A DNA stretch of 64,000 nt, taken from Minisyncoccia bacterium. Its GTDB lineage: Bacteria; Patescibacteriota; Minisyncoccia; Phycocordibacterales; UBA9973. The DNA lies in contig JBGATK010000004.1 in the NCBI GenBank assembly GCA_044229265.1, positions 252 to 64,251 on the forward strand. The letters run 5' to 3'. The notes under the pieces were generated by a model. The model had not been told where the DNA came from and did not search any database. It saw only the letters and a program-made list of their open reading frames with translations. Positions 1 to 64,000 of the stretch are shown here, piece after piece. The position numbers and the translations under genes were made by a program. Every line of letters begins with the position of its first letter. The first letter of the stretch is position 1.

Positions 1-397
1 TACTAAAAGGGTGGGTATTGCTATTTCTGATGAAGATGGGAAATTTGCTTTCCCAAAAGAGGTTTTAAGTAATGATAAAAATCTGGTTTTTAAAATAAAA
101 GAAATTATTAAAAAAGAAAAAGTTTATAAAATAGTAATAGGAGAGTCTTTAGATGATACAAATCAGAGAAATAAATTAGAAGATGATATAGAGAAATTTA
201 TTAAAGTATTTGATTCGGAAATAAATTTACCAATTGCACGTGAAAAAGAATTCTTTACTTCTTTTGAAGCACACACCAGAGAAGGTAAAGAAAATAGAAA
301 CGATAGACTTAATAAAAAAGAAAAAACAAAAAACTTAGATTCTAAAGCCGCCGCAATTATTTTACAGAGATATTTAGACAGAATAAATAAAATATAA
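1..397 (+). CDS. ruvX: Holliday-junction resolvase-like RuvX/YqgF (putative pre-16S rRNA nuclease), 5' end outside the window
   Basis: The reading frame is open from the window edge (TKRVGIAISD...). The KIVIGESLDD and AAAIILQRYL segments match YqgF/RuvX conserved blocks. Confidence 0.6.
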   Translation, partial: TKRVGIAISDEDGKFAFPKEVLSNDKNLVFKIKEIIKKEKVYKIVIGESLDDTNQRNKLEDDIEKFIKVFDSEINLPIAREKEFFTSFEAHTREGKENRNDRLNKKEKTKNLDSKAAAIILQRYLDRINKI

Positions 398-403
398 AAA
401 TAT

Positions 404-763
404 ATGGAAGAAATTAAACAAGAAGAAAATATAAAAATAAGTATAGATGATTTTAAAAAAGTAGAACTTAAGCTTGGTAAAATCTTGAGTGCAGAAAAAG
501 TTCCCGAAACTGAAAAACTTTTAAAACTGTCAGTCGATTTGGGTGAAGAAAATCCTCGTCAAATAGTTTCAGGCATAGCAACTTATTTTCCAAATCCGCA
601 AGATTTGATCGGAGTAAAATGTATGTTTGTATCAAACCTAGCACCACGTGTGATTCGTGGCTTAGAATCAAATGGTATGATACTAGCTCTATCTACTCCT
701 GATGGTAAATTCTCCTTGCTTTCACCTTTTGGTGAAATAGAAGTTGGTACAAGTGCAAAATAA
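404..763 (+). CDS. Stand-alone tRNA-binding domain protein (CsaA/Myf/EMAP-like, homologous to the MetRS C-terminal domain)
   Basis: 119 aa. KVELKLGKILSAEKVPETEKLLKLSVDLGEE...RQIVSGIATYF and MILALSTPDG are typical of the OB-fold tRNA-binding (Myf) domain. Confidence 0.65.
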   Translation: MEEIKQEENIKISIDDFKKVELKLGKILSAEKVPETEKLLKLSVDLGEENPRQIVSGIATYFPNPQDLIGVKCMFVSNLAPRVIRGLESNGMILALSTPDGKFSLLSPFGEIEVGTSAK

Positions 764-802
764 CTTTTCTTAAAAAAAATAAAGAGTTATAATATTATTG
801 TA

Positions 803-1885
803 ATGCTCAAAACGTCTTACAATAAATTTTTCCCTACACCAAGTTTCTTAGTTCCAAATTCTTTTGGTTTAGATCTTTCTGATGAGTCCTTGAAATTTGT
901 TAAATTGATTCGCACTAGTAAAGGAATAAAGCTTGCAAAATACGGAGAAATGAAAATTCCGACAGGTGTTATAGAGTCTGGTCGCATCAAAGACACTAAA
1001 CGCCTTGAAGATATACTTTCTACTTGGAAAAGAGAAAATAAAGTTGATTCAGTGCGAGTATCTGTACCAGAAGAGCAAGTTTATTTGTTTAAACTTTATT
1101 TATTAAAAGAAGGATTGAAAAGTGTACGTGAAGCCATAGAACTCTCACTCGAAGAACATATACCTGTGCCTGCTCCTGAAGCAGTTTTTGATTATGAAAT
1201 CTTGACTCAAGATGAAAATTCTCTAGAACTTCAAATAACTGCAATTTCTAAAAATGTTATTGATAATTATTTAGAAATTCTCGATCATAATAATATCCCT
1301 CTTAGTGCTTTCGAACTTGAGGCCGAATCTATAGCCCGCGCAGTTGTCAGCAGGGGAGATAAAGAAACTTATATGATAGTTGATTTCGGAGAGAAGAGAA
1401 CGGGTATTTTTATTATTTCTGATGGAGTGGTGGTTTTTACTTCTACTCTCGATTTTAGTGGTGAAATGTTAAATCAAGCAATAGTAAAAAGTTTCAAAGT
1501 TAATATAGAGGAAGCTGAAAAAATTAAAAGACAATACGGCCTGAAGCGCGATGCCTCAAATAGAGAAGTTTTTCCAGTTCTTTTAAATAGTGTTTCAATT
1601 TTACGCGACGAAGTCTCAAAGCATTTGCTTTATTGGCAAACTCATAAAGATGAAAAAGGAAAAACTAATCCTTTAATAAAGAAAATCATTCTTTGCGGTG
1701 GTGGCTCGAACTTAACTGGTCTCACAGAATATTTTTCAGTTAGTTTAAAAATACCTACAGAGCTAGCTGATGTTTGGCAAAATATAAATATGGTCGATAA
1801 AAAAATACCAGAAATGACTTTCCGTGAATCGCTTTCTTTTGCACCTTCACTTGGCCTAGCGCTTGGTAATTTTGATTATGATTAA
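803..1885 (+). CDS. pilM: Type IV pilus assembly protein PilM (actin-like ATPase fold), cluster 1
   Basis: 360 aa. GLDLSDESLKFVKL N-terminus and acetate/sugar kinase-like fold motifs; followed by PilN/PilO-like genes. Confidence 0.7.
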   Translation: MLKTSYNKFFPTPSFLVPNSFGLDLSDESLKFVKLIRTSKGIKLAKYGEMKIPTGVIESGRIKDTKRLEDILSTWKRENKVDSVRVSVPEEQVYLFKLYLLKEGLKSVREAIELSLEEHIPVPAPEAVFDYEILTQDENSLELQITAISKNVIDNYLEILDHNNIPLSAFELEAESIARAVVSRGDKETYMIVDFGEKRTGIFIISDGVVVFTSTLDFSGEMLNQAIVKSFKVNIEEAEKIKRQYGLKRDASNREVFPVLLNSVSILRDEVSKHLLYWQTHKDEKGKTNPLIKKIILCGGGSNLTGLTEYFSVSLKIPTELADVWQNINMVDKKIPEMTFRESLSFAPSLGLALGNFDYD

Positions 1886-2420
1886 TTTAACACCAAAAGA
1901 AGAGAGAAAAAAAATCAAAGGAGATTTTTATTTACGATTACTTATCGTATTTCTTTTTTCTGTTTCTATTTCGATAGTAATTTTTGATGTAGCCATGATT
2001 CCTGCATATTTTGCTGCTAAGATTTCTAAAGATGCGGTAGAGAAAAAATTAATTGATCAGAAAAATACTCCAGTGCCAGCCTTGGATATAGAAACTCAAA
2101 CCATTATTCAAAATATAAATTCCAGGATTAAAATAGTCAAAGATGTAGAACAAAATAAATTCTTGGTTTCAGAAAGAGTAATTAATCAAATATTACTTAA
2201 AAAAATGACAGACATAAAAATAAGTAGCATTGTTTATAATTCAGATAGCGGGTCCATAAAAAAAATCCAAATTACCGGCTCAGCACCTTCTCGTGAGCGA
2301 CTACTATTATTTCGCAGAGCTCTCGAAGAAAATACTTTATTTAAATCTGTAGATTTGCCTATTTCAAATTTTATTAAAGGATCGGATATTATTTTTTCTT
2401 TAACCCTTTCACCAGCTTAA
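1878..2420 (+). CDS. pilN: PilN-like bitopic membrane protein, cluster 1
   Basis: ATG overlaps the pilM stop (ATGATTAA). Single N-terminal TM helix followed by a periplasmic domain. Call rests on position and architecture. Confidence 0.5.
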   Translation: MINLTPKEERKKIKGDFYLRLLIVFLFSVSISIVIFDVAMIPAYFAAKISKDAVEKKLIDQKNTPVPALDIETQTIIQNINSRIKIVKDVEQNKFLVSERVINQILLKKMTDIKISSIVYNSDSGSIKKIQITGSAPSRERLLLFRRALEENTLFKSVDLPISNFIKGSDIIFSLTLSPA

Positions 2421-2421
2421 T

Positions 2422-2949
2422 ATGAAAAAGACACATTACATTTATACATTTTTATCTTTTATTTTACTTATTTGTGTATCAGTAGGCACTTATTTTTCTT
2501 ATAAAAAGATTTTGTCTGTTAAAGAAGATATAGCGCAAAAACAATCCGAGTGGCAAATAGAAGAGAATCGCAGAAATGAAATAAAGAATTTAGAGCGTTC
2601 TGTTAAGAATTTAGCAGAGGAGAAAAAAGACTTAGATTCACACTTTGTCGCGAGCGATGATCCTGTAGCATTTTTAAATAGTTTGGAATCGATGGCTCTT
2701 TCCGTGGGGGCAGTGGCAGAAGTATCTACAGTAGGTACAAATAATGATGCTGGTTTAGTTGTAAATCTTAGAGCTACTGGAGGTTTTGATTCATTGTATA
2801 AATTTTTGACTTTAATAGAAAATTCTCACTATATAATGGAAATTCAGAATATGGCAATGTCTACTAATGTTCCTGAAATAAAAAGTACCAATGTTAGTAA
2901 GTGGGACATGAGTGTTCAATTAAAATTAACAACCTTTTCAAATATTTAA
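2422..2949 (+). CDS. pilO: PilO-like bitopic membrane protein with coiled-coil, cluster 1
   Basis: N-terminal TM, charged coiled-coil segment (EENRRNEIKNLERSVKNLAEEKKDL), position after pilM-pilN. Confidence 0.5.
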   Translation: MKKTHYIYTFLSFILLICVSVGTYFSYKKILSVKEDIAQKQSEWQIEENRRNEIKNLERSVKNLAEEKKDLDSHFVASDDPVAFLNSLESMALSVGAVAEVSTVGTNNDAGLVVNLRATGGFDSLYKFLTLIENSHYIMEIQNMAMSTNVPEIKSTNVSKWDMSVQLKLTTFSNI

Positions 2950-2950
2950 T

Positions 2951-3271
2951 ATGAAATTTGATTTAAAATTACAAATGTCAAAAAAGGGTGAAAAGAGAAT
3001 TTTCTCAAAGGAGAAAATTCAGATTAATCCTGATAAATATTGGATTTTTGTATTAATTTTTAATTTTTTAATTATAGTAGGTGCTTTTGTTTTTGGATAT
3101 TTTATGTTCACCAATGCAAGCATAGAGCTAAATACCGAAGAGCCTGTTTCAAATAAACAAGGAGTTAATGAAAAGAAGCTCGAAGAGGTTTTGAATTTTT
3201 TTGAGATAAGAAAAGAAAAAAGTGAAAAAATTATATTAGCTCCACTAGAGAAAGTTGACCCTTCGATATAA
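2951..3271 (+). CDS. Small single-TM protein, fourth gene of pilMNO cluster 1 (function unknown)
   Basis: 106 aa, one hydrophobic helix (WIFVLIFNFLIIVGAFVFGYFMF), translationally coupled to the pilO stop. Confidence 0.35.
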   Translation: MKFDLKLQMSKKGEKRIFSKEKIQINPDKYWIFVLIFNFLIIVGAFVFGYFMFTNASIELNTEEPVSNKQGVNEKKLEEVLNFFEIRKEKSEKIILAPLEKVDPSI

Positions 3272-3294
3272 AAATGTTAATTTGATTTGTATAT

Positions 3295-3367
3295 GCGCGA
3301 CTAGCTCAGTTGGTAGAGCAACCCGTTTACACCGGGAAGGTCATAGGTTCGAGTCCTGTGTCGCGCA
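3295..3367 (+). tRNA. tRNA-Val (anticodon UAC)
   Basis: Acceptor stem GCGCGAC/GTCGCGC, anticodon stem ACCCG/CGGGA with loop TTTACAC, T-loop TTCGAGT. No CCA encoded. Confidence 0.8.
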
Positions 3368-3376
3368 CTAGCAATT

Positions 3377-3448
3377 GCCTTCGTAGTTCAATGGATAGAA
3401 CAGAGCTCTTCTAAGGCTTTGATGTAGGTTCGATTCCTACCGAAGGCA
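3377..3448 (+). tRNA. tRNA-Arg (anticodon UCU)
   Basis: Acceptor GCCTTCG/CGAAGGC, D-loop AATGGATA, anticodon loop CTTCTAA, T-arm GTAGG-TTCGATT-CCTAC. No CCA encoded. Confidence 0.75.
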
Positions 3449-3449
3449 C

Positions 3450-4109
3450 ATGGAAATTAAAATTCTTTACGAAGATGAAAATATACTCGCTATAGATAAG
3501 CCTTCATCTATTTTAGTGCATCCTGATGAAAGGAGCAGTGAAGAAACTATTCTAGATATTTTTTTAAAAAAGTATCCTGAAATTGAAATAGTACATAGAC
3601 TTGATTATGAAACTTCAGGAGTAATGTTGCTCGCTAAAAATAAAGTTGCTCATGAATTTTTAAAAAAACAATTTCAAGATAGGGAAATTAAAAAAACTTA
3701 TCTCACATTGGTATATGGTGATTTAAAAAAAGATTTCGGTGTGATAGATCAGCCTATCGGGCGCTCGCCATCAGACTTTCGGCGTAGGCTCGCTGGTCGT
3801 GGCGCAAGGGGAGAGATGAGAGAATCGATAACAGAATACAAAGTTTTAAAAAGGCTCGAGATAGAAGGTCAGAAATATACTTTAGTGGAAGTAATGCCAA
3901 AAACTGGCCGTACGCACCAGATACGGGTGCATATGAAATATCTGAGTTATCCGGTAGTATGCGACAAACTTTACGCTCCTAAAAATTTGTGCCCAAGCAT
4001 TTTGGGGCGCCTCATGCTTCATGCGAAATCCATTGAATTTAAAGCTTTAAATAATGAAATAATTAAAGTAGAATCACCTTTGCCACCCGTGTTTTCTAAA
4101 ATGCTATAA
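3450..4109 (+). CDS. RluA-family 23S rRNA/tRNA pseudouridine synthase
   Basis: HRLDYETSGVMLLAKN is the canonical RluA catalytic motif (HRLDxxTSG). The start is 2 nt after tRNA-Arg. Confidence 0.8.
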   Translation: MEIKILYEDENILAIDKPSSILVHPDERSSEETILDIFLKKYPEIEIVHRLDYETSGVMLLAKNKVAHEFLKKQFQDREIKKTYLTLVYGDLKKDFGVIDQPIGRSPSDFRRRLAGRGARGEMRESITEYKVLKRLEIEGQKYTLVEVMPKTGRTHQIRVHMKYLSYPVVCDKLYAPKNLCPSILGRLMLHAKSIEFKALNNEIIKVESPLPPVFSKML

Positions 4110-4149
4110 TATTAACGACATATATTCATCGTTAATTAAATATTAAAAA

Positions 4150-5223
4150 ATGAAAAATTTACTTTTCTATTGTCTTTTCTTTTGGGTAAATTTTTCATTT
4201 ACTCAAAATAGTATTCCGGACACTCAAAAAATATTTTCTTACATAAAAGGGAATTTGCCTTTAAATAAAGAAAATATTAATTTTCTTTCTAAACACAGAA
4301 TAGAGTATTCATACTTTTGGCTCTTGCGCGACAGCAGTGCTCTTTGTGCAAGGAAAAATTTAGCAAAGTATAAAGAAATTTTTGAAAAAATTGAAAAAGA
4401 ATTTTCTTTTTCAAAAAACAGATTACAAAAAATTTCTTTCGTAGAATCTTATGGCAGAGATTCTATTGGTAGTTATGCCGGCGCATTGGGTCTTATGCAA
4501 TTCATGCCAAAAACTGCCAGGGAATATGGGCTTAAGGTAAATAAAAAGCTAAGTCTCGACGAGCGTCTTATCCCAGAAAAAGCTATATTTGCTTCGGCTA
4601 AATACTTGGCAAAGGCAGATAATGTTTTTGACAATGAAGATATGGCTAATGCCTCGTATCACATGGGTTTTGGAAATATGTATAAAGTTTTAGCATTTTA
4701 TTTAGCTGACATAGAAAGAATTTTTGTAAAAGTCGGCAAAGATAATGCTAAATATTTTGTACGGAAATACGATATAAATATGGAGAAGATTTATTTTCTG
4801 GCTCGGCCACATACCAAACTTTACGATTTTCTGTCGAGTTTAAAAGATAACTCCATGAGTTATTTTTGGGGCATAAAGTCTGCGGGTAATTTACTTGAAA
4901 TGGATGATATGGAGTATGATTATTTATATTGGTCATTTCGAAATGTTTTTGATCCGAGTGCAAAAGCTCCAGCTAGGTACTTTACTCAAGCTTGGTGTAG
5001 GGAAGGGGTTGAGTGTGAAGAAGATATGTTCAATCAAGAGTATTTTATGTCTTTAAATTTACCCAAAGAAAAAATGGCTAAAATTGATTCTGTTTTTATT
5101 TTGCGTCAACTTTCTGAATTAGCACTTTTGTCTTTTCGTGAAGTAAATTCGAATTTACACATTGTGTTTTCTCCGCATTTTCCTGTAGGAGATGAATTCA
5201 AAAATTTATTTTTTAAAAATTAA
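4150..5223 (+). CDS. Secreted lytic transglycosylase (SLT domain)
   Basis: N-terminal signal peptide. ESYGRDSIGSYAGALGLMQFMPKTAREYGL matches the SLT catalytic E...GLMQ..P.TA motif. Confidence 0.7.
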   Translation: MKNLLFYCLFFWVNFSFTQNSIPDTQKIFSYIKGNLPLNKENINFLSKHRIEYSYFWLLRDSSALCARKNLAKYKEIFEKIEKEFSFSKNRLQKISFVESYGRDSIGSYAGALGLMQFMPKTAREYGLKVNKKLSLDERLIPEKAIFASAKYLAKADNVFDNEDMANASYHMGFGNMYKVLAFYLADIERIFVKVGKDNAKYFVRKYDINMEKIYFLARPHTKLYDFLSSLKDNSMSYFWGIKSAGNLLEMDDMEYDYLYWSFRNVFDPSAKAPARYFTQAWCREGVECEEDMFNQEYFMSLNLPKEKMAKIDSVFILRQLSELALLSFREVNSNLHIVFSPHFPVGDEFKNLFFKN

Positions 5224-5247
5224 ATTTTAATTGTGATAAATCCTAAT

Positions 5248-5283
5248 ATACACTGTCAAAACGTTGCCAGTGTATTTTTTTTG
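5248..5283 (+). terminator. Intrinsic terminator for the SLT gene
   Basis: ATACACTG-12 nt loop-CAGTGTAT followed by TTTTTTTT. Confidence 0.6.
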
Positions 5284-5323
5284 TAATAAAAAATGCACTT
5301 ACGATTTACAATTGTAAGTGCAT
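5284..5323 (-). terminator. Intrinsic terminator for the minus-strand gene 5344..6072
   Basis: Palindrome ATGCACTTAC...GTAAGTGCAT, followed on the minus strand by a U-run (complement of AAAAAAAA at 5285-5292). Confidence 0.5.
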
Positions 5324-5343
5324 AATACCATCTGGCAAATATT

Positions 5344-6072
5344 TTAAAAAATTTCTCCATCGTCATATGGACTTATTTTTAATTTTGATCCATAGTGAAT
5401 AATGATCTTTTTTAAAAATCTGGTATCTGTGCGGAAGGGCAGAATGGTGGAAAATTCCCCCAATGTTATTGATTTACCCCCATTCCCATGGAGGATTTTT
5501 CTAATTTGTTTTGCTTCTAAATTAGAAGTATTCACTTTCTCTATTTCACATTCTATGGTTTCATTTCCATTTTTACCATTTATTTCTGTGTGAAAAAGAA
5601 GTTCCACGTAGTGTGTCTGCTCAAGACATGTTTTGAGCAAGTTCCGACTTCTTTTTATAAAATCTATGAACAGAGTTGATGCCTCATTTTTCGCATCTGC
5701 AAAAGGGTTTATATCTCTTCCAGAAGGAAGGAAAGGCAGAACACCTAAAACACTATCTGTGCGAATTACATAGTTATGCAATTCATCGGATAATATTCTG
5801 GTCACTGGATCTTTTGCAGATTCAATGGTTATCAAATTGCCATTAATTTCTTTCGCTAATCCAGAAAATTCTAATTTTTCTCCTAGTTCACCATCAGTAT
5901 TCATCCTGGCTATTAGAAAGTACACGGTTTTGTTGATATTTTTTGAAATATATTTTTTAAATATTTCCGTGTGGTTTACATACTCTTGACTGAATGCCAT
6001 GAGTTCTATTGGTGAAACTGTACCCGAATTTTTAAGCTCTAGGGTTATAGAGCGTTTTTCTTGCGTTAACAT
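5344..6072 (-). CDS. Hypothetical protein, isolated minus-strand orphan
   Basis: 242-aa ORF bracketed by terminators. No motif I can recognise. Confidence 0.45.
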   Translation of the reverse strand: MLTQEKRSITLELKNSGTVSPIELMAFSQEYVNHTEIFKKYISKNINKTVYFLIARMNTDGELGEKLEFSGLAKEINGNLITIESAKDPVTRILSDELHNYVIRTDSVLGVLPFLPSGRDINPFADAKNEASTLFIDFIKRSRNLLKTCLEQTHYVELLFHTEINGKNGNETIECEIEKVNTSNLEAKQIRKILHGNGGKSITLGEFSTILPFRTDTRFLKKIIIHYGSKLKISPYDDGEIF

Positions 6073-6147
6073 ATTTTATAATTTACAAGGTTCTTGAATT
6101 TTTTTGTCATTTTGATATTACAATTATTCTCTATCAGAGTCAAATAT

Positions 6148-6176
6148 TTGCCAAAAAAATAACTTTCTGCTATAGT
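6148..6176 (+). promoter_or_regulatory. Sigma70-like promoter upstream of rplS (TTGCCA-N17-TATAGT)
   Basis: -35 TTGCCA at 6148-6153, 17-nt spacer, -10 TATAGT at 6171-6176, ATG at 6184. Confidence 0.45.
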
Positions 6177-6183
6177 ATGGGGC

Positions 6184-6612
6184 ATGACAAAGACAGCAAT
6201 AAAAGCTATTAAATGGAGCCCGGTTGATATGGAAGCACGTAAAAACCTTGATTTTAAGTCAGGTGATACTATTCGTGTTTGGAATAAAATCGTGGATGAA
6301 AAAGGCAAATCTCGCTTGCAGGCTTTCGAAGGCATAGTGCTTGCTCGTAAGCATGGCGCAGAAATAGGAGCTACTTTTACAGTAAGAAAAGTTACCCTAA
6401 GTGTCGGTGTAGAGAGAATTTTTCCGCTTTATTCACCAATGATAGACAAGATAGAAATTATAAAAAAAGCAAATGCTCGCCGAAGTAAACTATATTACAT
6501 AAGAAACAAAGCAGTTCGCGATGTTCGCAAAAAACTTCGCTCTACAACCCTAGAAATTTCTGATACAGAAGATGTAGCAGTAGAAGGCTCGACCGAAATA
6601 CCTAAAGCATAA
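6184..6612 (+). CDS. rplS: 50S ribosomal protein L19
   Basis: GDTIRVWNKIVDEKGKSRLQAFEGIVLARKHG...TFTVRKV..GVGVERIFPLYSP...RRSKLYYIR matches the L19 family throughout. Confidence 0.9.
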   Translation: MTKTAIKAIKWSPVDMEARKNLDFKSGDTIRVWNKIVDEKGKSRLQAFEGIVLARKHGAEIGATFTVRKVTLSVGVERIFPLYSPMIDKIEIIKKANARRSKLYYIRNKAVRDVRKKLRSTTLEISDTEDVAVEGSTEIPKA

Positions 6613-6643
6613 CTTTTGCAGGCGGGAAAAGCTTAAAAAATAA

Positions 6644-6677
6644 AACTCTGATTAAAAATCAGGGTTTTATTTTTTTG
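6644..6677 (+). terminator. Intrinsic terminator after rplS
   Basis: CTCTGATT-loop-AATCAGGG (one mismatch) followed by TTTTATTTTTTT. Confidence 0.55.
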
Positions 6678-6701
6678 AAAATATGCTAGACTCTAAAACA
6701 T

Positions 6702-6783
6702 GCCCGGGTGTTGAAATTGGTAGACAAGTACCCTTGAGGTGGGTATGCCGTAAGGTGTGCTGGTTCGAGTCCAGTCCCGGGCA
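6702..6783 (+). tRNA. tRNA-Leu (anticodon GAG), long variable arm
   Basis: Acceptor GCCCGGG/CCCGGGC, anticodon stem TACCC/GGGTA with loop TTGAGGT, long variable arm, T-loop TTCGAGT. Confidence 0.75.
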
Positions 6784-6792
6784 CAAAATATT

Positions 6793-7488
6793 ATGGAAAC
6801 TTTAAAACCAAACATTGGTAAAAATTTAAATATTGAATGGAATGGCAAGAACTACCAAAGGCTTCCAATAAAAACGCATGTAGTTGTAGCAGGGGAAGAT
6901 ATAGTGTCCATTGTAAAAAAATATACAATACCATATTTGCAAACAGGGGATTATATTTTTATTAGTGAGCGTATTGTGGCTATAGCACAGGGTAGAGCTT
7001 TTCCTATTTCTGAAATTTATCCTTCAAAATTGGCAAATTTCTTAGTGCGTTTTGTACATAAATCTCCATACGGTATTGGGCTTGGTAGTCCATGGACTAT
7101 GGAGCTCGCTATTCGTGAAGCAGGTGCTTTTCGAATACTTCTTGGTGCATTTATTTCTGCAATTACAAAGCCATTTGGTTTGCGCGGAGTTTTTTATAAT
7201 ATTGTTGGTAATAATATAAATGCTATTGATGGTCCTTGTGAATATACTTTGCCCCCATACAATGGTTATGCAAAACTCGGACCCAAAGATCCAGACAAGG
7301 TGGCAAAACAAATAAAATTAGCTACAGGTCACGATGTGGTAATCATAGATGCAAACGATTTAGGGGTAAATATCCTAGGCAGGTCAGATAAAGATATACC
7401 TTTGGATTTCTCTCAAGCAGTTTTTAAAGACAATCCACTAGGACAAAGCAAAGAGCAAACACCTATATGTATTGTTCGGTTATCTTAG
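6793..7488 (+). CDS. CofE-like (F420-0:gamma-glutamyl ligase family) protein
   Basis: Start trimmed to the ATG after tRNA-Leu (METLKPN). GDYIFISERIVAIAQGRA and HDVVIIDANDLG resemble CofE-family blocks. Recognition is from memory, not a search. Confidence 0.45.
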   Translation: METLKPNIGKNLNIEWNGKNYQRLPIKTHVVVAGEDIVSIVKKYTIPYLQTGDYIFISERIVAIAQGRAFPISEIYPSKLANFLVRFVHKSPYGIGLGSPWTMELAIREAGAFRILLGAFISAITKPFGLRGVFYNIVGNNINAIDGPCEYTLPPYNGYAKLGPKDPDKVAKQIKLATGHDVVIIDANDLGVNILGRSDKDIPLDFSQAVFKDNPLGQSKEQTPICIVRLS

Positions 7489-7536
7489 TATTTGTTCCTT
7501 TCTTTTATTTTTTAAATAATTTACAATATAATATAT

Positions 7537-8064
7537 ATGAACAAAATATTAATCGGTGCAATTATCTTGGTATTTTTATTGATTTTAGGTTTTTATGTTT
7601 TTGATAAAAATAAAACTAATACAGAAAATAATAGAGAAAATTCTAGTGAGGTAGCATTCCCAGATATAAATGAAGTAAATCAAAATACAATAGATGAAAA
7701 TAAGGTAACAGAAAAAGAACCAGAAATAGCAGATGACACAAATTTTGCATCAGTAGGTTCATACGAAACTTATTCTCCAGAAAAAATAGCTGAAAAGAGT
7801 AAAAATAGTAGAGTTGTGCTTTTTTTTAATGCTACTTGGTGTCCGACTTGCCGGGCGCTTGATCGTAATATAAAAGCAAATCTCTCTCAAATCCCAGGTG
7901 ATATAACTATACTTTCTGTCGATTATGATACCTATAAAGATTTAGAAAAAAAGTATGGGGTCACATATCAACATACTTTAGTGCAAGTAGATGCTGAAGG
8001 AAACATGGTGAAGAAATGGTCCGGCAGTTCTTCTTTGTCTAAACTTGTGCAAGAAGTAAAATAA
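7537..8064 (+). CDS. Membrane-anchored thioredoxin-fold thiol-disulfide oxidoreductase
   Basis: N-terminal TM helix, then a Trx domain with FFNATWCPTCRALD (WCxxC active site). Confidence 0.75.
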   Translation: MNKILIGAIILVFLLILGFYVFDKNKTNTENNRENSSEVAFPDINEVNQNTIDENKVTEKEPEIADDTNFASVGSYETYSPEKIAEKSKNSRVVLFFNATWCPTCRALDRNIKANLSQIPGDITILSVDYDTYKDLEKKYGVTYQHTLVQVDAEGNMVKKWSGSSSLSKLVQEVK

Positions 8065-8071
8065 AATAAAA

Positions 8072-8806
8072 ATGACATTTTTATTTATATCATTTATAGC
8101 AGGGGTTCTCACAATACTCGCTCCGTGTATTTTACCTATGATACCTGTGGTGATAGGGCATTCACTTTCAGAACCATCAGTTTCTAGGCGGAGATTATTT
8201 TTTGTGGTGAGCTCTCTGTTTTTTTCAGTAATTATTTTTACTTTACTTATTAAAGCTAGCACTGCCTTTGTGCAAATTCCACAAGTTTTTTGGACTTATT
8301 TTTCAGGAGGAATTATAACTATATTTGGAATATTGACAGTATTTCCAGATGTCTGGGCGAGATTTAGTTTTGTGAATTTTGTAAATCAAAAATCAAATAT
8401 AGCTTTAGCAGAAGGTTATAAAAAGAATAATATTTGGGGCGACGCTATAGTGGGTGCCTCACTAGGTCCCATATTTTCTGCTTGTTCGCCGACTTATTTT
8501 ATTATTCTAGCTACAGTATTGCCAGCATCTTTTTTAAAAGGGTTGTTGTATTTGATAGTTTATGCATTTGGGTTAACACTGTCTTTTTTATTAATAGGTC
8601 TTTTGGGTCAAAAAATCATAAATACGGTAGGGGTAGCTAGTGATTCAAAAGGTGTTTTTAAAAAAGTGCTCGGAATTTTATTTATCATAATAGGTCTTTT
8701 AGTCTTAACAGGATACGATAAAAAATTTCAAACATATTTATTGGACAAAGGTTATTTTGACGCTACTCGAATAGAACAAAAATTACTAGACGATATGAAA
8801 TCATAG
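8072..8806 (+). CDS. ccdA: Cytochrome c biogenesis/thiol-disulfide transmembrane electron carrier CcdA (DsbD core)
   Basis: Six-TM protein. LAPCILPMIPVV and a second conserved Cys (FSACSPTY) are typical of the CcdA/DsbD beta domain. Confidence 0.7.
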   Translation: MTFLFISFIAGVLTILAPCILPMIPVVIGHSLSEPSVSRRRLFFVVSSLFFSVIIFTLLIKASTAFVQIPQVFWTYFSGGIITIFGILTVFPDVWARFSFVNFVNQKSNIALAEGYKKNNIWGDAIVGASLGPIFSACSPTYFIILATVLPASFLKGLLYLIVYAFGLTLSFLLIGLLGQKIINTVGVASDSKGVFKKVLGILFIIIGLLVLTGYDKKFQTYLLDKGYFDATRIEQKLLDDMKS

Positions 8807-8841
8807 TTTACCGAAATCTTTTATTTTGATATAATTTTTTT

Positions 8842-9294
8842 ATGAACAAAACAGACGAATTTTTACTGCGTTTGGCAATTTTTATTTTGGTGAGTGCTGG
8901 GTATTTTGTGGCTAGGCATATTTATAATCACAAAAAGGCAGATAAACCTCTAGTATGTCCAATACGCTTTGACTGCAATGCTGTGGTTAGTAGTGATTAT
9001 TCAAAATTCTTAGGAATTCCTCTTGAGATCTTAGGCATGTATTACTACGCAGTGCATTCTTTGTTGTATTTACTTATTATTTTTTGGTATCAATTTGTGC
9101 CTCTTTGGTTTATAGGGCTTTTGGTATTATCTTCTATAGTTTCTTTTTTGTTTTCAGTTTATTTAATTTTAGTGCAACTCCTAATTTTGAAAAAAGGATG
9201 TTCTTGGTGTTTTGTTTCAGCTACTATTTGTATTTTGGTTTTTATTTTAAATATTTTAATTTACGATTTATCTACTTTGTTTTTGAATTTTTAA
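8842..9294 (+). CDS. Vitamin K epoxide reductase (VKOR) family protein (DsbB analogue)
   Basis: About 4 TM helices, a loop Cys pair (VCPIRFDC), LGIP motif and CSWC (CxxC) in the last TM helix. Confidence 0.6.
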   Translation: MNKTDEFLLRLAIFILVSAGYFVARHIYNHKKADKPLVCPIRFDCNAVVSSDYSKFLGIPLEILGMYYYAVHSLLYLLIIFWYQFVPLWFIGLLVLSSIVSFLFSVYLILVQLLILKKGCSWCFVSATICILVFILNILIYDLSTLFLNF

Positions 9295-11934
9295 ATGGAA
9301 AAAAATATACAACCATGGGCTTTAAATAAAGAAGATGCATTGTTTTCTTTGGAATCTAAATTGTCCGGCCTTGTTTCTAGTGAAGTTGCAAAAAGAACAA
9401 AAATTTACGGCAGTAATATTTTTCATGCAAAAGAAAAAGGTAAACTTTTTTCTTTATTTGGGAAACAATTTTTAAGTCCACTCATATTCCTACTTGTCAT
9501 GGCGTCTGTTCTTACTTATTTGCTTGGTGAATGGCTGAACACTTTTGTAATTTTATTTGCTGCACTTTTAAATGTATTTTTGGGTTTTTATCATGAATAT
9601 CACGCTGAAAATACTTTAGAAAAATTGACTACTTATATAAAAGATAGAGCCAAAGTTCTTCGTGATGGTATCGAGCAAGAGGTGGACGCTGAAACTTTAG
9701 TACCCGGCGATATTGTAAAACTTTCTTATGGTTCTCGTATTTCTGCAGATGCTCGTATTTTGACTGCAAATAATTTACGTATCGATGAAGCTATTTTGAC
9801 CGGTGAGTCTTTGCCTGTATCTAAAAAAGAAGAAGAATTACCCGTGTCTAGCATGATAACAGAGCGGACCAATATTGCTTTTGCTGGAACTTTGGTTGTA
9901 GAGGGCTATGCCACAGCATTGGTTTTTGCTACTGGTAATAATACTGAGATAGGAAAAATAGCCGGTATTGTTTCTAAGATAGACAGAGTAAAAACTCCTT
10001 TGCAAAAAGGAATCGACCATATAGCTTGGATTATTTTTATTTTAGTAATAGCTATAGTTGGAGTTTTGTTTGTTCTTGGTGTATCGAAAGGTATTCCAAT
10101 TTTACCCATGCTTATTCTTTCTTCTGCTGTAGCGGTCGGAGCTGTGCCTGAGAGTTTGCCTATAGCTATGACGGTGATTTTATCTTTAGGTGCAGAACAG
10201 CTTGCTAAGAAAAAAGGAATTATCAAGAAACTTTCAGCTACTGAAACTCTTGGTTCTACCACCTTAATTATGACTGATAAAACTGGCACACTCACCATGG
10301 CAGATATGAAGCTAACAGGTATTTATGATAGAAATATGATCTTAAATAATAAGGAGGCTGATATGGAAAAAGTTTCCGAAACACAAAAAAGTTTACTAGC
10401 TCATGCTATTTTAAATACTGACATAACTATAGAAAATATAAATGATGAAAAAAACAAATGGGTTTTTAGAGGTAGACCTTTTGAAATAAATATTGTTAAG
10501 GCTTGTCGTGATTATGGAATTTCTTTAGATAAATTTATCTCTAATATCGCTACGGTAATTTTGCCATTTAATTCCACTAATAAATTTTCTGTTGGTAAGC
10601 ATGGTGAAAAATATTCTGTTTTAGGAGCTCCAGATATATTGCTTAAAAGATCTAGTTTATCAAAAGAAGAATATATGCTTTTTGAAGAATGGATTTCTAA
10701 AACCAGTAGAGAAGGTAAGCGAATAATAGGAGTAGCTAATTTACCTAAAAAACATCATCGCACAGATTTAAAAGCTGATGAGGTTGATGAATTAGAATTT
10801 CTCGGCATACTAGCTTTTTTTGATCCAATAAGGCCAGAAGTTCCTGGGGCTATTAAAAACATAGAAAGTCATGGATTAAAAATAGTTTTAATTACTGGGG
10901 ACTTGGTTGGTACTGCAAAATCTGTGGCTAAAGATTTGGGCTGGTTTATAAAAGATGATCAAGTGCTATCAGGAGCTGAAATAAAATCTATGAGTGACGA
11001 CGAGCTATTTTCTGCAATACCGCGAATCAAAATATTTGCGCGAGTTACTCCTGAAGATAAATTGCGTATCGGTCAGCTCTATCAAAAACATGGAGAAATA
11101 GTTGCGATGACAGGTGATGGGGTAAATGATGCACCGGCCCTCAAAGCTATGGATATGGGAATTTCTCTTGGCACTGGTTCTGATGTAGCAAAAGCCGCTG
11201 CAGACTTGGTTTTACTTGATGATAATTTTCAAACCATATCGGATGCCATAGATGAAGGGCGCAGAATACTTGGAAATATTCGTAAAACTTTTGTTTATTT
11301 GCTTTCTAATTCGCTCGATGAAGTAGTGGTAGTAGGGGGGAGTTTAATTATGGGGCTTGCTATACCTATTACTGCACTACAAATTATTTGGGTTAATCTT
11401 TTTACAGGAGCACTGCCAGCTCTTTCTTTTGCTTTCGACCAAGATTTAGATAAAGAAATGTATAAAGGAAATACCTTGAAGAAAATTTTTACCAATGAAG
11501 TAAACTTTCTTATTTTCGGTATTGGCATATTGTCTTCTTTATTTTTATTTGCACTTTATTATTTTTTAAATAAACTCGGCATTCCCGAGGGAGTATTAAG
11601 GTCTATTTTCTTTGTTTGTTTTTCTTCTTATATATTAGTTATATCTTTTTCTTTTCGTTCGCTCCACAAAAGTATTTTCTCTTTCGATGTTTTTTCAAAT
11701 AAAAAGTTAAATTACAGTATTTTGATTTCAATTCTAATTTTGATTTTAACTATGACAATAGAGCCGGTGCGAAATATATTTGAGATTGATCCGATGCCTA
11801 TTTCTTGGCTACCTTTTGTGTTTTTGTGGTTAATATTAAATTTAATTCTAGTTGAAGGCACAAAATATATCTTCCATAAAAGCCATTCTGTTTACAAGAA
11901 ACATAAAATAAAGAAATTTGCTGAGGTCTTCTAA
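9295..11934 (+). CDS. P-type cation-transporting ATPase (type II, Ca2+/Mg2+-like)
   Basis: TGES, DKTGTLT phosphorylation motif and TGDGVNDAPALK hinge; 879 aa with N- and C-terminal TM bundles. Confidence 0.85.
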   Translation: MEKNIQPWALNKEDALFSLESKLSGLVSSEVAKRTKIYGSNIFHAKEKGKLFSLFGKQFLSPLIFLLVMASVLTYLLGEWLNTFVILFAALLNVFLGFYHEYHAENTLEKLTTYIKDRAKVLRDGIEQEVDAETLVPGDIVKLSYGSRISADARILTANNLRIDEAILTGESLPVSKKEEELPVSSMITERTNIAFAGTLVVEGYATALVFATGNNTEIGKIAGIVSKIDRVKTPLQKGIDHIAWIIFILVIAIVGVLFVLGVSKGIPILPMLILSSAVAVGAVPESLPIAMTVILSLGAEQLAKKKGIIKKLSATETLGSTTLIMTDKTGTLTMADMKLTGIYDRNMILNNKEADMEKVSETQKSLLAHAILNTDITIENINDEKNKWVFRGRPFEINIVKACRDYGISLDKFISNIATVILPFNSTNKFSVGKHGEKYSVLGAPDILLKRSSLSKEEYMLFEEWISKTSREGKRIIGVANLPKKHHRTDLKADEVDELEFLGILAFFDPIRPEVPGAIKNIESHGLKIVLITGDLVGTAKSVAKDLGWFIKDDQVLSGAEIKSMSDDELFSAIPRIKIFARVTPEDKLRIGQLYQKHGEIVAMTGDGVNDAPALKAMDMGISLGTGSDVAKAAADLVLLDDNFQTISDAIDEGRRILGNIRKTFVYLLSNSLDEVVVVGGSLIMGLAIPITALQIIWVNLFTGALPALSFAFDQDLDKEMYKGNTLKKIFTNEVNFLIFGIGILSSLFLFALYYFLNKLGIPEGVLRSIFFVCFSSYILVISFSFRSLHKSIFSFDVFSNKKLNYSILISILILILTMTIEPVRNIFEIDPMPISWLPFVFLWLILNLILVEGTKYIFHKSHSVYKKHKIKKFAEVF

Positions 11935-11993
11935 AAACTAAAAAAATTGGCAAAATGCTAATTTTTTGGTATAAATAGATTTGTTCGATACAT

Positions 11994-12065
11994 GGTGCCT
12001 TTAGTTTAGTGGTAAAACTTCAGCTTGTGGAGCTGATATCGAGAGTTCGATTCTCTCAAGGCACC
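11994..12065 (+). tRNA. tRNA-His (anticodon GUG) with genomically encoded G-1
   Basis: G-1 pairs with C73, giving an 8-bp acceptor stem. Anticodon stem TCAGC/GCTGA with loop TTGTGGA, T-arm GAGAG-TTCGATT-CTCTC. No CCA encoded. Confidence 0.75.
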
Positions 12066-12069
12066 CAAT

Positions 12070-12444
12070 TTAATTTAGATTTTCTATAATTTTGTTTTTA
12101 TTTTCTTCGAAAGCATTTACATCTCCTACAGTTTCAGGCCAGACCCATATGTGTGCATGGAGGACTTCTTCACCGTAAATCTGACTTCGCACAATGTCGG
12201 CACCAAAAGCTTTCTTTTGGGCGAGGGCTATTTTTTTAACTAATTCGAAATATTCACCTGTATTTGGAGTATCCCATACATATCGATAGTGATTTTTAGG
12301 AATTACTTGAGTGTGCCCGGGTCCCATAGGACGAATGTCTAAAAATGCTAAAAAATTTTCATCTTCATATACTATATGAGCTGGGATTTCTTTTTTTACT
12401 ATTTTACAAAAAATACAGTTAGTATCTATATTATTTTCATTCAT
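12070..12444 (-). CDS. HIT-family (histidine triad) nucleotide hydrolase
   Basis: CIFCKI N-terminus and HAHIWVWP histidine triad (HxHxHxx). Confidence 0.75.
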   Translation of the reverse strand: MNENNIDTNCIFCKIVKKEIPAHIVYEDENFLAFLDIRPMGPGHTQVIPKNHYRYVWDTPNTGEYFELVKKIALAQKKAFGADIVRSQIYGEEVLHAHIWVWPETVGDVNAFEENKNKIIENLN

Positions 12445-12478
12445 GCGGATATTATAGCAAATATGCTAAAATTGCATA

Positions 12479-14167
12479 ATGCAAAAGCATTCAGAACTAG
12501 TTTTAAAACTTTTAGAGAAAAGGGGAATAGTGGAAGAGCAAGAGATAGAAAAATTCTTAAACCCCGACTACGAGCGGGATATTTTTGACCCGTATTTATT
12601 TCATGATATGGAAAAAGCTTGCGTAAGGCTTTATGAGGCAATAGACAATAATCAAAAAATAATTATTTATGCAGATTACGATTGTGATGGTATACCAGGG
12701 GCAGTGATACTTTCTGATTTATTTAAGAAAATTAATTATACAAATTACGAAGTATATATTCCTGAGCGGAATTCGGAGGGGTATGGACTGAATATGGAAG
12801 CTATAGAAATTTTCTCTGGGCGGGATGTGAAGTTAATAATCACTATTGATTTGGGTATTACTGCTATAGAAGAAGTAGCACAAGCAGAGGTTTACGGTAT
12901 GGACGTGATTATTACAGATCACCACCTACCTAAAGAAAATCTACCAAGAGCGTATGCAATATTGAATCCAAAAACTTATCCCGCTAATGGCGGGGCAGGT
13001 TACCCAGAGAAGATGCTGTGCGGAGCAGGCGTGATGTTTAAATTCGTCCAGGGTTTTGTAAAAAAGTACGGCGAATTTTATAAAATAAATACTGGCTGGG
13101 AGAAATGGCTACTCGATATGGCTGGGCTTGCGACACTTTCAGATATGGTGCCACTTGTGGGGGAGAATAGAGCTATAGCATATTTCGGACTCAAAGTTTT
13201 CCGTAAATCTCCGCGTCCTGGCTTGCAAAAACTTCTCGCAAAAATGAATATCGAGCAAAAAACTATTTCAGAGGATGACATAGGTTTTATGGTAACTCCT
13301 CGCTTAAATGCAGCATCGAGGATGGACTCGCCAATGCGAGCTTTTGAACTCCTCGCTACGAATGATGAGGTAAAGGCAGGAATGCTAGCGACTCACCTTA
13401 CAAAAATAAATGATGAGCGTAAACACATAGTGCTGGGTTATATGAAGCATGTAAAAAAAGTTTTCGAGCATAAAGAAATTCGCGAAGTTATAGTTATAGG
13501 TGCTCCAGAGTGGCGGGTGGGAGTGCTCGGCCTTGTGGCTGGAAAAATCGCAGATGAATACAATAAGACTGTTTTTGTATGGGGTAGAGATGAGAATGAT
13601 AAAATCAAAGGTTCTTGCCGAAGTCCTGGAACTTGCTCGGTAGTAGAACTGATGGCAAATACAAATGATCATTTCCTCGAGTATGGCGGGCATGAACTAG
13701 CCGGAGGGTTCACCGTGAATAATGACAAAATTCATTTTTTGGAAGATGCTCTAGTTGAAGCATTTGAGAAAATTACCTCCCTCCCCCTTAATAAGGGGGA
13801 GGTGCCAAAGGCGGAGGGGGTCTATGATTTAAAACTCACTCTCGCAGATGTAAATATATTCAATTGGAATGAGATGGAGAAGATGGCTCCATTTGGGCTT
13901 GCTAATCCAAAACCAGTTTTCCTTTTTGAAAATGTAAAAATAGAAAAGATAAAAGCTTTCGGCAAAAATGGTTCTGGTGAACACCTCGAAATTACTTTTT
14001 CTGATGAAACAAAAAGGGCAGTTGTAGCAATATCATTTTTCTCTGGACTAGATTCATTCAGTAGAGATATAAGCGAAGGTGGCAGAGTAAACCTCATAGC
14101 CACATTTGACCTCTCCCGTTTCCGAGGCCGCCCCGAGCTTCGCCTGCGAATTGTTGATATAATATAA
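12479..14167 (+). CDS. recJ: Single-stranded-DNA-specific exonuclease RecJ
   Basis: DHH motifs: YADYDCDGIPG, ITIDLGI, IITDHH; DHHA1 C-terminal region. Confidence 0.85.
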   Translation: MQKHSELVLKLLEKRGIVEEQEIEKFLNPDYERDIFDPYLFHDMEKACVRLYEAIDNNQKIIIYADYDCDGIPGAVILSDLFKKINYTNYEVYIPERNSEGYGLNMEAIEIFSGRDVKLIITIDLGITAIEEVAQAEVYGMDVIITDHHLPKENLPRAYAILNPKTYPANGGAGYPEKMLCGAGVMFKFVQGFVKKYGEFYKINTGWEKWLLDMAGLATLSDMVPLVGENRAIAYFGLKVFRKSPRPGLQKLLAKMNIEQKTISEDDIGFMVTPRLNAASRMDSPMRAFELLATNDEVKAGMLATHLTKINDERKHIVLGYMKHVKKVFEHKEIREVIVIGAPEWRVGVLGLVAGKIADEYNKTVFVWGRDENDKIKGSCRSPGTCSVVELMANTNDHFLEYGGHELAGGFTVNNDKIHFLEDALVEAFEKITSLPLNKGEVPKAEGVYDLKLTLADVNIFNWNEMEKMAPFGLANPKPVFLFENVKIEKIKAFGKNGSGEHLEITFSDETKRAVVAISFFSGLDSFSRDISEGGRVNLIATFDLSRFRGRPELRLRIVDII

Positions 14168-14175
14168 AAATAATT

Positions 14176-14640
14176 ATGCAAAACAAAATTACAATATATA
14201 CAGATGGTGCTGCACGGGGGAATCCGGGTCCTGCTGGGTGGGGAGTGCTGATTATGCAAGGTGATAAAGAGATAGAGTTAGGTGGTAGAGTAGGCCACGG
14301 AACGAATAATCAAATGGAACTTCAAAGTGCTATCGAAGCTTTGAAATATGTAAAAAATAATTTTTCTTATCCAGGCCCTATCGAAATTTATGCGGATTCA
14401 AAATATGTAATACTCGGAATTACAGAGTGGATACATGGTTGGATAAAAAATTCTTGGCGTAATGCTGCAAAAAAGCCAGTACTTAATCGCGAGCAGTGGC
14501 AAGAGCTTTATGATCTTTCTGGGAATTTTAAAATATCTTGGCATTATGTAGAGGGTCATAGTGGACATAAATATAATGACAGGGTAGATGAAATAGCTAC
14601 GAATTTTGCTGACGGCAATATTATAGGATTAAGTAAATAA
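14176..14640 (+). CDS. rnhA: Ribonuclease HI
   Basis: IYTDGAARGNPGPAGWG, NNQMELQSAIEAL, IYADSKYV: the RNase H catalytic D-E-D-D signature. Confidence 0.85.
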   Translation: MQNKITIYTDGAARGNPGPAGWGVLIMQGDKEIELGGRVGHGTNNQMELQSAIEALKYVKNNFSYPGPIEIYADSKYVILGITEWIHGWIKNSWRNAAKKPVLNREQWQELYDLSGNFKISWHYVEGHSGHKYNDRVDEIATNFADGNIIGLSK

Positions 14641-14641
14641 A

Positions 14642-16153
14642 ATGCGAGATAAAATTTTCTACACTTCTATATTCGGTTTTATAACCGGAGTATTTTTGCA
14701 TTCGATTTTTGAGATCTCTTTAATTTTTATATTACTTATTTTAATTTTAGGCATTTCTGGAATTTTATTTTTTAAATACATTTATATTCTGCGCTGGCCT
14801 GTAATTGTCAGTTTTTTTGTTTTATTTTTAGCTTTTGGTTTTTTGCGTTTTCATATTGCAGAGATAAATTTGAGAGATTCACTTGCAAGTTTCGTAGATA
14901 AGAAAGTTTTATTCGACGCCAGAGTGATTACTGATCCTAGTAAAAAAGAATACAGTCAGAGTTTTATAGTTCTTTTTGAAAAAGGAGAAGTAAAAGCCAA
15001 AATCTTAGTTAGTGCTAGTAAGAATATTGATTTTTCTTATGGCGATACTGTCCATATAGAAGGCATACTCAGTAAGCCTGATAATTTTGAAACTAATGCT
15101 GGTAAGAATTTTGACTATATTTCGTATTTAAAAAAGGACGGTATTTTGTATATTATGAAATCTCCAGAAATAGAAATTATTTCTAAAAATGAAAATTTTT
15201 CTATTAAGAAATATTTATTTTTATTTAAAAATAACTTTTTGAGTAAATTAGAAAAGGTAGTAGCCATGCCCGAGAGGGCATTACTTTCTGGATTACTTTT
15301 GGGTGAGAGGGCAGAAATACCAAAAGACCTGCAAGAAGATTTTATTAAAACCGGCACGATACACATAGTAGCTCTTTCTGGATACAATATTACTATCATA
15401 GCCACATGGCTTATCAGTATTTTTCTTTTTCTTTTTTCTATTTTTGGTTTTATAAAGAAAAGGGAGTATGCTTTTGTGTGCGGAATTTTAGGTATAGTAC
15501 TTTTTGTACTTATGACTGGAGCTGAGGCTACTGCAGTGAGGGCAGGCATTATGGCTGGCCTGATGCTCCTTGGAAAAATACTTTCTCGTGAACGCGATAT
15601 TTTGCGTATCATGTTAATTACTGCACTTGTGATGATGCTAGTGAACCCTTTTATTTTGTATTTTGATGTTTCTTTTCAGCTTTCATTCATCGCTACTATT
15701 GCTGTGATATTCCTTTCTCCTAGATTAGAAAAATATTTTCTTTTCTTACCTAATATTTTTTCATTACGTGAAATAATAACCACCACTTTTTCAGCATATA
15801 TATTTGTCTTACCATTTGTGGTTTATGTCATGGGCACATTTTCTATTGTGGCCCTGCTCGCAAATACTCTGATACTACCCCTTATACCCCTTACCATGCT
15901 TTTCGGTTTTATGACTGGGGCTTTTGGATTCGTATCTTATTTTATATCTGCGCCATTTGGAATTATTACTTATAAGCTACTAAATTTAGAAATTTATTTA
16001 GCCGAATCTCTAGCGAATTGGCCATTTAGCCATTTCTACATAAACCATTTCCCATTAATTTTTGTAATTTTAATTTACGCTTATTTCATATACTTCCTCT
16101 TTGGAAAGGGCATAAAGGCTTATTTTGTGGTTGATTCTACTGTTCTTGAGTGA
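14642..16153 (+). CDS. comEC: ComEC/Rec2 competence channel protein (DUF4131 + competence membrane domain; no MBL domain in this ORF)
   Basis: Polytopic membrane protein; ALSGYNITIIATW matches the ComEC competence domain. The MBL-fold ComEC C-terminal domain is encoded separately at 18757..19626. Confidence 0.7.
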   Translation: MRDKIFYTSIFGFITGVFLHSIFEISLIFILLILILGISGILFFKYIYILRWPVIVSFFVLFLAFGFLRFHIAEINLRDSLASFVDKKVLFDARVITDPSKKEYSQSFIVLFEKGEVKAKILVSASKNIDFSYGDTVHIEGILSKPDNFETNAGKNFDYISYLKKDGILYIMKSPEIEIISKNENFSIKKYLFLFKNNFLSKLEKVVAMPERALLSGLLLGERAEIPKDLQEDFIKTGTIHIVALSGYNITIIATWLISIFLFLFSIFGFIKKREYAFVCGILGIVLFVLMTGAEATAVRAGIMAGLMLLGKILSRERDILRIMLITALVMMLVNPFILYFDVSFQLSFIATIAVIFLSPRLEKYFLFLPNIFSLREIITTTFSAYIFVLPFVVYVMGTFSIVALLANTLILPLIPLTMLFGFMTGAFGFVSYFISAPFGIITYKLLNLEIYLAESLANWPFSHFYINHFPLIFVILIYAYFIYFLFGKGIKAYFVVDSTVLE

Positions 16154-16156
16154 GGA

Positions 16157-16186
16157 TTGACAAATCAGCATAAAGTGTGCTATAAT
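16157..16186 (+). promoter_or_regulatory. Near-consensus sigma70 promoter with extended -10 (TTGACA-N18-TGcTATAAT)
   Basis: TTGACA at 16157-16162, 18-nt spacer ending in TGC, TATAAT at 16181-16186. About 90 nt upstream of the 16279 ATG. Confidence 0.55.
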
Positions 16187-16278
16187 ATAGATAATATAGT
16201 GAACTTTAAAAAATGAGTTTTTTGCGTTTTCAAAGGGCGTATTTGTGCTTTTTGATAACGTTAAAAACTCAATAAATT

Positions 16279-17178
16279 ATGCAAAAAATTATTTTATTTT
16301 TCTTGGCGTTCTTCGCCGTAAACTTTATTTTTTCACAGGGATTAGATGACATGATCCTTAATATGGATAAAAAAATTCCGATTCTTGACTCTGATGGGAC
16401 AGTAATTTACGAATTACTCCCGCAACGGGAGAAATCCGATATTTATTACTCAGATGAATTGAGAGACCCATGCCCACCATGTCGGTGTTTGCAGTCAAAA
16501 CCGGCAAAAAAATCAACATCTGCTCCGAAACCTAGCACTACAGGTAACATTAATATTATTAACATCTCAACCACGGAAGTATCTAGTGTTGAGATTGAAA
16601 ATTTTAATGGAAATACTGGAGGGGTAAATGTGAAAGTAAATGCAGGTGGTAAAGCTGGATGTCCTAAAAATAAAGTAGATACAGTAGTAATTCATGACGA
16701 TTTATATTGGCATGATAAAATTAAGTACCCGTTTATTTTTGGTGACTCTATAATCATGTCACCCATCGACGCACCAATTGCACTTCCTAACACTTTGAAA
16801 GGTGGTGGTGGAAATTATTTTCACTCTAACCCTAACCCGGATTCAGGAAATCAGAGTGGAGGAACTTTGTTTTCAGAAAAGTTTATGTTTCCGTTTTGGA
16901 TCGCACTTTTAATTGGGGGGTTGATGTTTCTAGGGCATTATTTGCTGAATCGTAGTAGAAGTTTTGGAACATCCAGTGTCACTTCTATTACCAGCGAAAC
17001 TTCAGCGCCACCCAGCAAGTCGGCGCCGATAGTATCTTCCAGTCCGGCAAAAACTGAAACCCCTGTTTCTGAAATTAAAAAAGAAGAAACAGAAGAATCA
17101 AAAAGCCGCAACAGGCAACATTATCGGGATTTAGGAAATGAAAGAAAATCCCAAGGAGGTGAAGAAGAAGCAGGATAA
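16279..17178 (+). CDS. Hypothetical secreted protein with C-terminal TM anchor and Ser/Pro-rich tail
   Basis: Signal peptide MQKIILFFLAFFAVNFIFSQ, Gly-rich middle, TM helix FPFWIALLIGGLMFLGHYLL, then a low-complexity S/P/E-rich C-terminus. Confidence 0.45.
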   Translation: MQKIILFFLAFFAVNFIFSQGLDDMILNMDKKIPILDSDGTVIYELLPQREKSDIYYSDELRDPCPPCRCLQSKPAKKSTSAPKPSTTGNINIINISTTEVSSVEIENFNGNTGGVNVKVNAGGKAGCPKNKVDTVVIHDDLYWHDKIKYPFIFGDSIIMSPIDAPIALPNTLKGGGGNYFHSNPNPDSGNQSGGTLFSEKFMFPFWIALLIGGLMFLGHYLLNRSRSFGTSSVTSITSETSAPPSKSAPIVSSSPAKTETPVSEIKKEETEESKSRNRQHYRDLGNERKSQGGEEEAG

Positions 17179-17211
17179 AAGATAATTTTTTAACCCAAAA
17201 ATCGATTTGTT

Positions 17212-17367
17212 ATGAATGATTTATTTTTTGCCTTATGGGCAATAAGTTTATTTTGTATAGTAGGTGGGGCAATAGGCCTCATATTCTATGCAATAGAATT
17301 TATTCTGAAAATTTTAAAACTAGATCAAAAATATTTCGATCTTTGTTATAACTTTTTCAAAAAATAA
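17212..17367 (+). CDS. Possible small hydrophobic peptide (51 aa)
   Basis: ATG 33 nt after the preceding stop; MNDLFFALWAISLFCIVGGAIGLIFYAIEFILKIL is a single TM helix. Below the ORF-track length cutoff; only weakly supported. Confidence 0.2.
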   Translation: MNDLFFALWAISLFCIVGGAIGLIFYAIEFILKILKLDQKYFDLCYNFFKK

Positions 17368-17389
17368 AAAAAACATAACCGAAATTACA

Positions 17390-17431
17390 CACCAGTCCTT
17401 TTGCTTTTGCAGAAGGGCTGTTTTTATTTTA
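17390..17431 (+). terminator. Intrinsic terminator
   Basis: CAGTCCTTTTGC-TTTT-GCAGAAGGGCTG (12-bp stem with 2 G-U pairs) followed by TTTTTATTTT. Confidence 0.55.
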
Positions 17432-17626
17432 TTGGACAAATGTTTTTATGTGTGTTAAGGTAAAAATAGATAAGTTTTTTATAACCAATTAAATTCATAT
17501 TTATGGGATGGATAGAGATTGAAAATCCAGTTATTTTTTTCTGGGTTCTTGTATCGGTTTTATTGTATTTCCTTGATAAAAAAATACAAAAAGAAAAAAA
17601 TTCTATAACCAAAAAAACGACGAATT

Positions 17627-18070
17627 ATGAGTCAGAAAGAATGGAGAGATCCAAATTCGTTCTCTAGAAAATTAGAGGAAGAGAAAGGAAAAGGAAAAAA
17701 TGTGGTCTATTTAGATCCACCACCAAAAAATCCACCTTCGGAATTTTATCGTCCAGGTCATCCAGGTGGGCAGAATCATTCGCCAGTAGTTTCATCTTTT
17801 CAAAAGTGTAGCGAAGGCGAAGTTCACCAAAACCCAGAGTCGTTGACTGGTCTAGCAAGTTTGTTTCTTTTAGTTGAACCAGATGACTCAAAAATCAAGG
17901 TTGTTGGGTTTGTTTTATTGGCTATTGTTGTATCTTTGATAATTAGTTATTTTTATTTGCGTTTTATTAAAATTATAGAAAGCAGAAAAAGTAAAAAAAT
18001 TGGCATCAAAGAAGCAGAAAAAAATAACCAAGAACAAGAAAAGGAGGATGAAGACTTGGGTTATTGTTAG
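17627..18070 (+). CDS. Hypothetical protein with C-terminal TM helix and acidic tail
   Basis: 147-aa ORF; Pro/Gly-rich N-terminus, TM helix VVGFVLLAIVVSLIISYFYL. No recognisable domain. Confidence 0.35.
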   Translation: MSQKEWRDPNSFSRKLEEEKGKGKNVVYLDPPPKNPPSEFYRPGHPGGQNHSPVVSSFQKCSEGEVHQNPESLTGLASLFLLVEPDDSKIKVVGFVLLAIVVSLIISYFYLRFIKIIESRKSKKIGIKEAEKNNQEQEKEDEDLGYC

Positions 18071-18133
18071 GATTGTTAGGAAAAGAATTAAAACCAATTA
18101 GGTTTAGGCCGGCACGAATGTTGCTGGCCTCTT

Positions 18134-18772
18134 TTATTTTATAGCGTTTAGATAATTTTGCTCAATTACAGCCCAATTTAAATTTTCAAAAAATGCCTCT
18201 ATGTATTTTTTCTTTTCACTTGTAGGGTAGTCATACACATACGCATGTTCCCACATATCTATCGCGAGTATCATTTTGCAACCATTTAATTGGCCCAAGT
18301 GTTGCTCATCTATCCACGATGCTATCAGCCTGTCGGAAATTTGATCATACCAAAGCACTGCCCAACCTACACCACGAGTAAGGGCTAAATTTTTAAAACC
18401 CATTAGAAATATATCCATACCACCGCAAGTCTCTATCATTTTTTTATTTAATTCACTTTCAGGATTCCATGCTTTTGCCCCGCCAGAGAGGGAAGAGAAA
18501 TATATTTCATGGTTACGCATGCCATTATATTCAAAAGAAAATCTACGAAAAAGTTCGGCTATTAAATACGCGTTGTCTTTATTTTCAGCAAAAAATTCTT
18601 TTGATAATTCACTGATTTTTTCTACTATAGAGTTCGTATTGTTTACATAACCCGCATAAAGCTTTAAATGCTCTTCAATATTTTTACTACTTATACCTTT
18701 TAGCTCACCAATATTAAAATTTTTTTCTTCAAATTTAGTCATGCTAGAATTATAGCATGGAAGCAGGAACAC
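18134..18772 (-). CDS. sod: Fe/Mn superoxide dismutase
   Basis: AIDMWEHAYVYDY (the DxWEHAYY metal-ligand motif) and overall SodA/SodB-like sequence. Confidence 0.85.
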   Translation of the reverse strand: MFLLPCYNSSMTKFEEKNFNIGELKGISSKNIEEHLKLYAGYVNNTNSIVEKISELSKEFFAENKDNAYLIAELFRRFSFEYNGMRNHEIYFSSLSGGAKAWNPESELNKKMIETCGGMDIFLMGFKNLALTRGVGWAVLWYDQISDRLIASWIDEQHLGQLNGCKMILAIDMWEHAYVYDYPTSEKKKYIEAFFENLNWAVIEQNYLNAIK

Positions 18773-19626
18773 AGAAAAACAGACTTTTATACATAGCTTT
18801 GTTTTTGTTTTGCGCTAATATTTTAATTTTTTATTTATATTTTTCTTTTTATAAGTCTATAGATAGTTTAACTTTTGCAATGCTGGATGTAGGGCAGGGC
18901 GATGCTATTTTAATAAAGACTCCCTCTGGTAAAGACATATTAGTAGATGCTGGCCCGAAAGATGTAATTACGACAGCATTGCCAAAAGTCATGAGCCCTT
19001 TCGATAGAGCGATAGATATTTTAATAATTACCAATCCGGACGAAGATCATATTGGAGGTTTCGATAATGTCCTCGATGTGTATGATGTGGGCCTAGTAAT
19101 TGAGCCTGGGACTTACAACCCATCGACAACTTATAAAAATTTAAAAGAAAAAATTGTAGAGAAAAAAGTGCAAAATATCTTAGCGCGTGCAGGAACACAT
19201 ATTGATTTCGGTGACGGTGTTGTGATGGAAATACTTTTTCCAGATAGAGATGTGAGTAGTTGGGAAGCCAATGATGGTTCGGTAATTGCAAAATTAACTT
19301 ATGGCGAGCAAACTTTTTTATTAACAGGTGATGCTACAGCCAAAACTGAAAAAATAATTTTAGAAAAATATTCTAAAGAATTTTTAGATGTAGATGTTTT
19401 AAAAGTAGGGCACCACGGTTCACACACTTCCACTAGCGATATTTTTGCGAGAGCTATTACTCCCAAATACGCATTAATTTCTGATGGAAAAAATAATAAA
19501 TATGGCCATCCACATAAAGCCGTGCTTGATACTTTGGCTGATTATGGTGCACAAATATTGCGCACAGACCTCGTGGGGACAATTATTTTTAAGTGTGATA
19601 AAATAGGGGAATGCAAGACAAAATAA
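18757..19626 (+). CDS. MBL-fold metallo-hydrolase, ComEC C-terminal (beta-lactamase-like) domain encoded as a separate gene
   Basis: N-terminal TM, MLDVGQGDAILIKTPSGKDILVDAGP, HIGG, VGHHGS: the ComEC MBL-domain motifs. Confidence 0.65.
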   Translation: MEAGTQKNRLLYIALFLFCANILIFYLYFSFYKSIDSLTFAMLDVGQGDAILIKTPSGKDILVDAGPKDVITTALPKVMSPFDRAIDILIITNPDEDHIGGFDNVLDVYDVGLVIEPGTYNPSTTYKNLKEKIVEKKVQNILARAGTHIDFGDGVVMEILFPDRDVSSWEANDGSVIAKLTYGEQTFLLTGDATAKTEKIILEKYSKEFLDVDVLKVGHHGSHTSTSDIFARAITPKYALISDGKNNKYGHPHKAVLDTLADYGAQILRTDLVGTIIFKCDKIGECKTK

Positions 19627-20789
19627 TAGAAAAACTCATAAAAGCCGAAATCAAAAGGCAAAAATCCGTTATTAATCTTATTGCTTCCGAGAACTATGTT
19701 TCAAGCGATGTTTTAAAGGCTCTTGGTTCGAAATTAACAAATAAATATGCAGAAGGATATCCAGGCAGGCGCTATTATCGTGGGACAAAAATTTGTGATG
19801 AAATAGAAGAATTAGCTCAAAAAAGAGCTTTAGAATTATTTGATCTTAAGCCTGAAAAATGGTCCGTGAACGTGCAACCACTGTCTGGCTCACCAGCTAA
19901 TGTTGCGGTGTATGTAGGTCTTGTGCCATTTGGAGAAAAAATAATGGGTATGACTCTTGCGCATGGCGGCCACCTTACTCATGGGCAATCAGTTTCTATT
20001 ACTGGAAAATTTTGGCAACAAGTTCCATATATTTTAGATAAAAAAACTGAACAATTAAACTATAATGAAATAAAAAAAATTGCACTTGAAAATAAACCAA
20101 AACTTATAGTAGCTGGATACACTGCTTATGCCCACATTATTGATTTTAAAAAGTTTCGAGAAATTGCAGATGCTTGCGGGGCAATTTTAATGGTAGATAT
20201 GTCTCATTTCGGTGGGCTTGTTGCTGGGCGTGCATATCCAAGCCCTTTTGCCTATGCAGATGTAGTTACAACTACAACACATAAAACTCTTCGAGGCCCA
20301 AGAAGTGCAATGATATTTGTTAAAAAAGATGAACGAGAACTCGACAAATTAGTAAATAAAGCAGTATTCCCTGGTATGCAAGGTGGTCCGCATATTAACC
20401 AAATTGCTGGAGTAGCAGTAGCTCTCAAAGAAGCGAATACAAGCGCATTTCGTAAATATGCAACTCAAGTTATAAAAAATACCAAAGCCCTTGCAGATGA
20501 ACTTAAAAAACTTGGATGGCGTATTGTAGAAGGAGGAACAGAAACGCATTTACTTCGTGTTGATGTGTGGCAAGATGGAAAAGGTGTAACTGGGCGCACT
20601 GCAGCAGACATGCTCGAAGCATCCGGAATTATTGTAAATGAAAATACAATACCTTTTGATACTCGAAAACCAATGGATCCATCTGGTATTCGTCTTGGCA
20701 CTGCAGCAGAGACTACTCTTGGTAAAAAGGAAAAAGACATGATAGTTATTGCAAGAAAAATTGATAAAGTTTTAAGACAGAAAAAATAA
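19611..20789 (+). CDS. glyA: Serine hydroxymethyltransferase
   Basis: LIASENYVS, LTNKYAEGYPGRRYY, and the PLP-lysine region TTTTHKTLRGPR. Confidence 0.9.
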   Translation: MQDKIIEKLIKAEIKRQKSVINLIASENYVSSDVLKALGSKLTNKYAEGYPGRRYYRGTKICDEIEELAQKRALELFDLKPEKWSVNVQPLSGSPANVAVYVGLVPFGEKIMGMTLAHGGHLTHGQSVSITGKFWQQVPYILDKKTEQLNYNEIKKIALENKPKLIVAGYTAYAHIIDFKKFREIADACGAILMVDMSHFGGLVAGRAYPSPFAYADVVTTTTHKTLRGPRSAMIFVKKDERELDKLVNKAVFPGMQGGPHINQIAGVAVALKEANTSAFRKYATQVIKNTKALADELKKLGWRIVEGGTETHLLRVDVWQDGKGVTGRTAADMLEASGIIVNENTIPFDTRKPMDPSGIRLGTAAETTLGKKEKDMIVIARKIDKVLRQKK

Positions 20790-20800
20790 ACATAAATCAC

Positions 20801-21277
20801 ATGCCTCACATCCATGAAAAAATAGATTTTTGCGTAGAAGCACTTATCGTTCATAAAAATAAAGTGCTTCTTAGAATGCATGACAAGTATAAAATGTGGT
20901 TTTCTGTTGGTGGGCATATTGAGCTTGATGAAGACCCAGTGGAGGCGTTGTATCGAGAAGTAAGAGAAGAGGTTGGCTTAGATATAAAAATAATTAGTGA
21001 AGCTTATGGACCAGATGGAGGTAAAATTAATAATAGAAGTTATAAGTATTTAATTCCTCCAAGATTTTTAGGTAGGCATCCTGTAAATGAAACTCACGAA
21101 CATATTGTGTTTGTTTATTTTGCTACAGCTGATACAGACACTGTTTCCGATTCAGTTCTAGATCATGAGAAGGGTGTAGAAGTAAAATGGTTCAGCAGGG
21201 AAGATTTAGAAAACACAGATCTTGTGCCAAATATAAAATTTTACGCAATGAAAGCCTTAGAAGAATTAGGGGAATAA
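20801..21277 (+). CDS. NUDIX hydrolase
   Basis: Nudix box GGHIELDEDPVEALYREVREEVGL. Confidence 0.75.
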   Translation: MPHIHEKIDFCVEALIVHKNKVLLRMHDKYKMWFSVGGHIELDEDPVEALYREVREEVGLDIKIISEAYGPDGGKINNRSYKYLIPPRFLGRHPVNETHEHIVFVYFATADTDTVSDSVLDHEKGVEVKWFSREDLENTDLVPNIKFYAMKALEELGE

Positions 21278-21285
21278 AAAAATAA

Positions 21286-21864
21286 ATGCTTCCACAATAT
21301 TTCGTATATCTAACAATTTTTACTTCCATATTTGCGGGGTCTTTTTATTTGAGGTCAATGTGGATGGGTAAGGCCAAGCCGAATCTCATTAGCTGGCTCG
21401 TTTGGGTTCTCGCTCCTGTGTCTGCTGGTCTTGTATCTATATCACTCGGCGCTGGGGCATCTGCTATTCCTATTTTTATGGCAGCTTTTACACCGCTATG
21501 TGTGGTAATTTTAGGATTATGGAAAAGAAATGCACACTGGAAAGCAAGCACTCTCGACTATGTATGCCTAGCGCTTTCCCTTATTTCACTTTTTTCTTTT
21601 ATAATTTTAAAAACTGGAACACTGGCTACCACATTTGCAATTCTTGCTGACCTCATCGCATTTGTGCCGACATATATCAAAAGCTACAAAGCACCAGAAA
21701 GCGAAAACCTCGGCCCATATCTTTCCGGTTTATTTAACCCATTAATTTCTGTAGCAACGCTTTCTTCTATATCCTTCAATACTGCGGGCTTTGCCTTATA
21801 CCTCTTCTTGGGAAATCTGCTCGAAATTGCTATAGTGTTAATACGAAAGAAATTTAAGAAATAA
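21286..21864 (+). CDS. Hypothetical polytopic membrane protein
   Basis: 192 aa, 5-6 predicted hydrophobic helices, no motif recognised. Confidence 0.4.
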   Translation: MLPQYFVYLTIFTSIFAGSFYLRSMWMGKAKPNLISWLVWVLAPVSAGLVSISLGAGASAIPIFMAAFTPLCVVILGLWKRNAHWKASTLDYVCLALSLISLFSFIILKTGTLATTFAILADLIAFVPTYIKSYKAPESENLGPYLSGLFNPLISVATLSSISFNTAGFALYLFLGNLLEIAIVLIRKKFKK

Positions 21865-21866
21865 TT

Positions 21867-22565
21867 ATGAAAAAAACTAAAGGAAAATTGATAGTTATAG
21901 ACGGTACAGATGGGTCGGGGAAAGCGACGCAGATAGATTTGCTGGCTAAGAGATTAAAGAAAGAAGGAAAGAAGGTAAAGGTATTCGATTTTCCAGAATA
22001 TTATAAAAACTTTTTTGGTAAATTTATTGGGCATTGTTTGAGCGAGCAATATTACAATTGGCTAGGTGTGCACCCAAAAATAGCTTCCATGGCTTATGCA
22101 GCGGATAGGTGGGAGTCTAGCAAGGAGATGTATAAATGGCTCGAAGATGGATACATAGTCCTTGCCAATAGGTATGTATCTGCAAATCAAATACATCAAG
22201 GAGGAAAAATTGCTGATGGTAAAAAAAGAGCGGAATTTCTAGAATGGCTCGACGAGATGGAATATAAAGTTTTCAAAATCCCTCGGCCGAACCTAACTAT
22301 CTATCTTTCATTACCTATAGAGATAAGTTTGAGGCTCATTGGCGAGCGTAATGGCAAAATGAAAAGAGAGTATTTGAAAAAGAAAAAGGATGTGCATGAA
22401 AATGACAAAAACTTCCTTATTAACTCTCGTAAAAGCGCACTATGGCTCGAAGGCAAAGTAAAGAATTTTATTAAAATCGACTGTGCCGAGAAGGGAGGTA
22501 AAGAAATAATGACAAGAGAAGCAATACACGAGGAGGTTTTTAACAAAGTAAAAAAAGTGATATGA
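21867..22565 (+). CDS. tmk: Thymidylate (dTMP) kinase
   Basis: KLIVIDGTDGSGKATQ P-loop typical of Tmk, followed by the DRY-like/lid regions. Confidence 0.75.
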   Translation: MKKTKGKLIVIDGTDGSGKATQIDLLAKRLKKEGKKVKVFDFPEYYKNFFGKFIGHCLSEQYYNWLGVHPKIASMAYAADRWESSKEMYKWLEDGYIVLANRYVSANQIHQGGKIADGKKRAEFLEWLDEMEYKVFKIPRPNLTIYLSLPIEISLRLIGERNGKMKREYLKKKKDVHENDKNFLINSRKSALWLEGKVKNFIKIDCAEKGGKEIMTREAIHEEVFNKVKKVI

Positions 22566-23137
22566 AAGAGGACATCAAAAATCAAAAAAAGAAATTTATT
22601 TTAATATATGGCTCACCGGCAGTTGGTAAATTAACAGTTTCTAAAGAGTTAGAAAAAATCACTGACTATCATATTTTTCATAATCACGATGTTATTGATT
22701 TGGTGATTCGATTTTGGAATAGGGAAGACGTTAGATATCAAAAAATTAGATGCGAGTTAGCATTTAAAGCAATTGACCTTTTGCTGTCGGAGGGAGCAAA
22801 AATCATTTTTACACATTCTTATGCAAAAAATTTTGTTTTTAAAACAGGAATGACAGATACAAAGTTTATTGATCAGATATATAAAATTTGTAAAAAAAGA
22901 GGCTATGAATTTTACTCAATACAGTTAATTTGTGATGAGAAAGAGATTTTGAGGCGTATAAAATCTGATTCAAGAAAACTACATGGTAAGTTGAAAAAAG
23001 TTTCAATAATGAAAAATTTACTAAAAACATCTGACTTCACTTCTCCTTTGGAATATAGTAATAACTTTGTAATAAACAATACTAATATACCAGCAAAAAA
23101 GGTTGCAAAAATCATAAAAGAGAAGTTTAGAGTATAA
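22562..23137 (+). CDS. P-loop kinase-like protein (AAA_33/shikimate-gluconate-kinase-like fold), substrate unknown
   Basis: Walker A GSPAVGKLT near the N-terminus; small (191 aa); overlaps the tmk stop. Confidence 0.45.
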   Translation: MKEDIKNQKKKFILIYGSPAVGKLTVSKELEKITDYHIFHNHDVIDLVIRFWNREDVRYQKIRCELAFKAIDLLLSEGAKIIFTHSYAKNFVFKTGMTDTKFIDQIYKICKKRGYEFYSIQLICDEKEILRRIKSDSRKLHGKLKKVSIMKNLLKTSDFTSPLEYSNNFVINNTNIPAKKVAKIIKEKFRV

Positions 23138-23208
23138 GAATATTACTTTAATCCCCAATAAGTGTTTATTTAATAAAACTTTCAGCATATAATATATAGA
23201 AGTATTAT

Positions 23209-25011
23209 ATGATCAATGAAGAAATAATTTCGTATATTAAAAATGCCAAAGAGCATGGTATAACTCTTGATGCTATTCGCATGAATTTAAAAACTGGTGG
23301 TTGGAACGATGCTGATATAGATGAAGCTTTTGCTGTAACCGAAAGAAGTATCGCATCTAATATTGTGCCTCCTTTTCCACAAAAGCCCCAGGATAATTCT
23401 GCGTCAATCCAAATGAATAACACGAGCTTTGTTAGCCAGAATCAAAATGGATTTGTGGGCGGTATCACGAACATGCCTGCAAAAAAGAAAAGTCATTGGG
23501 TGATTCTAACTATTCTAATTTTAGTATTTTTAATTTTAGGTGGCACAGGTTTTGCTTTTTATAAAAAAATAATTCCATTGCCTAGTTTTATAACTAAGTA
23601 TTTAGACAAGGCGCCATACGATGAGCAGAATTTAATTTCCGGGCTTTTGTTTAAAATGGCTCAAATTAAAACTGTAAAATACACTGTTGCCACAGAAGTT
23701 TCTCTGGGGGCTCGTGATGCTGATGTAAAACCTCTAATTTTAACAGGTGATTTAGCTCCTACCAGTTTTGATCAAACTGAATATTTTCCTACAGAATTTA
23801 AATTAAATACTTCGATAACTGCCGAGACGGATTTGTCTAATCTGGCGAATTCGGATTGGAAGATCAATCTCGATACTTCTGGTGATTTAGGTGATCTGTA
23901 TTATCAGATTAATATCGATTCGCTTAAAAAAGGTAAAAATATTTATTTTAAAGTTAATAATTTACCAGCTTTATTTTCTTTTTTCCCATTTCCAAAAAGC
24001 CAGTGGTTCTTGCTCGATTTTGATAGTATAGACGAAATAGCTAAACAACATTTAACAGACAAAGAATATGAAGAATTTAAAAGTGGTACAGAAGTTGATG
24101 GAGAAAATTTCCAAAAGCAATTATTGGAATATGAATCAAAATACAAAGAAAATAGAGAAAAGTCTGCTCGAATCATGAAGAAATTTATTCTTATGGCTGA
24201 TGAATATAAAATTTTGGCTTTCAAAGAACCACCACTCAAAGATGAAATTACTGTCGTGCCTTTATATAGGTATAGTTTGATGTTTCGACCAGGAACCCTC
24301 ACTACTTTTGTAGAAGCATTTATGCGCGATGTTCTAAATGAAGAATTTCCAGAAGATAGGGAAGAGAACGAAAAACTCATCGCAGAATTAAAATCTGAAA
24401 ATGCAATACAAATTATGAATTATATAGAAGAAAATACAACGATATTATTTTGGGTTGATCAAAATGGTTTACCAGAGAGTATGAAATTCAAATTTAGGTT
24501 TGTCCCTGGCAATGTAAGTGGTAATTTTAATGAAAAACAAATTAATTTTGAAACTAATTTAAAACTTGCAAATATAAATGCACCTATTGTTATCGATGCT
24601 CCAGCTAATGCTAAAAGCTTTTTTCAATATATTTTCGACTCTTTAGAAAGTGCTAGTATAAAAGCGAATAATGCAAAGATAATTTCCAATCTTTCATCAT
24701 TGCGTGCAGAAGCTGAGCTTTATTTTGATAGCAAGGGTAATTATGGTGGTAAGACCAGTGGTGGTTGCGCGGTGTCAGGCACTATATTTAATTCTCCTAG
24801 AATTGCTAACTTGCTAAATGAAATTAAAAATATACAAATACAAGAAAACTTACAAGGTAAAACTGCGTGTTTTAGTAATAAAGATGCATACGCTATAACT
24901 ACACCCCTACTTGATGTAGGTGATGGCCAAAAGTATTTTTGTGTCGATAGTGCGGGTACTGCTAGGGAAACTAGGTCTCATGCTATTGCTCCTATCTGTC
25001 CTGGTTTCTAA
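23209..25011 (+). CDS. Hypothetical membrane protein with a C-terminal type IV pilin-like globular domain
   Basis: Small N-terminal cytoplasmic domain, one TM helix (HWVILTILILVFLILGGTGFAFY), about 350-aa ectodomain. C-terminal NNAKIISNLSSLRAEAELYFDSKGNYGG plus 4 Cys resembles the region after the N-terminal helix of type IV pilins/pseudopilins. Confidence 0.45.
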   Translation: MINEEIISYIKNAKEHGITLDAIRMNLKTGGWNDADIDEAFAVTERSIASNIVPPFPQKPQDNSASIQMNNTSFVSQNQNGFVGGITNMPAKKKSHWVILTILILVFLILGGTGFAFYKKIIPLPSFITKYLDKAPYDEQNLISGLLFKMAQIKTVKYTVATEVSLGARDADVKPLILTGDLAPTSFDQTEYFPTEFKLNTSITAETDLSNLANSDWKINLDTSGDLGDLYYQINIDSLKKGKNIYFKVNNLPALFSFFPFPKSQWFLLDFDSIDEIAKQHLTDKEYEEFKSGTEVDGENFQKQLLEYESKYKENREKSARIMKKFILMADEYKILAFKEPPLKDEITVVPLYRYSLMFRPGTLTTFVEAFMRDVLNEEFPEDREENEKLIAELKSENAIQIMNYIEENTTILFWVDQNGLPESMKFKFRFVPGNVSGNFNEKQINFETNLKLANINAPIVIDAPANAKSFFQYIFDSLESASIKANNAKIISNLSSLRAEAELYFDSKGNYGGKTSGGCAVSGTIFNSPRIANLLNEIKNIQIQENLQGKTACFSNKDAYAITTPLLDVGDGQKYFCVDSAGTARETRSHAIAPICPGF

Positions 25012-25068
25012 TCTCTAATCTATAATTTGCAAATTTTCAAGATTTATAGAATATGCTATGATGATGGC

Positions 25069-25494
25069 ATGGAACTTAAAGTTAAAAAATTAGTTGATGA
25101 TGCGAAATTACCTACAAAAGGCCACCCTGGCGATGCTGGGATAGATTTCTTTGCGATAGAAGAAGTAATTTTTCCCAGTGGCGAGCAGAGGAGTGTATCG
25201 ACTGGTGTTGCTATCGAAATTCCGAGTGGACACGTGGGCCTTATTTGGGATAAATCTAGCATCTCCTTTAATCTGGGCCTTAAGGTTATGGGCGGAGTTA
25301 TAGATTCTGGTTATCGCGGAGAGATAATTATGAATTTAGTAAATACTACTGCTGAAGAAGTAAAAATAGAGAAAGGTCAAAAAGTCGCTCAGATGATTAT
25401 TCAAAAATTCGAAGATTGTAATATTAATGAAGTTTTAGAATTAGGAGAAACAATTCGCGGTGCAGGTAGAGAAGGTAGCACTGGTAAACACTAA
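25069..25494 (+). CDS. dut: dUTP diphosphatase
   Basis: Start trimmed to MELKVKKL. GDAGIDFFA, GLIWDKSS, IDSGYRGEI match dUTPase motifs 1-3. Confidence 0.8.
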   Translation: MELKVKKLVDDAKLPTKGHPGDAGIDFFAIEEVIFPSGEQRSVSTGVAIEIPSGHVGLIWDKSSISFNLGLKVMGGVIDSGYRGEIIMNLVNTTAEEVKIEKGQKVAQMIIQKFEDCNINEVLELGETIRGAGREGSTGKH

Positions 25495-27233
25495 TGCAAG
25501 AGAAAATAAAAAATTTAATTATAGATGCACTTAAAAAACTCGACATAGATGCCGGGGTAGATTCCCGCCCGGACGAAAGTCCATTCGGACGGGTCGTGGT
25601 GGAGCATCCGGCAGATTTAGCTATGGGGGATTATTCTACTAATGTGGCTATGGCTCTCGCGAAAAGTTTAAAAATGAATCCAAAGGAGTTGGCAGAGAAG
25701 ATCGTTGGAGAAATAAAAAAAGTAGAGGAAGGAATAGAAATTCAAAATATAGAATCCGCTGGGACAGGGTTTATAAATTTTTATTTAACGAAAAAGTTTT
25801 TTTCTAATTCTTTAAATGAAATTATAATTGATGAAAAATTTGGTAAAAATAATTCTAAAGAAGGACAGGTGATAATGGTGGAATACACTGACCCGAATCC
25901 TTTCAAACCTTTTCATATCGGACACCTTATGAGTAATTCTATAGGAGAATCTTTGTCTCGCCTTGTAGAATATTCTGGAGCAGAGACTGTTCGTGCAAAT
26001 TACCAAGGCGATGTAGGCCTTCATGTAGCTAAAGCCATTTATGGAATACTTCAAAAAGGAACACCTGAAGAAAATAAAACTATCAATGAAAAAGCCGAGT
26101 ACATAGGGCAATGTTATTCTTTTGCTTCAAATTTATACGAAGAAAATGAAGATACAAAAAAAGAAATCAATAAAATCAATAAACAAATTTACGAAAAGTC
26201 AGATGAAAAAATAAATGAGCTTTATTTATGGGGTAGAATTATCACCCTAGAAGCTTTTGAGAATATTTATAAAATTTTAGGTACAAAATTTAAATACTAT
26301 TTCTTTGAATCGGAAATGGCAGAAATAGGAAAAGAAATAGTAAAAAATAATCTAGGTAAGGTTTTTGAAGAATCAAATGGAGCTATCGTATTCCACGCTG
26401 AAAAACATGATCCGAAATTGCACACTAGAGTATTTATAAATTCTGAAGGCTTGCCCACATATGAGACCAAAGAAATAGGTCTTACCGTTAGTAAATTTGA
26501 AAAAGAAAATCCCGACACTTCTATTGTAATCACTGCGATAGAGCAGGGGCAATATATGCGTGTTGTGGCCAAAGCTATTTCTCTAATTTATCCAGAATAT
26601 GAATCACGAATGCGCCATATTACACACGGCATGCTTCGTTTTTCTACAGGAAAAATGAGTTCAAGAAAAGGAAATATTATTACAGGAGAATCTTTAATAA
26701 AAGATGTTAACGATTCTATTTTAGAGAAAATAAAAGATAGAAATTGGAATGATGAAGACAAGAAAAAAATCGCTAATCAAGTAGGTGTTGGTGCGCTTAA
26801 ATTTTCTATTTTGCGTCAGGCTATAGGCGGTGATATTATTTATGATTTTGAAAAATCTATTTCTTTCGAAGGGGATTCGGGGCCTTATTTACAATACTCT
26901 TTTGCTCGAGCAAATTCTATTTTAGAAAAAGCAAAAAAGGAAAATATTGAAATCAGTACAAATACTAAAAAAGAAGAAATTTTAGAAATAGAAAAATTGT
27001 TATATAAATTTCCAAATATCGTTTCCCGTGCCCAAAATGAATACGCCCCACATTATATAACTCATTATTTGATAGAGTTAGCCCACGTTTTTAATAATTT
27101 TTATGGCCAAAATCAAATAGTAAATATCGAAGATGTCGAGTCTCCATATAAGCTAGCTATTACAAAAGCCTTTACTCGTATTATGCAAAACGGCCTTTAC
27201 CTCCTCGGTATCGAAAGTCCAGAAAAGATGTAA
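25494..27233 (+). CDS. argS: Arginine--tRNA ligase
   Basis: Class I HIGH (PFHIGHLMS), ArgRS N-terminal domain, DALR-type C-terminal anticodon-binding region. Confidence 0.85.
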   Translation: MQEKIKNLIIDALKKLDIDAGVDSRPDESPFGRVVVEHPADLAMGDYSTNVAMALAKSLKMNPKELAEKIVGEIKKVEEGIEIQNIESAGTGFINFYLTKKFFSNSLNEIIIDEKFGKNNSKEGQVIMVEYTDPNPFKPFHIGHLMSNSIGESLSRLVEYSGAETVRANYQGDVGLHVAKAIYGILQKGTPEENKTINEKAEYIGQCYSFASNLYEENEDTKKEINKINKQIYEKSDEKINELYLWGRIITLEAFENIYKILGTKFKYYFFESEMAEIGKEIVKNNLGKVFEESNGAIVFHAEKHDPKLHTRVFINSEGLPTYETKEIGLTVSKFEKENPDTSIVITAIEQGQYMRVVAKAISLIYPEYESRMRHITHGMLRFSTGKMSSRKGNIITGESLIKDVNDSILEKIKDRNWNDEDKKKIANQVGVGALKFSILRQAIGGDIIYDFEKSISFEGDSGPYLQYSFARANSILEKAKKENIEISTNTKKEEILEIEKLLYKFPNIVSRAQNEYAPHYITHYLIELAHVFNNFYGQNQIVNIEDVESPYKLAITKAFTRIMQNGLYLLGIESPEKM

Positions 27234-27266
27234 AACAAAGCTTTTTATGCTATTATCAATTTTGTA

Positions 27267-30200
27267 ATGGCAGATAAAGAAGCAAAAAATACAAAAAGTG
27301 AAAATTCTATACGAGAAGAAAAAATTCTCGCATTTTGGCGTGAGAATAAAATTTTTGAAAAGAGTTTGGATCCAAAAACCGCCCCATTAGGTTCGGTCAA
27401 GGGTGAGTTTGTGTTTTATGAAGGTCCGCCTACAGCAAATGGCAAGCCAGGAATTCACCATTTAGAAGCTCGTGCTTTTAAGGATGCAATTCCAAGGTAT
27501 AAAACCATGCAAGGTTACCATGTCCGCAGAAAGGGTGGTTGGGATACTCATGGGCTTCCAGTAGAACTTCAGGTTGAGAAAAAGCTCGGGCTTAATTCTA
27601 AAAAAGCTATCGAAGAATACGGCATTGCTAAATTTAATAAAGAATGCAAAGAAAATGTTTGGGAATATTTAGAATTTTGGAATAAATTTACTGAACGTAT
27701 AGGATACTGGGTAGATCAAAAAGATCCATATGTTACATATCATAATTCTTATATAGAATCAGTTTGGAATGTGGTCAAAAAAATAGACGAACAAAATTTA
27801 CTTTATAAAGATTATAAAGTAGTGCCTTGGTGTCCTAGGTGTGGCACAGCACTTTCTTCACACGAGCTCGCTCAAGGTTACAGCGATGTGAAAGATTTAT
27901 CTATTACTGCAAAATTTAAAATCGTAGGTTTTGAAGATGCTTACTTTTTAGCTTGGACTACCACTCCTTGGACAATTCCTGGTAATGTGGCCTTAGCTGT
28001 AGGAGCGGATATAACTTATGTTGAGATTAAAGTTGTAAAAGAAAATGCTGGAGAAAAAACAAATGAGATTTTAGTTTTAGCTAAAGACAGGTTATCAATA
28101 ATAGAAGGTGAGTATGAAATAATTGCAGAGCACAAAGGTAGCTCTATGGCGGGCATGCAATATGAGCCACTTTTCCCATATTTACAAAATATTTTAAAAG
28201 GAAATGGTGAAGATACAGAAAAAGCTTTTAAAGTATATGTGGCAGACTTTGTAAATACAGAGGATGGTACAGGCATAGTGCATACAGCAGTTATGTATGG
28301 TGCAGATGATTTTGACCTCGGAACAAAAGTTGGTTTGCCAAAATTGCATCTCGTAAATCCTGAAGGTAATTTTATAGACGGCACAGATTTCCTCGCAGGG
28401 AGATTTGTAAAAGAAAAAGATGAAAATAATAAGCCAACTCTAGATGTAGATATTATAAAATACTTGCAAGAGAAAAATTTATTTTTTAAAAAAGAACTTT
28501 ACGAGCACTCATATCCGCATTGCTGGCGTTGCAAAACAGCTCTTGTATACTATGCAAGAGATTCTTGGTATATACGAATGACGGAACCAAAGATCAAAGA
28601 AGCTTTGGTAAAAGAAAATGAAAAAATTTCTTGGGAACCAAATAATATAAAAGAAGGACGCTTTGGTGAGTGGCTCGCAGGTATAAAAGATTGGGCTATT
28701 TCACGTGAGAGGTATTGGGGCACACCACTACCGGTATGGCTATCTCTTGATGGCGAAAAAATAATTGCAGATTCTGTGAGCACAATAAAGAATCTTGTTA
28801 AAAAATCTGGTAATAAATATTTTGTAATGAGGCACGGTGGCACTGAAGGTAATGCGAGTGATACTGTGAGTTTTAAAAATGAGTCCAATGATAATTTAAC
28901 TGAGAAAGGCATACAGCAAGTACGCTCTGAAATAGGGCATTACAAAGGCAAGGTGGATATGGTAATTTGCTCACCATTTGCTCGCACTCGCGAAACCGCA
29001 GCTATTGTTTGTGAGGAACTGGGCTTGGGTAAAGAAAATTTAATTATAGATGAACGCCTGCACGAAATTAATCCAGGTATTTTTGACGGAAAAAATTGGA
29101 ACGAATATCATGATTATGTTTACGATAAAGATGGAGAGTGGTTTACACATAGAATTCCAGAGGGTGAATCATTTCAAGAAGTAGGAAAAAGAGTAGGAGA
29201 GGCTCTGTATGAAGCTGAACAAAAATATCAAAATAAAAATATTTTATTTATTACTCATGGTGGTCCAGCGTGGCTTTTTTATGTAGTTGCGGGAGAATAT
29301 TTGCCAGAGAATAAAGAATATCAAAAAGCTGATACGAATGCTTTCGTAAAAGAATTTAAGCGTTTCCAAAATGCAGAAATTAGAGAACTTAATTTCGCAC
29401 CACTTCCACATAATGATAATTTTGAGCTCGACTTGCACCGACCTTACATAGACACCATTATTTTAGAAAAAGATGGCAAAGAATATAAACGCACTAAAGA
29501 GGTCATGGATGTATGGTTTGATTCTGGGGCTATGCCTTTTGCACAAGATCATTATCCATTTGAAAATAAAGAATTGGTAGATGGAGTAGGTTTTCCCGCT
29601 GATTATATTTCGGAAGCAATAGATCAAACAAGAGGTTGGTTCTATACTTTACATGCTATTGGTGTTTTGATGGGTAGGGGTAATGCATATAAAAATGTAA
29701 TTTGCTTAGGACATATTTTGGACGATAAAGGTAAAAAAATGAGTAAATCTCTAGGCAATATTGTTGACCCATGGATTATGATGGAAAAATACGGAGTAGA
29801 TACTTTGCGTCTCTGGATGTATTCTGTGAATCAGCCCGGTGAATCAAAAAATTTTGATGAGAAAACTGTTGCACTTTTAAATCAACAAGTTTTCGGTTTA
29901 CTTTACAATGTTTTATCTTTTTATGAAATTTATCGTGATAAGGATTTGGAAAATAATGAAAATATAAAAAGTGAAAATCTTTTAGATCTTTGGATTTTGG
30001 CAAGATATGAAGAATTAAATAATTTAGCGCAAAAGAATCTGGATAATTATAAATTATTAGAACCAGTTCGTGCAATTCGTGAATTCGTAGGAGACCTTTC
30101 TACTTGGTATTTGCGTCGCTCGAGAGATAGAATAAAAGACGAAGACAAAAATGCAAGGCAGACTTTGTATTTCGTTTTGAAAAATCTTGCAAAAATTCTT

Positions 30201-30779
30201 GCTCCTTTTGCACCATTTTCTGCTGAAGATATTTGGCAGAAATTAAAAAACAAAGAAGATGAAGAAAGTGTGCACTTGGCTTCTTGGCCTGAATCAAAAA
30301 AAGTAAATGATAAAATCATTACAGATATGAGTAAGGTTCGGGATATGGTTTCGAGAGGATTACAGCTTCGTCAAAAAGCGGGTATCCCCGTGCGTCAGCC
30401 ACTTGCTAGTTTCCAAATCAATGAACAAGAAATAGACACAGAGTATTTAGAAATTATAAAAGATGAATTAAATGTAAAAGATGTAGTGAAAGGGCAAGAA
30501 ATATCTATTGATTTAAATATAACTCCAGAACTTAAGCAGGAGGGAATATACCGTGAGATCGTTCGAGGAGTGCAAGATATGCGTAAAGAAATAGGTTTGA
30601 TACCTTCGGATATAATTTCTTTGTATATAAATACAGACAAAACAGGACAAGAGATTGTAAATAAATTTTTAGATGACATGCTAAAAACTGTTGGATCAAA
30701 AGAAGTAATATTTACTGAAAACGATGGTATAGAGATAAAAATAGGCGAACAAGTATTTAAAATTAAAATTCAAAAATAA
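27267..30779 (+). CDS. ileS: Isoleucine--tRNA ligase (type 2-like) with an inserted histidine-phosphatase (PGAM-like) domain
   Basis: PPTANGKPGIHH, WCPRCGTALS, WAISRERYWGTPLPVW, DLHRPYID, KMSKS (KKMSKSLGN). Residues about 515-708 carry RHG...N and ITHGG phosphatase motifs between the WGTPLP and DLHRPYID blocks. Confidence 0.85.
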   Translation: MADKEAKNTKSENSIREEKILAFWRENKIFEKSLDPKTAPLGSVKGEFVFYEGPPTANGKPGIHHLEARAFKDAIPRYKTMQGYHVRRKGGWDTHGLPVELQVEKKLGLNSKKAIEEYGIAKFNKECKENVWEYLEFWNKFTERIGYWVDQKDPYVTYHNSYIESVWNVVKKIDEQNLLYKDYKVVPWCPRCGTALSSHELAQGYSDVKDLSITAKFKIVGFEDAYFLAWTTTPWTIPGNVALAVGADITYVEIKVVKENAGEKTNEILVLAKDRLSIIEGEYEIIAEHKGSSMAGMQYEPLFPYLQNILKGNGEDTEKAFKVYVADFVNTEDGTGIVHTAVMYGADDFDLGTKVGLPKLHLVNPEGNFIDGTDFLAGRFVKEKDENNKPTLDVDIIKYLQEKNLFFKKELYEHSYPHCWRCKTALVYYARDSWYIRMTEPKIKEALVKENEKISWEPNNIKEGRFGEWLAGIKDWAISRERYWGTPLPVWLSLDGEKIIADSVSTIKNLVKKSGNKYFVMRHGGTEGNASDTVSFKNESNDNLTEKGIQQVRSEIGHYKGKVDMVICSPFARTRETAAIVCEELGLGKENLIIDERLHEINPGIFDGKNWNEYHDYVYDKDGEWFTHRIPEGESFQEVGKRVGEALYEAEQKYQNKNILFITHGGPAWLFYVVAGEYLPENKEYQKADTNAFVKEFKRFQNAEIRELNFAPLPHNDNFELDLHRPYIDTIILEKDGKEYKRTKEVMDVWFDSGAMPFAQDHYPFENKELVDGVGFPADYISEAIDQTRGWFYTLHAIGVLMGRGNAYKNVICLGHILDDKGKKMSKSLGNIVDPWIMMEKYGVDTLRLWMYSVNQPGESKNFDEKTVALLNQQVFGLLYNVLSFYEIYRDKDLENNENIKSENLLDLWILARYEELNNLAQKNLDNYKLLEPVRAIREFVGDLSTWYLRRSRDRIKDEDKNARQTLYFVLKNLAKILAPFAPFSAEDIWQKLKNKEDEESVHLASWPESKKVNDKIITDMSKVRDMVSRGLQLRQKAGIPVRQPLASFQINEQEIDTEYLEIIKDELNVKDVVKGQEISIDLNITPELKQEGIYREIVRGVQDMRKEIGLIPSDIISLYINTDKTGQEIVNKFLDDMLKTVGSKEVIFTENDGIEIKIGEQVFKIKIQK

Positions 30780-30794
30780 TAAAACCAAGATTCC

Positions 30795-31457
30795 ATGGAA
30801 AGTGATAGAAATATTTTAAACATTTACAAAAAATACAAAATCATGAGCAATTTACAGCTACACATGCTTCGTGTGGCTTCTGTGGCGTCGATGATTTCTG
30901 ATAATTGGACAGGCCAGGAGGTGATAGATAAAGAGAAATTAATTACAGCAGCCTTGCTCCATGATATGGGGAATATTATAAAAATACGACTTGAACATCT
31001 TCCAGAACTTATTAAAGATGAAAGACTAGAATATTTACAAGAAATTAAAAAAGAGTTTATTTTAAGATATGGAAATGATGAGCATAAAGCCACGCTTGAA
31101 ATTTTAAAAGAACTAAATCTAAATGAGGAAATCACTTATTTAATAAATGGTGTTGGGCATTTACATTTTTGTGATCAATTAAATAGTGACAATATAAATA
31201 TAAAAATTTTAAATTATGCGGACACCAGAGTGGGTCCTTTTGGAATATTATCATATGAAGACAGAATGACAGAAGTTTCTTTACGCTATAAGCAATATGG
31301 TAATTTTATTGGAGATGAAATACACGAAAAGGGTGTGTCTTGTGGTAGGGAAATAGAGAATCAAATATTCGCAAATTGCAAAATTAAACCAGTAGACATT
31401 ACCGAAGATTCTTGTAAAAATATGATAGAAGAATTAAAAAATTTCGTGGTAAGATAA
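30795..31457 (+). CDS. HD-domain phosphohydrolase
   Basis: H...HD motif (LHMLRVASV ... ALLHDMGN). Confidence 0.65.
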   Translation: MESDRNILNIYKKYKIMSNLQLHMLRVASVASMISDNWTGQEVIDKEKLITAALLHDMGNIIKIRLEHLPELIKDERLEYLQEIKKEFILRYGNDEHKATLEILKELNLNEEITYLINGVGHLHFCDQLNSDNINIKILNYADTRVGPFGILSYEDRMTEVSLRYKQYGNFIGDEIHEKGVSCGREIENQIFANCKIKPVDITEDSCKNMIEELKNFVVR

Positions 31458-31461
31458 ATTT

Positions 31462-32043
31462 ATGCAAATACAAAGACCTATTTCAGCTCAACCAATACCC
31501 AGTGAAGCAAAGCTCGTATTTAAAGGAATACTTTTTGATACTTATCAGTGGGAACAAGAAATGTATGATGGTAAGAAAAAGACTTTTGAGAAATTAAAAA
31601 GGCCAGATTCTGTGGCAGTTTTCCCAATTTTACCGAATGGAAAAATTTTACTTACTAGACAATCCCAACCTGGGCGCGATGAATTTACAGATGTGCCAAG
31701 TGGTAGAGTAGATGAAGGGGAAGACCCACTAGAAGCAGGCCTGCGTGAGTTAAAAGAAGAGACTGGCTATACTTCAAAAGATATAGTTTTATGGAAAGCC
31801 GAGCATGCAACTACAAAAATTGACTGGGTTACTTATGTATTCATAGCTCATAATTGTGAAAAAGTCAGTGGCATGGAAATAGACAATGGCGAGAAGATTG
31901 AGCTTTTTGAAGCGAGTCTCGATGAACTCTTGGAACTTTCCCAAAAGAAAGATTTTCGCGCCAAAGAAGTAGTGGTAGAATTACTGCATGCTTTTTATGA
32001 TGAAAACAAAAAAGCAGAATTAAAAAAAATATTTGGGATATAA
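31462..32043 (+). CDS. NUDIX hydrolase (ADP-ribose pyrophosphatase-like)
   Basis: Nudix box GRVDEGEDPLEAGLRELKEETGY. Confidence 0.75.
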   Translation: MQIQRPISAQPIPSEAKLVFKGILFDTYQWEQEMYDGKKKTFEKLKRPDSVAVFPILPNGKILLTRQSQPGRDEFTDVPSGRVDEGEDPLEAGLRELKEETGYTSKDIVLWKAEHATTKIDWVTYVFIAHNCEKVSGMEIDNGEKIELFEASLDELLELSQKKDFRAKEVVVELLHAFYDENKKAELKKIFGI

Positions 32044-32689
32044 ATTTATGAAAATCAAGAAATTAGGACACTGCTCGTTTGTGGCAGAAATAAATGGAAA
32101 AAGGATAATGACAGATCCGAGCAATTCTGACTATGGAGGCGCTTCGGTAGATGAGCGGGATATTGATCTTGTGCTTATTACGCATGAGCATGCAGATCAT
32201 TTACATATCGATACACTCAAAATTATTTTACAAAATAATCCGGAGGCGAAAGTAATCACAAATACTTCTGTGGGCAAATTGCTCGCCGAAGCGGGGTTAG
32301 AATATATCAAAGTAGAAGATGGTGAAAATTATAACTTTTTCGGAATAGAAATTTCTGGCTTTGGAGACAAGCATGCGCAGATATATGAGGATTATGGGCA
32401 AGTTCAAAATACTGGTTATACTTTTGGTGGTCTGTGTTTCCCAGGTGATTCATTTAATATGCCAAACAGCAAAGTAGATATACTGGCTTTGCCAGTGTTT
32501 GGTCCATGGATGCAAATGAGTATGGCTATAGATTATGCAAAAAGTTTGAAACCCAGAGTTTGTTTTCCTGTGCATGATGCACCGCTAAAACCATTTGCTA
32601 CTTTTATATATAAAATTCCAGAACATTTTCTGAATAAAGTTGGTATTGAATTTAAAAAATTAGAAATTGGTATTGAAACAGAATTATAA
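32033..32689 (+). CDS. MBL-fold metallo-hydrolase
   Basis: HxHxDH motif (LITHEHADHLH). Confidence 0.7.
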   Translation: MGYKFMKIKKLGHCSFVAEINGKRIMTDPSNSDYGGASVDERDIDLVLITHEHADHLHIDTLKIILQNNPEAKVITNTSVGKLLAEAGLEYIKVEDGENYNFFGIEISGFGDKHAQIYEDYGQVQNTGYTFGGLCFPGDSFNMPNSKVDILALPVFGPWMQMSMAIDYAKSLKPRVCFPVHDAPLKPFATFIYKIPEHFLNKVGIEFKKLEIGIETEL

Positions 32690-33267
32690 TGCACCACATA
32701 TTTCACACAGAGGGCATAATATTGGGTAGTGGTAATTATGGTGAAGCAGGTAAGTATTACAAAGTATTAACACCAGATTTTGGTTTGGTTTTTGCTTCGG
32801 CCCAGGGTGTAAGGAAAATTTCTTCTAAATTAAGATTTGTTTTACAAGATTATTCTTATATTAAAATTGATTTATTGAAAGGTAGAGATATGTGGCGTAT
32901 AACTAGCGCTAGTAAAAGTGGAGAACTGCAAGGGTTCAGGGAAAACAATCAAGCTATGTTAGTATTCGCAAATATTTCTAATTTACTCATAAGACTTCTC
33001 GCAGGAGAAGAAGTGAATGAAAAATTATTTAGAAATTTATTTGAAGGTTTAAAAATTCTAGAAAAAGAAAAAGACATAGAAAAAATAAAAAATATTGAAA
33101 TAATTTTAGTACTGCGTATTTTGCATCAATTAGGTTATGTGGGTGGAGGTTTTGGAGTAGATGAAGCTATAAATTCTCCATTTTCAGATCTCATTTATTC
33201 TTCTTCTCTTAAGCGCAATATGCTTTTGCGTGAAGTAAATAAAATCTTGCGCGCAACACAAATGTAA
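32689..33267 (+). CDS. recO: DNA repair protein RecO (short form)
   Basis: N-terminal OB-fold block TEGIILGSGNYGEAGKYYKVLTPDFGLVFASAQGVRK..SKL resembles RecO; 192 aa is shorter than typical RecO. Confidence 0.5.
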   Translation: MHHIFHTEGIILGSGNYGEAGKYYKVLTPDFGLVFASAQGVRKISSKLRFVLQDYSYIKIDLLKGRDMWRITSASKSGELQGFRENNQAMLVFANISNLLIRLLAGEEVNEKLFRNLFEGLKILEKEKDIEKIKNIEIILVLRILHQLGYVGGGFGVDEAINSPFSDLIYSSSLKRNMLLREVNKILRATQM

Positions 33268-33304
33268 TTCTACAAAAATGTATTAAAATGGTATAATACG
33301 AATC

Positions 33305-35221
33305 ATGTCAGATGATAATGATAAAATAAGCAAAATAGATGACTTAAAAAGCAAGCTTTTTAGTAGGAATTATGAAACCAGGATGGTTCACCATGAGCAT
33401 TTTTCGGAAATGAATGACATAAAAGTCAAAGATAACTGGAGTGATAATACGGCCCCATTATTATCTAAAAGGGAACAATTTTTTATGCAAAATTCTTTTT
33501 TTAAAAAATTTTTTATTTTCTCGGTAATTTTTCTTATCGGCGCTATTATATTTGCTGGTTTTAGTTTTTTTTATGGCAATAATACTATTTCTAATGACAA
33601 TATAGAGATTTCCGTACTCGGTAGTAGTTTTGCTACTGGGGGCGAGGAGCTGCCTTTAGTAATAGAAATTGAAAATAAAAATAATTCAGCCATGCTGTCC
33701 GTAGACTTAATAGCTGAATATCCAAAAGATGCTAAAGGTAAAACCGAGCGCTCGCGCCTGAGCCTAGGAGACATATCTTCAAATAGTACAAAGAGTCAAA
33801 ATATTTCTTTGGTTCTTTTTGGTGAACAAGGAACAATAAATAAAATTAAATTTGAAGTCGAGTATCGTATCGCTAATTCTAATGCAATTTTAGTAAAAGA
33901 AAAATATTATGAAGTAACTATAAATTCAACACCGATAAATTTATCGATTGATGCACCGAGTGATATTAGTCCAAATGAAGAAATAACTCTAAAAACAAAG
34001 GTTTCTTTGAATGGCAGTAAAGTTATGCAAAAAGTATTAGTGCGAGTGGATTATCCAATAGGTTTTCAATTCTCTTCATCCATACCAGCACCAACTTTTG
34101 GCAATAACACATTTTTTCTTGGCGACCTTTCGCCAGGAGTAGAACAAGAGATCATCGTAAAAGGCAAAATGGTAGATGTAGAAGACGGTGAAGAAAAATC
34201 TTTCAGAGTATGGAGTGGCACTCAATCATCTGAAGATAAAAAAGAGATAGCCAAAGTTTTAAATTCTTTTGCTCATATTGTCCTTATAAAGAGAGCCTTC
34301 ATAGAAGCTCGCATTTCTATAGGAAATACTTACCAAAAAGAATATACTGTCGAGTCTCGCGATTCTATCCAAGTAGGTATTGATTGGGCTAATAATTTAG
34401 ATACAAAAGTTTCTGATTTTGAAATTCGTGCTAAATTATCAGGCAATGTTTTGGATCGTAAACGCATAGTAGTCCAAGATGGTTTTTATGATTCCGCAAC
34501 TGATGAAATTATTTGGGATAAAAATTCGTATACAAAATTTAAATCTATAGAGCCCGGTGAAACAGGGGGTGTGTATTTTTCTCTATCATCATTACCACTT
34601 TATTCTTCTTTCGATGGTTTAGTGTCTAGCCCAAGTATTAGTATTTCTTCTGTTGTTTCTGGTAGGCAAGCACTTGAAGGCAATATTAATGAACAAGTAA
34701 AAAGTGGCGAAACGAAAGTGATTAAAATTATTACTGACATGTCTTTTGCTGTAAAGTCCGCATACAATTCTACTCTTATAAAAAATACTGGACCTATACC
34801 ACCCAAAGTAGGCAAGGAAACCTCTTATACTATAACTTGGTCTATTTCTAATACTGCAAATAGTATTTCCAAAGCTGAGATTAGATCAAAAATTCCTTCT
34901 TGGATAAAATGGAAGGGCGTGATTTCACCTTCTAGTGAATCAATAACGTATGATCAAAATACTCGCGAGATAGTCTGGAATGCCGGTAGGGTAAATCGGG
35001 GAGCAGGCCTTACTACAACTGCCAGGGAAGTATCTTTCCAGCTTTCTTTCACACCATCACTTTCTCAAGTAGATACTTCTCCAAATATTTTAAGTGAGAG
35101 TATTTTGACGGCGCACGATGATTTTGCTAATGTGGATTTAAGGGCAACAAAATCAGCTTTAACTACTAAGCTAAATAATGATAATATTGTTTCCGGCTCT
35201 AGCGGAGTAGTTGTAGAATAA
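33305..35221 (+). CDS. Hypothetical large membrane-anchored beta-rich ectodomain protein
   Basis: About 70-aa cytoplasmic N-terminus, one TM (FFIFSVIFLIGAIIFAGFSFFYG), about 540-aa Ser/Thr/Asn-rich extracytoplasmic region. No catalytic motif recognised. Confidence 0.45.
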   Translation: MSDDNDKISKIDDLKSKLFSRNYETRMVHHEHFSEMNDIKVKDNWSDNTAPLLSKREQFFMQNSFFKKFFIFSVIFLIGAIIFAGFSFFYGNNTISNDNIEISVLGSSFATGGEELPLVIEIENKNNSAMLSVDLIAEYPKDAKGKTERSRLSLGDISSNSTKSQNISLVLFGEQGTINKIKFEVEYRIANSNAILVKEKYYEVTINSTPINLSIDAPSDISPNEEITLKTKVSLNGSKVMQKVLVRVDYPIGFQFSSSIPAPTFGNNTFFLGDLSPGVEQEIIVKGKMVDVEDGEEKSFRVWSGTQSSEDKKEIAKVLNSFAHIVLIKRAFIEARISIGNTYQKEYTVESRDSIQVGIDWANNLDTKVSDFEIRAKLSGNVLDRKRIVVQDGFYDSATDEIIWDKNSYTKFKSIEPGETGGVYFSLSSLPLYSSFDGLVSSPSISISSVVSGRQALEGNINEQVKSGETKVIKIITDMSFAVKSAYNSTLIKNTGPIPPKVGKETSYTITWSISNTANSISKAEIRSKIPSWIKWKGVISPSSESITYDQNTREIVWNAGRVNRGAGLTTTAREVSFQLSFTPSLSQVDTSPNILSESILTAHDDFANVDLRATKSALTTKLNNDNIVSGSSGVVVE

Positions 35222-35225
35222 ATAT

Positions 35226-36575
35226 ATGAAAGAAGATAAAAATATAAAAGAAAATGAATTAATGGAAAAGATAGTCAGCCTTTGTAAAAGGCGAGGTTTT
35301 GTATTTTCTGGTAGTGAGATTTATGGCGGGCTTGCTGGCACATACGACTATGGACACTACGGAGGAGAACTTTTGCATAATATAAAAAATTCGTGGTGGA
35401 AAAAATTTGTGTCTAGTAGGAGAGACATGTATGGTATTCGTGCTGCGATACTAATGCGACAAGAAGTCTGGCAGGCGACAGGTCATGTGGCAAATTTTGC
35501 CGACCCGATGGTAGAATGCTCTGAATGCAAAACTCGTTTTAGAGAGGATCATGTATTAATAAAAAAAGAAGGTAATTTGGATAATTTTCATGTATGTCCA
35601 AATTGTGGAGGTATACTTGGTCCAGCAAAACAATTTAATATGATGTTTCAAACGAAAGTTGGCGCTAGTGAGGATTCTTCGGCTACATCATATTTGCGTC
35701 CCGAAACTGCGCAAGGTATATTTGTAAATTTTAAAAATACGGTAGATGCTTACCACCCGAAACTTCCTTTTGGTATAGCGCAAATAGGTAAAGCTTTCAG
35801 AAATGAAATAACACCGAGAGATTTTCTTTTTCGCCAAAGAGAATTCGAGCAAATGGAAATAGAGTATTTTGTTCGTGAAGGTGATTGGGAAAAATATTTT
35901 GAATATTTTAAAGACGAGATGCTTGAATGGATGTCCGAAGTTGGTATAGATATGAATAAAGTGCATGAGCTTGAGGTCGCAAAAGAAGACTTAGCTCATT
36001 ATTCTTCTCGAACAGTGGATTTTGAATTTGATTATCCTTTCGGCCGTAAAGAACTTTTTGGTCTAGCATATCGCGGAGATTTTGATTTGAAAACTCACAA
36101 ATTAGAATATATTGACGAAGAAAATGCTACAAAAATTACTCCGCATGTTATCGAACCTTCTTTTGGTGTCGACCGTGCATTCCTGGCGCTCATGCTTTCG
36201 GCTTACAATGAGGATAATAGCGGAGAAGATACTCGCGTTTTTCTAAAATTCAAACCAAGTATTGCGCCGATAGTAGCCTGCGTATCACCACTTCTTAAAA
36301 ATAAACCTGAGCTTGTAAAAAAAGCTGAAGAGCTTTTTAGTATTTTAAAAAATGAATTTGGGAATGTGGATTATGACGACAATGGAAACATCGGCAAGCG
36401 CTACAGAAGGCAAGATGAGATAGGCACACCGTGGTGCATCGTAGTGGACTTTGATACTCTCGGCGAGAATCCAGATTTACTAGATACTGTGACAGTGCGG
36501 GATAGAGATACAGGGGCTCAAGAGCGAATAAAAATTTCTGATTTGGTGAATTTTATAAAAGGGAAACTCGCATAA
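35226..36575 (+). CDS. glyQS: Glycine--tRNA ligase (alpha2 dimeric type)
   Basis: FSGSEIYGGLAGTYDYGHYGGELLHNIKNSWW is typical of the dimeric GlyRS N-terminus; class II motifs and a C-terminal anticodon-binding domain. Confidence 0.85.
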   Translation: MKEDKNIKENELMEKIVSLCKRRGFVFSGSEIYGGLAGTYDYGHYGGELLHNIKNSWWKKFVSSRRDMYGIRAAILMRQEVWQATGHVANFADPMVECSECKTRFREDHVLIKKEGNLDNFHVCPNCGGILGPAKQFNMMFQTKVGASEDSSATSYLRPETAQGIFVNFKNTVDAYHPKLPFGIAQIGKAFRNEITPRDFLFRQREFEQMEIEYFVREGDWEKYFEYFKDEMLEWMSEVGIDMNKVHELEVAKEDLAHYSSRTVDFEFDYPFGRKELFGLAYRGDFDLKTHKLEYIDEENATKITPHVIEPSFGVDRAFLALMLSAYNEDNSGEDTRVFLKFKPSIAPIVACVSPLLKNKPELVKKAEELFSILKNEFGNVDYDDNGNIGKRYRRQDEIGTPWCIVVDFDTLGENPDLLDTVTVRDRDTGAQERIKISDLVNFIKGKLA

Positions 36576-37849
36576 TGAATTTCAAAAAAACAATTTTAAA
36601 AAATGGACTGCGGGTAATTACTGTGCCGATGTCTGATAATCCTACTTGCACAGTTTTGGTGCTAGTGGAAACTGGGAGCAAGTATGAGACGAAAAAAATA
36701 AATGGTATATCTCATTTTTTAGAGCATATGTGTTTTAAGGGCACCACTAAAAGGCCGAAGGCTATGGATATTTCCAGAGAGCTCGATGGGCTCGGTAGTC
36801 AATACAATGCTTTTACTGCTCAAGAATATACAGGATATTATGCTAAAAGTGATGCAAAGCATTTCAAACAAATTTTCGATGTGGTTTCCGATATTTATTT
36901 AAATTCCACTTTTCCTGAAATAGAAATGGAAAAAGAAAAAGGTGTGATCATAGAGGAAATAAATATGTATGAAGACATGCCACACCGCCATGTGCAAGAT
37001 ATGATTATGCAAGTTCTTTATGGCGACCAACCTGCAGGTTGGAACATAGCTGGCGAGAGGGAAAATATCAGAAATATGAAGCGCCCCGATTTTGTAAAAT
37101 ATAAAAATGCCCATTATGTACCGAGCGCTACTACGATAGTAGTAGCTGGAAGTATGAATGAAAATGAAGTTAAAAAAGAAGTAGAAAAAGTTTTTGGAAA
37201 AATAAAAAATACAAAAAAAGATCTTAAAGTAAAAACAAAGGTAGTAAAAAATGGTCCAAAAGTTTTAATCAAAAATAAAAAAACAGATCAAACGCATTTT
37301 GTGCTCGCTATGCACGCTTATGATTTATTTAATAAAAAAAATCCAGCACTGAGCGTACTCACCTCTATTTTGGGTGGGGGAATGAGTTCAAGACTTTTTG
37401 GCAGAGTTCGTGAAGAAATGGGTGTAGGATATTATGTGCGGAGTTATCCAGATATTTATACTGACCATGGCTATATAGAGATTTCAGCAGGTGTAGATAA
37501 TAAACGCTTTCAAGAAGTTATATCTGTATGCTTAGAAGAATGCAAGCGTTTAACTCTTGAGTTAGTTAATGAAGAGGAGCTAGCTCGCGTTAAAGAATTC
37601 ATAATTGGTAATACTAAACTATCATTAGAATCTAGCGATGACATTGCGAATTTTTTTGGTGCTCAAGAATTACTTAAAAAGAAAGTTGAAAAATTAGAGG
37701 ATAAAATTCAAGGCATTCGTAATGTGTCGGCCAAGGATATCCAAAAAATCGCTAAAGAGATTTTTGTAAATAACAACTTATTCTTAGCCCTCATTGGTCC
37801 ATTTGATAAAAAAGATGAAATTCGTTTCCAAAAACTTCTAAAATTCTAA
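36575..37849 (+). CDS. M16-family (insulinase/pitrilysin-like) zinc peptidase
   Basis: Inverted zinc motif HFLEH (GISHFLEHMCFKGT) with downstream E (EEINMYED). Confidence 0.75.
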   Translation: MNFKKTILKNGLRVITVPMSDNPTCTVLVLVETGSKYETKKINGISHFLEHMCFKGTTKRPKAMDISRELDGLGSQYNAFTAQEYTGYYAKSDAKHFKQIFDVVSDIYLNSTFPEIEMEKEKGVIIEEINMYEDMPHRHVQDMIMQVLYGDQPAGWNIAGERENIRNMKRPDFVKYKNAHYVPSATTIVVAGSMNENEVKKEVEKVFGKIKNTKKDLKVKTKVVKNGPKVLIKNKKTDQTHFVLAMHAYDLFNKKNPALSVLTSILGGGMSSRLFGRVREEMGVGYYVRSYPDIYTDHGYIEISAGVDNKRFQEVISVCLEECKRLTLELVNEEELARVKEFIIGNTKLSLESSDDIANFFGAQELLKKKVEKLEDKIQGIRNVSAKDIQKIAKEIFVNNNLFLALIGPFDKKDEIRFQKLLKF

Positions 37850-37886
37850 ATTCCAAATTTTTTATAAATTATGTTATGATGTAGGC

Positions 37887-38963
37887 ATGTTTGAACCGAG
37901 TGGAAATACTATATCTATATCAACCGGCACCTTTTTGAGGTTTGGTTTTGTATGCGCAGGTTTCGCTTTAGTCTGGTATTTGAGCGATCTTGTTTTGGTG
38001 TTGATTTCATCGATAATTATCGCTTCTTTTATGGAATCAGCAGTGCCATTTTTTAAAAAAATTCGTGTTGGGCGAGTCGGGGGTATGATCATTTTGTATG
38101 CATTAATCATATCTATACTTTTCGGTATTTTTTATATGTTTGCACCACTTCTCATTACTGAAATTTATAATTTCTCAAATGTCCTTGCACCATATGTTCC
38201 TGATAATGAATTTTTGCAATATTTTCAAAGTGATGAATTTTCTGGGGCCAAAGATTTGGTAGATAGTTTGCCAAAAGATTTTTCCGTAGCATCACTCTTT
38301 GGTGTATCTCAAGCTTTTATATCGAATCTTTCCGGAGGTTTTGTAAAAACTATTTCTGTGGCTTTTGGTAGTATATTTAATGTAGTCGTTATGGTAATTA
38401 TTTCTTTCTATCTTTCTATACAAGAGAAGGGTATAGAGAATTTTTTGCGCATAATTCTGCCACTTAAATATGAAGATTATGCTGTAGATCTGTGGCATCG
38501 TTCACGTCGAAAAATTGCACTTTGGATGAAAGGACAAATATTTTTAGCGTTATTAATTGCCGTACTTACTTTTTTAGTGCTCTCTCTCCTCGGATTTAAA
38601 TACGCACTTCTTCTTGCTATTATTGCTGGTATTATGGAGTTCGTGCCTTATGGTCTTATTCTAGCTCTTGTGCCGGCTGTAGGCTTTGCTTATATTTCTG
38701 GTGGTATTTCTGAAGCAGCATTGGTAGCAGGAGCATATATTATAATTCATCAATTTGAGACATTTTTGTTTACTCCTCTTATTATTAACAAAGTAGTTGG
38801 ATTATCACCACTTGTAGTTATTATTTCTGTGTTGGTTGGTTTTGAACTTGGTGGCTTGTGGGGAATATTGCTCTCTATCCCAGTAGCTGTTGTTATTATG
38901 GAATTTATGAATGATATAGAAAAGAAAAAGATTTTAATTAGAAGTGGGAGCGAGGATAAATAA
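37887..38963 (+). CDS. AI-2E family transporter (PerM/YhhT, UPF0118)
   Basis: 358 aa, about 8 TM helices in the characteristic arrangement; EFVPYGL-type block in the second half. Confidence 0.55.
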   Translation: MFEPSGNTISISTGTFLRFGFVCAGFALVWYLSDLVLVLISSIIIASFMESAVPFFKKIRVGRVGGMIILYALIISILFGIFYMFAPLLITEIYNFSNVLAPYVPDNEFLQYFQSDEFSGAKDLVDSLPKDFSVASLFGVSQAFISNLSGGFVKTISVAFGSIFNVVVMVIISFYLSIQEKGIENFLRIILPLKYEDYAVDLWHRSRRKIALWMKGQIFLALLIAVLTFLVLSLLGFKYALLLAIIAGIMEFVPYGLILALVPAVGFAYISGGISEAALVAGAYIIIHQFETFLFTPLIINKVVGLSPLVVIISVLVGFELGGLWGILLSIPVAVVIMEFMNDIEKKKILIRSGSEDK

Positions 38964-38977
38964 TTTTAAGTAATATT

Positions 38978-40423
38978 ATGTCAAAAAGTTTTTACATTAC
39001 GACGACCCTCCCATATGTGAATGCACCGCTCCACATGGGCCATGCACTAGAATTCGTGCGGGCAGATGCTATTGCACGGTACAAAAATCTAGTGGGCTAT
39101 GATGTATTTTTCAACACAGGCACAGACGAGCATGGAATGAAAATATATGACAAGGCAAGTGAAGCCGGCATGAGCCCGCAAGATTTTGTAGATGCTGGTT
39201 TTGAAGTTTTTAAAAATCAGCTCAAGATGTTTGGGATTTCTGACGATGTACATTTTATCCGCACTACGGACAAGTCTCATGAGAAACTTGCGCAGGAGTT
39301 TTGGACTAGGGTAGAGAAGAATGGCTATATTTACAAAAAGAATTATGAGGCCAAGTATTGTGTTGGTTGTGAGAGTGAGAAGACAGACAGTGAATTAAAT
39401 GAAAAAGGTTTTTGTCCCGACCATGATGGAGTGCCACTACAAATTATTTCCGAAGAAAATTACTTTTTTAAATATTCTGCATTTACAGATAAGCTGTTAG
39501 AATTTTATGATAAAAATCCGAATTTTATCGTGCCAGATTTTAGATTCAATGAAATGAAAGCCTTTGTCGCTCGAGGATTGCAAGACTTTTCTATCTCACG
39601 CTTAAAGAGCAAAATGCCTTGGGGCATACCCGTGCCGGGGGATAGTGAGCATGTTATGTATGTATGGTTTGATGCACTTACGAATTATATAAATACTTTA
39701 GATTGGGAAAATAACAAAGAGCAATTTGAAAAGTATTGGAAGGGTGGCACACCGACGCAATACTGTGGCAAAGACAATACTAGGTTCCAAGGAGCCATGT
39801 GGCAAGCCATGCTGATGGCTGCAGATTTCCCAAATAGTCACCAAATAGTTGTGAATGGTTTTATCACAGCTGACGGTGGGGTAAAGATGAGTAAAACCCT
39901 AGGTAATGTAGTCGACCCAAAGGAAATAGTAGATGAATACGGCACAGATGCACTTAGATACTTCCTGCTTCGCGAGATTTCGAGTTTTGAAGATTCACCT
40001 TTTTCAAAGGAGCGTTTCAAAGATGCTTACAACTCTGGGCTTGCAAATGGTTTGGGGAATTTAACTTCAAGAATTTTAACAATGTCGGGAAGTTATGGAG
40101 TAAAATTGACAGACGAAGAGTTAAATATTAATTATTATAAAGAAGGGAAAGAAGATTTAGAAAATTTTGATATTCATAAATTTATAAACTGGATCTGGGG
40201 ATGTATGAGTAGTCTTGATGAATATATACAAAAAAATGAACCATTTAAAAAGATAAAAGTTAATAAAGAAGAGGCAGAAAAAGATGTTCATTATTTATTA
40301 CTTCATTTATATAAAGCAGCCCTTGCTATCGAACCAATTCTTCCAGAAACTGCAAAAAAGATTCAAGCATTAATAAAAGAAAACAAAAAACCAGAAACAC
40401 CACTATTTTTACGAAAAGATTAA
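38978..40423 (+). CDS. metG: Methionine--tRNA ligase (core enzyme, lacking the C-terminal tRNA-binding domain)
   Basis: YITTTLPYVNAPLHMGHA (class I HIGH variant), Zn knuckle CVGCESEK...CPDH, KMSKT (VKMSKTLGN). Ends after the anticodon-binding helical domain at 481 aa. Confidence 0.85.
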   Translation: MSKSFYITTTLPYVNAPLHMGHALEFVRADAIARYKNLVGYDVFFNTGTDEHGMKIYDKASEAGMSPQDFVDAGFEVFKNQLKMFGISDDVHFIRTTDKSHEKLAQEFWTRVEKNGYIYKKNYEAKYCVGCESEKTDSELNEKGFCPDHDGVPLQIISEENYFFKYSAFTDKLLEFYDKNPNFIVPDFRFNEMKAFVARGLQDFSISRLKSKMPWGIPVPGDSEHVMYVWFDALTNYINTLDWENNKEQFEKYWKGGTPTQYCGKDNTRFQGAMWQAMLMAADFPNSHQIVVNGFITADGGVKMSKTLGNVVDPKEIVDEYGTDALRYFLLREISSFEDSPFSKERFKDAYNSGLANGLGNLTSRILTMSGSYGVKLTDEELNINYYKEGKEDLENFDIHKFINWIWGCMSSLDEYIQKNEPFKKIKVNKEEAEKDVHYLLLHLYKAALAIEPILPETAKKIQALIKENKKPETPLFLRKD

Positions 40424-40425
40424 GT

Positions 40426-41259
40426 ATGAAATACATAGACATACATAGTCATGTGAACTTTAGTGCCTTTGATGAGGATAGGGAGGCAGTAATGGCTCGC
40501 GCGAGTGAGGCTGGAGTAATAGTTATAAATGTCGGAACGCAGATAGATACTTCACGGAAGGCTGTCGAGATGGCGCATGAATATTCCGATACTTATGCTA
40601 TCATCGGCCTACATCCTATACACACAGACGCTTCGTATCATGATGAAAAAGAACTGGGAGTTGGTGGAGCGGAATTTACTTCACGAGGAGAAGATTTTGA
40701 CAAACAAGCTTATCGCGAACTTTTAAAAAATCCAAAGGTTGTGGGCATAGGGGAATGTGGGCTCGATTATTACAGATGTACTTTTGAAAGTGCGGAAAAG
40801 CAAAAGAAAGCTTTCATCGAGCAAATAGAACTTGCTAATGAATTTAATAAACCTCTGATGCTTCATATACGAAATAATCCTAAAGACAACTATTTGAATG
40901 CGTATCATGATGCACTAGAAATTTTGAAAAAACATTCACAAGTAAAGGGTGATGTGCACTTTTTCGCTGGAACGATAGAAGATGCAAAAGCTTTTGTCGA
41001 TTTTGGTTTTACTATTTCTTTTACCGGTGTTATTACTTTTACTACAGATTATTCTGGTATCATAAATAATATTCCTCTAGAAATGATAATGACCGAGACA
41101 GATAGCCCCTATGTATCCCCAGCACCTTTTCGTGGGAAAAGAAATGAGCCTATACATGTAAGGGAAGTCGTGAAAAAAATAGCTGAAATAAAGGGCCTGC
41201 CTGAGGATGAAGTCGCAAAGCAAATAATGCAAAATGCCAAAAGGGTTTTTGGTATATAA
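40426..41259 (+). CDS. tatD: TatD-family metal-dependent deoxyribonuclease
   Basis: IDIHSHVNF, GECGLDYY, ETDSPY signature blocks. Confidence 0.8.
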   Translation: MKYIDIHSHVNFSAFDEDREAVMARASEAGVIVINVGTQIDTSRKAVEMAHEYSDTYAIIGLHPIHTDASYHDEKELGVGGAEFTSRGEDFDKQAYRELLKNPKVVGIGECGLDYYRCTFESAEKQKKAFIEQIELANEFNKPLMLHIRNNPKDNYLNAYHDALEILKKHSQVKGDVHFFAGTIEDAKAFVDFGFTISFTGVITFTTDYSGIINNIPLEMIMTETDSPYVSPAPFRGKRNEPIHVREVVKKIAEIKGLPEDEVAKQIMQNAKRVFGI

Positions 41260-41420
41260 ATTTATAGTATAATATAAATTATGGATAAAAATACGAAAAT
41301 TTTACTTTTAATAATATTTGTAATGATAATTTGTTCTGTGTTCTTAACTTATAAACGCGCTTTTGTAGACAGGGATTTTGAAATTACAAATAGTTATAAT
41401 TCTTCTAAAGAATAATTTTT

Positions 41421-42347
41421 ATGACACACTGGTTTTTTATCGCATTGGTAGGTCCTGTTTTATGGGCATTAGTTAACCATATTGATAAATATATGCTCCA
41501 TAAATATTTTAGGAGTAGTGGAGTATATACACTAATGATTTTTTCTTGTATATCTTCTGTATTAGTTATGCCTGTAGCTTTTTTTGTTAACAAAAACATT
41601 TTCTTAGTAGATATATATAATATTCTTTTTTTATTTTTACTTGGATTGCTCAGCGCAGTAGCTTTTTTTTATTATTTGAAAGCAGTCGAACTTGAAGAAA
41701 TATCAATAGTAATACCATTGTTCCAATTACTTCCAGTTTTTTCCTATTTTTTAGCTTATTTTATATTAGGAGAATCCTTATCCATTCCTCAAGTACTATC
41801 AGCTTTTATAATTATGCTTGGCGCTTTTATGCTTTCTCTTGAAATAGATATAGATCATTCAATAATTTTTAAAAAAAGAGCTTTAGCGTTGGTCGCCCTC
41901 TCGTCCATATGTTTTGCATTTAATGATGTTTTATTTAAAAAAATTGCACTACAAGAGAGTTTTTGGGCATCGGTTTTTTGGCAATACGCAGGTCTTTTTG
42001 TTTTTGGAATATTTGTAATTATTTTTTCAAAAAAAGGACGAAAAAGTTTTTATGAAATTATTCATCATAAGGATTACAAAATCTTTTCGTTAAATATTTT
42101 GAGTGAAATTTTGTATATGACGGGTAATTTAGCTAGTGCTTTTGCTACGTTGCTTGCCCCTGTAGTATTAGTACTTATCGTTGGTAGTTATCAACCTTTG
42201 TTTGTGTTTATTGGTGCTGTAATTATGACTATGCTTTTACCTAAAATAGTAACTGAAAGAGTATCAAAAGGTCATGTGATTCATAGAATTCTTTGTATAA
42301 TTATTATTGCAATAGGTAGTTATTTTCTATATACATCTTCCTATTAG
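41421..42347 (+). CDS. DMT-superfamily (EamA-like) transporter
   Basis: About 10 TM helices in two repeated halves; glycine-containing EamA-like helices. Confidence 0.45.
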   Translation: MTHWFFIALVGPVLWALVNHIDKYMLHKYFRSSGVYTLMIFSCISSVLVMPVAFFVNKNIFLVDIYNILFLFLLGLLSAVAFFYYLKAVELEEISIVIPLFQLLPVFSYFLAYFILGESLSIPQVLSAFIIMLGAFMLSLEIDIDHSIIFKKRALALVALSSICFAFNDVLFKKIALQESFWASVFWQYAGLFVFGIFVIIFSKKGRKSFYEIIHHKDYKIFSLNILSEILYMTGNLASAFATLLAPVVLVLIVGSYQPLFVFIGAVIMTMLLPKIVTERVSKGHVIHRILCIIIIAIGSYFLYTSSY

Positions 42348-42373
42348 TAAATTATTATTTTATAATATAAGTT

Positions 42374-44002
42374 ATGGAATTATGTCCGTGGGAAAGTGCA
42401 CAATATTTTGTTTATTCTAGCAATATACCAGCTTTATTTTTCTATTCTCATATACCAGCTATTATTGCAGCTCTTGTTGCAGGTTTTATTGTTTATTATA
42501 AAAGTGGTGGAAGTAAAATGGGTAAAATATTACTTGCGATAACTTTGCTTTTTTCAACATGGACATTTATCGATTTGATTCTTTGGGCTACTAATAGGCC
42601 TGATGTAGTTATATTCTTTTGGTCATTGCAAGTTTTAATAGAACCAATTATTTTTGCTTTAAGTTTTTATTTAGTTTTTTATTTTATAAAAAATAAAGAT
42701 TTTTCTTTTTGGCAATTATTTTTTATAATATTGCCAGTTTTACCACTTATTTTTTTACTCAATACAGAATTAAATTTAATTGGTGTAGATATTTATGATT
42801 GTAATGCCATAGAAGGTTTTTTGGCTCAGTATTATAGTTATATTTTAGAAATTTTTTTTATAGGTTTAATATTTATATTTAGCATTGTAAATTATTCTAA
42901 AGAATTTTCTATAGAAAAAAAGAAAGAAATTCGTCTTTTTAGTATTGGTGTAGTTTTATTCTTATTAGCTTTTTCTTGGGGAAATACTATAGGTAGTATT
43001 GCCGACAATTGGGCTCTTGCCCAAGCAGGACTAATAGGTATGCCTATTTTCGTGGCATTTTTGTCTTATATTATTATTCGTTTTAAAACTTTTCATGTTA
43101 AGCTTCTCGGTGTGCAAGTTTTAGTAGGAGCGCTTATGTTTTTTATTGTAGCTACTTTATTTGTTCGAACTATTGCTCATATTAAGATAATTATCTTTGC
43201 CACTTTGGTTTTAGTTGCAATTTTGGGATATTACTTGATTTTATCTGTAAAGAAAGAAATAGAACAAAAAGAAAAGCTCATGGAGTTAAACATGGAACTA
43301 GAAAGTCTCATCACTCAACGCGAGAGCTTGATGCACCTTATTACGCACAAGGTTAAGGGGGCGTTTACTAGATCAAAATATATTTTCGCGGGTTTGCTTG
43401 ATGGTAGTTTTGGAGCAATAACCGAAGAAGTTCGTAAAATTTCTGATGCGGGACTCAAGTCCGACAATGCAGGTATTAACACTATCGATCTAATTTTAAA
43501 TGCTTCGAATTTGCAAAAAGGCACAGTAAAATTTGATGAAAAGGAAATAAATTTCAAAGATTTATTTAATCAGGTTTTTAATGAAAAGAAAAGTGTAGCT
43601 GAAATGAAGAATTTAAAACTAGAGCAAATTATAGAAGAGGGAGAATATGTGTTAAAGGGTGACCCAATGTGGATCAAAGAAGTGATAAATAATTTGGTTA
43701 GTAATGCAATTTCATATACTAAAGAAGGCGGAGCCACCATGTCGCTAGCACATGTAGATGGCGGGAAAATGATTTTTAAAGTAAAAGATACAGGAGTTGG
43801 TATTTCAGAGGAAGATAAGAAAGTTTTATTTACTGAAGGTGGCCGAGGTAAAGATTCCACGAAAGTAAATGTGGATTCTACTGGTTATGGACTATTTACA
43901 GTGAAGCTTGTCGCGGGGGGTCATGGTGGTAGAGTTTGGGCTGAAAGCGAAGGAGCAGGTAAAGGCTCGACTTTTTGTGTAGAATTACCACTTTCTTCAT
44001 AG
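42374..44002 (+). CDS. Sensor histidine kinase with large polytopic N-terminal membrane sensor domain
   Basis: About 8 TM helices, coiled-coil, H-box (LMHLITHKVKG), N/G1/G2 boxes (NLVSNAISYT, KDTGVGI, GYGLFTVKLV). No adjacent response regulator. Confidence 0.75.
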   Translation: MELCPWESAQYFVYSSNIPALFFYSHIPAIIAALVAGFIVYYKSGGSKMGKILLAITLLFSTWTFIDLILWATNRPDVVIFFWSLQVLIEPIIFALSFYLVFYFIKNKDFSFWQLFFIILPVLPLIFLLNTELNLIGVDIYDCNAIEGFLAQYYSYILEIFFIGLIFIFSIVNYSKEFSIEKKKEIRLFSIGVVLFLLAFSWGNTIGSIADNWALAQAGLIGMPIFVAFLSYIIIRFKTFHVKLLGVQVLVGALMFFIVATLFVRTIAHIKIIIFATLVLVAILGYYLILSVKKEIEQKEKLMELNMELESLITQRESLMHLITHKVKGAFTRSKYIFAGLLDGSFGAITEEVRKISDAGLKSDNAGINTIDLILNASNLQKGTVKFDEKEINFKDLFNQVFNEKKSVAEMKNLKLEQIIEEGEYVLKGDPMWIKEVINNLVSNAISYTKEGGATMSLAHVDGGKMIFKVKDTGVGISEEDKKVLFTEGGRGKDSTKVNVDSTGYGLFTVKLVAGGHGGRVWAESEGAGKGSTFCVELPLSS

Positions 44003-44008
44003 CTCTTT

Positions 44009-44056
44009 ACCCCCACACCTATTTTTTGAAAAATAGGTGTGGGGGTTTACTTTTGC
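44009..44056 (+). terminator. Strong intrinsic terminator (18-bp perfect hairpin stem)
   Basis: ACCCCCACACCTATTTTT-TGA-AAAATAGGTGTGGGGGT followed by a T-rich tract. Confidence 0.7.
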
Positions 44057-44080
44057 TAATCTTTTTGCTATTATGCATTT

Positions 44081-44584
44081 ATGTCAAAAACAGTAAATAA
44101 AGAAGCATTAGTAGATGCAAACGACCAAAATGAGCCTAAAATATACGAAATAGGGTATCTTTTTGTGCCGACCTTGTCTGAAGAAGAATTACCAAAAGTT
44201 TATGGCGATTTAAAGGCTATGGTAGAAAGTGCAGGTGGTATAATGATTGCTGATGAAATGCCAAAGTTCATAAACCTAGCTTACCCAATGCTCAAAATCG
44301 TATCAAATGTGCGTAATCATTTCGATACTGCGTATTTTGGTTGGTTAAAATTTGAAATGTCTGCAGATAAAATAGGAGAAATAAAAAAACAATTAGATCT
44401 AGATATAAATACTATTCGTTTCCTTATCATAAAGACTGTCCGCGAAAATACTATTGCCCAAAAGAAATTTGTTCCTAGAGATACTGTTCGCAGAAAGATC
44501 GTAGCAAAAGATGAAGGAGCAGAGCCTGTAGAAATAAACAAAGAAGAAATCGATAAAGAGATCGATGCAATGATAGAAGCATAA
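44081..44584 (+). CDS. rpsF: 30S ribosomal protein S6 (with N- and acidic C-terminal extensions)
   Basis: YEIGYLFVP..., NLAYPM, fold pattern of S6; first gene of the conserved rpsF-ssb-rpsR order. Confidence 0.7.
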   Translation: MSKTVNKEALVDANDQNEPKIYEIGYLFVPTLSEEELPKVYGDLKAMVESAGGIMIADEMPKFINLAYPMLKIVSNVRNHFDTAYFGWLKFEMSADKIGEIKKQLDLDINTIRFLIIKTVRENTIAQKKFVPRDTVRRKIVAKDEGAEPVEINKEEIDKEIDAMIEA

Positions 44585-44631
44585 TAAGTTTTTAGTTAAA
44601 AATAAAAGTTATTAAAAATTAAAATAAAATT

Positions 44632-45090
44632 ATGTATTTAAACAAAGCAATGATAATAGGGAACCTGACTCGTGATCCCGAAATGCGAGCTCTCCCAGGA
44701 GGAACAAAGGTATGTTCATTTTCAGTTGCTACAAATAGAGTTTGGAAAGATAAAAATGGAGGCCGGCAAGAGAGCGCTGATTATCACAATATAGTAGTAT
44801 TTGGTCGCCAAGCAGAAATAGTAGCGCAATACATGAAAAAAGGTAGCTCGATTTTAGCTGAAGGCCGTATGCAAACTAGGAGTTGGGATGATAAGAATTC
44901 TGGAGAAAAGAAATACCGTACTGAAATAGTTGCTGATAGAATACAATTTGGACCAAGAGCAGGTGGCGCAGGCGAGGGTTATCAAAAGAGCGGGGGAGCA
45001 CAGCCTTCTCAAGCCCCTCAAAATGAGGATCAAATGGATTCCGTCGAGTATCCCGAAGAAGATATAAACCCAGAAGATATACCTTTTTAA
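44632..45090 (+). CDS. ssb: Single-stranded DNA-binding protein
   Basis: OB-fold N-terminus (MYLNKAMIIGNLTRDPE...), Gly/Gln-rich linker, C-terminal acidic tip ending DIPF. Confidence 0.85.
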   Translation: MYLNKAMIIGNLTRDPEMRALPGGTKVCSFSVATNRVWKDKNGGRQESADYHNIVVFGRQAEIVAQYMKKGSSILAEGRMQTRSWDDKNSGEKKYRTEIVADRIQFGPRAGGAGEGYQKSGGAQPSQAPQNEDQMDSVEYPEEDINPEDIPF

Positions 45091-45121
45091 ATTATAAATT
45101 ATAAAATCAATACTAAATAAA

Positions 45122-45322
45122 ATGCGACAAGATTATTTTTCAGCAAACAATATAAAATTTATCGACTATAAAGATACAGAAATTTTGAAAAAGTTTCTAA
45201 ATCCAAATGGCAAGATAGTAAATCACAAGCGTACTGGTGTAACCAGCAAGAACCAACGCTCTCTAGCAGAGGCTGTAAAGAGAGCTCGCTTCCTAGGACT
45301 TCTTCCATTCGTAGCTAGATAA
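45122..45322 (+). CDS. rpsR: 30S ribosomal protein S18
   Basis: IDYKDTEILKKFLNPNGKIVNHKRTGVTSKNQRSLAEAVKRARFLGLLPF matches S18. Confidence 0.85.
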   Translation: MRQDYFSANNIKFIDYKDTEILKKFLNPNGKIVNHKRTGVTSKNQRSLAEAVKRARFLGLLPFVAR

Positions 45323-45334
45323 TCATACAAAATA

Positions 45335-45360
45335 AAAAACTCTCATATGAGAGTTTTTTA
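45335..45360. terminator. Bidirectional intrinsic terminator between rpsR (+) and efp (-)
   Basis: AAAAAA-CTCTCATATGAGAG-TTTTTT: palindrome flanked by A-run and T-run. Confidence 0.65.
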
Positions 45361-45371
45361 TTTTGTATAGT

Positions 45372-45953
45372 TTAAGCTCTTTCTACGTATTCTCCAGTTT
45401 CAGTATTTATTATTACATTATCACCTTCGTTTATGAACATTGGAGTGGTGATAGAAGTACCATTTTCGAGTGTTATGTATTTATTTCCACCCTTACTAGT
45501 ATCGCCACGCACAGCAGGTGGGGCTTCTTTTACCTTAAAAGTCATTTTAATAGGGAGTTTTAAACCTATAGTTTTTTCTTCGCCATCATTGTCCCATATC
45601 AGTGCTGTAGCATTTTCATTTTCTTTTAGGAATTTTTTTGTAGCATCTTCTAGGATATTTGCATCAATCTTGAATCTATCACTTTTATTATTTGGATCGC
45701 AAAACCAATATTCCTGTCCTTTTTGGTATAGGAACATGACTTCTCGTTTTTCTATTTCTGCTTCGTCTGCCATATCGGATACATGAAATGTAGCCGCTAT
45801 GGTCTTACCAGATATAAGGCTTTTTAGCTTTACTTGGTTTTGAGGTTTGCGTTGTTGGGTGCGAGCGACATGGCTCTCCACTACTTCGCAAGGTTCATCA
45901 TCATGAATAATTATTTTCTTCTCTCGAATTTCACTATATTCTAGTTTTGCCAT
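45372..45953 (-). CDS. efp: Elongation factor P
   Basis: 193 aa with the three-domain EF-P pattern. Confidence 0.8.
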   Translation of the reverse strand: MAKLEYSEIREKKIIIHDDEPCEVVESHVARTQQRKPQNQVKLKSLISGKTIAATFHVSDMADEAEIEKREVMFLYQKGQEYWFCDPNNKSDRFKIDANILEDATKKFLKENENATALIWDNDGEEKTIGLKLPIKMTFKVKEAPPAVRGDTSKGGNKYITLENGTSITTPMFINEGDNVIINTETGEYVERA

Positions 45954-45978
45954 GTTTTTATCTTAGCAGAAAATTTTT

Positions 45979-47034
45979 TTATTTCAACTCTTCTTTAAAT
46001 TTCTTCTTTATCTCTTTTAGAGCCTCAGAACTTATTTTTGGATTTTCTTTGAGGAATGTGCGAGTATTGTCGTATCCTACACCCAATTTGACCTTATCCT
46101 TAGCAACGCCTTCTGGTATATAAAAGTATGAATTACCAGATTTTTCGATAACTTTAAATTTTTCACCGAGAGCCATGATTTCACCCTCTTTGCTAATACC
46201 TTCACCGTAGATAATGTCGAACTCTGTTTGGGTAAACGGGGCAGCGACTTTGTTTTTCACTATTTTCACACGTGTTCGAGATCCCACATTTTCTTCACCT
46301 TTTTTAATTTGCGCAATTTTACGTATATCGAGACGCACAGAAGTATAGAATTTGAGGGCTTTACCTCCTGGTGTAGTTTCAGGATTACCAAACATTACTC
46401 CTATTTGCATACGGATTTGGTTAATAAATATAACTACTGTCTTGCTTCGAGATACGATAGCTGTGAGTTTGCGGAGTGCTTGCGACATGAGGCGAGCTTG
46501 TTTACCCACATGGTACGCACCCATATCTCCCTCTATTTCATCTTTTGGAGTAAGTGCTGCTACAGAGTCGATAACAATGACGTCTATCTTTCCAGTTCGG
46601 ACTAAACTCTCGACGATTTCGAGGGCTTGTTCACCATTGTCAGGTTGAGAAATGAGTAAATTATTTATATCTACGCCGAGTTTTTTTGTATATTCAGGAT
46701 CCATTGCGTGTTCAGCATCTATGTATGCACATACTCCGCCTTTCTTTTGAGCTTCAGCTACAATGTGTAGGGAAAGGGTGGTCTTACCAGAGGATTCCGG
46801 TCCAAAGATTTCTATAATGCGTCCACGAGGTATACCTCCGACGCCGAGAGCCATGTCGAGGCCGATGGAGCCAGTGGGTATGACATTGATGTCTACTTTT
46901 GGCGAATCACCGAATTTCATGATGGAACCTTCACCAAATTTTGTCTGTATAGACTTCAGCGTATTCTCGAGTATCGTGGTGTCTTCTTTTTCTCCTATTA
47001 TCTTGTCTGCCTTTTTCTCTTTTTTCTTTTGCAT
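45979..47034 (-). CDS. recA: Recombinase RecA
   Basis: Walker [11 protein letters not shown]1/L2 loop regions, [30 protein letters not shown]. Confidence 0.9.
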
Positions 47035-47035
47035 A

Positions 47036-47386
47036 TTAGTTTTTGTAAATTATCTTGTAATCTTTTTTGTCGCTATTGCCAAATTTATCTTTAGCTTCGA
47101 GCGTAATTATATTATAACCTAGAGATAGGGCAATTGTCTCTTTGAAATTACCATTTTCATCTATCGCAATTTCATTGCTATTTAAGGCTAAATTTATAGC
47201 ATTTTTAGCATTTCCAGATACATTTATTATTTCTTCATTATAACTTTCACCATCTTTGATATTTACGTCTTTTATCTGTATTCCAAATAGGATGTTTTTT
47301 GAAACAAACAATACATCAACAAAAATAAAAACGAAAAAACCGATCACTATCCATATGCTCATTATTTTTTTCTGATCTTTTCGCAT
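47036..47386 (-). CDS. Hypothetical small membrane-anchored protein between ftsK and recA
   Basis: 116 aa, N-terminal TM helix; apparently in an operon with ftsK-recA-efp. Confidence 0.35.
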
Positions 47387-47402
47387 TTTTGTATTTTTTT
47401 AT

Positions 47403-49604
47403 TTATTCAATCTGATTATTTCCTGTCTCATCTCGTTCTATTTTTTCTAGAATTGTTCTTTCTCGTGAGCCATCTTTTGGTCCAATCACTCCTCTCTCCT
47501 CGAGCATGTCTATCAAGCGTGCTGCCCGGGAGTACCCTAGGCGTAGTTTTCTTTGCAAATATGAAGTACTTGCTTTACCATCAGCAATTACTATTTGTCT
47601 TGCTTCTTCGTATAGTTCATCTTCGTCTCCACTGTCTAGGTTTGATTCAAAAATACTTTTATCTGCTGATATGCTACCACTATCTAGGTTGATTTCATCT
47701 TGAATTTCATCTTTAAAAGAATCATACAAGTATTTTACTACTGATTTCACTTCACTTTCAGAAATAAAAGCACTTTGTAAGCGTTCCGGGGAAGATTCTC
47801 CTGAAGAATATAGCATATCTCCAGCACCGAGTAGCTTTTCTGCGCCACCAGCGTCTAGTATAGTGCGAGAGTCTATTTGACTCGAAACCTTTAGAGCTAC
47901 GCGTGCCGGAATGTTTGCTTTAATAAGACCAGTTATGACATTTACTTCAGGACGTTGGGTAGATAGTATAAGGTGTATGCCTACTGCACGAGACATTTGA
48001 GCGAGGCGCACAATGCCAGCTTCTAGTTCTCGAGGATATGAAGTCATAATATCTGCAAGTTCATCGATAATAATTACGATAAATGGCATAGGATCAGGAC
48101 CGACTTCTTCTTCTGTGCCATCAGCTCTGGTTTTAGTATTCTTAACATTTTTTGCAACAATATTTGTGTGATAGCTTTGTATATCACGAACACTTTCGCT
48201 CTCGAGTATGTCATAACGTCGTTCCATTTCTTTGGCTGCCCATTTTAAAGCAAGGATACATTTTTTAGCATCTGTAATTACAGGAGTCAGGAGGTGAGGA
48301 ATATTTTTATATAAAGTTAGTTCCACTCTTTTTGGGTCGACAAAAATGAATTTTAATTCTTCTGGTCCGTTGCGATAAAGGAGGGAAGTAATGATAGTAT
48401 GTATGGTCACTGATTTACCAGAACCAGTAGTACCGGCAACCAGAGCATGAGGCATTTTAGCCAAATTACCAAATACAGCTTTCCCTGAGATAGATCGTCC
48501 GAGGGCTACAGTTAGTGGTTTATCAGAAGCGTTAAATTTATTGTCTGCGAGAAGTGTGCCAAGGCCGACAGTTGATTTACTTTTATTTGGAATTTCTATA
48601 CCCACTAGTGATTTGCCAGGTATAGGAGCTTCTATACGTATAGGGTGAGCAGCTAAGGCTAGAGCTAGGTCATTTTGAAGAGTGATTATACGTGATAATT
48701 TTACACCTTCAGCTGGTTTTAAGGCGTATCTAGTTACTGTAGGTCCTACTGTTATTTCATCCATCTCTACTTCTATGCCAAAGTTTGATAGCGTGCGTTT
48801 AATAATAGCGCCGTTTTCTTTTATATCGCCAGTATTTGGTTTGCCTTTGTCTACTTCGAGTAGTGATAGAGGTGGGGGGACATAAGCTGAAGCAGATACG
48901 CTCTTTCTTTTTTTAATAGGCATTTCATCTTCTTCCTCCTTCCCGACGCTTTGTTTTGCAAAGGTCGGGACCCCGCCGACCCCTTTGGGCGTCGGGGCTT
49001 CCTCGTCTTCAATATCTTTTTCCTCTTCTTCAGTTTCTTCATAATCTTCATCTTCATCAATTTCGACTTTTTGGCGCGAGAATAAATTTTTGATTCTTTG
49101 CCAAAAAGTTAGTAGATCAGGTCTTGCATCAAATAGTACTAATATAGAGATAATTAAAAATGCTCCGAGAAACATTATGCTCGCATAAACATCAAAAAGT
49201 GAAATCAGTGGTTTTGAAAAAATTCCTCCGAGAAGCCCACCAGATTCTGTGCCGAGTGCTATGCTTATGAGTCCGAGTCCAGAAGCTAAAAATACAGCTC
49301 CGCTTATTGCACGCAAGCCACCAATATTTGGCCGTTCAGATTTTATAAATGAAATACCTAAAAGTAAAAATAAAACAGGTAATAGAGTATAACCCACACC
49401 TAGTAAATAATAAAATATTTTATAGAAAAATTTTCCAGCCGTTCCGCCTGCATCAAAAGATGCCATAAATAAAAACAATGCTAAAACAAAAAAAACTATC
49501 GCCCATATTGTATGCATGGTTTCAGTTTTTAGTTTTGGTATTGTTTCTTTTTTTTCTTTCACAAATTTTTTATTTTTCTTTTCTATCTTTTTTTCTTTTG
49601 CCAT
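47403..49604 (-). CDS. ftsK: DNA translocase FtsK/SpoIIIE
   Basis: N-terminal 4-TM anchor, acidic linker, Walker A HALVAGTTGSGKSV, Walker B IIIDELAD, winged-helix gamma domain (LGYSRAARLIDMLEERGVIG). Confidence 0.9.
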   Translation of the reverse strand: MAKEKKIEKKNKKFVKEKKETIPKLKTETMHTIWAIVFFVLALFLFMASFDAGGTAGKFFYKIFYYLLGVGYTLLPVLFLLLGISFIKSERPNIGGLRAISGAVFLASGLGLISIALGTESGGLLGGIFSKPLISLFDVYASIMFLGAFLIISILVLFDARPDLLTFWQRIKNLFSRQKVEIDEDEDYEETEEEEKDIEDEEAPTPKGVGGVPTFAKQSVGKEEEDEMPIKKRKSVSASAYVPPPLSLLEVDKGKPNTGDIKENGAIIKRTLSNFGIEVEMDEITVGPTVTRYALKPAEGVKLSRIITLQNDLALALAAHPIRIEAPIPGKSLVGIEIPNKSKSTVGLGTLLADNKFNASDKPLTVALGRSISGKAVFGNLAKMPHALVAGTTGSGKSVTIHTIITSLLYRNGPEELKFIFVDPKRVELTLYKNIPHLLTPVITDAKKCILALKWAAKEMERRYDILESESVRDIQSYHTNIVAKNVKNTKTRADGTEEEVGPDPMPFIVIIIDELADIMTSYPRELEAGIVRLAQMSRAVGIHLILSTQRPEVNVITGLIKANIPARVALKVSSQIDSRTILDAGGAEKLLGAGDMLYSSGESSPERLQSAFISESEVKSVVKYLYDSFKDEIQDEINLDSGSISADKSIFESNLDSGDEDELYEEARQIVIADGKASTSYLQRKLRLGYSRAARLIDMLEERGVIGPKDGSRERTILEKIERDETGNNQIE

Positions 49605-49691
49605 CTATATATTTTAACATATTTTTAAAATAAAATTATATTGTTTATTTTTATTACGATACCCACCCCATATTGGACTTGCAATAAGTAG

Positions 49692-50510
49692 ATGGGCAAG
49701 TATAATGGACGTATGCAAAATGATGGAAAGAATCAAAAAGACACTTTCAAAGACACCCATCTCTCTCTAAAAGACAGCCTTTTTTCTATCTCGTATTCTA
49801 AGACCAATAAGCTCTTAACTGCTTTATATATGGTTACAGAGATAATTGATAAAAATGAACCAATCAGACACAAGCTCAGGTCTCTTGCTACAGATCTCTT
49901 GTCGGACACTTTAGCTACACAGTTCAACTCTAGGACAAATGTCCTAATGGACATAAATAAAAAGATAACTGAAATTATGTCTTTTATGGATATTGCCTCT
50001 ACTATTGGAATGATTTCGGAGATGAATAATCGCATACTAAAAAATGAATTCATGGTGCTAAAAAAATCTTTAAATTTAGAAGAAAATTCTGTTTGGCTGG
50101 AAGAGTTTTTAGCTGAAAATACTTCTATTGGACACGATACTATGTCCGATAGAAGTCCAATAAGAATAGGTGTCCAAAAAGGAGATGGCCTATTAACTGC
50201 ACTCAGAAAAATAGATAAAAATCATATGTCCGATACGAAAAAAGATCATCAAATCAAGCCTGAAAATAAAAAGGAATCTTTTGATAAACTAAAACTTGAA
50301 CGTCGCTACGAAATAATGTCCGTTATTCAGAATTATCCAAACGGTGCTACCATCTCAGACATTCGTTCCAAAGGACAAGGAATTCTCAAAGAAATCGGTG
50401 AAAAAACTTTGCAAAGAGAATTAGTAGCTATGACCATGGATGGAGTTTTGAAACGAGAAGGAGAGAAACGTTGGTCCAAGTATAGCATCATTCCTACTCC
50501 TAAAAGATAG
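49692..50510 (+). CDS. Hypothetical protein with C-terminal winged-helix-like domain (possible transcription regulator)
   Basis: 272 aa; helical N-terminal region. C-terminal RRYEIMSVIQNYPNGATISDIR...GEKTLQRELVAMTMDGVL resembles wHTH DNA-binding domains. Confidence 0.35.
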   Translation: MGKYNGRMQNDGKNQKDTFKDTHLSLKDSLFSISYSKTNKLLTALYMVTEIIDKNEPIRHKLRSLATDLLSDTLATQFNSRTNVLMDINKKITEIMSFMDIASTIGMISEMNNRILKNEFMVLKKSLNLEENSVWLEEFLAENTSIGHDTMSDRSPIRIGVQKGDGLLTALRKIDKNHMSDTKKDHQIKPENKKESFDKLKLERRYEIMSVIQNYPNGATISDIRSKGQGILKEIGEKTLQRELVAMTMDGVLKREGEKRWSKYSIIPTPKR

Positions 50511-51004
50511 TTGCTTTTTGCCTATATTTATGATAAGATACTCTTGTGGTTATTGGGCTTTTTGCACCAGTTTTCCACATAATATATTGCTGTAAATCGT
50601 AGCTTTATATTATAATGTTTATATGTATATTTGGTGCACATTTATTTGTGCGTATATGCATATTGTAAATTCACTTTTGTTTTTAAGTCGAGTCGAAAAT
50701 CACTTAAAAATTTAGTGGACCCAAAGTAAAATATTTCGCAAGAAAAATCTTACCTAGGGAAATGTACGAACATTGAAAACTAAATATTTTCTTGCTCTCC
50801 GCAAATTTGCGAATAGTAAGAATCGTGTTTATGTTTTCAGTTATGTTTCTTGTCTCTGTTCATTTTCTTTTCTCGCAAACATTATTACTTTTTATTAGTT
50901 AATTTTAGTGAGAGAGAATTTGATGGGAAATACGCTTTAGTTTCCTTCTGGTAAAACAGAAGGAGTCGAAACTATATAAAGGCGTAAAATTAAAAAATAA
51001 AATT

Positions 51005-54000
51005 ATGAGTAATTTATTAAAATCAAAATTTCTTTTAGGAACATTGGTTTTCGCAACTGTATTTGCTTTTGCAGCAAATGCTTCTGCGGCTACTTTCAAT
51101 GTTAACCTTAAAAAAGGAATGAGAAATGCTGATGTTACAGCACTTCAAAATGTTCTCGGAGTAAGTCCAGCTACTGGATACTTCGGACCAATAACATTCG
51201 CTGCAGTTAAGGCTTATCAAACAGCTCACGGAATCAGTCCTGTTTCAGGATTCGTAGGTCCACTTACAAGAGCTTCTTTGAATGCTTCAACTCCTACTAC
51301 CCCTACAACACCTACAACTCCAACTACACCTACACAAACAGGTCCAGTTACAGCTGCTGTGTCTACAGACACTCCTGCTGCTGGTACTTTGGTTGCTGGT
51401 CAAGCTACAGCTGATCTTGCGCACTTTACCTTCAGTGGTACAGGCACAGTTACATCTGTAGTATTGAAACGCATAGGCGTATCAGCAGACACTACTCCTT
51501 CAAACGTTTATTTGTTTGATGGCGTAAATCGTCTTACTGATGCAGCTTCTGTATCAAACACAGGTCTAGTAACATTTAATATGCCTTCAGGTATCTTTTC
51601 AGTAGCTGGTTCAAAAACTATCTCTGTAAAGTCTGATATCGCTGGCTCAACTTCAGGACAAACAGTTGGTATGATGCTTACATCATTCACTACTGCTTCT
51701 GGTGTTGTGAATACAACTTTGTCTGGAAATATCCACGCTATCGCTACAGCTACACTAGCTACAGTTTCAGCTGGAACAGTTACTCCTTCAGGAGCAACTC
51801 TTAATCCAGGTGCTGGTGTTACTCTATTCCAATCAACACTTACAGTTTCAAACCGTGATGTTTGGATGAAGAGAATTTCATTTAGAAACTTAGGTTCAGC
51901 ACAAGCTTCAGCTTTTGCTAACTTCAAGCTCTACATGAATGGCGTACAAGTCGCTACAGCTACTGGTTTAGATGCTAATGGTTATGTTACTTTTGACATG
52001 ACTTCAGCTCCTATTACAGTTGCTACTGGTGCTCGTGTAATGCGTGTTGATGCTGATATAATCTCTGGTGCTTCAAGAACAGTACAACTTTCACTTCGCA
52101 ATGCTGCTGATGTCGACTTTGTTGACTCATCATTCGGTGTGAACGTAGCTGCTTCTTCTACACCTTGGACAGCTTCTTCAGCTAACACTATCTCTGGTAC
52201 TTCTGGCGGTAGTATTACAATCGAGAAAGATACATCTTCACCTTCTGGAAACGTTGCTGCTGGTGTAAATGATAAAATTCTCGGTGTATTCAAAGTTACA
52301 GCTTTCGGTGAACCAATGAAAATCGAAACATTGCGTGCTGCAGTTACAGCATCTGATGGTTCTACAGCTTCTCTTCGCAACGGTCGCATAATGATCGGTG
52401 GCGTGCAATATGGTTCTACATCAACATTGCAAGAAGATAGTTCTTCACCTGCTTACACTTCATACACATTAAACTTCACAGTTTACCCAGGCACACCAGT
52501 TCTTATGGAACTACGTGCAGATATCTACGATAACGATGGTACTGACAACGTATCAAACGGTGATACATTCATCGGTGTTATCGCAGCTGGTTCTTCAAAC
52601 GTGCAAAAAGTTGATTCTCTAGGCTCAGTTACTGCTCCTTCTTCAGCTGTATCAGCTAACACTATTACAGTCGCTTCAGCAGCAGCTACTTTGACAAAAG
52701 ATGCTACTTATGCAAACCAAACAGTTGTTCTTCCATCTACTGCTTTCAAAATCGGTGATTGGAATTTGGCTGGTTCTTCAGTTGAAGATATTCTTTTGAC
52801 TACATTGTCATTTGATGTTGATGAAGTTTCTGATACAGAATTTGATGAGGGCGACCTTACAAATATGTATGTAGTAGTGAAGAGTGGTTCTACAATCGTG
52901 GCTCAACCTTCACCTCTAGCTACAGTTTCTGCTACAGACAATAACTTCTCTATCAATTACACATTGGTTAAGAATGGTTCTCTTTCAATCGAACTTTACG
53001 CTAACTTGTCTGACGATGGTTCTGATACATCAATTGATGCTACAGACTCATTCAAGACAGACTTGACTGTAACTGGTACTTCTTTGATCGGTGGTACTTC
53101 CGTCACTGCTACTTCAGCAGATACAGATGGTCAAACAATAGCAGCAGGTACAGCTTCAATAACAGCTACAACAGATGCTTCAGCGATGCTTCAGCTCCAG
53201 TTGCTTCAATTGTCTATGACAATCAAACAGTAACAGCTTCAGTATTCAAATTTGCAGCACTTACAGCAGGCTACAATGTGACTGATCTTACATTCACATT
53301 AGCAAACGCTACAGTTGCTCAAACAGTTGAGCTTTACGATGGTGCTACTCTAGTAGCTAGCCTTCCAGGCGCATCTACAGTAACATTCTCAGGTCTTTCA
53401 TGGAATGTTCCTGCAAATACCAACAAATACTTAACTGTAAAACTGGTTCTAGGTGCAGTAGGTATTGGTGCTGGTACTTCAGGTTCATCACAACTTCTTA
53501 CTTTGACAGCATTCTCAGCTACAAATACTTCTACTGGTGTTAACGCAACAGGAACAGAAAGTGATCCAGCTGGAAATGCGATGTATGCTTATGCATCTAC
53601 ACCAACAATCACAAACGTAGCTCTTCCTACAACAACTTTGAACACAGGCACTGTAACAGCTGCTAAATTCTCAGTTGCTTCAAACGGAGGTTCTATCGAA
53701 TGGAAGAAGTTGATCTTTACTATCACAAAGAGTATTTCTGGTACTGATACTCTAGCTTCAGGTACAGTTTGGGATGCAGATACTAACACACAAGTTGCTG
53801 GTACATTTACATTCACAGGCTCTGTAGAAGCAGATAACGATACTGCTGGAGGTGCTACATTCGTAGCTACTAACCCACAAGCTATCAACGGTACAAAGAC
53901 TTACGTTGTAAAGATGACAGTTGCAGGTACACTTGCATCCGGTGATAACATGAGTGTTTACATCGATCAATTACCTACAAGCTATGCAGCTTCAAACGAT

Positions 54001-54141
54001 TACACTACAGTAGCAGCTACAACAGCTACTCTAGTATGGTCTGATCTATCAGCTTCTGGTCACAGTACATCAACAACTGACTGGGTTAATTCTTACTTAG
54101 TTAAGAATCTTCCAACAGATACTCAAACTCTTACTTACTAA
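51005..54141 (+). pseudogene. Large S-layer-like surface protein gene (about 1041 aa once the frameshift is corrected) with N-terminal peptidoglycan-binding domain; reading frame split by an 11-bp tandem duplication
   Basis: Signal peptide ending ANASA; PG_binding_1-like domain; (TP)n linker; long Thr/Ser/Ala/Val/Gly-rich, Cys-free body. ORFs 51005..53233 and 53278..54141 (GTG start) are joined by frame +1, which is open across the junction. Deleting one copy of GATGCTTCAGC restores a single ORF. Confidence 0.7.
53174..53195 (+). repeat. Perfect 11-bp tandem duplication (GATGCTTCAGC x2) causing the frameshift
   Basis: gatgcttcagc at 53174-53184 and again at 53185-53195. Confidence 0.85.
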
Positions 54142-54182
54142 TAAGTAGAAGATTGAAGTTGGTCTAAACTAGACTGATAAAC

Positions 54183-54216
54183 AAAAAACCACCCGAAAGG
54201 GTGGTTTTTTGTTTTG
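54183..54216 (+). terminator. Strong intrinsic terminator after the surface protein gene
   Basis: AAAAAACCACCC-GAAA-GGGTGGTTTTTTGTTTTGTTTTTT. Confidence 0.75.
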
Positions 54217-54239
54217 TTTTTTGGTATATTGATAGTGCT

Positions 54240-54911
54240 ATGAAAAACATGAATAAAGAGCAAAAGGTAGGTATTATTATAATCATTATTATAGTTTTAG
54301 GTTTGGTTTATTTTAATGTAAGTAAAAAAGAAGAGGTCGTAGAAAATACAGACCAAAAAATAGAAGAAAACACACAAGAATTATTAAAAGAGGAAACAAA
54401 AACTCCAGTACAAAATACAGTTAAAACTCCAAGTGCTAAAGACAGCTTTAATATAGCTATGACAAAAGGAAATACTTCATTTTCAGCAAAAAGATACGAA
54501 GAAGCGGCTGTTTTCTTTAAAGAAGCTTTAAATTATAAAGATTCTGATACAGTATATATTCGTCTATTTGATGTGTATAATGCGCAAAATAATATCGACG
54601 AAGCAAGGGTTTATCTCGAAAAGGCTATCCAAAAAAATCCAGCTTACACTGAATATCGAACTACAAAATTAGTTTTTTTAGATGAAAAGACTAATATCTC
54701 ATATCTGGACTTAAAGAAAATATATGAAGATGCTTTGCCAAAAGTAGATACTCGCACCAAGGTAAACTTGGTTACTACTTTCGCTCGTGTTGCTGAAGCA
54801 AATAAACAATACGGGGAAGCTGCATTCTATTTTGGTTATGCTAAGGAAATATATCCTGCAAATGCGGCTATTTTCCAAGCTGAAATCGACCGCCTCCACA
54901 CCCTCAAATAA
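54240..54911 (+). CDS. Membrane-anchored TPR-like repeat protein
   Basis: Start trimmed to the ATG after the terminator (MKNMNKEQK). TM helix VGIIIIIIIVLGLVYF; TPR-like helices (RYEEAAVFFKEALNYKD..., IDEARVYLEKAIQKNPAY). Confidence 0.5.
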   Translation: MKNMNKEQKVGIIIIIIIVLGLVYFNVSKKEEVVENTDQKIEENTQELLKEETKTPVQNTVKTPSAKDSFNIAMTKGNTSFSAKRYEEAAVFFKEALNYKDSDTVYIRLFDVYNAQNNIDEARVYLEKAIQKNPAYTEYRTTKLVFLDEKTNISYLDLKKIYEDALPKVDTRTKVNLVTTFARVAEANKQYGEAAFYFGYAKEIYPANAAIFQAEIDRLHTLK

Positions 54912-54916
54912 CCTTT

Positions 54917-54974
54917 CAGGTGTCCGACACCCGATAACCTTACAAACAAAAGCCCGTCGGGTGTTCGACACCTG
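54917..54974. repeat. REP-like 58-bp imperfect palindrome, copy A
   Basis: CAGGTGTCCGACACCCG-ATAACCTTACAAACAAAAGCC-CGTCGGGTGTTCGACACCTG; the arms are reverse complements apart from 2 central mismatches. Followed by GGGCTTTTTGTTT, which pairs with AAACAAAAGCCC inside the element. Confidence 0.8.
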
Positions 54975-55001
54975 AGGGCTTTTTGTTTATAATATTTATG
55001 T

Positions 55002-55694
55002 ATGAGAAAAGATCCATTAATAACAGGTATGTATTATCATATATACAATCGTGGTGTGGATAAACGAGATATTTTTTCTAATTTAAATGATTTAAAGCGT
55101 TTTGTTTTAAGTGCTAAAAAATTTAATAATATTAAGCCGATAGGTAGCTTGAAAGATAAATTAATAGAAGAAAAAAACTTGTCAGGTGTCGAACACCCGA
55201 CGGACGAAATAAAAGAACTTGTTTCTATCGTTTGTTTTTCATTTAATCCAAACCATTTCCATTTTATTGTAAAACAAGAAGTTGATGGAGGTGTATCAGA
55301 ATTTTTTAAAAGATTATTGGGTGGTTATACTAATTATTTTAATATTACAAATCGTAGAAATGGCTCATTGTTTCAAGGTAAATTTAAATCAAATCTTATA
55401 GATGATGATGCGTATTTTTTAAAGATTTACCCATATGCTCATATGAATTATCTGGTTCATGATATTCCAAAAGAAAAACAGCATTTGGTTTTTACTAGTG
55501 AAAAAGAATATAATTCTGGTATTTTTAATTTAGTTTCAAAAAAAGAGGCTGAAGAATTGATAGCCGGATACGGTTCTTTAGAAAATTTTAAAAAAGAATG
55601 TTTAGAAGTTATAGATATGATTAGAGAAGAAAGGGGGCTTGAGCCTCTCGACGGAGAAGACAATTTACCATTTCAGGTGTCCGACACCCGATAA
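55002..55694 (+). CDS. IS200/IS605-like HuH-Y1 transposase, REP-associated (RAYT-like)
   Basis: YHIYNRGVDKRDIF N-terminus, HuH motif NHFHFIV, GSLFQGKF block and C-terminal YPYAHMNY with candidate catalytic Tyr (COG1943/Y1_Tnp pattern). Flanked by REP-like palindromes; the last 7 codons lie in copy B. Confidence 0.65.
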   Translation: MRKDPLITGMYYHIYNRGVDKRDIFSNLNDLKRFVLSAKKFNNIKPIGSLKDKLIEEKNLSGVEHPTDEIKELVSIVCFSFNPNHFHFIVKQEVDGGVSEFFKRLLGGYTNYFNITNRRNGSLFQGKFKSNLIDDDAYFLKIYPYAHMNYLVHDIPKEKQHLVFTSEKEYNSGIFNLVSKKEAEELIAGYGSLENFKKECLEVIDMIREERGLEPLDGEDNLPFQVSDTR

Positions 55695-55731
55695 CCTTAT
55701 AAACAAAAGCCCGTCGGGTGTTCGACACCTG
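55674..55731. repeat. REP-like 58-bp imperfect palindrome, copy B (1 nt different from copy A)
   Basis: Identical to 54917..54974 except TACAAAC versus TATAAAC. Ends 1 nt before the comF stop codon (55732). Confidence 0.8.
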
Positions 55732-56391
55732 TTAGTGGGCAATGGTGAAAGCGTAGATTTTTCGGACACCAGCTTCTGTAAGGACCTTTTTGGCTTCTGA
55801 TAATGTAGCTCCTGTGGTAATGACATCGTCTATTAGGACGATGTTTTTGCCTTTTATATCGTATTTTGGATTTAAAACAAAGGTGCCTTTGAGGTTTTTT
55901 AGTCTTTCACTGCGATTTTTTATGCGTGCCTGATGCTCGGTTTCTTTCTTTTTTTGCAAAATATTTAAATCTATCTCAAAATGCAAAGCTTTTCTGTTTT
56001 TATTAATTTTTGCAACTCCGCTCACTATTAATGCCGTCTGATTAAAACCACGCTCTTTTAGGCGTTTTTTAGAAAGAGGTATGGGGATTAAAATTGGGTT
56101 TTCAAAATTTTCAAATTGAGCGAGTTCCGGTAATTCTTCTAACATTTTTTCATATAAAGCTTGTGCAAAAATGCTGGCTAAACGTTTTTTATGTTTATAT
56201 TTTAACATCCACATTACTTTTTTAACTGGTGGATGGCGATAATCAAATATTGGGAAAATCCACTTCGGGCATTCTCGCACAGCATTTTTAGAGTTAGAGA
56301 GGCATTCAAAGCATATCTCAGTGCCAGATTTACGGCATATAAAGCAATTCACAGGAAAAATAAAGTCTAGTATTGTGTTTAGATAGCTCAT
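55732..56391 (-). CDS. comF: ComF-family protein (phosphoribosyltransferase-domain competence protein ComFC)
   Basis: N-terminal 4-Cys zinc finger (CFICRKSG...CFEC), PRTase motif NIVLIDDVITTGATL. Confidence 0.7.
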   Translation of the reverse strand: MSYLNTILDFIFPVNCFICRKSGTEICFECLSNSKNAVRECPKWIFPIFDYRHPPVKKVMWMLKYKHKKRLASIFAQALYEKMLEELPELAQFENFENPILIPIPLSKKRLKERGFNQTALIVSGVAKINKNRKALHFEIDLNILQKKKETEHQARIKNRSERLKNLKGTFVLNPKYDIKGKNIVLIDDVITTGATLSEAKKVLTEAGVRKIYAFTIAH

Positions 56392-56439
56392 ATGTGTTAT
56401 AATTTATATGTATAATAACAGAAAGAAATAAAAATTAAC

Positions 56440-57573
56440 ATGGATAATCCACTAAAAAAGTTGTTCAATTCGGCTACTTCAGTTTTTTCAAGGAGCGGAG
56501 CAGGGGGTAGTGCTCTCGGTATCGACATAGGAACTTCAGCAATAAAAATTGTTGAGATAAAAAAGAAAGGAAGCAAGGCTGTGCTGGAAACATACGGTTC
56601 TATTTCGCTTGGCCCTTATGCTGGCACCGAAGTTGGCCGAGTTACAAATTTACCTCTTGAAAAAATAGTAGAGGCATTAAAAGAAGTCTTGAAGCAATCA
56701 AATGTATCTACTACAGACTCAGCGCTTTCCGTTTCAGTGCAGTCGAGCCTTGTTTTTACTATGGATTTACCAGCTAAGGTAGATGAATCACAAATCGCAA
56801 GTATTATTCCAAATGAAGCTCGTAAATTTATTCCTGTGCCTATTACTGAAGTTTCTCTAGATTATTTTATTTTACCTAAAAAAGAGCCTTCTTACGAAGA
56901 GATGAATGCTGGGGATTCTATGGTAGCACCTCAAGATAAAAAAGAAGTATTAGTAGTAGCAATTCAAAATGATGCTATAGAAAAATTGCGAACAGTAGTC
57001 AAAGACACTATGATAAATTCTTCTTTTTTTGAATTAGAAATATTTTCTTCAGTAAGAGCTAATTTCGAACATGAATTATCTTTAGTATTATTGATAGATT
57101 TTGGGGCGAGTCGTACTAAGCTTTCATTGGTGGAATTCGGTATTGTGAAGAATTATCACACTATAAATCGTGGAGGTTCTGATATTACTGATGCTGTGGC
57201 TAAATCACTCGACATTCCTTTTGAAAAAGCAGAAAATTTAAAGAAAGAATTTGGTTTATATGAAAATACTACTGAAAATAAGATGGCTGAAGTGATAAAA
57301 AGCCAGCTCGACTATATCTTTTCTGAAACAAATAATGTATTATTAGGATATGAAAAGAAATACGGCCGAACTGTAAGCAAGGTCATATTTACCGGTGGCG
57401 GAGCACTCATGAAAGGTCTCAAAGAAATTTCTTTAAATAATTTTCGGGCAGATGTAGAAATAGGTCGTCCATTTAAAAAAGTTGGCGCACCTCAATTTTT
57501 AGAAAAAGTTTTAGAGTCTACTGGTCCAGAATTTGCTGTAGCTATCGGACTCGCACTTAGAAAATTGCAATAA
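56440..57573 (+). CDS. pilM: Type IV pilus assembly protein PilM, cluster 2
   Basis: GIDIGTSAIKIVEIKKKG N-terminus, actin-like fold; first gene of the pilMNO(P)-BT-C locus. Confidence 0.75.
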   Translation: MDNPLKKLFNSATSVFSRSGAGGSALGIDIGTSAIKIVEIKKKGSKAVLETYGSISLGPYAGTEVGRVTNLPLEKIVEALKEVLKQSNVSTTDSALSVSVQSSLVFTMDLPAKVDESQIASIIPNEARKFIPVPITEVSLDYFILPKKEPSYEEMNAGDSMVAPQDKKEVLVVAIQNDAIEKLRTVVKDTMINSSFFELEIFSSVRANFEHELSLVLLIDFGASRTKLSLVEFGIVKNYHTINRGGSDITDAVAKSLDIPFEKAENLKKEFGLYENTTENKMAEVIKSQLDYIFSETNNVLLGYEKKYGRTVSKVIFTGGGALMKGLKEISLNNFRADVEIGRPFKKVGAPQFLEKVLESTGPEFAVAIGLALRKLQ

Positions 57574-57592
57574 ATATTTTATAATATAAAAA

Positions 57593-58246
57593 ATGGAGCA
57601 AACTTTTCAAACATCATTTATACCTAAAAAGCCGATAGTAGAAGGCGATGCACCTAGGAGGGAATCTCGCCCTATAGGTTTCTTTACTATTTTTTCTATT
57701 TTTATTTTTTTTGTAACTATTGTTCTTGGTGGAGGAATATATTTTTACGAAAAGACTCTCCAAGAAAAATTAGTTGAACTTTCAGCAAATCAAAAAAAGG
57801 CTGATGAGCGTTTTGAATCTTCAAAGAAAAAAGAACTCCAACTCATCGATCATAGGCTTACTGTAGCAAATCAGGTTTTATCAAAACACATAGCAGTGTC
57901 TCCAATATTTAATGCTCTTAGTAAAGTAACTATGAGAGAAGTTCGTTTTACGAAGTTTTCTTATGAACTCGGTGCAGATAAAAATAGTAATATAAAAGTA
58001 AAATTAACTGGAGAAACAAAGAAATATGTAGATGTAGCCCTACAAGCAGATTTATTCTCACAAGAGAAAAATTTTATTGATCCTGTTTTTTCAAATATGA
58101 TTCCAAACGAAAAAGGTGATATTGCTTTTGATGTAGAATTTTATGTCGATCCGTCTTTTGTAGATTATAAAACAGTTTTAAAATCAGGCGTTTATAGTGA
58201 TAGCCTGGAGGATTTTCCTACAAATCAAAGTGCGCCAATAAATTAA
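57593..58246 (+). CDS. pilN: PilN-like protein, cluster 2
   Basis: Single TM (IGFFTIFSIFIFFVTIVLGGGIYFY) plus periplasmic domain; positional. Confidence 0.5.
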   Translation: MEQTFQTSFIPKKPIVEGDAPRRESRPIGFFTIFSIFIFFVTIVLGGGIYFYEKTLQEKLVELSANQKKADERFESSKKKELQLIDHRLTVANQVLSKHIAVSPIFNALSKVTMREVRFTKFSYELGADKNSNIKVKLTGETKKYVDVALQADLFSQEKNFIDPVFSNMIPNEKGDIAFDVEFYVDPSFVDYKTVLKSGVYSDSLEDFPTNQSAPIN

Positions 58247-58252
58247 ATTATT

Positions 58253-58849
58253 ATGCTTAGATCTATATTACCCATAACTTTAATACTTGCATCCATAGCC
58301 GTTTTTTTGGTGGTTGTAATGCCGACTTATAGAAAGGTAGCTGATTTAAGAGCAGAGGTTTCTGAAAAAAATAATGCACTGGATCAAGCTAGAGTTTTAG
58401 AAAAAGAACGAGAACAATTAACTAATAAATACAATGAAATTAGTCTCGAAAATCGCGAGCGCTTAGAAAAGCTTTTGCCTGACAATGTAGACAATATTCG
58501 TTTGATACTCGAAATCAACGATGTAGTAGCTTCAGCTTATGGCATGACTCTCAAAGACATAAGATACGATTCAAATGATAATTCTAAAAAAACACAAAAT
58601 GCTTCTCTTCCAAGTGCGTCTCAAGCAACACCTAATGATACAAATCCTTACGGTGTTTGGAATTTAGAATTCAGTACCGAGGGAAGTTATGATAATTTTC
58701 TTAATTTTCTAAACGCACTGGAACACAATCTACGCATGGTAGATATAGCTTCAATTTCTTTTGATTCCAACGTCGAAAAAGATAAAAAAAATCCAGGAGA
58801 TGTTTATAAATATTCGTTCAAGATTAAAACTTATTGGTTAAAGAATTAA
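58253..58849 (+). CDS. pilO: PilO-like protein, cluster 2
   Basis: N-terminal TM, coiled-coil (LRAEVSEKNNALDQARVLEKEREQL); positional. Confidence 0.5.
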   Translation: MLRSILPITLILASIAVFLVVVMPTYRKVADLRAEVSEKNNALDQARVLEKEREQLTNKYNEISLENRERLEKLLPDNVDNIRLILEINDVVASAYGMTLKDIRYDSNDNSKKTQNASLPSASQATPNDTNPYGVWNLEFSTEGSYDNFLNFLNALEHNLRMVDIASISFDSNVEKDKKNPGDVYKYSFKIKTYWLKN

Positions 58850-59265
58850 TTATGAAAGGCATAATACGAAACTTAATATTATTTATAGTAATCGGCGGAA
58901 TACTAGCTGGTGGGTTTTATTATTTCTTTAATAAAAATACTGGGGTAGAAGCAAATATATCTTCTTCTGCTACTGCACCTATAAATCCTACTTTGAATTC
59001 TGGTAATAATTTACCAGCTACAAGTATATCCGGTATTACTTTGGATACATCTATATTTTCTAATCCAGCATTTTTGTCTCTTCGTGATTCAAGTGTAATA
59101 CTAATACCTCGTGGCAATGAAGGTAGGCCAAATCCATTTGCTCCAATTGGGATAGATAAAACTTCGAATACTTTGAATACTCTTTCTTTACCTTCAGATG
59201 TAAATACAGGATCCGACGCGAGTATTTTAGAAAATGGGAATTCAGGCACAAGCAATACAAATTAA
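58834..59265 (+). CDS. Small pilus-locus membrane protein (tentatively PilP-like)
   Basis: N-terminal TM, Ser/Thr/Asn-rich, RGNEGRPNPFAP segment; sits at the position PilP occupies in pilMNOP loci. Confidence 0.35.
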   Translation: MVKELIMKGIIRNLILFIVIGGILAGGFYYFFNKNTGVEANISSSATAPINPTLNSGNNLPATSISGITLDTSIFSNPAFLSLRDSSVILIPRGNEGRPNPFAPIGIDKTSNTLNTLSLPSDVNTGSDASILENGNSGTSNTN

Positions 59266-59267
59266 CT

Positions 59268-61043
59268 ATGAGCATTTTAGAAGAATTAGTAAAAAAAAAT
59301 TTAATCAAAAGTGTAGATATAAACGAAATCAAAAATCTCGCGAATGAAAAATTCTCGGGTGATGTTGATGGCGCATTACTTGAATGGGGTTTAAAAGAGA
59401 AAGATCTACTTGAAACAAAAGGCGAATTTTACAATATGCCTATTCGCACCATAAACCCAAAGGAAATATCTATGACGATTTTGAATTATATACCTGAAGA
59501 TTCAGCTCGATTTTATCGTTTTGCTCCTATATCTCTTAAAGATGGTGTACTTGAAGTCGGTGTGACTGATCCAGGCAATGTCGACAGTATGAATGCTTTG
59601 CAATTTATCTCGGCCAAGCTCGGAATGCCTTTTAAGGTGTATTTAATTTCACCACTTGATTATGTGAAAATAATGGATAGTTATAAAGGTATTACTCTCG
59701 ATATGAGTGATGCACTTGATGATTTTACTAATCAAGAAGTTGTAAATGTAAATAAAGAATCTGGGTCTTTGGATTCAAATTTATCTGACAATGAGTCAAA
59801 TCTCACTCGTGAATTGCAAGATGTAAATAAAGGCACAAAGAAATTAGTGGAAGATGCTCCAATTATAAAAATAGTAGCCGTAATATTAAAAAATGCAATT
59901 GAAGGAGGTGCTTCTGATGTTCACATCGAGCATATGGGTGAGAGAGTAAAAGTCAGATATCGAGTTGACGGGACACTACATACTTCTATTATGCTTCCAG
60001 CAAATGTTCATAGTGGAATAATTGCCCGTATTAAAATACTTTCACGCTTACATTTAGACGAAAAACGCAAACCGCAAGACGGGTCTTTTTCAGCAGTGAT
60101 AGATAATCGTAAGGTGGATTTTCGTGTTTCTACTATGCCGGGTTATTACGGAGAAAAAGCAGCAATTCGTATCTTGGATTCTACTAAAGGTTTGAAACCT
60201 ATGAGTGAGCTTGGTTTGTCAGAAATTAATTTAGCTTTATTAAAAGATGCTATTACTAAGCCTTTTGGTCTTATTCTTATTACTGGTCCTACTGGTTCTG
60301 GTAAATCCACTACACTGTATTCTATAATGAATGAGCTTGATAAAGAAAAAAGTAATGTGGTTACCCTAGAAGACCCTGTAGAATATCATATGCCTGATGT
60401 AAATCAATCACAGGTTTTACCGGAAATAGGTTATACTTTTGCTTCAGGACTACGCTCAATTCTAAGACAAGACCCAGACATAATAGTGGTCGGAGAAATT
60501 CGAGATAAAGAAACTGCTCAACTTGCTATTCAAGCTGCGCTTACGGGGCACTTGGTTTTATCTACACTGCACACAAATAATTCTATTGGAGTAATTCCTC
60601 GTCTTGTAGATATGGGTGTGGATCCTTATCTTATTGCTCCAACTTTAATACTTTCTATAGCTCAAAGGCTCGCTAGAATTACTTGTGAATCTTCACGTAA
60701 AGAAGTTCCTATGGAAGAAAGCGTACGCAAGCAATTTGCTGATCAATTTGCTGATTTGCCAGAAGAATACAGGTCAAAAATTAAAATTCCTGAAAAAATG
60801 ATAACTACAGTTCCAAGTCCAGAATGTCCTTCTGGCACAAGGGGTCGTATTGCTATTTTTGAAATGTTTAAAATAGATAAAGACATGCAGGATATTATAC
60901 TTAAAAATCCAACATCGGGAGTTATTTTTGAGAATGTTCGAAAAAAGGGAATGCTGACCATGAAAGAAGATGCTATGCTAAAAGCCGTAACTGGCATAAT
61001 TCCTTATGAAGAAGTGTATAATTTTAACAATGATAATGAATAA
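59268..61043 (+). CDS. pilB: Type IV pilus assembly ATPase PilB (GspE family)
   Basis: T2SE N-terminal domain, Walker A ITGPTGSGKSTT, Asp box, Walker B IIVVGEIRD, His box LVLSTLHTN. Confidence 0.85.
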   Translation: MSILEELVKKNLIKSVDINEIKNLANEKFSGDVDGALLEWGLKEKDLLETKGEFYNMPIRTINPKEISMTILNYIPEDSARFYRFAPISLKDGVLEVGVTDPGNVDSMNALQFISAKLGMPFKVYLISPLDYVKIMDSYKGITLDMSDALDDFTNQEVVNVNKESGSLDSNLSDNESNLTRELQDVNKGTKKLVEDAPIIKIVAVILKNAIEGGASDVHIEHMGERVKVRYRVDGTLHTSIMLPANVHSGIIARIKILSRLHLDEKRKPQDGSFSAVIDNRKVDFRVSTMPGYYGEKAAIRILDSTKGLKPMSELGLSEINLALLKDAITKPFGLILITGPTGSGKSTTLYSIMNELDKEKSNVVTLEDPVEYHMPDVNQSQVLPEIGYTFASGLRSILRQDPDIIVVGEIRDKETAQLAIQAALTGHLVLSTLHTNNSIGVIPRLVDMGVDPYLIAPTLILSIAQRLARITCESSRKEVPMEESVRKQFADQFADLPEEYRSKIKIPEKMITTVPSPECPSGTRGRIAIFEMFKIDKDMQDIILKNPTSGVIFENVRKKGMLTMKEDAMLKAVTGIIPYEEVYNFNNDNE

Positions 61044-61075
61044 AGGTCGTTTTATGATATAATTTAATTAATATT

Positions 61076-61468
61076 ATGGAAGGAGAAAAAAAGAAAATTT
61101 TAATAGTTGACGACGATAGTTTTTTGCTTGATATGTATGCCTTAAAATTTAGCCAAGGCAATTTTGAAATATATACAGCAGGTGATGCTAATCAAGTTTT
61201 AGAAAAATTACGCGGAGGTTTACGTCCAGAAATACTCCTCATGGATATCATCATGCCTGACATAGATGGTTTTGAACTTTTAGAAATTGTAAATAAAGAG
61301 AATTTAGCACCAGATGCAGTTAAAATATTTTTCTCAAATAAAAGCCAACAAACAGATATCGAGAGAGGAAAACAGCTCGGCGCTGCGGGTTATATAGTTA
61401 AAGCAAATTCTACTCCAGCTGAAGTTATCGAACAAGTTTTAGCAATTTTAGAAAAAAACAAGAAATAA
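61076..61468 (+). CDS. Stand-alone CheY-like response-regulator receiver (PilH-like)
   Basis: ILIVDDDSF, phospho-acceptor region LLMDIIMPDIDG, 130 aa, no output domain. Confidence 0.75.
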   Translation: MEGEKKKILIVDDDSFLLDMYALKFSQGNFEIYTAGDANQVLEKLRGGLRPEILLMDIIMPDIDGFELLEIVNKENLAPDAVKIFFSNKSQQTDIERGKQLGAAGYIVKANSTPAEVIEQVLAILEKNKK

Positions 61469-61471
61469 AAA

Positions 61472-62533
61472 ATGGGAAATTATAAAAAAGATCTTGAAGA
61501 GCTTATTCTGACAGTCATTCGTGAGGATGCTTCGGATTTGCATTTGGGCAGTGGCAGAGTTCCTGCTATTCGTGTTTCTGGAGAATTAATTTTTTTAGTT
61601 AAACACTCACCGCTTACCAAAGACGATATGATGGGTTTTCTGAAAGAAATTTTAGATCCAAAAAAATTGGAGAGTTTTTTAGAAAATCAAGAAGCTGATT
61701 TTTCTTATGATTTTCGCGGTGAAGCACGACTTCGTGGTAATGCTTTTTTTCAAAAAGGCATGATAAATTTGGTTTTTCGTTTAGTGCCAAAAGTAAAAAC
61801 TCTAAAAGATCTGAATTTGCCGGATGTTTTAAAAGAAATTGCCAAGAAAAAACAAGGATTCTTTTTAGTTGTAGGGCCAGTTGGGCAAGGTAAATCCACC
61901 ACTCTTTCTTCTATGATTGATATTATAAATAATGAACAAGCTCGTCATATTGTGACAATTGAAGATCCAATAGAGCATGCTTATGTTCCAAATAAATCAA
62001 TTGTGAATCAACGTGAAGTCGGTATTGATACAAAAGATTTCCATACTGCACTTCAATCTGTATTTCGTGAAGATGTGAATGTCATTATGATAGGCGAAAT
62101 GCGCACACCAGAGACTATGGCGACGGCAGTTACTGCTGCTGAAACAGGGCATTTGGTTTTTTCAACTCTGCATACAAATAATGCTTCTCAGACCATAGAC
62201 CGTATTATCGATTCTTTCCCGGGTGGTCAGCAAGATCAAATTCGTGTTCAGCTTGCTTCATCACTTCTTGGTATTTTTTCACAAAGACTTATACCTAAAA
62301 TTACAGGTGGGCTCGTGCCAGCTTATGAATTACTTTTAAATAATAATGCAGTAGCGAATTTGATTCGTGAGAAAAGAACTCACGAAATAGATGTGGTAAT
62401 AGAAACAGGCATGGAGTCTGGCATGGTGGACCTCAATCATTGCTTGCTAGATTTAGTGCGCAGGGGAGAGATCAGTATTGAAAATGCTTATTTGTATTCA
62501 CTAAATCCAAAAGCATTAGAGAGAATGTTGTAA
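61472..62533 (+). CDS. pilT: Twitching-motility/retraction ATPase PilT
   Basis: Walker A VVGPVGQGKSTT, IVTIEDPIE, Walker B IMIGEMR, HLVFSTLHTNNA. Confidence 0.85.
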   Translation: MGNYKKDLEELILTVIREDASDLHLGSGRVPAIRVSGELIFLVKHSPLTKDDMMGFLKEILDPKKLESFLENQEADFSYDFRGEARLRGNAFFQKGMINLVFRLVPKVKTLKDLNLPDVLKEIAKKKQGFFLVVGPVGQGKSTTLSSMIDIINNEQARHIVTIEDPIEHAYVPNKSIVNQREVGIDTKDFHTALQSVFREDVNVIMIGEMRTPETMATAVTAAETGHLVFSTLHTNNASQTIDRIIDSFPGGQQDQIRVQLASSLLGIFSQRLIPKITGGLVPAYELLLNNNAVANLIREKRTHEIDVVIETGMESGMVDLNHCLLDLVRRGEISIENAYLYSLNPKALERML

Positions 62534-62561
62534 TATAAAATTATAAATTAGGGAAAATAAT

Positions 62562-63770
62562 ATGCTATTTAGATATAAAGCTGTAGACGAACAAGGTATA
62601 AATAAAGAAGGTGAAATAGATGCACCAAATAAAGATTTGGCTATTTCTGGGCTTCAGCGTCGGGGTTTTATAATTATTTCAATCAAAGAAACAAAACAAA
62701 CAAAACATGGCCTCGATATGGCTATTTTTGAACGTGTTTCGATGAAAGAAATTGTGATTTTTTCAAGGCAGATTGCGACACTCTTTGAAGCACAAGTGTC
62801 CGCATTAAAAGCCTTCACTTTAATATCATCAAATTCTGAGAATCAATTATTTGCTCGCAAATTAAATGAAATTACTACCGATATTCAAGGCGGAGTATCT
62901 ATTTCCGGTGCAATGAGAAAACACCCTGATGTTTTTTCTGAATTTTATGTAAACATGATCAAAGCTGGTGAAGAAACAGGTAAATTAAATGAAACTTTTT
63001 TATATTTGGCTGAATATTTAGACAGACAATATGCTTTAACTAATAAAACTCGTAATGCACTTATATACCCATTTTTCGTAATAATAACTTTCTTTGTGGT
63101 TATGGCTCTGATGCTTACTGTAGTTATACCAAAACTCTCTGATATTATTCGTGATTCTGGCCAAGAAATTCCTTTTTACACAAAAGTCGTCATCGGTCTT
63201 TCTGATTTTTTTGTACAGTATGGACTTATATTTCTTATTTTTCTAGGTATGGCATTTTTATGGCTTTGGTTTTTGTCGCGTTCCGAGAGGGGGAAAATAT
63301 ACGTCGATCATTCGAGGCTTAGTATTCCTGTAGTTGGTAATTTGTATCGTAAACTTTATATTTCACGTATTGCAGATAATTTGCATACTATGCTTGTTTC
63401 CGGTATACCCATTGTTAGATCTCTCGACATAACTGCCGATGTTGTAAGTAGTAAGGTTTATAAAGATTTGTTAAAAAAAGTTGCGGAAGATGTAAAAGCT
63501 GGGTCATCTATTTCTAGTTCATTTGAAAAATTCCCTACATACTTGCCTCCTATTTTAGTTCAAATGATAAAAGTGGGTGAGGAGACAGGTTCTCTCGGTA
63601 ATATCTTAAAAACCTTGGCGGATTTCTATAAGCGTGAGGTGGATGATGCTGTAGATACAATGGTCGGACTTATAGAGCCAGTAATGGTAGTAGTTCTCGG
63701 TATTGCTGTTGGTTTGCTGCTCGTATCAGTCCTCGTCCCTATTTACAATTTAGCTGGAGCTATTCAATAA
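62562..63770 (+). CDS. pilC: Type IV pilus inner-membrane platform protein PilC (GspF family)
   Basis: Two T2SSF repeats each followed by TM helices; conserved GE.TG blocks (IKAGEETGKL, IKVGEETGSL). Confidence 0.8.
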   Translation: MLFRYKAVDEQGINKEGEIDAPNKDLAISGLQRRGFIIISIKETKQTKHGLDMAIFERVSMKEIVIFSRQIATLFEAQVSALKAFTLISSNSENQLFARKLNEITTDIQGGVSISGAMRKHPDVFSEFYVNMIKAGEETGKLNETFLYLAEYLDRQYALTNKTRNALIYPFFVIITFFVVMALMLTVVIPKLSDIIRDSGQEIPFYTKVVIGLSDFFVQYGLIFLIFLGMAFLWLWFLSRSERGKIYVDHSRLSIPVVGNLYRKLYISRIADNLHTMLVSGIPIVRSLDITADVVSSKVYKDLLKKVAEDVKAGSSISSSFEKFPTYLPPILVQMIKVGEETGSLGNILKTLADFYKREVDDAVDTMVGLIEPVMVVVLGIAVGLLLVSVLVPIYNLAGAIQ

Positions 63771-63886
63771 AGAGGGTGTGGAAAACTTGGCTTGCTCTTT
63801 TTGACTAGTTTTTATGCTATAATTTATACATAAATTAAAGTCGAAAATTAATTAAAAATTTATTATTAAAAATTTATTAAAAAAAT

Positions 63887-64000
63887 ATGAAATTAAATTT
63901 CAAAAAAGGTTTTACATTGATCGAACTTCTAGTTGTGGTGGCGATCATCGGTGTTCTTGCTTCTGTGGTTCTTGCTTCTCTAAACACAGCTCGTTCAAAA
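63887..64000 (+). CDS. Type IV pilin (prepilin), 3' end outside the window
   Basis: MKLNFKKGFTLIELLVVVAIIGVLASVVLASL: class III signal peptide with the G/FTLIE prepilin peptidase cleavage and methylation motif. Confidence 0.8.
   Translation, partial: MKLNFKKGFTLIELLVVVAIIGVLASVVLASLNTARSK

Follow-up and report, generated by a model that had tools for sequence, protein, structure and literature searches.

Two neighbouring open reading frames on the plus strand of this 64-kb stretch of DNA (the whole of which is called the window below) raise the question of whether they encode two proteins or are the parts of one broken gene, and, if the latter, whether the break is a mutation carried by the organism, one state of a reversible switch, or an error of assembly. 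ORF A (51005..53233, 742 aa) consists of 727 native residues and a 15-residue out-of-frame tail followed by a stop, while ORF B (P0124, 53278-54141, 287 aa) begins at the GTG at 53278. An earlier note had read the pair as one large S-layer-like gene split by an 11-bp tandem duplication, and had left a real, possibly reversible truncation and an artefact as the two explanations.

An exact 11-bp duplication within a single gene

The 11-mer GATGCTTCAGC occurs as two perfect head-to-tail copies at 53174-53195 (100% identical), as can be read directly from the DNA, which bears out the duplication that the earlier note described. The first copy (53174..53184, plus strand) encodes D724, A725, S726 and the first two bases of A727 in the ORF A frame; the second (53185..53195, plus strand), which is the inserted or duplicated unit, again reads D-A-S-A in the downstream frame, and the segment is single-copy in orthologues. 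Because the flanking bases break the periodicity (A at 53173 versus C at 53184; T at 53196 versus G at 53185), the repeat is exactly 2 x 11 nt (22 nt) without flanking microhomology, and the two-copy junction sequence is GCTTCAGCGATGCTTCAGC. This is the sole perfect two-copy period-11 repeat in the 64-kb window, where block-wise shuffles average 0.03, and the 11-mer has no further exact copy elsewhere in the window.

The native part of ORF A ends in ...ITATTDASA and is followed by MLQLQLLQLSMTIKQ, a run of implausible residues that forms the out-of-frame tail (53186-53230, plus strand) ahead of the stop at 53231-53233; the tail peptide specific to the truncated product is MLQLQLLQLSMTIK. The -1 frame stays open between 53038 and its stop at 54141, overlaps the ORF A frame over 53038-53233, reads DASAPVASIVYDNQTVTASVFKFAALTAGYNVTDLTF... 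/ DASAPVASIVYDNQTV..., and carries the downstream continuation of the ancestral gene (53197..54141, plus strand; P728-Y1041 and the stop). Once one copy of the 11-mer is removed in silico, ORF A and ORF B fuse into a single ORF of 3126 nt and 1041 aa with only a terminal stop, the protein reading ...ITATTDASAPVASIVYDNQ across the junction, and the coordinates and arithmetic of the earlier note (51005..54141 minus 11 nt) proved right throughout. The practical consequence for annotation is that 51005-53233 and 53278-54141 should be recorded as one frameshifted gene rather than as two proteins.

The gene is framed by a promoter-like region and a terminator-like hairpin. Upstream lies a non-coding region of ~490 bp (50511..51004, plus strand) that alignment showed to be conserved among orthologous loci, with a promoter-like TTGCTG-18-TATAAT at ~50588-50617 and another conserved block immediately 5' of the surface-gene ATG; this region is probably a promoter followed by a long leader. 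Downstream, 38 nt past the stop codon of the surface gene, an intrinsic-terminator-like hairpin (54179..54214, plus strand; 16-bp perfect stem, GAAA loop, T-rich tail) closes the transcription unit. A search of the window against Rfam returned three tRNAs only, with no match near the surface gene.

The encoded envelope protein

From its N-terminus, the merged protein comprises a signal peptide, the PG_binding_1 anchor and a Pro/Thr linker, after which come six beta-sandwich domains and, last, a conserved C-terminal tail. Its N-terminus, MSNLLKSKFLLGTLVFATVFAFAANASA (aa 1-28), is signal-peptide-like by inspection, and the linker occupies aa 96-109 (DNA 51288-51334, detected with TRF). The only Pfam match is PG_binding_1 (PF01471; aa 52-92, 33.9 bits versus a cut-off of 23), and searches of NCBIfam and of PDB sequences likewise matched the anchor module alone, the PDB matches being PG-binding domains only; the body of the protein matched no Pfam or NCBIfam family. 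An AlphaFold2 model built from 69 sequences (mean pLDDT 86.7) is all-beta beyond the helical anchor and predicts six domains at approximately aa 113-255, 256-400, 401-560, 561-727, 728-870 and 871-988, all of which open with a similar strand pair. The modelled domain 5 corresponds to ~53197-53625 and domain 6 to ~53626-53979, both on the plus strand, and these are followed by the conserved tail (53980-54138, plus strand), in which W1008, D1010, H1016, D1022 and W1023 are invariant in the 69 sequences.

The PF01471 score above gathering threshold, together with full-length homology, places the protein in a family of 1045-1150 aa in Paceibacteria. Whether it is also an S-layer protein, as the label in the earlier note implied, is a separate matter, and only part of that label stands: the secretion signal (by inspection) and the wall-anchoring module are there, but sequence or fold homology to a known S-layer protein was not found in Pfam, NCBIfam, PDB sequences or Foldseek. 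Foldseek against the PDB returned generic Ig-like arrays only (TEP1/alpha-2-macroglobulin, integrin legs, mastigoneme, pilins; TM < 0.2), and no S-layer protein was among its top 50 matches. The general plan does resemble that of Gram-positive wall-anchored multi-Ig-domain and S-layer proteins, with a signal peptide, an N-terminal wall-binding module, a Pro/Thr linker, a long string of beta-sandwiches, a long conserved leader and a strong terminator; unlike those proteins, the anchor here is PG_binding_1 (PF01471) rather than SLH, CWB2 or LPXTG, the body matches no family, and a lattice is only hypothetical. We therefore treat an S-layer identity as a hypothesis; the conserved ~490-bp leader and the strong terminator are no more than indirect hints at an abundant, lattice-forming envelope protein.

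The family to which the gene belongs is a widespread, well-conserved and uncharacterised group of Paceibacteria envelope proteins, and makes a reasonable candidate for the role of main surface-layer or host-contact protein in these bacteria. The mutation kind is a known one and its mechanism is ordinary; what is new here is a further instance of it in such a family.

Single-copy ancestry and recency of the duplication

The merged 1041-aa query retrieved 868 database homologues. Identity among the best 120 of these is 52-77%, and most are 1045-1150 aa long and cover 95-100% of the query, the shorter entries among them sitting on short contigs; where homologues are named, they are called "peptidoglycan-binding protein" of Candidatus Paceibacterota, Nomurabacteria or Patescibacteria. 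The host itself is an ultra-small Paceibacteria/CPR bacterium. More than 100 full-length homologues (1045-1150 aa) are ungapped across the junction. Alignment of the 40 best matches shows no junction gap and the common pattern ...ITAT(x)DAS(x)PVA(x)IVYDNQTV, and P0001 is identical to the merged sequence across ITATTDASAPVA.

The DNA of relatives gives the same picture. In the nearest syntenic orthologue, L017, where FtsK and a 265-aa gene precede the surface gene, the corresponding DNA is ACAGCTACAACAGATGCTTCAGCTCCAGTTGCT, i.e. that of the window minus one 11-mer. It carries one GATGCTTCAGC followed by TCCAGTT, and L013 and L014 likewise carry one GATGCTTCAGC, followed by TCC(A/T)GTT. The segment is single-copy in 10 of 10 aligned orthologous DNAs, with no repeat tract in any of them. 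Because L017, L013 and L014 each have the unit once, the single-copy, single-ORF state is ancestral and the duplication in the window is derived. The reading of one large gene split by an 11-bp duplication is thus confirmed by homologues that are ungapped at the junction and by one-copy DNA in three relatives.

The comparison with related genomes that the earlier note had called for also bears on how often the gene is broken. Among species-representative genomes, none of 10 loci is frameshifted, and all nine that span the junction read through in one frame. In metagenome contigs the count is 0 of 80; 55 of these cover essentially the whole protein in one frame, and the remaining 25 either run into a contig end or are distant variants whose C-termini differ. 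Short C-terminal matches yielded two split orthologues, neither of which has a short duplication: that of P0125/L013 is clearly an assembly artefact, a 100-N scaffold gap whose two flanks repeat one another, and that of P0126/L014 has lost ~100 residues (domain 4) out of frame. Three further short matches were rejected as disrupted copies, since P0123 is a paralogue of different architecture, P0129 adjoins glycosyltransferase genes and is a truncated paralogue or a chimera, and in P0121 a contig end cuts the gene. These matches show no pattern of recurrent disruption. L096 had seemed to be a homologue that naturally has four domains and stops at this boundary, but proved to be a 1381-aa protein with a divergent C-terminus.

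Nor has the part behind the break decayed. There are no further stops or indels over the 945 nt downstream of the duplication, similarity to homologues is 80-87% for the downstream part versus 76-88% for the upstream part, and a three-way comparison of the window, P0001 and the outgroup consensus counted unique changes in the window lineage at 13 of 292 sites in the C-terminal part versus 20 of 567 in the N-terminal part. With none of the 90 loci frameshifted and no extra downstream decay, the event is lineage-specific and very recent, unless it is not real.

Origin and nature of the two-copy allele

We consider it most probable, at roughly 60%, that the allele is a real, recent and unprogrammed frameshift mutation. 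A spontaneous 11-bp tandem duplication, by replication slippage or template switching, would have struck a conserved Paceibacteria envelope-protein gene recently and in this lineage only; the insertion shifts the frame by +2, and translation stops 15 codons on. The cell, or whichever subpopulation the assembly represents, would then secrete and anchor to its wall a protein whose 727 native residues end at the boundary of domains 4 and 5. The AlphaFold2 model puts residue 727 between strands 718-723 and 731-734, within the linker that joins these two domains, and the product is accordingly predicted by the model to keep the signal peptide, anchor, Pro/Thr linker and domains 1-4 and to lose domains 5-6 and the tail. 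Such an allele would amount to truncation or loss of function, an incipient pseudogene, with the 287-aa downstream ORF as a leftover rather than a separate gene. The most economical filing is that of an ordinary frameshift allele, or incipient pseudogene, arising from a short tandem duplication. Like ordinary frameshifted pseudogenes and indels in MAG assemblies, the locus shows a single indel that leaves two adjacent ORFs in different frames and an otherwise intact sequence, and it differs from them in nothing of substance, although the indel is here an exact 11-bp duplication rather than a homopolymer error, which somewhat favours a biological origin. On this reading the reads presumably do carry two copies, the truncated product is presumably made and exported, and the allele may mirror relaxed or phage/host-driven selection on a polymorphic surface gene.

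The other explanation still standing of the two left by the earlier note is that the organism carries one copy and an intact 1041-aa gene, the extra 11 nt having been introduced in assembly, scaffolding, polishing or consensus calling, by the joining or polishing of contig ends or of strain variants. Look-ups with neighbouring genes found same-strain DNA in two places only: L001 (Logan assembly, SRR28480387), which corresponds to window 45339-52206 and ends inside the surface gene, and L002 (GCA_964617005.1), which starts at 54199, inside the terminator hairpin. These are independent assemblies of the same or a near-identical strain, and both stop short of the junction. Look-ups with the exact products of ORF A and ORF B returned no same-strain DNA with one or two copies: across the collection searched, no other assembly encodes the 742-aa product, and the 287-aa product is recorded for just one NCBI contig, which is probably the window's own source. 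A scan of metagenome contigs for both flanks with a gap of 0-22 nt gave 0 matches. That the two-copy state is known from one assembly, that the gene is a breakpoint in L001 (at 52206) and contains the N-gap with flanking duplicated sequence in L013, that the duplication lacks microhomology and so resembles an untrimmed overlap, and that the downstream part is perfectly preserved, as expected of a gene that is really intact, all fit an error. Against this, common metagenome assemblers do not leave 11-nt overlaps, scaffold joins normally carry Ns, as the one in L013 does, and a visual check of the 71 ORFs of at least 120 aa revealed no other obviously split gene. L001 is 99.88% and L002 99.6% identical to the window, and over the 14.3 kb shared there are 38 mismatches and 0 indels, which argues that the window assembly is not prone to indels. 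A 22-nt structure is moreover shorter than the usual assembly k-mers, and a de Bruijn assembler should need reads containing both copies. These last two points favour a real allele, and we judge an error to be less likely than a real mutation, and on the whole rather doubtful.

If the duplication is real, it could in principle be reversible, the two-copy state being OFF and the one-copy state ON, with interconversion by slipped-strand mispairing and shedding of the distal part of the main envelope protein as a means of phage escape or of modulating host attachment. The perfect tandem duplication is precisely excisable, and its excision in silico restores the orthologous ORF exactly (1041 aa collinear with orthologues, and junction DNA equal to that of L017); the affected gene encodes a surface protein that shows signs of micro-diversity, and since the break falls at a domain boundary, the OFF product could, going by the model, still fold. 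To our knowledge, experimental documentation of switching by duplication and excision comes so far mainly from pneumococcal capsule genes. Sequence duplications that arise spontaneously within capsule genes and are reversible have been reported for S. pneumoniae serotypes 3, 8 and 37 (Waite et al. 2001, 2003, as cited in PMC4243769). The genes concerned, cap3A, cap8E and tts, resemble our locus in that a unique sequence is perfectly duplicated within the ORF of a surface determinant, without a pre-existing repeat tract, causing frameshift or truncation, and in that precise loss of one copy restores the wild-type ORF. There, however, many independent duplications and reversion were reportedly seen in experiments, whereas here there is one instance in one assembly, and among related loci a frameshift occurs in 0 of 10 from genomes and 0 of 80 from metagenomes. 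Classical contingency loci, such as surface genes of Haemophilus and Neisseria, also shift a surface-gene frame through a change in repeat copy number, but they maintain long tracts of 1-7-nt units, whereas this 11-mer is present twice in the window and is single-copy in relatives, 10 of 10 orthologous DNAs having no maintained variable tract; a classical contingency locus can thus be set aside. With two copies only, no orthologue showing a repeat tract or a duplication at any site, and the two other split orthologues owing their state to unrelated causes, the on/off switch suggested in the earlier note gains no support, and we regard phase variation as improbable. The fuller proposal, that the duplication is one state of a reversible switch in an ultra-small, probably episymbiotic Paceibacterium, turning off the two distal domains and the tail of its dominant wall-anchored envelope protein while keeping a foldable four-domain stump, is a long shot; if true, the switch would act as population-level phage defence or alter host attachment.

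It is hardly credible that both parts are expressed on purpose, whether through a programmed -1 frameshift, which would give the full-length protein with an extra DASA, or through independent translation of the 287-aa ORF B. The frame change needed (-1) does match the programmed-frameshifting type and the two frames do overlap over 53038-53233, but that overlap contains no X XXY YYZ heptamer and no homopolymer of at least 4, the downstream RNA is no more stable than its shuffles (MFE -19.2 kcal/mol versus a mean of -19.6; z = 0.15), and the frameshift is absent from all orthologues compared, so that slippery heptamer, stable downstream structure and conservation in orthologues are all missing. 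Independent translation of the downstream ORF lacks a plausible start: GTG 53278, the only start codon in the downstream frame between 53038 and 53420, has no Shine-Dalgarno-like motif (other starts inspected in the window also lack a clear motif), and the resulting protein would start partway through domain 5 and lacks a signal peptide. The lack of slippery site and structure and the poor start of ORF B make recoding or deliberate two-part expression very unlikely.

To return to the real frameshift allele, its interest depends in part on whether it coexists with the intact form. Should both alleles prove to coexist, the locus would offer a natural truncation variant with which to ask what the distal domains do, and would add a rare case of switching by duplication from beyond cultured pathogens; if they do not, the frameshift is an ordinary one. 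It is plausible that the population harbours a segregating truncation allele, since the gene is polymorphic among close strains: all eight mismatches between L001 and the window lie within 36 bp (51703-51738) of an otherwise identical 6.8 kb, and they produce V->I, T->A, T->S and A->N replacements and two synonymous changes. A diversity-generating retroelement as the source of this patch was rejected for the window, which holds no template-repeat copy. At every mismatch in the patch, one of the two alleles has an A.

Sequence variation and broken frames in the surface gene

Between the window and a Logan assembly contig of the same or a near-identical strain (L001, from SRR28480387), which are otherwise identical over 6.8 kb, eight mismatches fall within 36 bp at 51703-51738. 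The changes map to a beta-hairpin in domain 1 of the surface protein, where they produce V to I, T to A, T to S and A to N replacements together with two synonymous changes, and at all eight mismatches one of the two alleles carries an A. A local diversity-generating retroelement (DGR) could be excluded as the source, since neither a template nor a donor copy of the patch was found within the 64-kb window. The segment has the look of a patch of recombination or micro-diversity within a surface loop.

Two further orthologues of the surface gene are split, from causes unrelated to the 11-bp duplication in the window. In L014 (GCA_026395875.1, JAPLXW010000050.1; break at 3978-3980), approximately 100 residues corresponding to domain 4 are missing out of frame, leaving ORFs of 675 aa and 347 aa. 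In L013 the break is a 100-N scaffold gap (3823-3922), and a stretch of ~60 nt is duplicated so that it stands on either side of the Ns.

Upstream of the gene lies a non-coding region of ~490 bp (50511-51004), conserved block-wise across the orthologous loci L017, L013, L014 and L009, that contains a promoter-like TTGCTG-18-TATAAT and, immediately 5' of the surface-gene ATG, GTCGAAACTATATAAAGGCGTAAA. No Rfam match was found for this region; it may represent a conserved, extended 5' leader belonging to a gene with high expression.

Genes downstream of the surface gene

Several orthologous loci carry a second, small PG_binding_1 protein gene (257-259 aa) directly 3' of the large surface gene (L013, 5228-6004; L014, 5168-5941; L019, 2147-2926), and a PG_binding-like match likewise lies downstream of it in L003 and L010. 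No such second gene is present in the window, where a TPR gene comes immediately after the surface gene. The mechanically assigned GTG start of the TPR gene (54201) falls within the terminator hairpin at 54179-54214; translation more probably begins at the ATG at 54240 (MKNMNKEQK...). The first base of an independent contig, L002, corresponds to 54199 and so falls within the same palindrome, a typical de Bruijn contig break.

Farther downstream, two 61-bp direct repeats, 98% identical (54914-54974 and 55671-55731), flank a 230-aa ORF (55002-55694) with a weak match to the IS200-like Y1 transposases (PF01797, E = 0.003). Because the palindromes GGTGTCCGACACC and GGTGTTCGACACC occur in each repeat, the arrangement is RAYT/REP-like. 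Locus L013, which is syntenic, has no counterpart of the 230-aa gene: its TPR gene and its ComF-like gene are immediate neighbours, in that order.

A second tandem repeat, in an ATPase gene

Apart from the 11-bp duplication, the window has, outside AT-rich sequence, a single perfect two-copy tandem repeat with a length of at least 11 nt: CAATTTGCTGAT x2 at 60732-60755, which lies in frame (QFADQFAD) within a T2SSE/PilB-like ATPase gene (59268-61043; 591 aa). The independent assembly L002 (GCA_964617005.1) shares this repeat with no gaps, and it is therefore fixed in the species.

Follow-up and report, generated by a model that had tools for sequence, protein, structure and literature searches.

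The 64-kb window considered here, that is, the whole stretch of 64,000 nt analysed from a genome of the Patescibacteria, contains a gene for a RAYT-like protein that is bracketed by two palindromic elements and carries part of the same repeat inside its own coding sequence, which raises the question of what the internal copy is and what it does. The analysis presented below suggests that the palindromes are, most likely, recognition sites of the enzyme encoded between them, kept matched across the locus and damping the expression of their own gene. The features of the locus, numbered from the first nucleotide of the window, are the following.

54201 to 54911, plus strand: upstream neighbour, gene for a TPR-repeat membrane protein, left boundary
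54917 to 54974, no strand assigned: left palindromic doublet (REPIN-like), from repeat comparison and folding (-16.7 kcal/mol, z -4.6); arm 54917-54933, spacer of 24 nt, inverted arm 54958-54974
Extension of the left doublet to about 54984: AAAAGCCC...GGGCTTTTT, terminator-like hairpin for the upstream TPR gene
54965 to 54993, plus strand: promoter-like site of the RAYT-like gene, 11/12 match
55002 to 55694, plus strand: RAYT-like HuH/Y1 gene, 230 aa, from motifs and family profiles
55183 to 55203, minus strand: internal palindrome-arm copy, exact reverse complement of 55711-55731
55254 to 55262, plus strand: HuH motif, H85-F-H87, in HFHF (aa 85-88)
55434 to 55436, plus strand: candidate catalytic Tyr145, in YPYAHMNY, invariant in the family
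55674 to 55731, no strand assigned: right palindromic doublet, 57/58 identity to the left one (-15.8 kcal/mol, z -5.0)
55732 to 56391, minus strand: convergent neighbour comF (TIGR00201, 1.3e-29), right boundary, outside the element

The two flanking 58-nt palindromes described in the sequence-only reading differ, when recomputed, by a single base, and the repeat can be extended to 66 nt at 95%. Each doublet consists of two inverted 17-nt arms, CAGGTGTCCGACACCCG and CGGGTGTTCGACACCTG, on either side of the spacer, and none of 200 shuffled sequences is as stable as the doublets when folded as single-stranded DNA. The internal copy, CAGGTGTCGAACACCCGACGG, also as first described, is 100% complementary to the end of the right doublet and lies in frame within the ORF, where its seven codons specify LSGVEHP (aa 61-67), part of the variable loop that joins the first helix to the HuH strand. 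It represents a single arm, which folds weakly on the sense strand (-4.9 kcal/mol, z -0.9); the hairpin is better on the antisense strand (-7.0 kcal/mol, z -2.1), where a G.T pair stands in place of the A.C mismatch of the plus strand. There is also a T-run on the minus strand at this hairpin; its reading as an antisense terminator was set aside, since Lys/Glu codons account for the T-run, which the related locus L004 does not show consistently. With up to two mismatches allowed, the 17-nt arm motif occurs at five sites in the window, all of them in the RAYT-like locus (chance expectation 0.02), and the same scan detects no copy in the other 63 kb. The arms read (T)CAGGTGT-CCG-ACACCCG(A), without GTAG, and the palindrome of this lineage can be searched for as CAGGTGTCSRACACCCG; Rfam has no match at the palindromes, with sub-threshold matches only at an unrelated terminator (54179-54214).

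The elements are tightly fitted to the surrounding genes. The left one begins 6 nt past the stop codon of the TPR gene, homologues of which adjoin the family gene in L009-L011, and the right one abuts the stop codon of comF, encoding a phosphoribosyltransferase-type competence protein, which agrees with the location between convergent genes reported initially. Terminator-like hairpins for both neighbours, another early proposal, are likewise recovered: 54957-54975 on the plus strand, followed by GGGCTTTTTG, for the TPR gene, and 55727-55712 on the minus strand, followed by GGCTTTTGTT, for comF. The right doublet also supplies the last 7 codons and the stop of the RAYT-like ORF (21 nt of overlap), and the C-termini of homologues lie about 7 aa earlier than that of the window ORF. 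On the promoter side, the -35 box TCGACA (54965-54970) falls within the second arm of the left doublet and is separated by a 17-nt spacer from the -10 box TATAAT (54988-54993), the last base of which is 8 nt before the ATG, a geometry that implies, as a prediction, a leaderless or near-leaderless mRNA.

The protein carries the HuH and Y1 blocks previously ascribed to it (HFHF, YHIYNRG, GSLFQGKF and YPYAHMNY), and H85, H87, Y145 and N149 are invariant among 82 aligned sequences with 32-72% identity, with a probable catalytic role for Y145. The window protein alone scores below the curated cutoffs, with 18.1 bits against Pfam PF01797 (Y1_Tnp, gathering score 23) and 19.9 bits against the RAYT equivalog model NF047646 of NCBIfam (cutoff 80), and its membership therefore rests on the family profile. 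The Y1_Tnp match expected from the first reading thus stays below threshold for the single protein, and in the family 82 of 82 members match at E <= 0.01 (best 3.3e-10). The NCBIfam model REP_Tyr_transpos is matched by 81 of the 82 (best 4.8e-14) and is the sole transposase model matched, the IS200 models of NCBIfam being matched by none of the 82 members at E <= 0.01. Alignment with E. coli RayT by hhalign (E = 1.1e-4) superimposes the HuH motif, LFQGKF on IWQPRF and YVNLN on YIYIN, and the HuH of the family aligns with PDHVH of ISDra2 TnpA and PEHMH of E. coli RayT. Searches of solved structures with single-sequence and shallow-profile queries matched nothing, a diverse family profile gave weak matches only (E about 0.2, to 2xm3 and 4er8), and an AlphaFold model built on a 26-sequence alignment, with a mean pLDDT of 42.4, is too poor to judge the fold. 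These comparisons identify, at the level of sequence, a distant RAYT-like HuH/Y1 protein, not an equivalog, that appears nearer to RAYTs than to IS200 TnpA and belongs to a large family, with over 2,600 proteins matched in the search and over 545 species representatives.

The gene occurs once in the window, and in relatives down to 37% identity it lies between ftsK and rplJ (L002, L004, L007, L009-L011 and the distant L043, L067, L073 and L076). No near-identical duplicates of the gene are present among the 83 loci compared, and paralogues within the same genome are only 40-50% identical and are each accompanied by a different palindrome (L017/L018, L007/L078, L030, L037). The single copy and the conserved synteny point to a REPtron rather than a hopping insertion sequence, that is, to a gene that appears vertically inherited in Patescibacteria and domesticated, in agreement with the RAYT-type architecture proposed at the outset.

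The arrangement seen in the window recurs in most of the family. The comparison covered the 83 loci, with promoter counts taken over 79 of them, and perfect stems of at least 9 bp were found upstream of the gene in 51/83, at a first internal site in 50/83, at a second internal site in 16/83 and at the stop codon in 50/83, as against 1, 0 and 5 of 83 in control windows of equal size in the same genes; a copy of some kind is present upstream in 65/83 loci and downstream in about 60/83. The first internal site, at about +175, corresponds to the loop before the HuH strand, and the second, at about +445, lies just after the helix of the catalytic Tyr and is confined to a sub-clade, where it occurs in addition to or in place of the first. 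In 48-57 of the 83 loci, including some with as little as about 35% protein identity, a lineage-specific palindrome occupies the homologous internal position, and internal stems, which reach up to 20-24 bp, often exceed those of the flanks in length. The loop has the same length with or without a palindrome, with no net gain, which weakens simple insertion as the origin of the internal copy. Its orientation differs between close relatives, which argues against a strictly strand-specific site, and a basal clade has the flanking palindromes and lacks the internal ones, which means that the enzyme can do without the internal site.

At the borders of the gene the spacing is narrow, the 3′ end of the upstream hairpin lying at a median of 21 nt from the ATG and the downstream hairpin at a median of 3 nt from the stop codon. 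The upstream palindrome adjoins the (TGn)TATAAT box of a promoter of the leaderless type. In 42/79 loci, the distance from the end of TATAAT to the ATG is 6-9 nt, and SD-like sequences are found in only 4/79. The palindrome as a general source of the -35 box holds for the window only, many relatives having an extended -10 box, TGnTATAAT, instead. Most relatives have perfect palindromes, and GTAG occurs within the stem in a few (L011, L030, L036 and L046). The DnaA-box-like sequence TATCCACA was also considered as a part of the element, being enriched about 10-fold near the gene, but it is found upstream of other genes as well and is treated as a general promoter-associated motif outside the element.

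Within each locus, the copies appear to change together. The 7-nt arm of the internal copy equals a flanking arm in 47/62 loci, compared with 42/3782 (1.1%) between loci, and 62 distinct arms are represented. Each lineage shows its own perfect palindrome, which is shared by all sites within a locus. Since the palindromes vary by lineage, match within the locus and differ between paralogues, the sites co-evolve with the protein enclosed by them. All four Watson-Crick pair types occur at every position of the uninterrupted stems, the stem ends show no excess of G.T over A.C, a compensatory pair distinguishes the extended internal stem of L004 from that of L009, and the encoded peptide is hypervariable, without consensus at the loop; strict pairing together with a hypervariable peptide indicates a constraint on the DNA, not on the protein. 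RNA structure was rejected as the main constraint in view of the strictly Watson-Crick, uninterrupted stems with no preference for G.T over A.C, and also of the upstream copy, which lies outside the leaderless transcript. Among the three options initially left open for the internal fragment, a recognition site carried in the gene is the one favored by its recurrence, in most family members, at one and the same codon, and by its tracking of the flanking copies by lineage, whereas a recombination scar and accidental self-targeting, as one-off events, are not.

The dispersal expected of a REP, for which the window offers no further copy, is observed at low copy number in relatives. Across the 783 kb of flanks there are 23 distal palindromes near their genes, or about one every 34 kb, and 16 of the 23 are intergenic although the flanks are 83% coding; metagenomes contain 31 sites linked to the gene, 31 definite orphans and 35 cases that are unclear, or about 1.5-3.5 orphans per gene locus. 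The occurrence of palindromes away from the gene makes them REP-like, and their presence elsewhere at low copy indicates that they are or were mobile. Some orphans follow the stop codons of other genes, and 13 lie in frame inside genes for LeuRS, Mur ligase, a class-V aminotransferase and an amidase, the Pfam matches of which remain strong across the palindrome sites; in LeuRS and Mur ligase the palindrome has an identical position in two populations. In the window itself, the only gene with an in-frame palindrome is the RAYT-like one. Since palindromes also reside inside unrelated genes, part of the pattern could be tolerated insertion, not function.

The closest known systems are E. coli rayT (yafM) and the REPtrons of Pseudomonas, which share with this locus a HuH enzyme with a single Tyr and RAYT-type motifs, one vertically inherited copy flanked on both sides by the cognate palindrome, a separate repeat family for each paralogue and repeats after the stop codons of other genes; the inverted doublets of the window also resemble REPINs. 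The differences are nevertheless considerable, as the host belongs to the Patescibacteria, not to the Proteobacteria, the window protein is far diverged and extends by about 70 additional aa at the C-terminus, and the repeats of the window are perfect palindromes without the GTAG tag. The 16-mer flanking RAYT genes averages about 41 occurrences per replicon (PMC5581495), whereas the repeats here appear few, at one per 34 kb or so near the gene in relatives and none in the 63 kb of the window outside the locus. Finally, the coding sequence contains the cognate palindrome, at one conserved position or at two, and a copy also abuts the -10 box of the gene; REPs flank E. coli rayT on either side and are absent from its interior, and neither an internal palindrome nor one abutting the -10 box was found in that gene or in the RAYT literature searched.

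On balance, the locus is probably a REPtron of a CPR genome of the Paceibacteria type, from an ultra-small bacterium, in which the cognate palindrome is built into the expression unit of the gene, where it would be recognized, kept matched and used to damp expression. By analogy with E. coli TnpA-REP and IS200/IS608 TnpA, the enzyme would recognize the palindrome as a hairpin of single-stranded DNA and would cut and rejoin the strand beside it; this reaction, on the same analogy, would both spread copies and keep them matched, including those in its own gene. The geometry of the locus suggests that the copies at the promoter, in the ORF and at the stop codon hold expression of the gene low, and this damping may result from structure alone or from the bound protein, as a negative feedback in cis. 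IS200 offers a parallel, since it holds tnpA expression very low by means of hairpins, namely a terminator and a stem occluding the ribosome binding site. Damping of RAYT/IS200 expression by hairpins has also been discussed (PMC3733652).

The alternative that survives best, possible although on the unlikely side, is that the internal copy is a functionless by-product of palindromes inserting into or overwriting permissive loops, with the RAYT-like gene as the nearest and most exposed target, and that it owes its survival to a loop free of constraint and to the enzyme, or template switching, which would maintain perfect palindromes. The in-frame palindromes of the LeuRS, Mur ligase, aminotransferase and amidase genes, at a position shared by two populations in the first two, are what this explanation predicts, and there are precedents in the intragenic REPs known in other systems (PMC3733652) and in the Rickettsia palindromic elements (RPEs), which lie in frame in housekeeping genes and add short peptides (PMC10969869). 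The same in-frame habit is shared by the palindromes of the relatives, but RPEs, with a length of about 100-150 bp, are not known to have an enzyme of their own, whereas the present elements are of 21-45 bp and associated with a RAYT-like gene, and their hosts include the gene of the presumed mobilizing enzyme itself, at a position conserved across the family. The basal clade without internal copies, the weak, partial hairpin of the internal copy in the window and the hypervariability of the host loop also fit a by-product. Against it stand the retention of the position in more than half of the loci at protein identities as low as those given above, together with another fixed position used by a sub-clade, the constant loop length, internal stems that often exceed the flanking ones and show compensatory changes, the identity to the flanks maintained in 47/62 loci, and E. 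coli rayT, which has remained free of internal copies amid hundreds of REPs.

Rather unlikely is a stronger version of the recognition-site idea, in which the intragenic palindrome would be an obligatory nick or loading site in cis, comparable to an origin. The origins of phiX174 gene A and pT181 repC provide the model, the nick site of the HuH initiator lying within the initiator's own gene. Both systems share with this locus a HuH enzyme and a cognate hairpin or nick site in its coding sequence, an arrangement that ties enzyme and site together and favors action in cis; however, they are replication origins of a phage and a plasmid with a demonstrated nick, whereas the site considered here is putative, belongs to a chromosomal single-copy gene and is repeated up to four times per locus. 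Under such a requirement, the Y1 enzyme, made on the spot from the leaderless mRNA, would copy or exchange cassettes among all sites of the genome. This, if true, would account for the identity of promoter, coding, stop and housekeeping copies despite drift between lineages, as well as for the free flips of the loop and the preserved reading frame and loop length, and it would define a self-contained replicator of enzyme plus site, the specificity code of which could be read from thousands of protein/palindrome pairs.

It is quite improbable that the palindromes are ordinary regulatory DNA, either operators of dimeric repressors or bidirectional terminators, to which the Y1 protein is indifferent. 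Perfect palindromes of the double-stranded type, with a 3-nt center and no G.T pairs, would suit an operator, one copy occupies an operator position beside the -10 box, and the copies past stop codons read as terminators. Unlike the sites of a host regulator or a generic terminator, however, the palindrome changes with the protein lineage and differs between paralogues of the same genome; moreover, generic terminators need no identity between sites, and the copies in coding loops of the RAYT-like and housekeeping genes are at neither terminator nor operator positions. An active insertion sequence of the IS200/IS605 type, with the flanking palindromes as left-end and right-end hairpins of an 815-bp unit moving through a single-stranded circle, is scarcely credible, since, although the Pfam match (Transposase IS200 like), the single Y1 gene in a unit of about 0.8 kb and the similar end hairpins in direct orientation recall IS200 and IS608, the ftsK-rplJ position is conserved across deep divergence, the gene is single in the window and without identical duplicates in 83 loci, its paralogues have diverged along with their palindromes, the RAYT model of NCBIfam is matched by 81 of 82 members and its IS200 models by none, nothing indicates mobility as a unit, and the hairpins are perfect palindromes that are also found solitary, without the gene, and inside the ORF.

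RAYT/REPIN systems serve as a model for long-lived, vertically inherited replicators in bacterial genomes. To our knowledge, work on them has dealt almost exclusively with Proteobacteria and has looked at extragenic flanks only. The comparison with relatives shows a conserved, co-evolving design, most likely a REPtron with its palindrome built into its own expression unit, in what appears, from sequence comparison, to be a large undescribed REP/RAYT branch of the candidate phyla radiation. The palindrome is written into the promoter, the coding sequence and the stop codon, and therefore a constraint on the DNA can be read from protein alignments, in which it surfaces as peptides such as SGVGHP, SGVQHP and SDVGRP. 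As to annotation, odd short peptides and C-terminal extensions (...FQVSDTR) derive from the palindromic repeats. The in-frame copies of the relatives indicate that tiny, streamlined genomes tolerate palindromic insertions within essential genes. The family constitutes a natural covariation dataset for the specificity between HuH proteins and hairpins, and the locus offers a specific example in which a domesticated transposase may control itself via its own target.

The locus in the window bears out the sequence-only reading in every descriptive detail and supports its interpretation. The two 58-nt elements that bracket the RAYT-like gene differ at one base, and folding them as single-stranded DNA gives -16.7 and -15.8 kcal/mol, with z of -4.6 and -5.0 against shuffles.

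Features of the RAYT-like locus in the window
54917-54974: left element, a doublet of two inverted 17-nt arms with a 24-nt spacer
54965-54970: -35 hexamer TCGACA, within the second arm of the left doublet
54988-54993: -10 box TATAAT, ending 8 nt before the ATG
55002-55694, plus strand: RAYT-like gene, 230 aa
55183-55203: internal copy, 21 nt
55674-55731: right element, a doublet of two inverted 17-nt arms with a 24-nt spacer

The internal 21-mer is the perfect reverse complement of the final 21 nt of the element and lies in frame, encoding LSGVEHP; the 3' end of the ORF extends 21 nt into the right element, from which it takes its final seven codons and stop, whereas its homologues end earlier at the C-terminus. 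The left element comes after the stop of the TPR gene and the right one adjoins the stop of the convergent comF (TIGR00201, 1.3e-29), and each can be read, as proposed, as a terminator-like hairpin for its neighbour. All five arm sites in the 64-kb window fall in this locus (0.02 expected), and in the window no in-frame or dispersed palindrome occurs beyond it; further copies, which would set the palindrome apart from one unique to the locus, are thus missing from the window but present as dispersed copies in relatives. Other palindromes of the window include a perfect 16-bp one at 54179-54214 between A and T runs (AAACAAAAAACCACCCGAAAGGGTGGTTTTTTGTTT), a bidirectional terminator-like hairpin between a surface-protein gene and the TPR gene with several sub-threshold, probably meaningless Rfam matches (Phe_leader, NrrF, RNAI), and long perfect ones at 44009-44046 and 45325-45368 (stems of 17 and 20 bp; ACCCCCACACCTATTTTT..., ATACAAAATAAAAAACTCTCATATGAGAG...), whose sequences have no relation to that of the REP-like element.

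The Y1-transposase match expected for the protein is sub-threshold for the window protein alone, which scores 18.1 bits against Pfam Y1_Tnp (curated threshold 23) and 19.9 bits against NCBIfam REP_Tyr_transpos (threshold 80), and holds for its family, since in an alignment of 82 members (32-72% identity) all match Y1_Tnp (best 3.3e-10) and 81 the NCBIfam RAYT model (best 4.8e-14); none of the 82 matches the IS200 models. The HuH histidines H85 and H87, Y145 and N149 of the Tyr helix, and N16, G18, G121 and L123 are invariant, and hhalign against E. coli RayT (E = 1.1e-4) places HuH, LFQGKF/IWQPRF and YVNLN/YIYIN in register. A PDB sequence search with the window protein gave no match, and its structure model (pLDDT 42) was too poor for use. 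Because the sub-threshold scores of the single protein stand beside these family-wide matches and the RayT alignment, the window protein is best classed as a far-diverged RAYT-like HuH/Y1 enzyme and as no equivalog of the characterised RAYTs. Homologues at E <= 1e-3 number 2,691 and come from Paceibacterota, Nomurabacteria, Zambryskibacteria and Staskawiczbacteria, nearly all of them unnamed or labelled 'transposase' or 'RayT', and at least 545 GTDB species representatives carry a relative of the gene.

The peptide encoded at the internal site varies across the protein alignment (SGVGHP, SGVQHP, SDVGRP, SDVQRP, TDVGRL) with no consensus among the 82 members, in a manner that reflects a DNA stem: G...H peptides correspond to GGTGT...ACACC and D...R peptides to GACGT...ACGTC, which are compensatory changes, and the G/Q alternation to a flip of the loop, TTGGA versus TCCAA. 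The DNA of two relatives' loci confirms this reading. L002 carries TTCGGACGT-CCA-ACGTCCGAA twice upstream and once after the stop, with its reverse complement in the gene inside a 20-bp perfect stem, and L004 carries CCCGTCGGGTGT-TGG-ACACCCGACGGG in the same three places. A survey of 83 loci extends the pattern to the family.

Palindromes at family-gene loci (83 loci surveyed)
Genome-specific palindrome upstream of the gene: 65/83
Palindrome in the gene at +120..+260: 48/83
Palindrome in the gene at +380..+500: 14/83
Palindrome at or after the stop: about 60/83
Perfect stems >= 9 bp: upstream 51/83, site 1 (about +175) 50/83, site 2 (about +445) 16/83, stop 50/83
Perfect stems >= 9 bp in three control windows of the same genes: 1/83, 0/83, 5/83
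Internal 7-nt arm equal to a flanking arm of the same locus: 47/62
Internal arm equal to a flanking arm of a different locus: 42/3,782 pairs (1.1%)
Distinct arms: 62

Across loci all four Watson-Crick pairs are used at each stem position, stems are uninterrupted, with pairing continuing to pair 10 (83%), and G.T is no more frequent than A.C; these are DNA-type palindromes. Each paralogue of one genome or locus (L017/L018, L007/L078, L030, L037) has a palindrome of its own, at its own sites, and loop length is equal in members with and without one. On a neighbour-joining tree a basal clade in which the canonical YIHLNP motif is retained has flanking copies only, site 1 is spread over most of the family, and site 2 marks a sub-clade, some members of which have both. 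The control, E. coli rayT, has REPs on either side and none within the gene. The palindrome thus covaries with the protein, under constraint at the DNA level, and is part of the design of the RAYT-like gene.

The flanking copies sit close to expression signals. The window promoter is an 11/12 match to a sigma-70 site. Of 79 loci, 42 have a TATAAT, often as TGnTATAAT, whose end lies 6-9 nt before the ATG (most often 6 nt, in 25 loci), and only four have an SD-like sequence, because of which the mRNA of the family gene is probably leaderless. The distance from the end of the upstream palindrome to the ATG has a median of 21 nt (IQR 16-35), the palindrome lying directly against the -10 box, and the downstream one begins a median of 3 nt (IQR -3 to 13) from the stop. 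A sequence identical to the DnaA-box consensus, (T)TATCCACA, also closely precedes the upstream palindrome, in every case on the coding strand and at about -51 from the ATG, in L017, L018, L028, L037, L043, L046, L057, L058 and L079, and after the gene in L004 (10699-10707), L043 and L046; near the family gene it shows an enrichment of about 10-fold, and it is common upstream of other genes too (67 more sites in 1.2 Mb), and may be a general promoter-associated motif of these bacteria.

Palindromes of the RAYT-like family are also low-copy mobile elements, whose dispersal includes coding DNA. Within 10 kb of the gene, 783 kb of flanks hold 23 distal copies, their density dropping with distance, and 16 are intergenic although 83% of the flanks is coding. 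The motif GTCGGGTGTYSRACACCCGAC, of the type common to the closest relatives of the window, has 97 sites in metagenomes, namely 31 gene-linked (13 upstream, 9 internal at +179, 9 downstream), 31 definite orphans and 35 too near contig ends to be called. Intergenic orphans lie mostly 5-35 nt past the stop of a co-directional gene, and 13 orphans are in frame in long ORFs (LeuRS, Mur ligase, class-V aminotransferases, amidase), where, like the internal copy of the RAYT-like gene, they usually encode SGVGHPT or SGVQHPT; in LeuRS, where the editing domain begins, and in Mur ligase the palindrome occupies an identical position in two populations each, with the loop flipped. The palindrome in these intact housekeeping genes is of the Nomurabacteria type, GTCGGGTGT-YSR-ACACCCGAC, and adds SGVGHPT-like peptides in frame.

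Housekeeping host genes in relatives' contigs
Minus strand: L096 708-2969, L104 3422-5725, L095 10151-11404, L101 2942-4129
Plus strand: L088 2561-3817, L114 2792-3979, L147 3630-5057, L158 2825-4198

Some host genes hold two different palindromes side by side, and such adjacent pairs, of GGGTGT and GGACGT types or of one type twice, occur within or between genes (L101 ~3252-3300, L114 ~3630-3672; also L147, L158 and L137/L141); new copies seem to land beside existing ones.

An insertion sequence was rejected in favour of a domesticated gene, given its conserved neighbours, single copy and divergent second copies. In relatives the gene is flanked to one side by ftsK together with genes for PG_binding surface proteins, and to the opposite side by a 207-aa gene, an Ig-like surface protein and rplJ/rplL; by tblastn, ftsK and/or rplJ lie within 10 kb in L002, L004 and L006-L011 and also in the distant L043, L067, L073, L076 and L079. 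The window has one family gene, and the two found together in some genomes share 40-50% identity. Upstream, the window has PG_binding and TPR genes in common with L009 and L011; downstream of comF the window (56440-64000; also L001 2242-11496) has a type IV pilus/competence-like cluster of pilM, two T2SSE ATPases, a response regulator, T2SSF, two N_methyl pilins and a prepilin peptidase, and the locus therefore stands, unlike in relatives, at the edge of a DNA-uptake neighbourhood. Directly upstream, at 46001-54000, GC skew becomes negative and G+C rises to 0.41 against ~0.33 elsewhere, over Thr/Ala-rich PG_binding surface-protein genes. L001 (GCA_964617005.1, contig CAZTVE010000002.1), a second assembly with an identical protein, ends ~800 nt upstream of the gene, at ~54199 of the window, at the terminator palindrome and not at the REP-like element. 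Many MAGs (L010-L012, L014, L015, L020, L026, L035, L039 and others) titled 'uncultured Candidatus Saccharibacteria', 'Gammaproteobacteria' or 'Bdellovibrionales' have a clearly Paceibacteria-type gene and neighbourhood, and look mislabelled.

Because E. coli TnpA-REP cleaves and rejoins REP single-stranded DNA, and the TnpA of IS608 and ISDra2 recognise hairpins, the RAYT-like enzyme would recognise its palindrome when this forms a hairpin in single-stranded DNA, and may, through cutting and rejoining, spread the copies and keep them matched. The main rival, that the internal copy is merely a tolerated insertion, as in LeuRS, agrees with its absence from the basal clade and with the weak internal hairpin in the window, yet pure neutrality is hard to reconcile with the conserved position, the unchanged loop length, the extended, compensated stems and the maintained identity with the flanks. 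For a palindrome matched to its enzyme, the geometry of copies against the -10 box, in the ORF and a few nucleotides from the stop suggests that expression of the enzyme would be held low, with possible feedback when the protein is bound to them; in E. coli, REPs reportedly reduce translation when they lie within ~15 nt of a stop codon. Earlier work has proposed that hairpins damp the expression of RAYT and IS200 (PMC3733652).

REPtrons and intragenic REPs (PMC3733652) and in-frame RPEs (PMC10969869) are of a kind already described. The intragenic-REP table of PMC3733652 has no transposase hosts, RAYT surveys cover extragenic flanks only (PMC5581495), neither CPR nor intragenic sites come up in a phylogenomic survey of Y1 proteins (PMC6006769), and our search for literature on RAYT in Patescibacteria or CPR found nothing relevant. 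The literature searched contains no account of a RAYT-like clade extending across the CPR, nor of a RAYT gene whose cognate palindrome is conserved within it and against its promoter. The weight of the finding lies not in the single locus but in the family-wide pattern that it exposed, a RAYT-like enzyme gene with lineage-specific palindromes at fixed positions, the interior of the ORF included.
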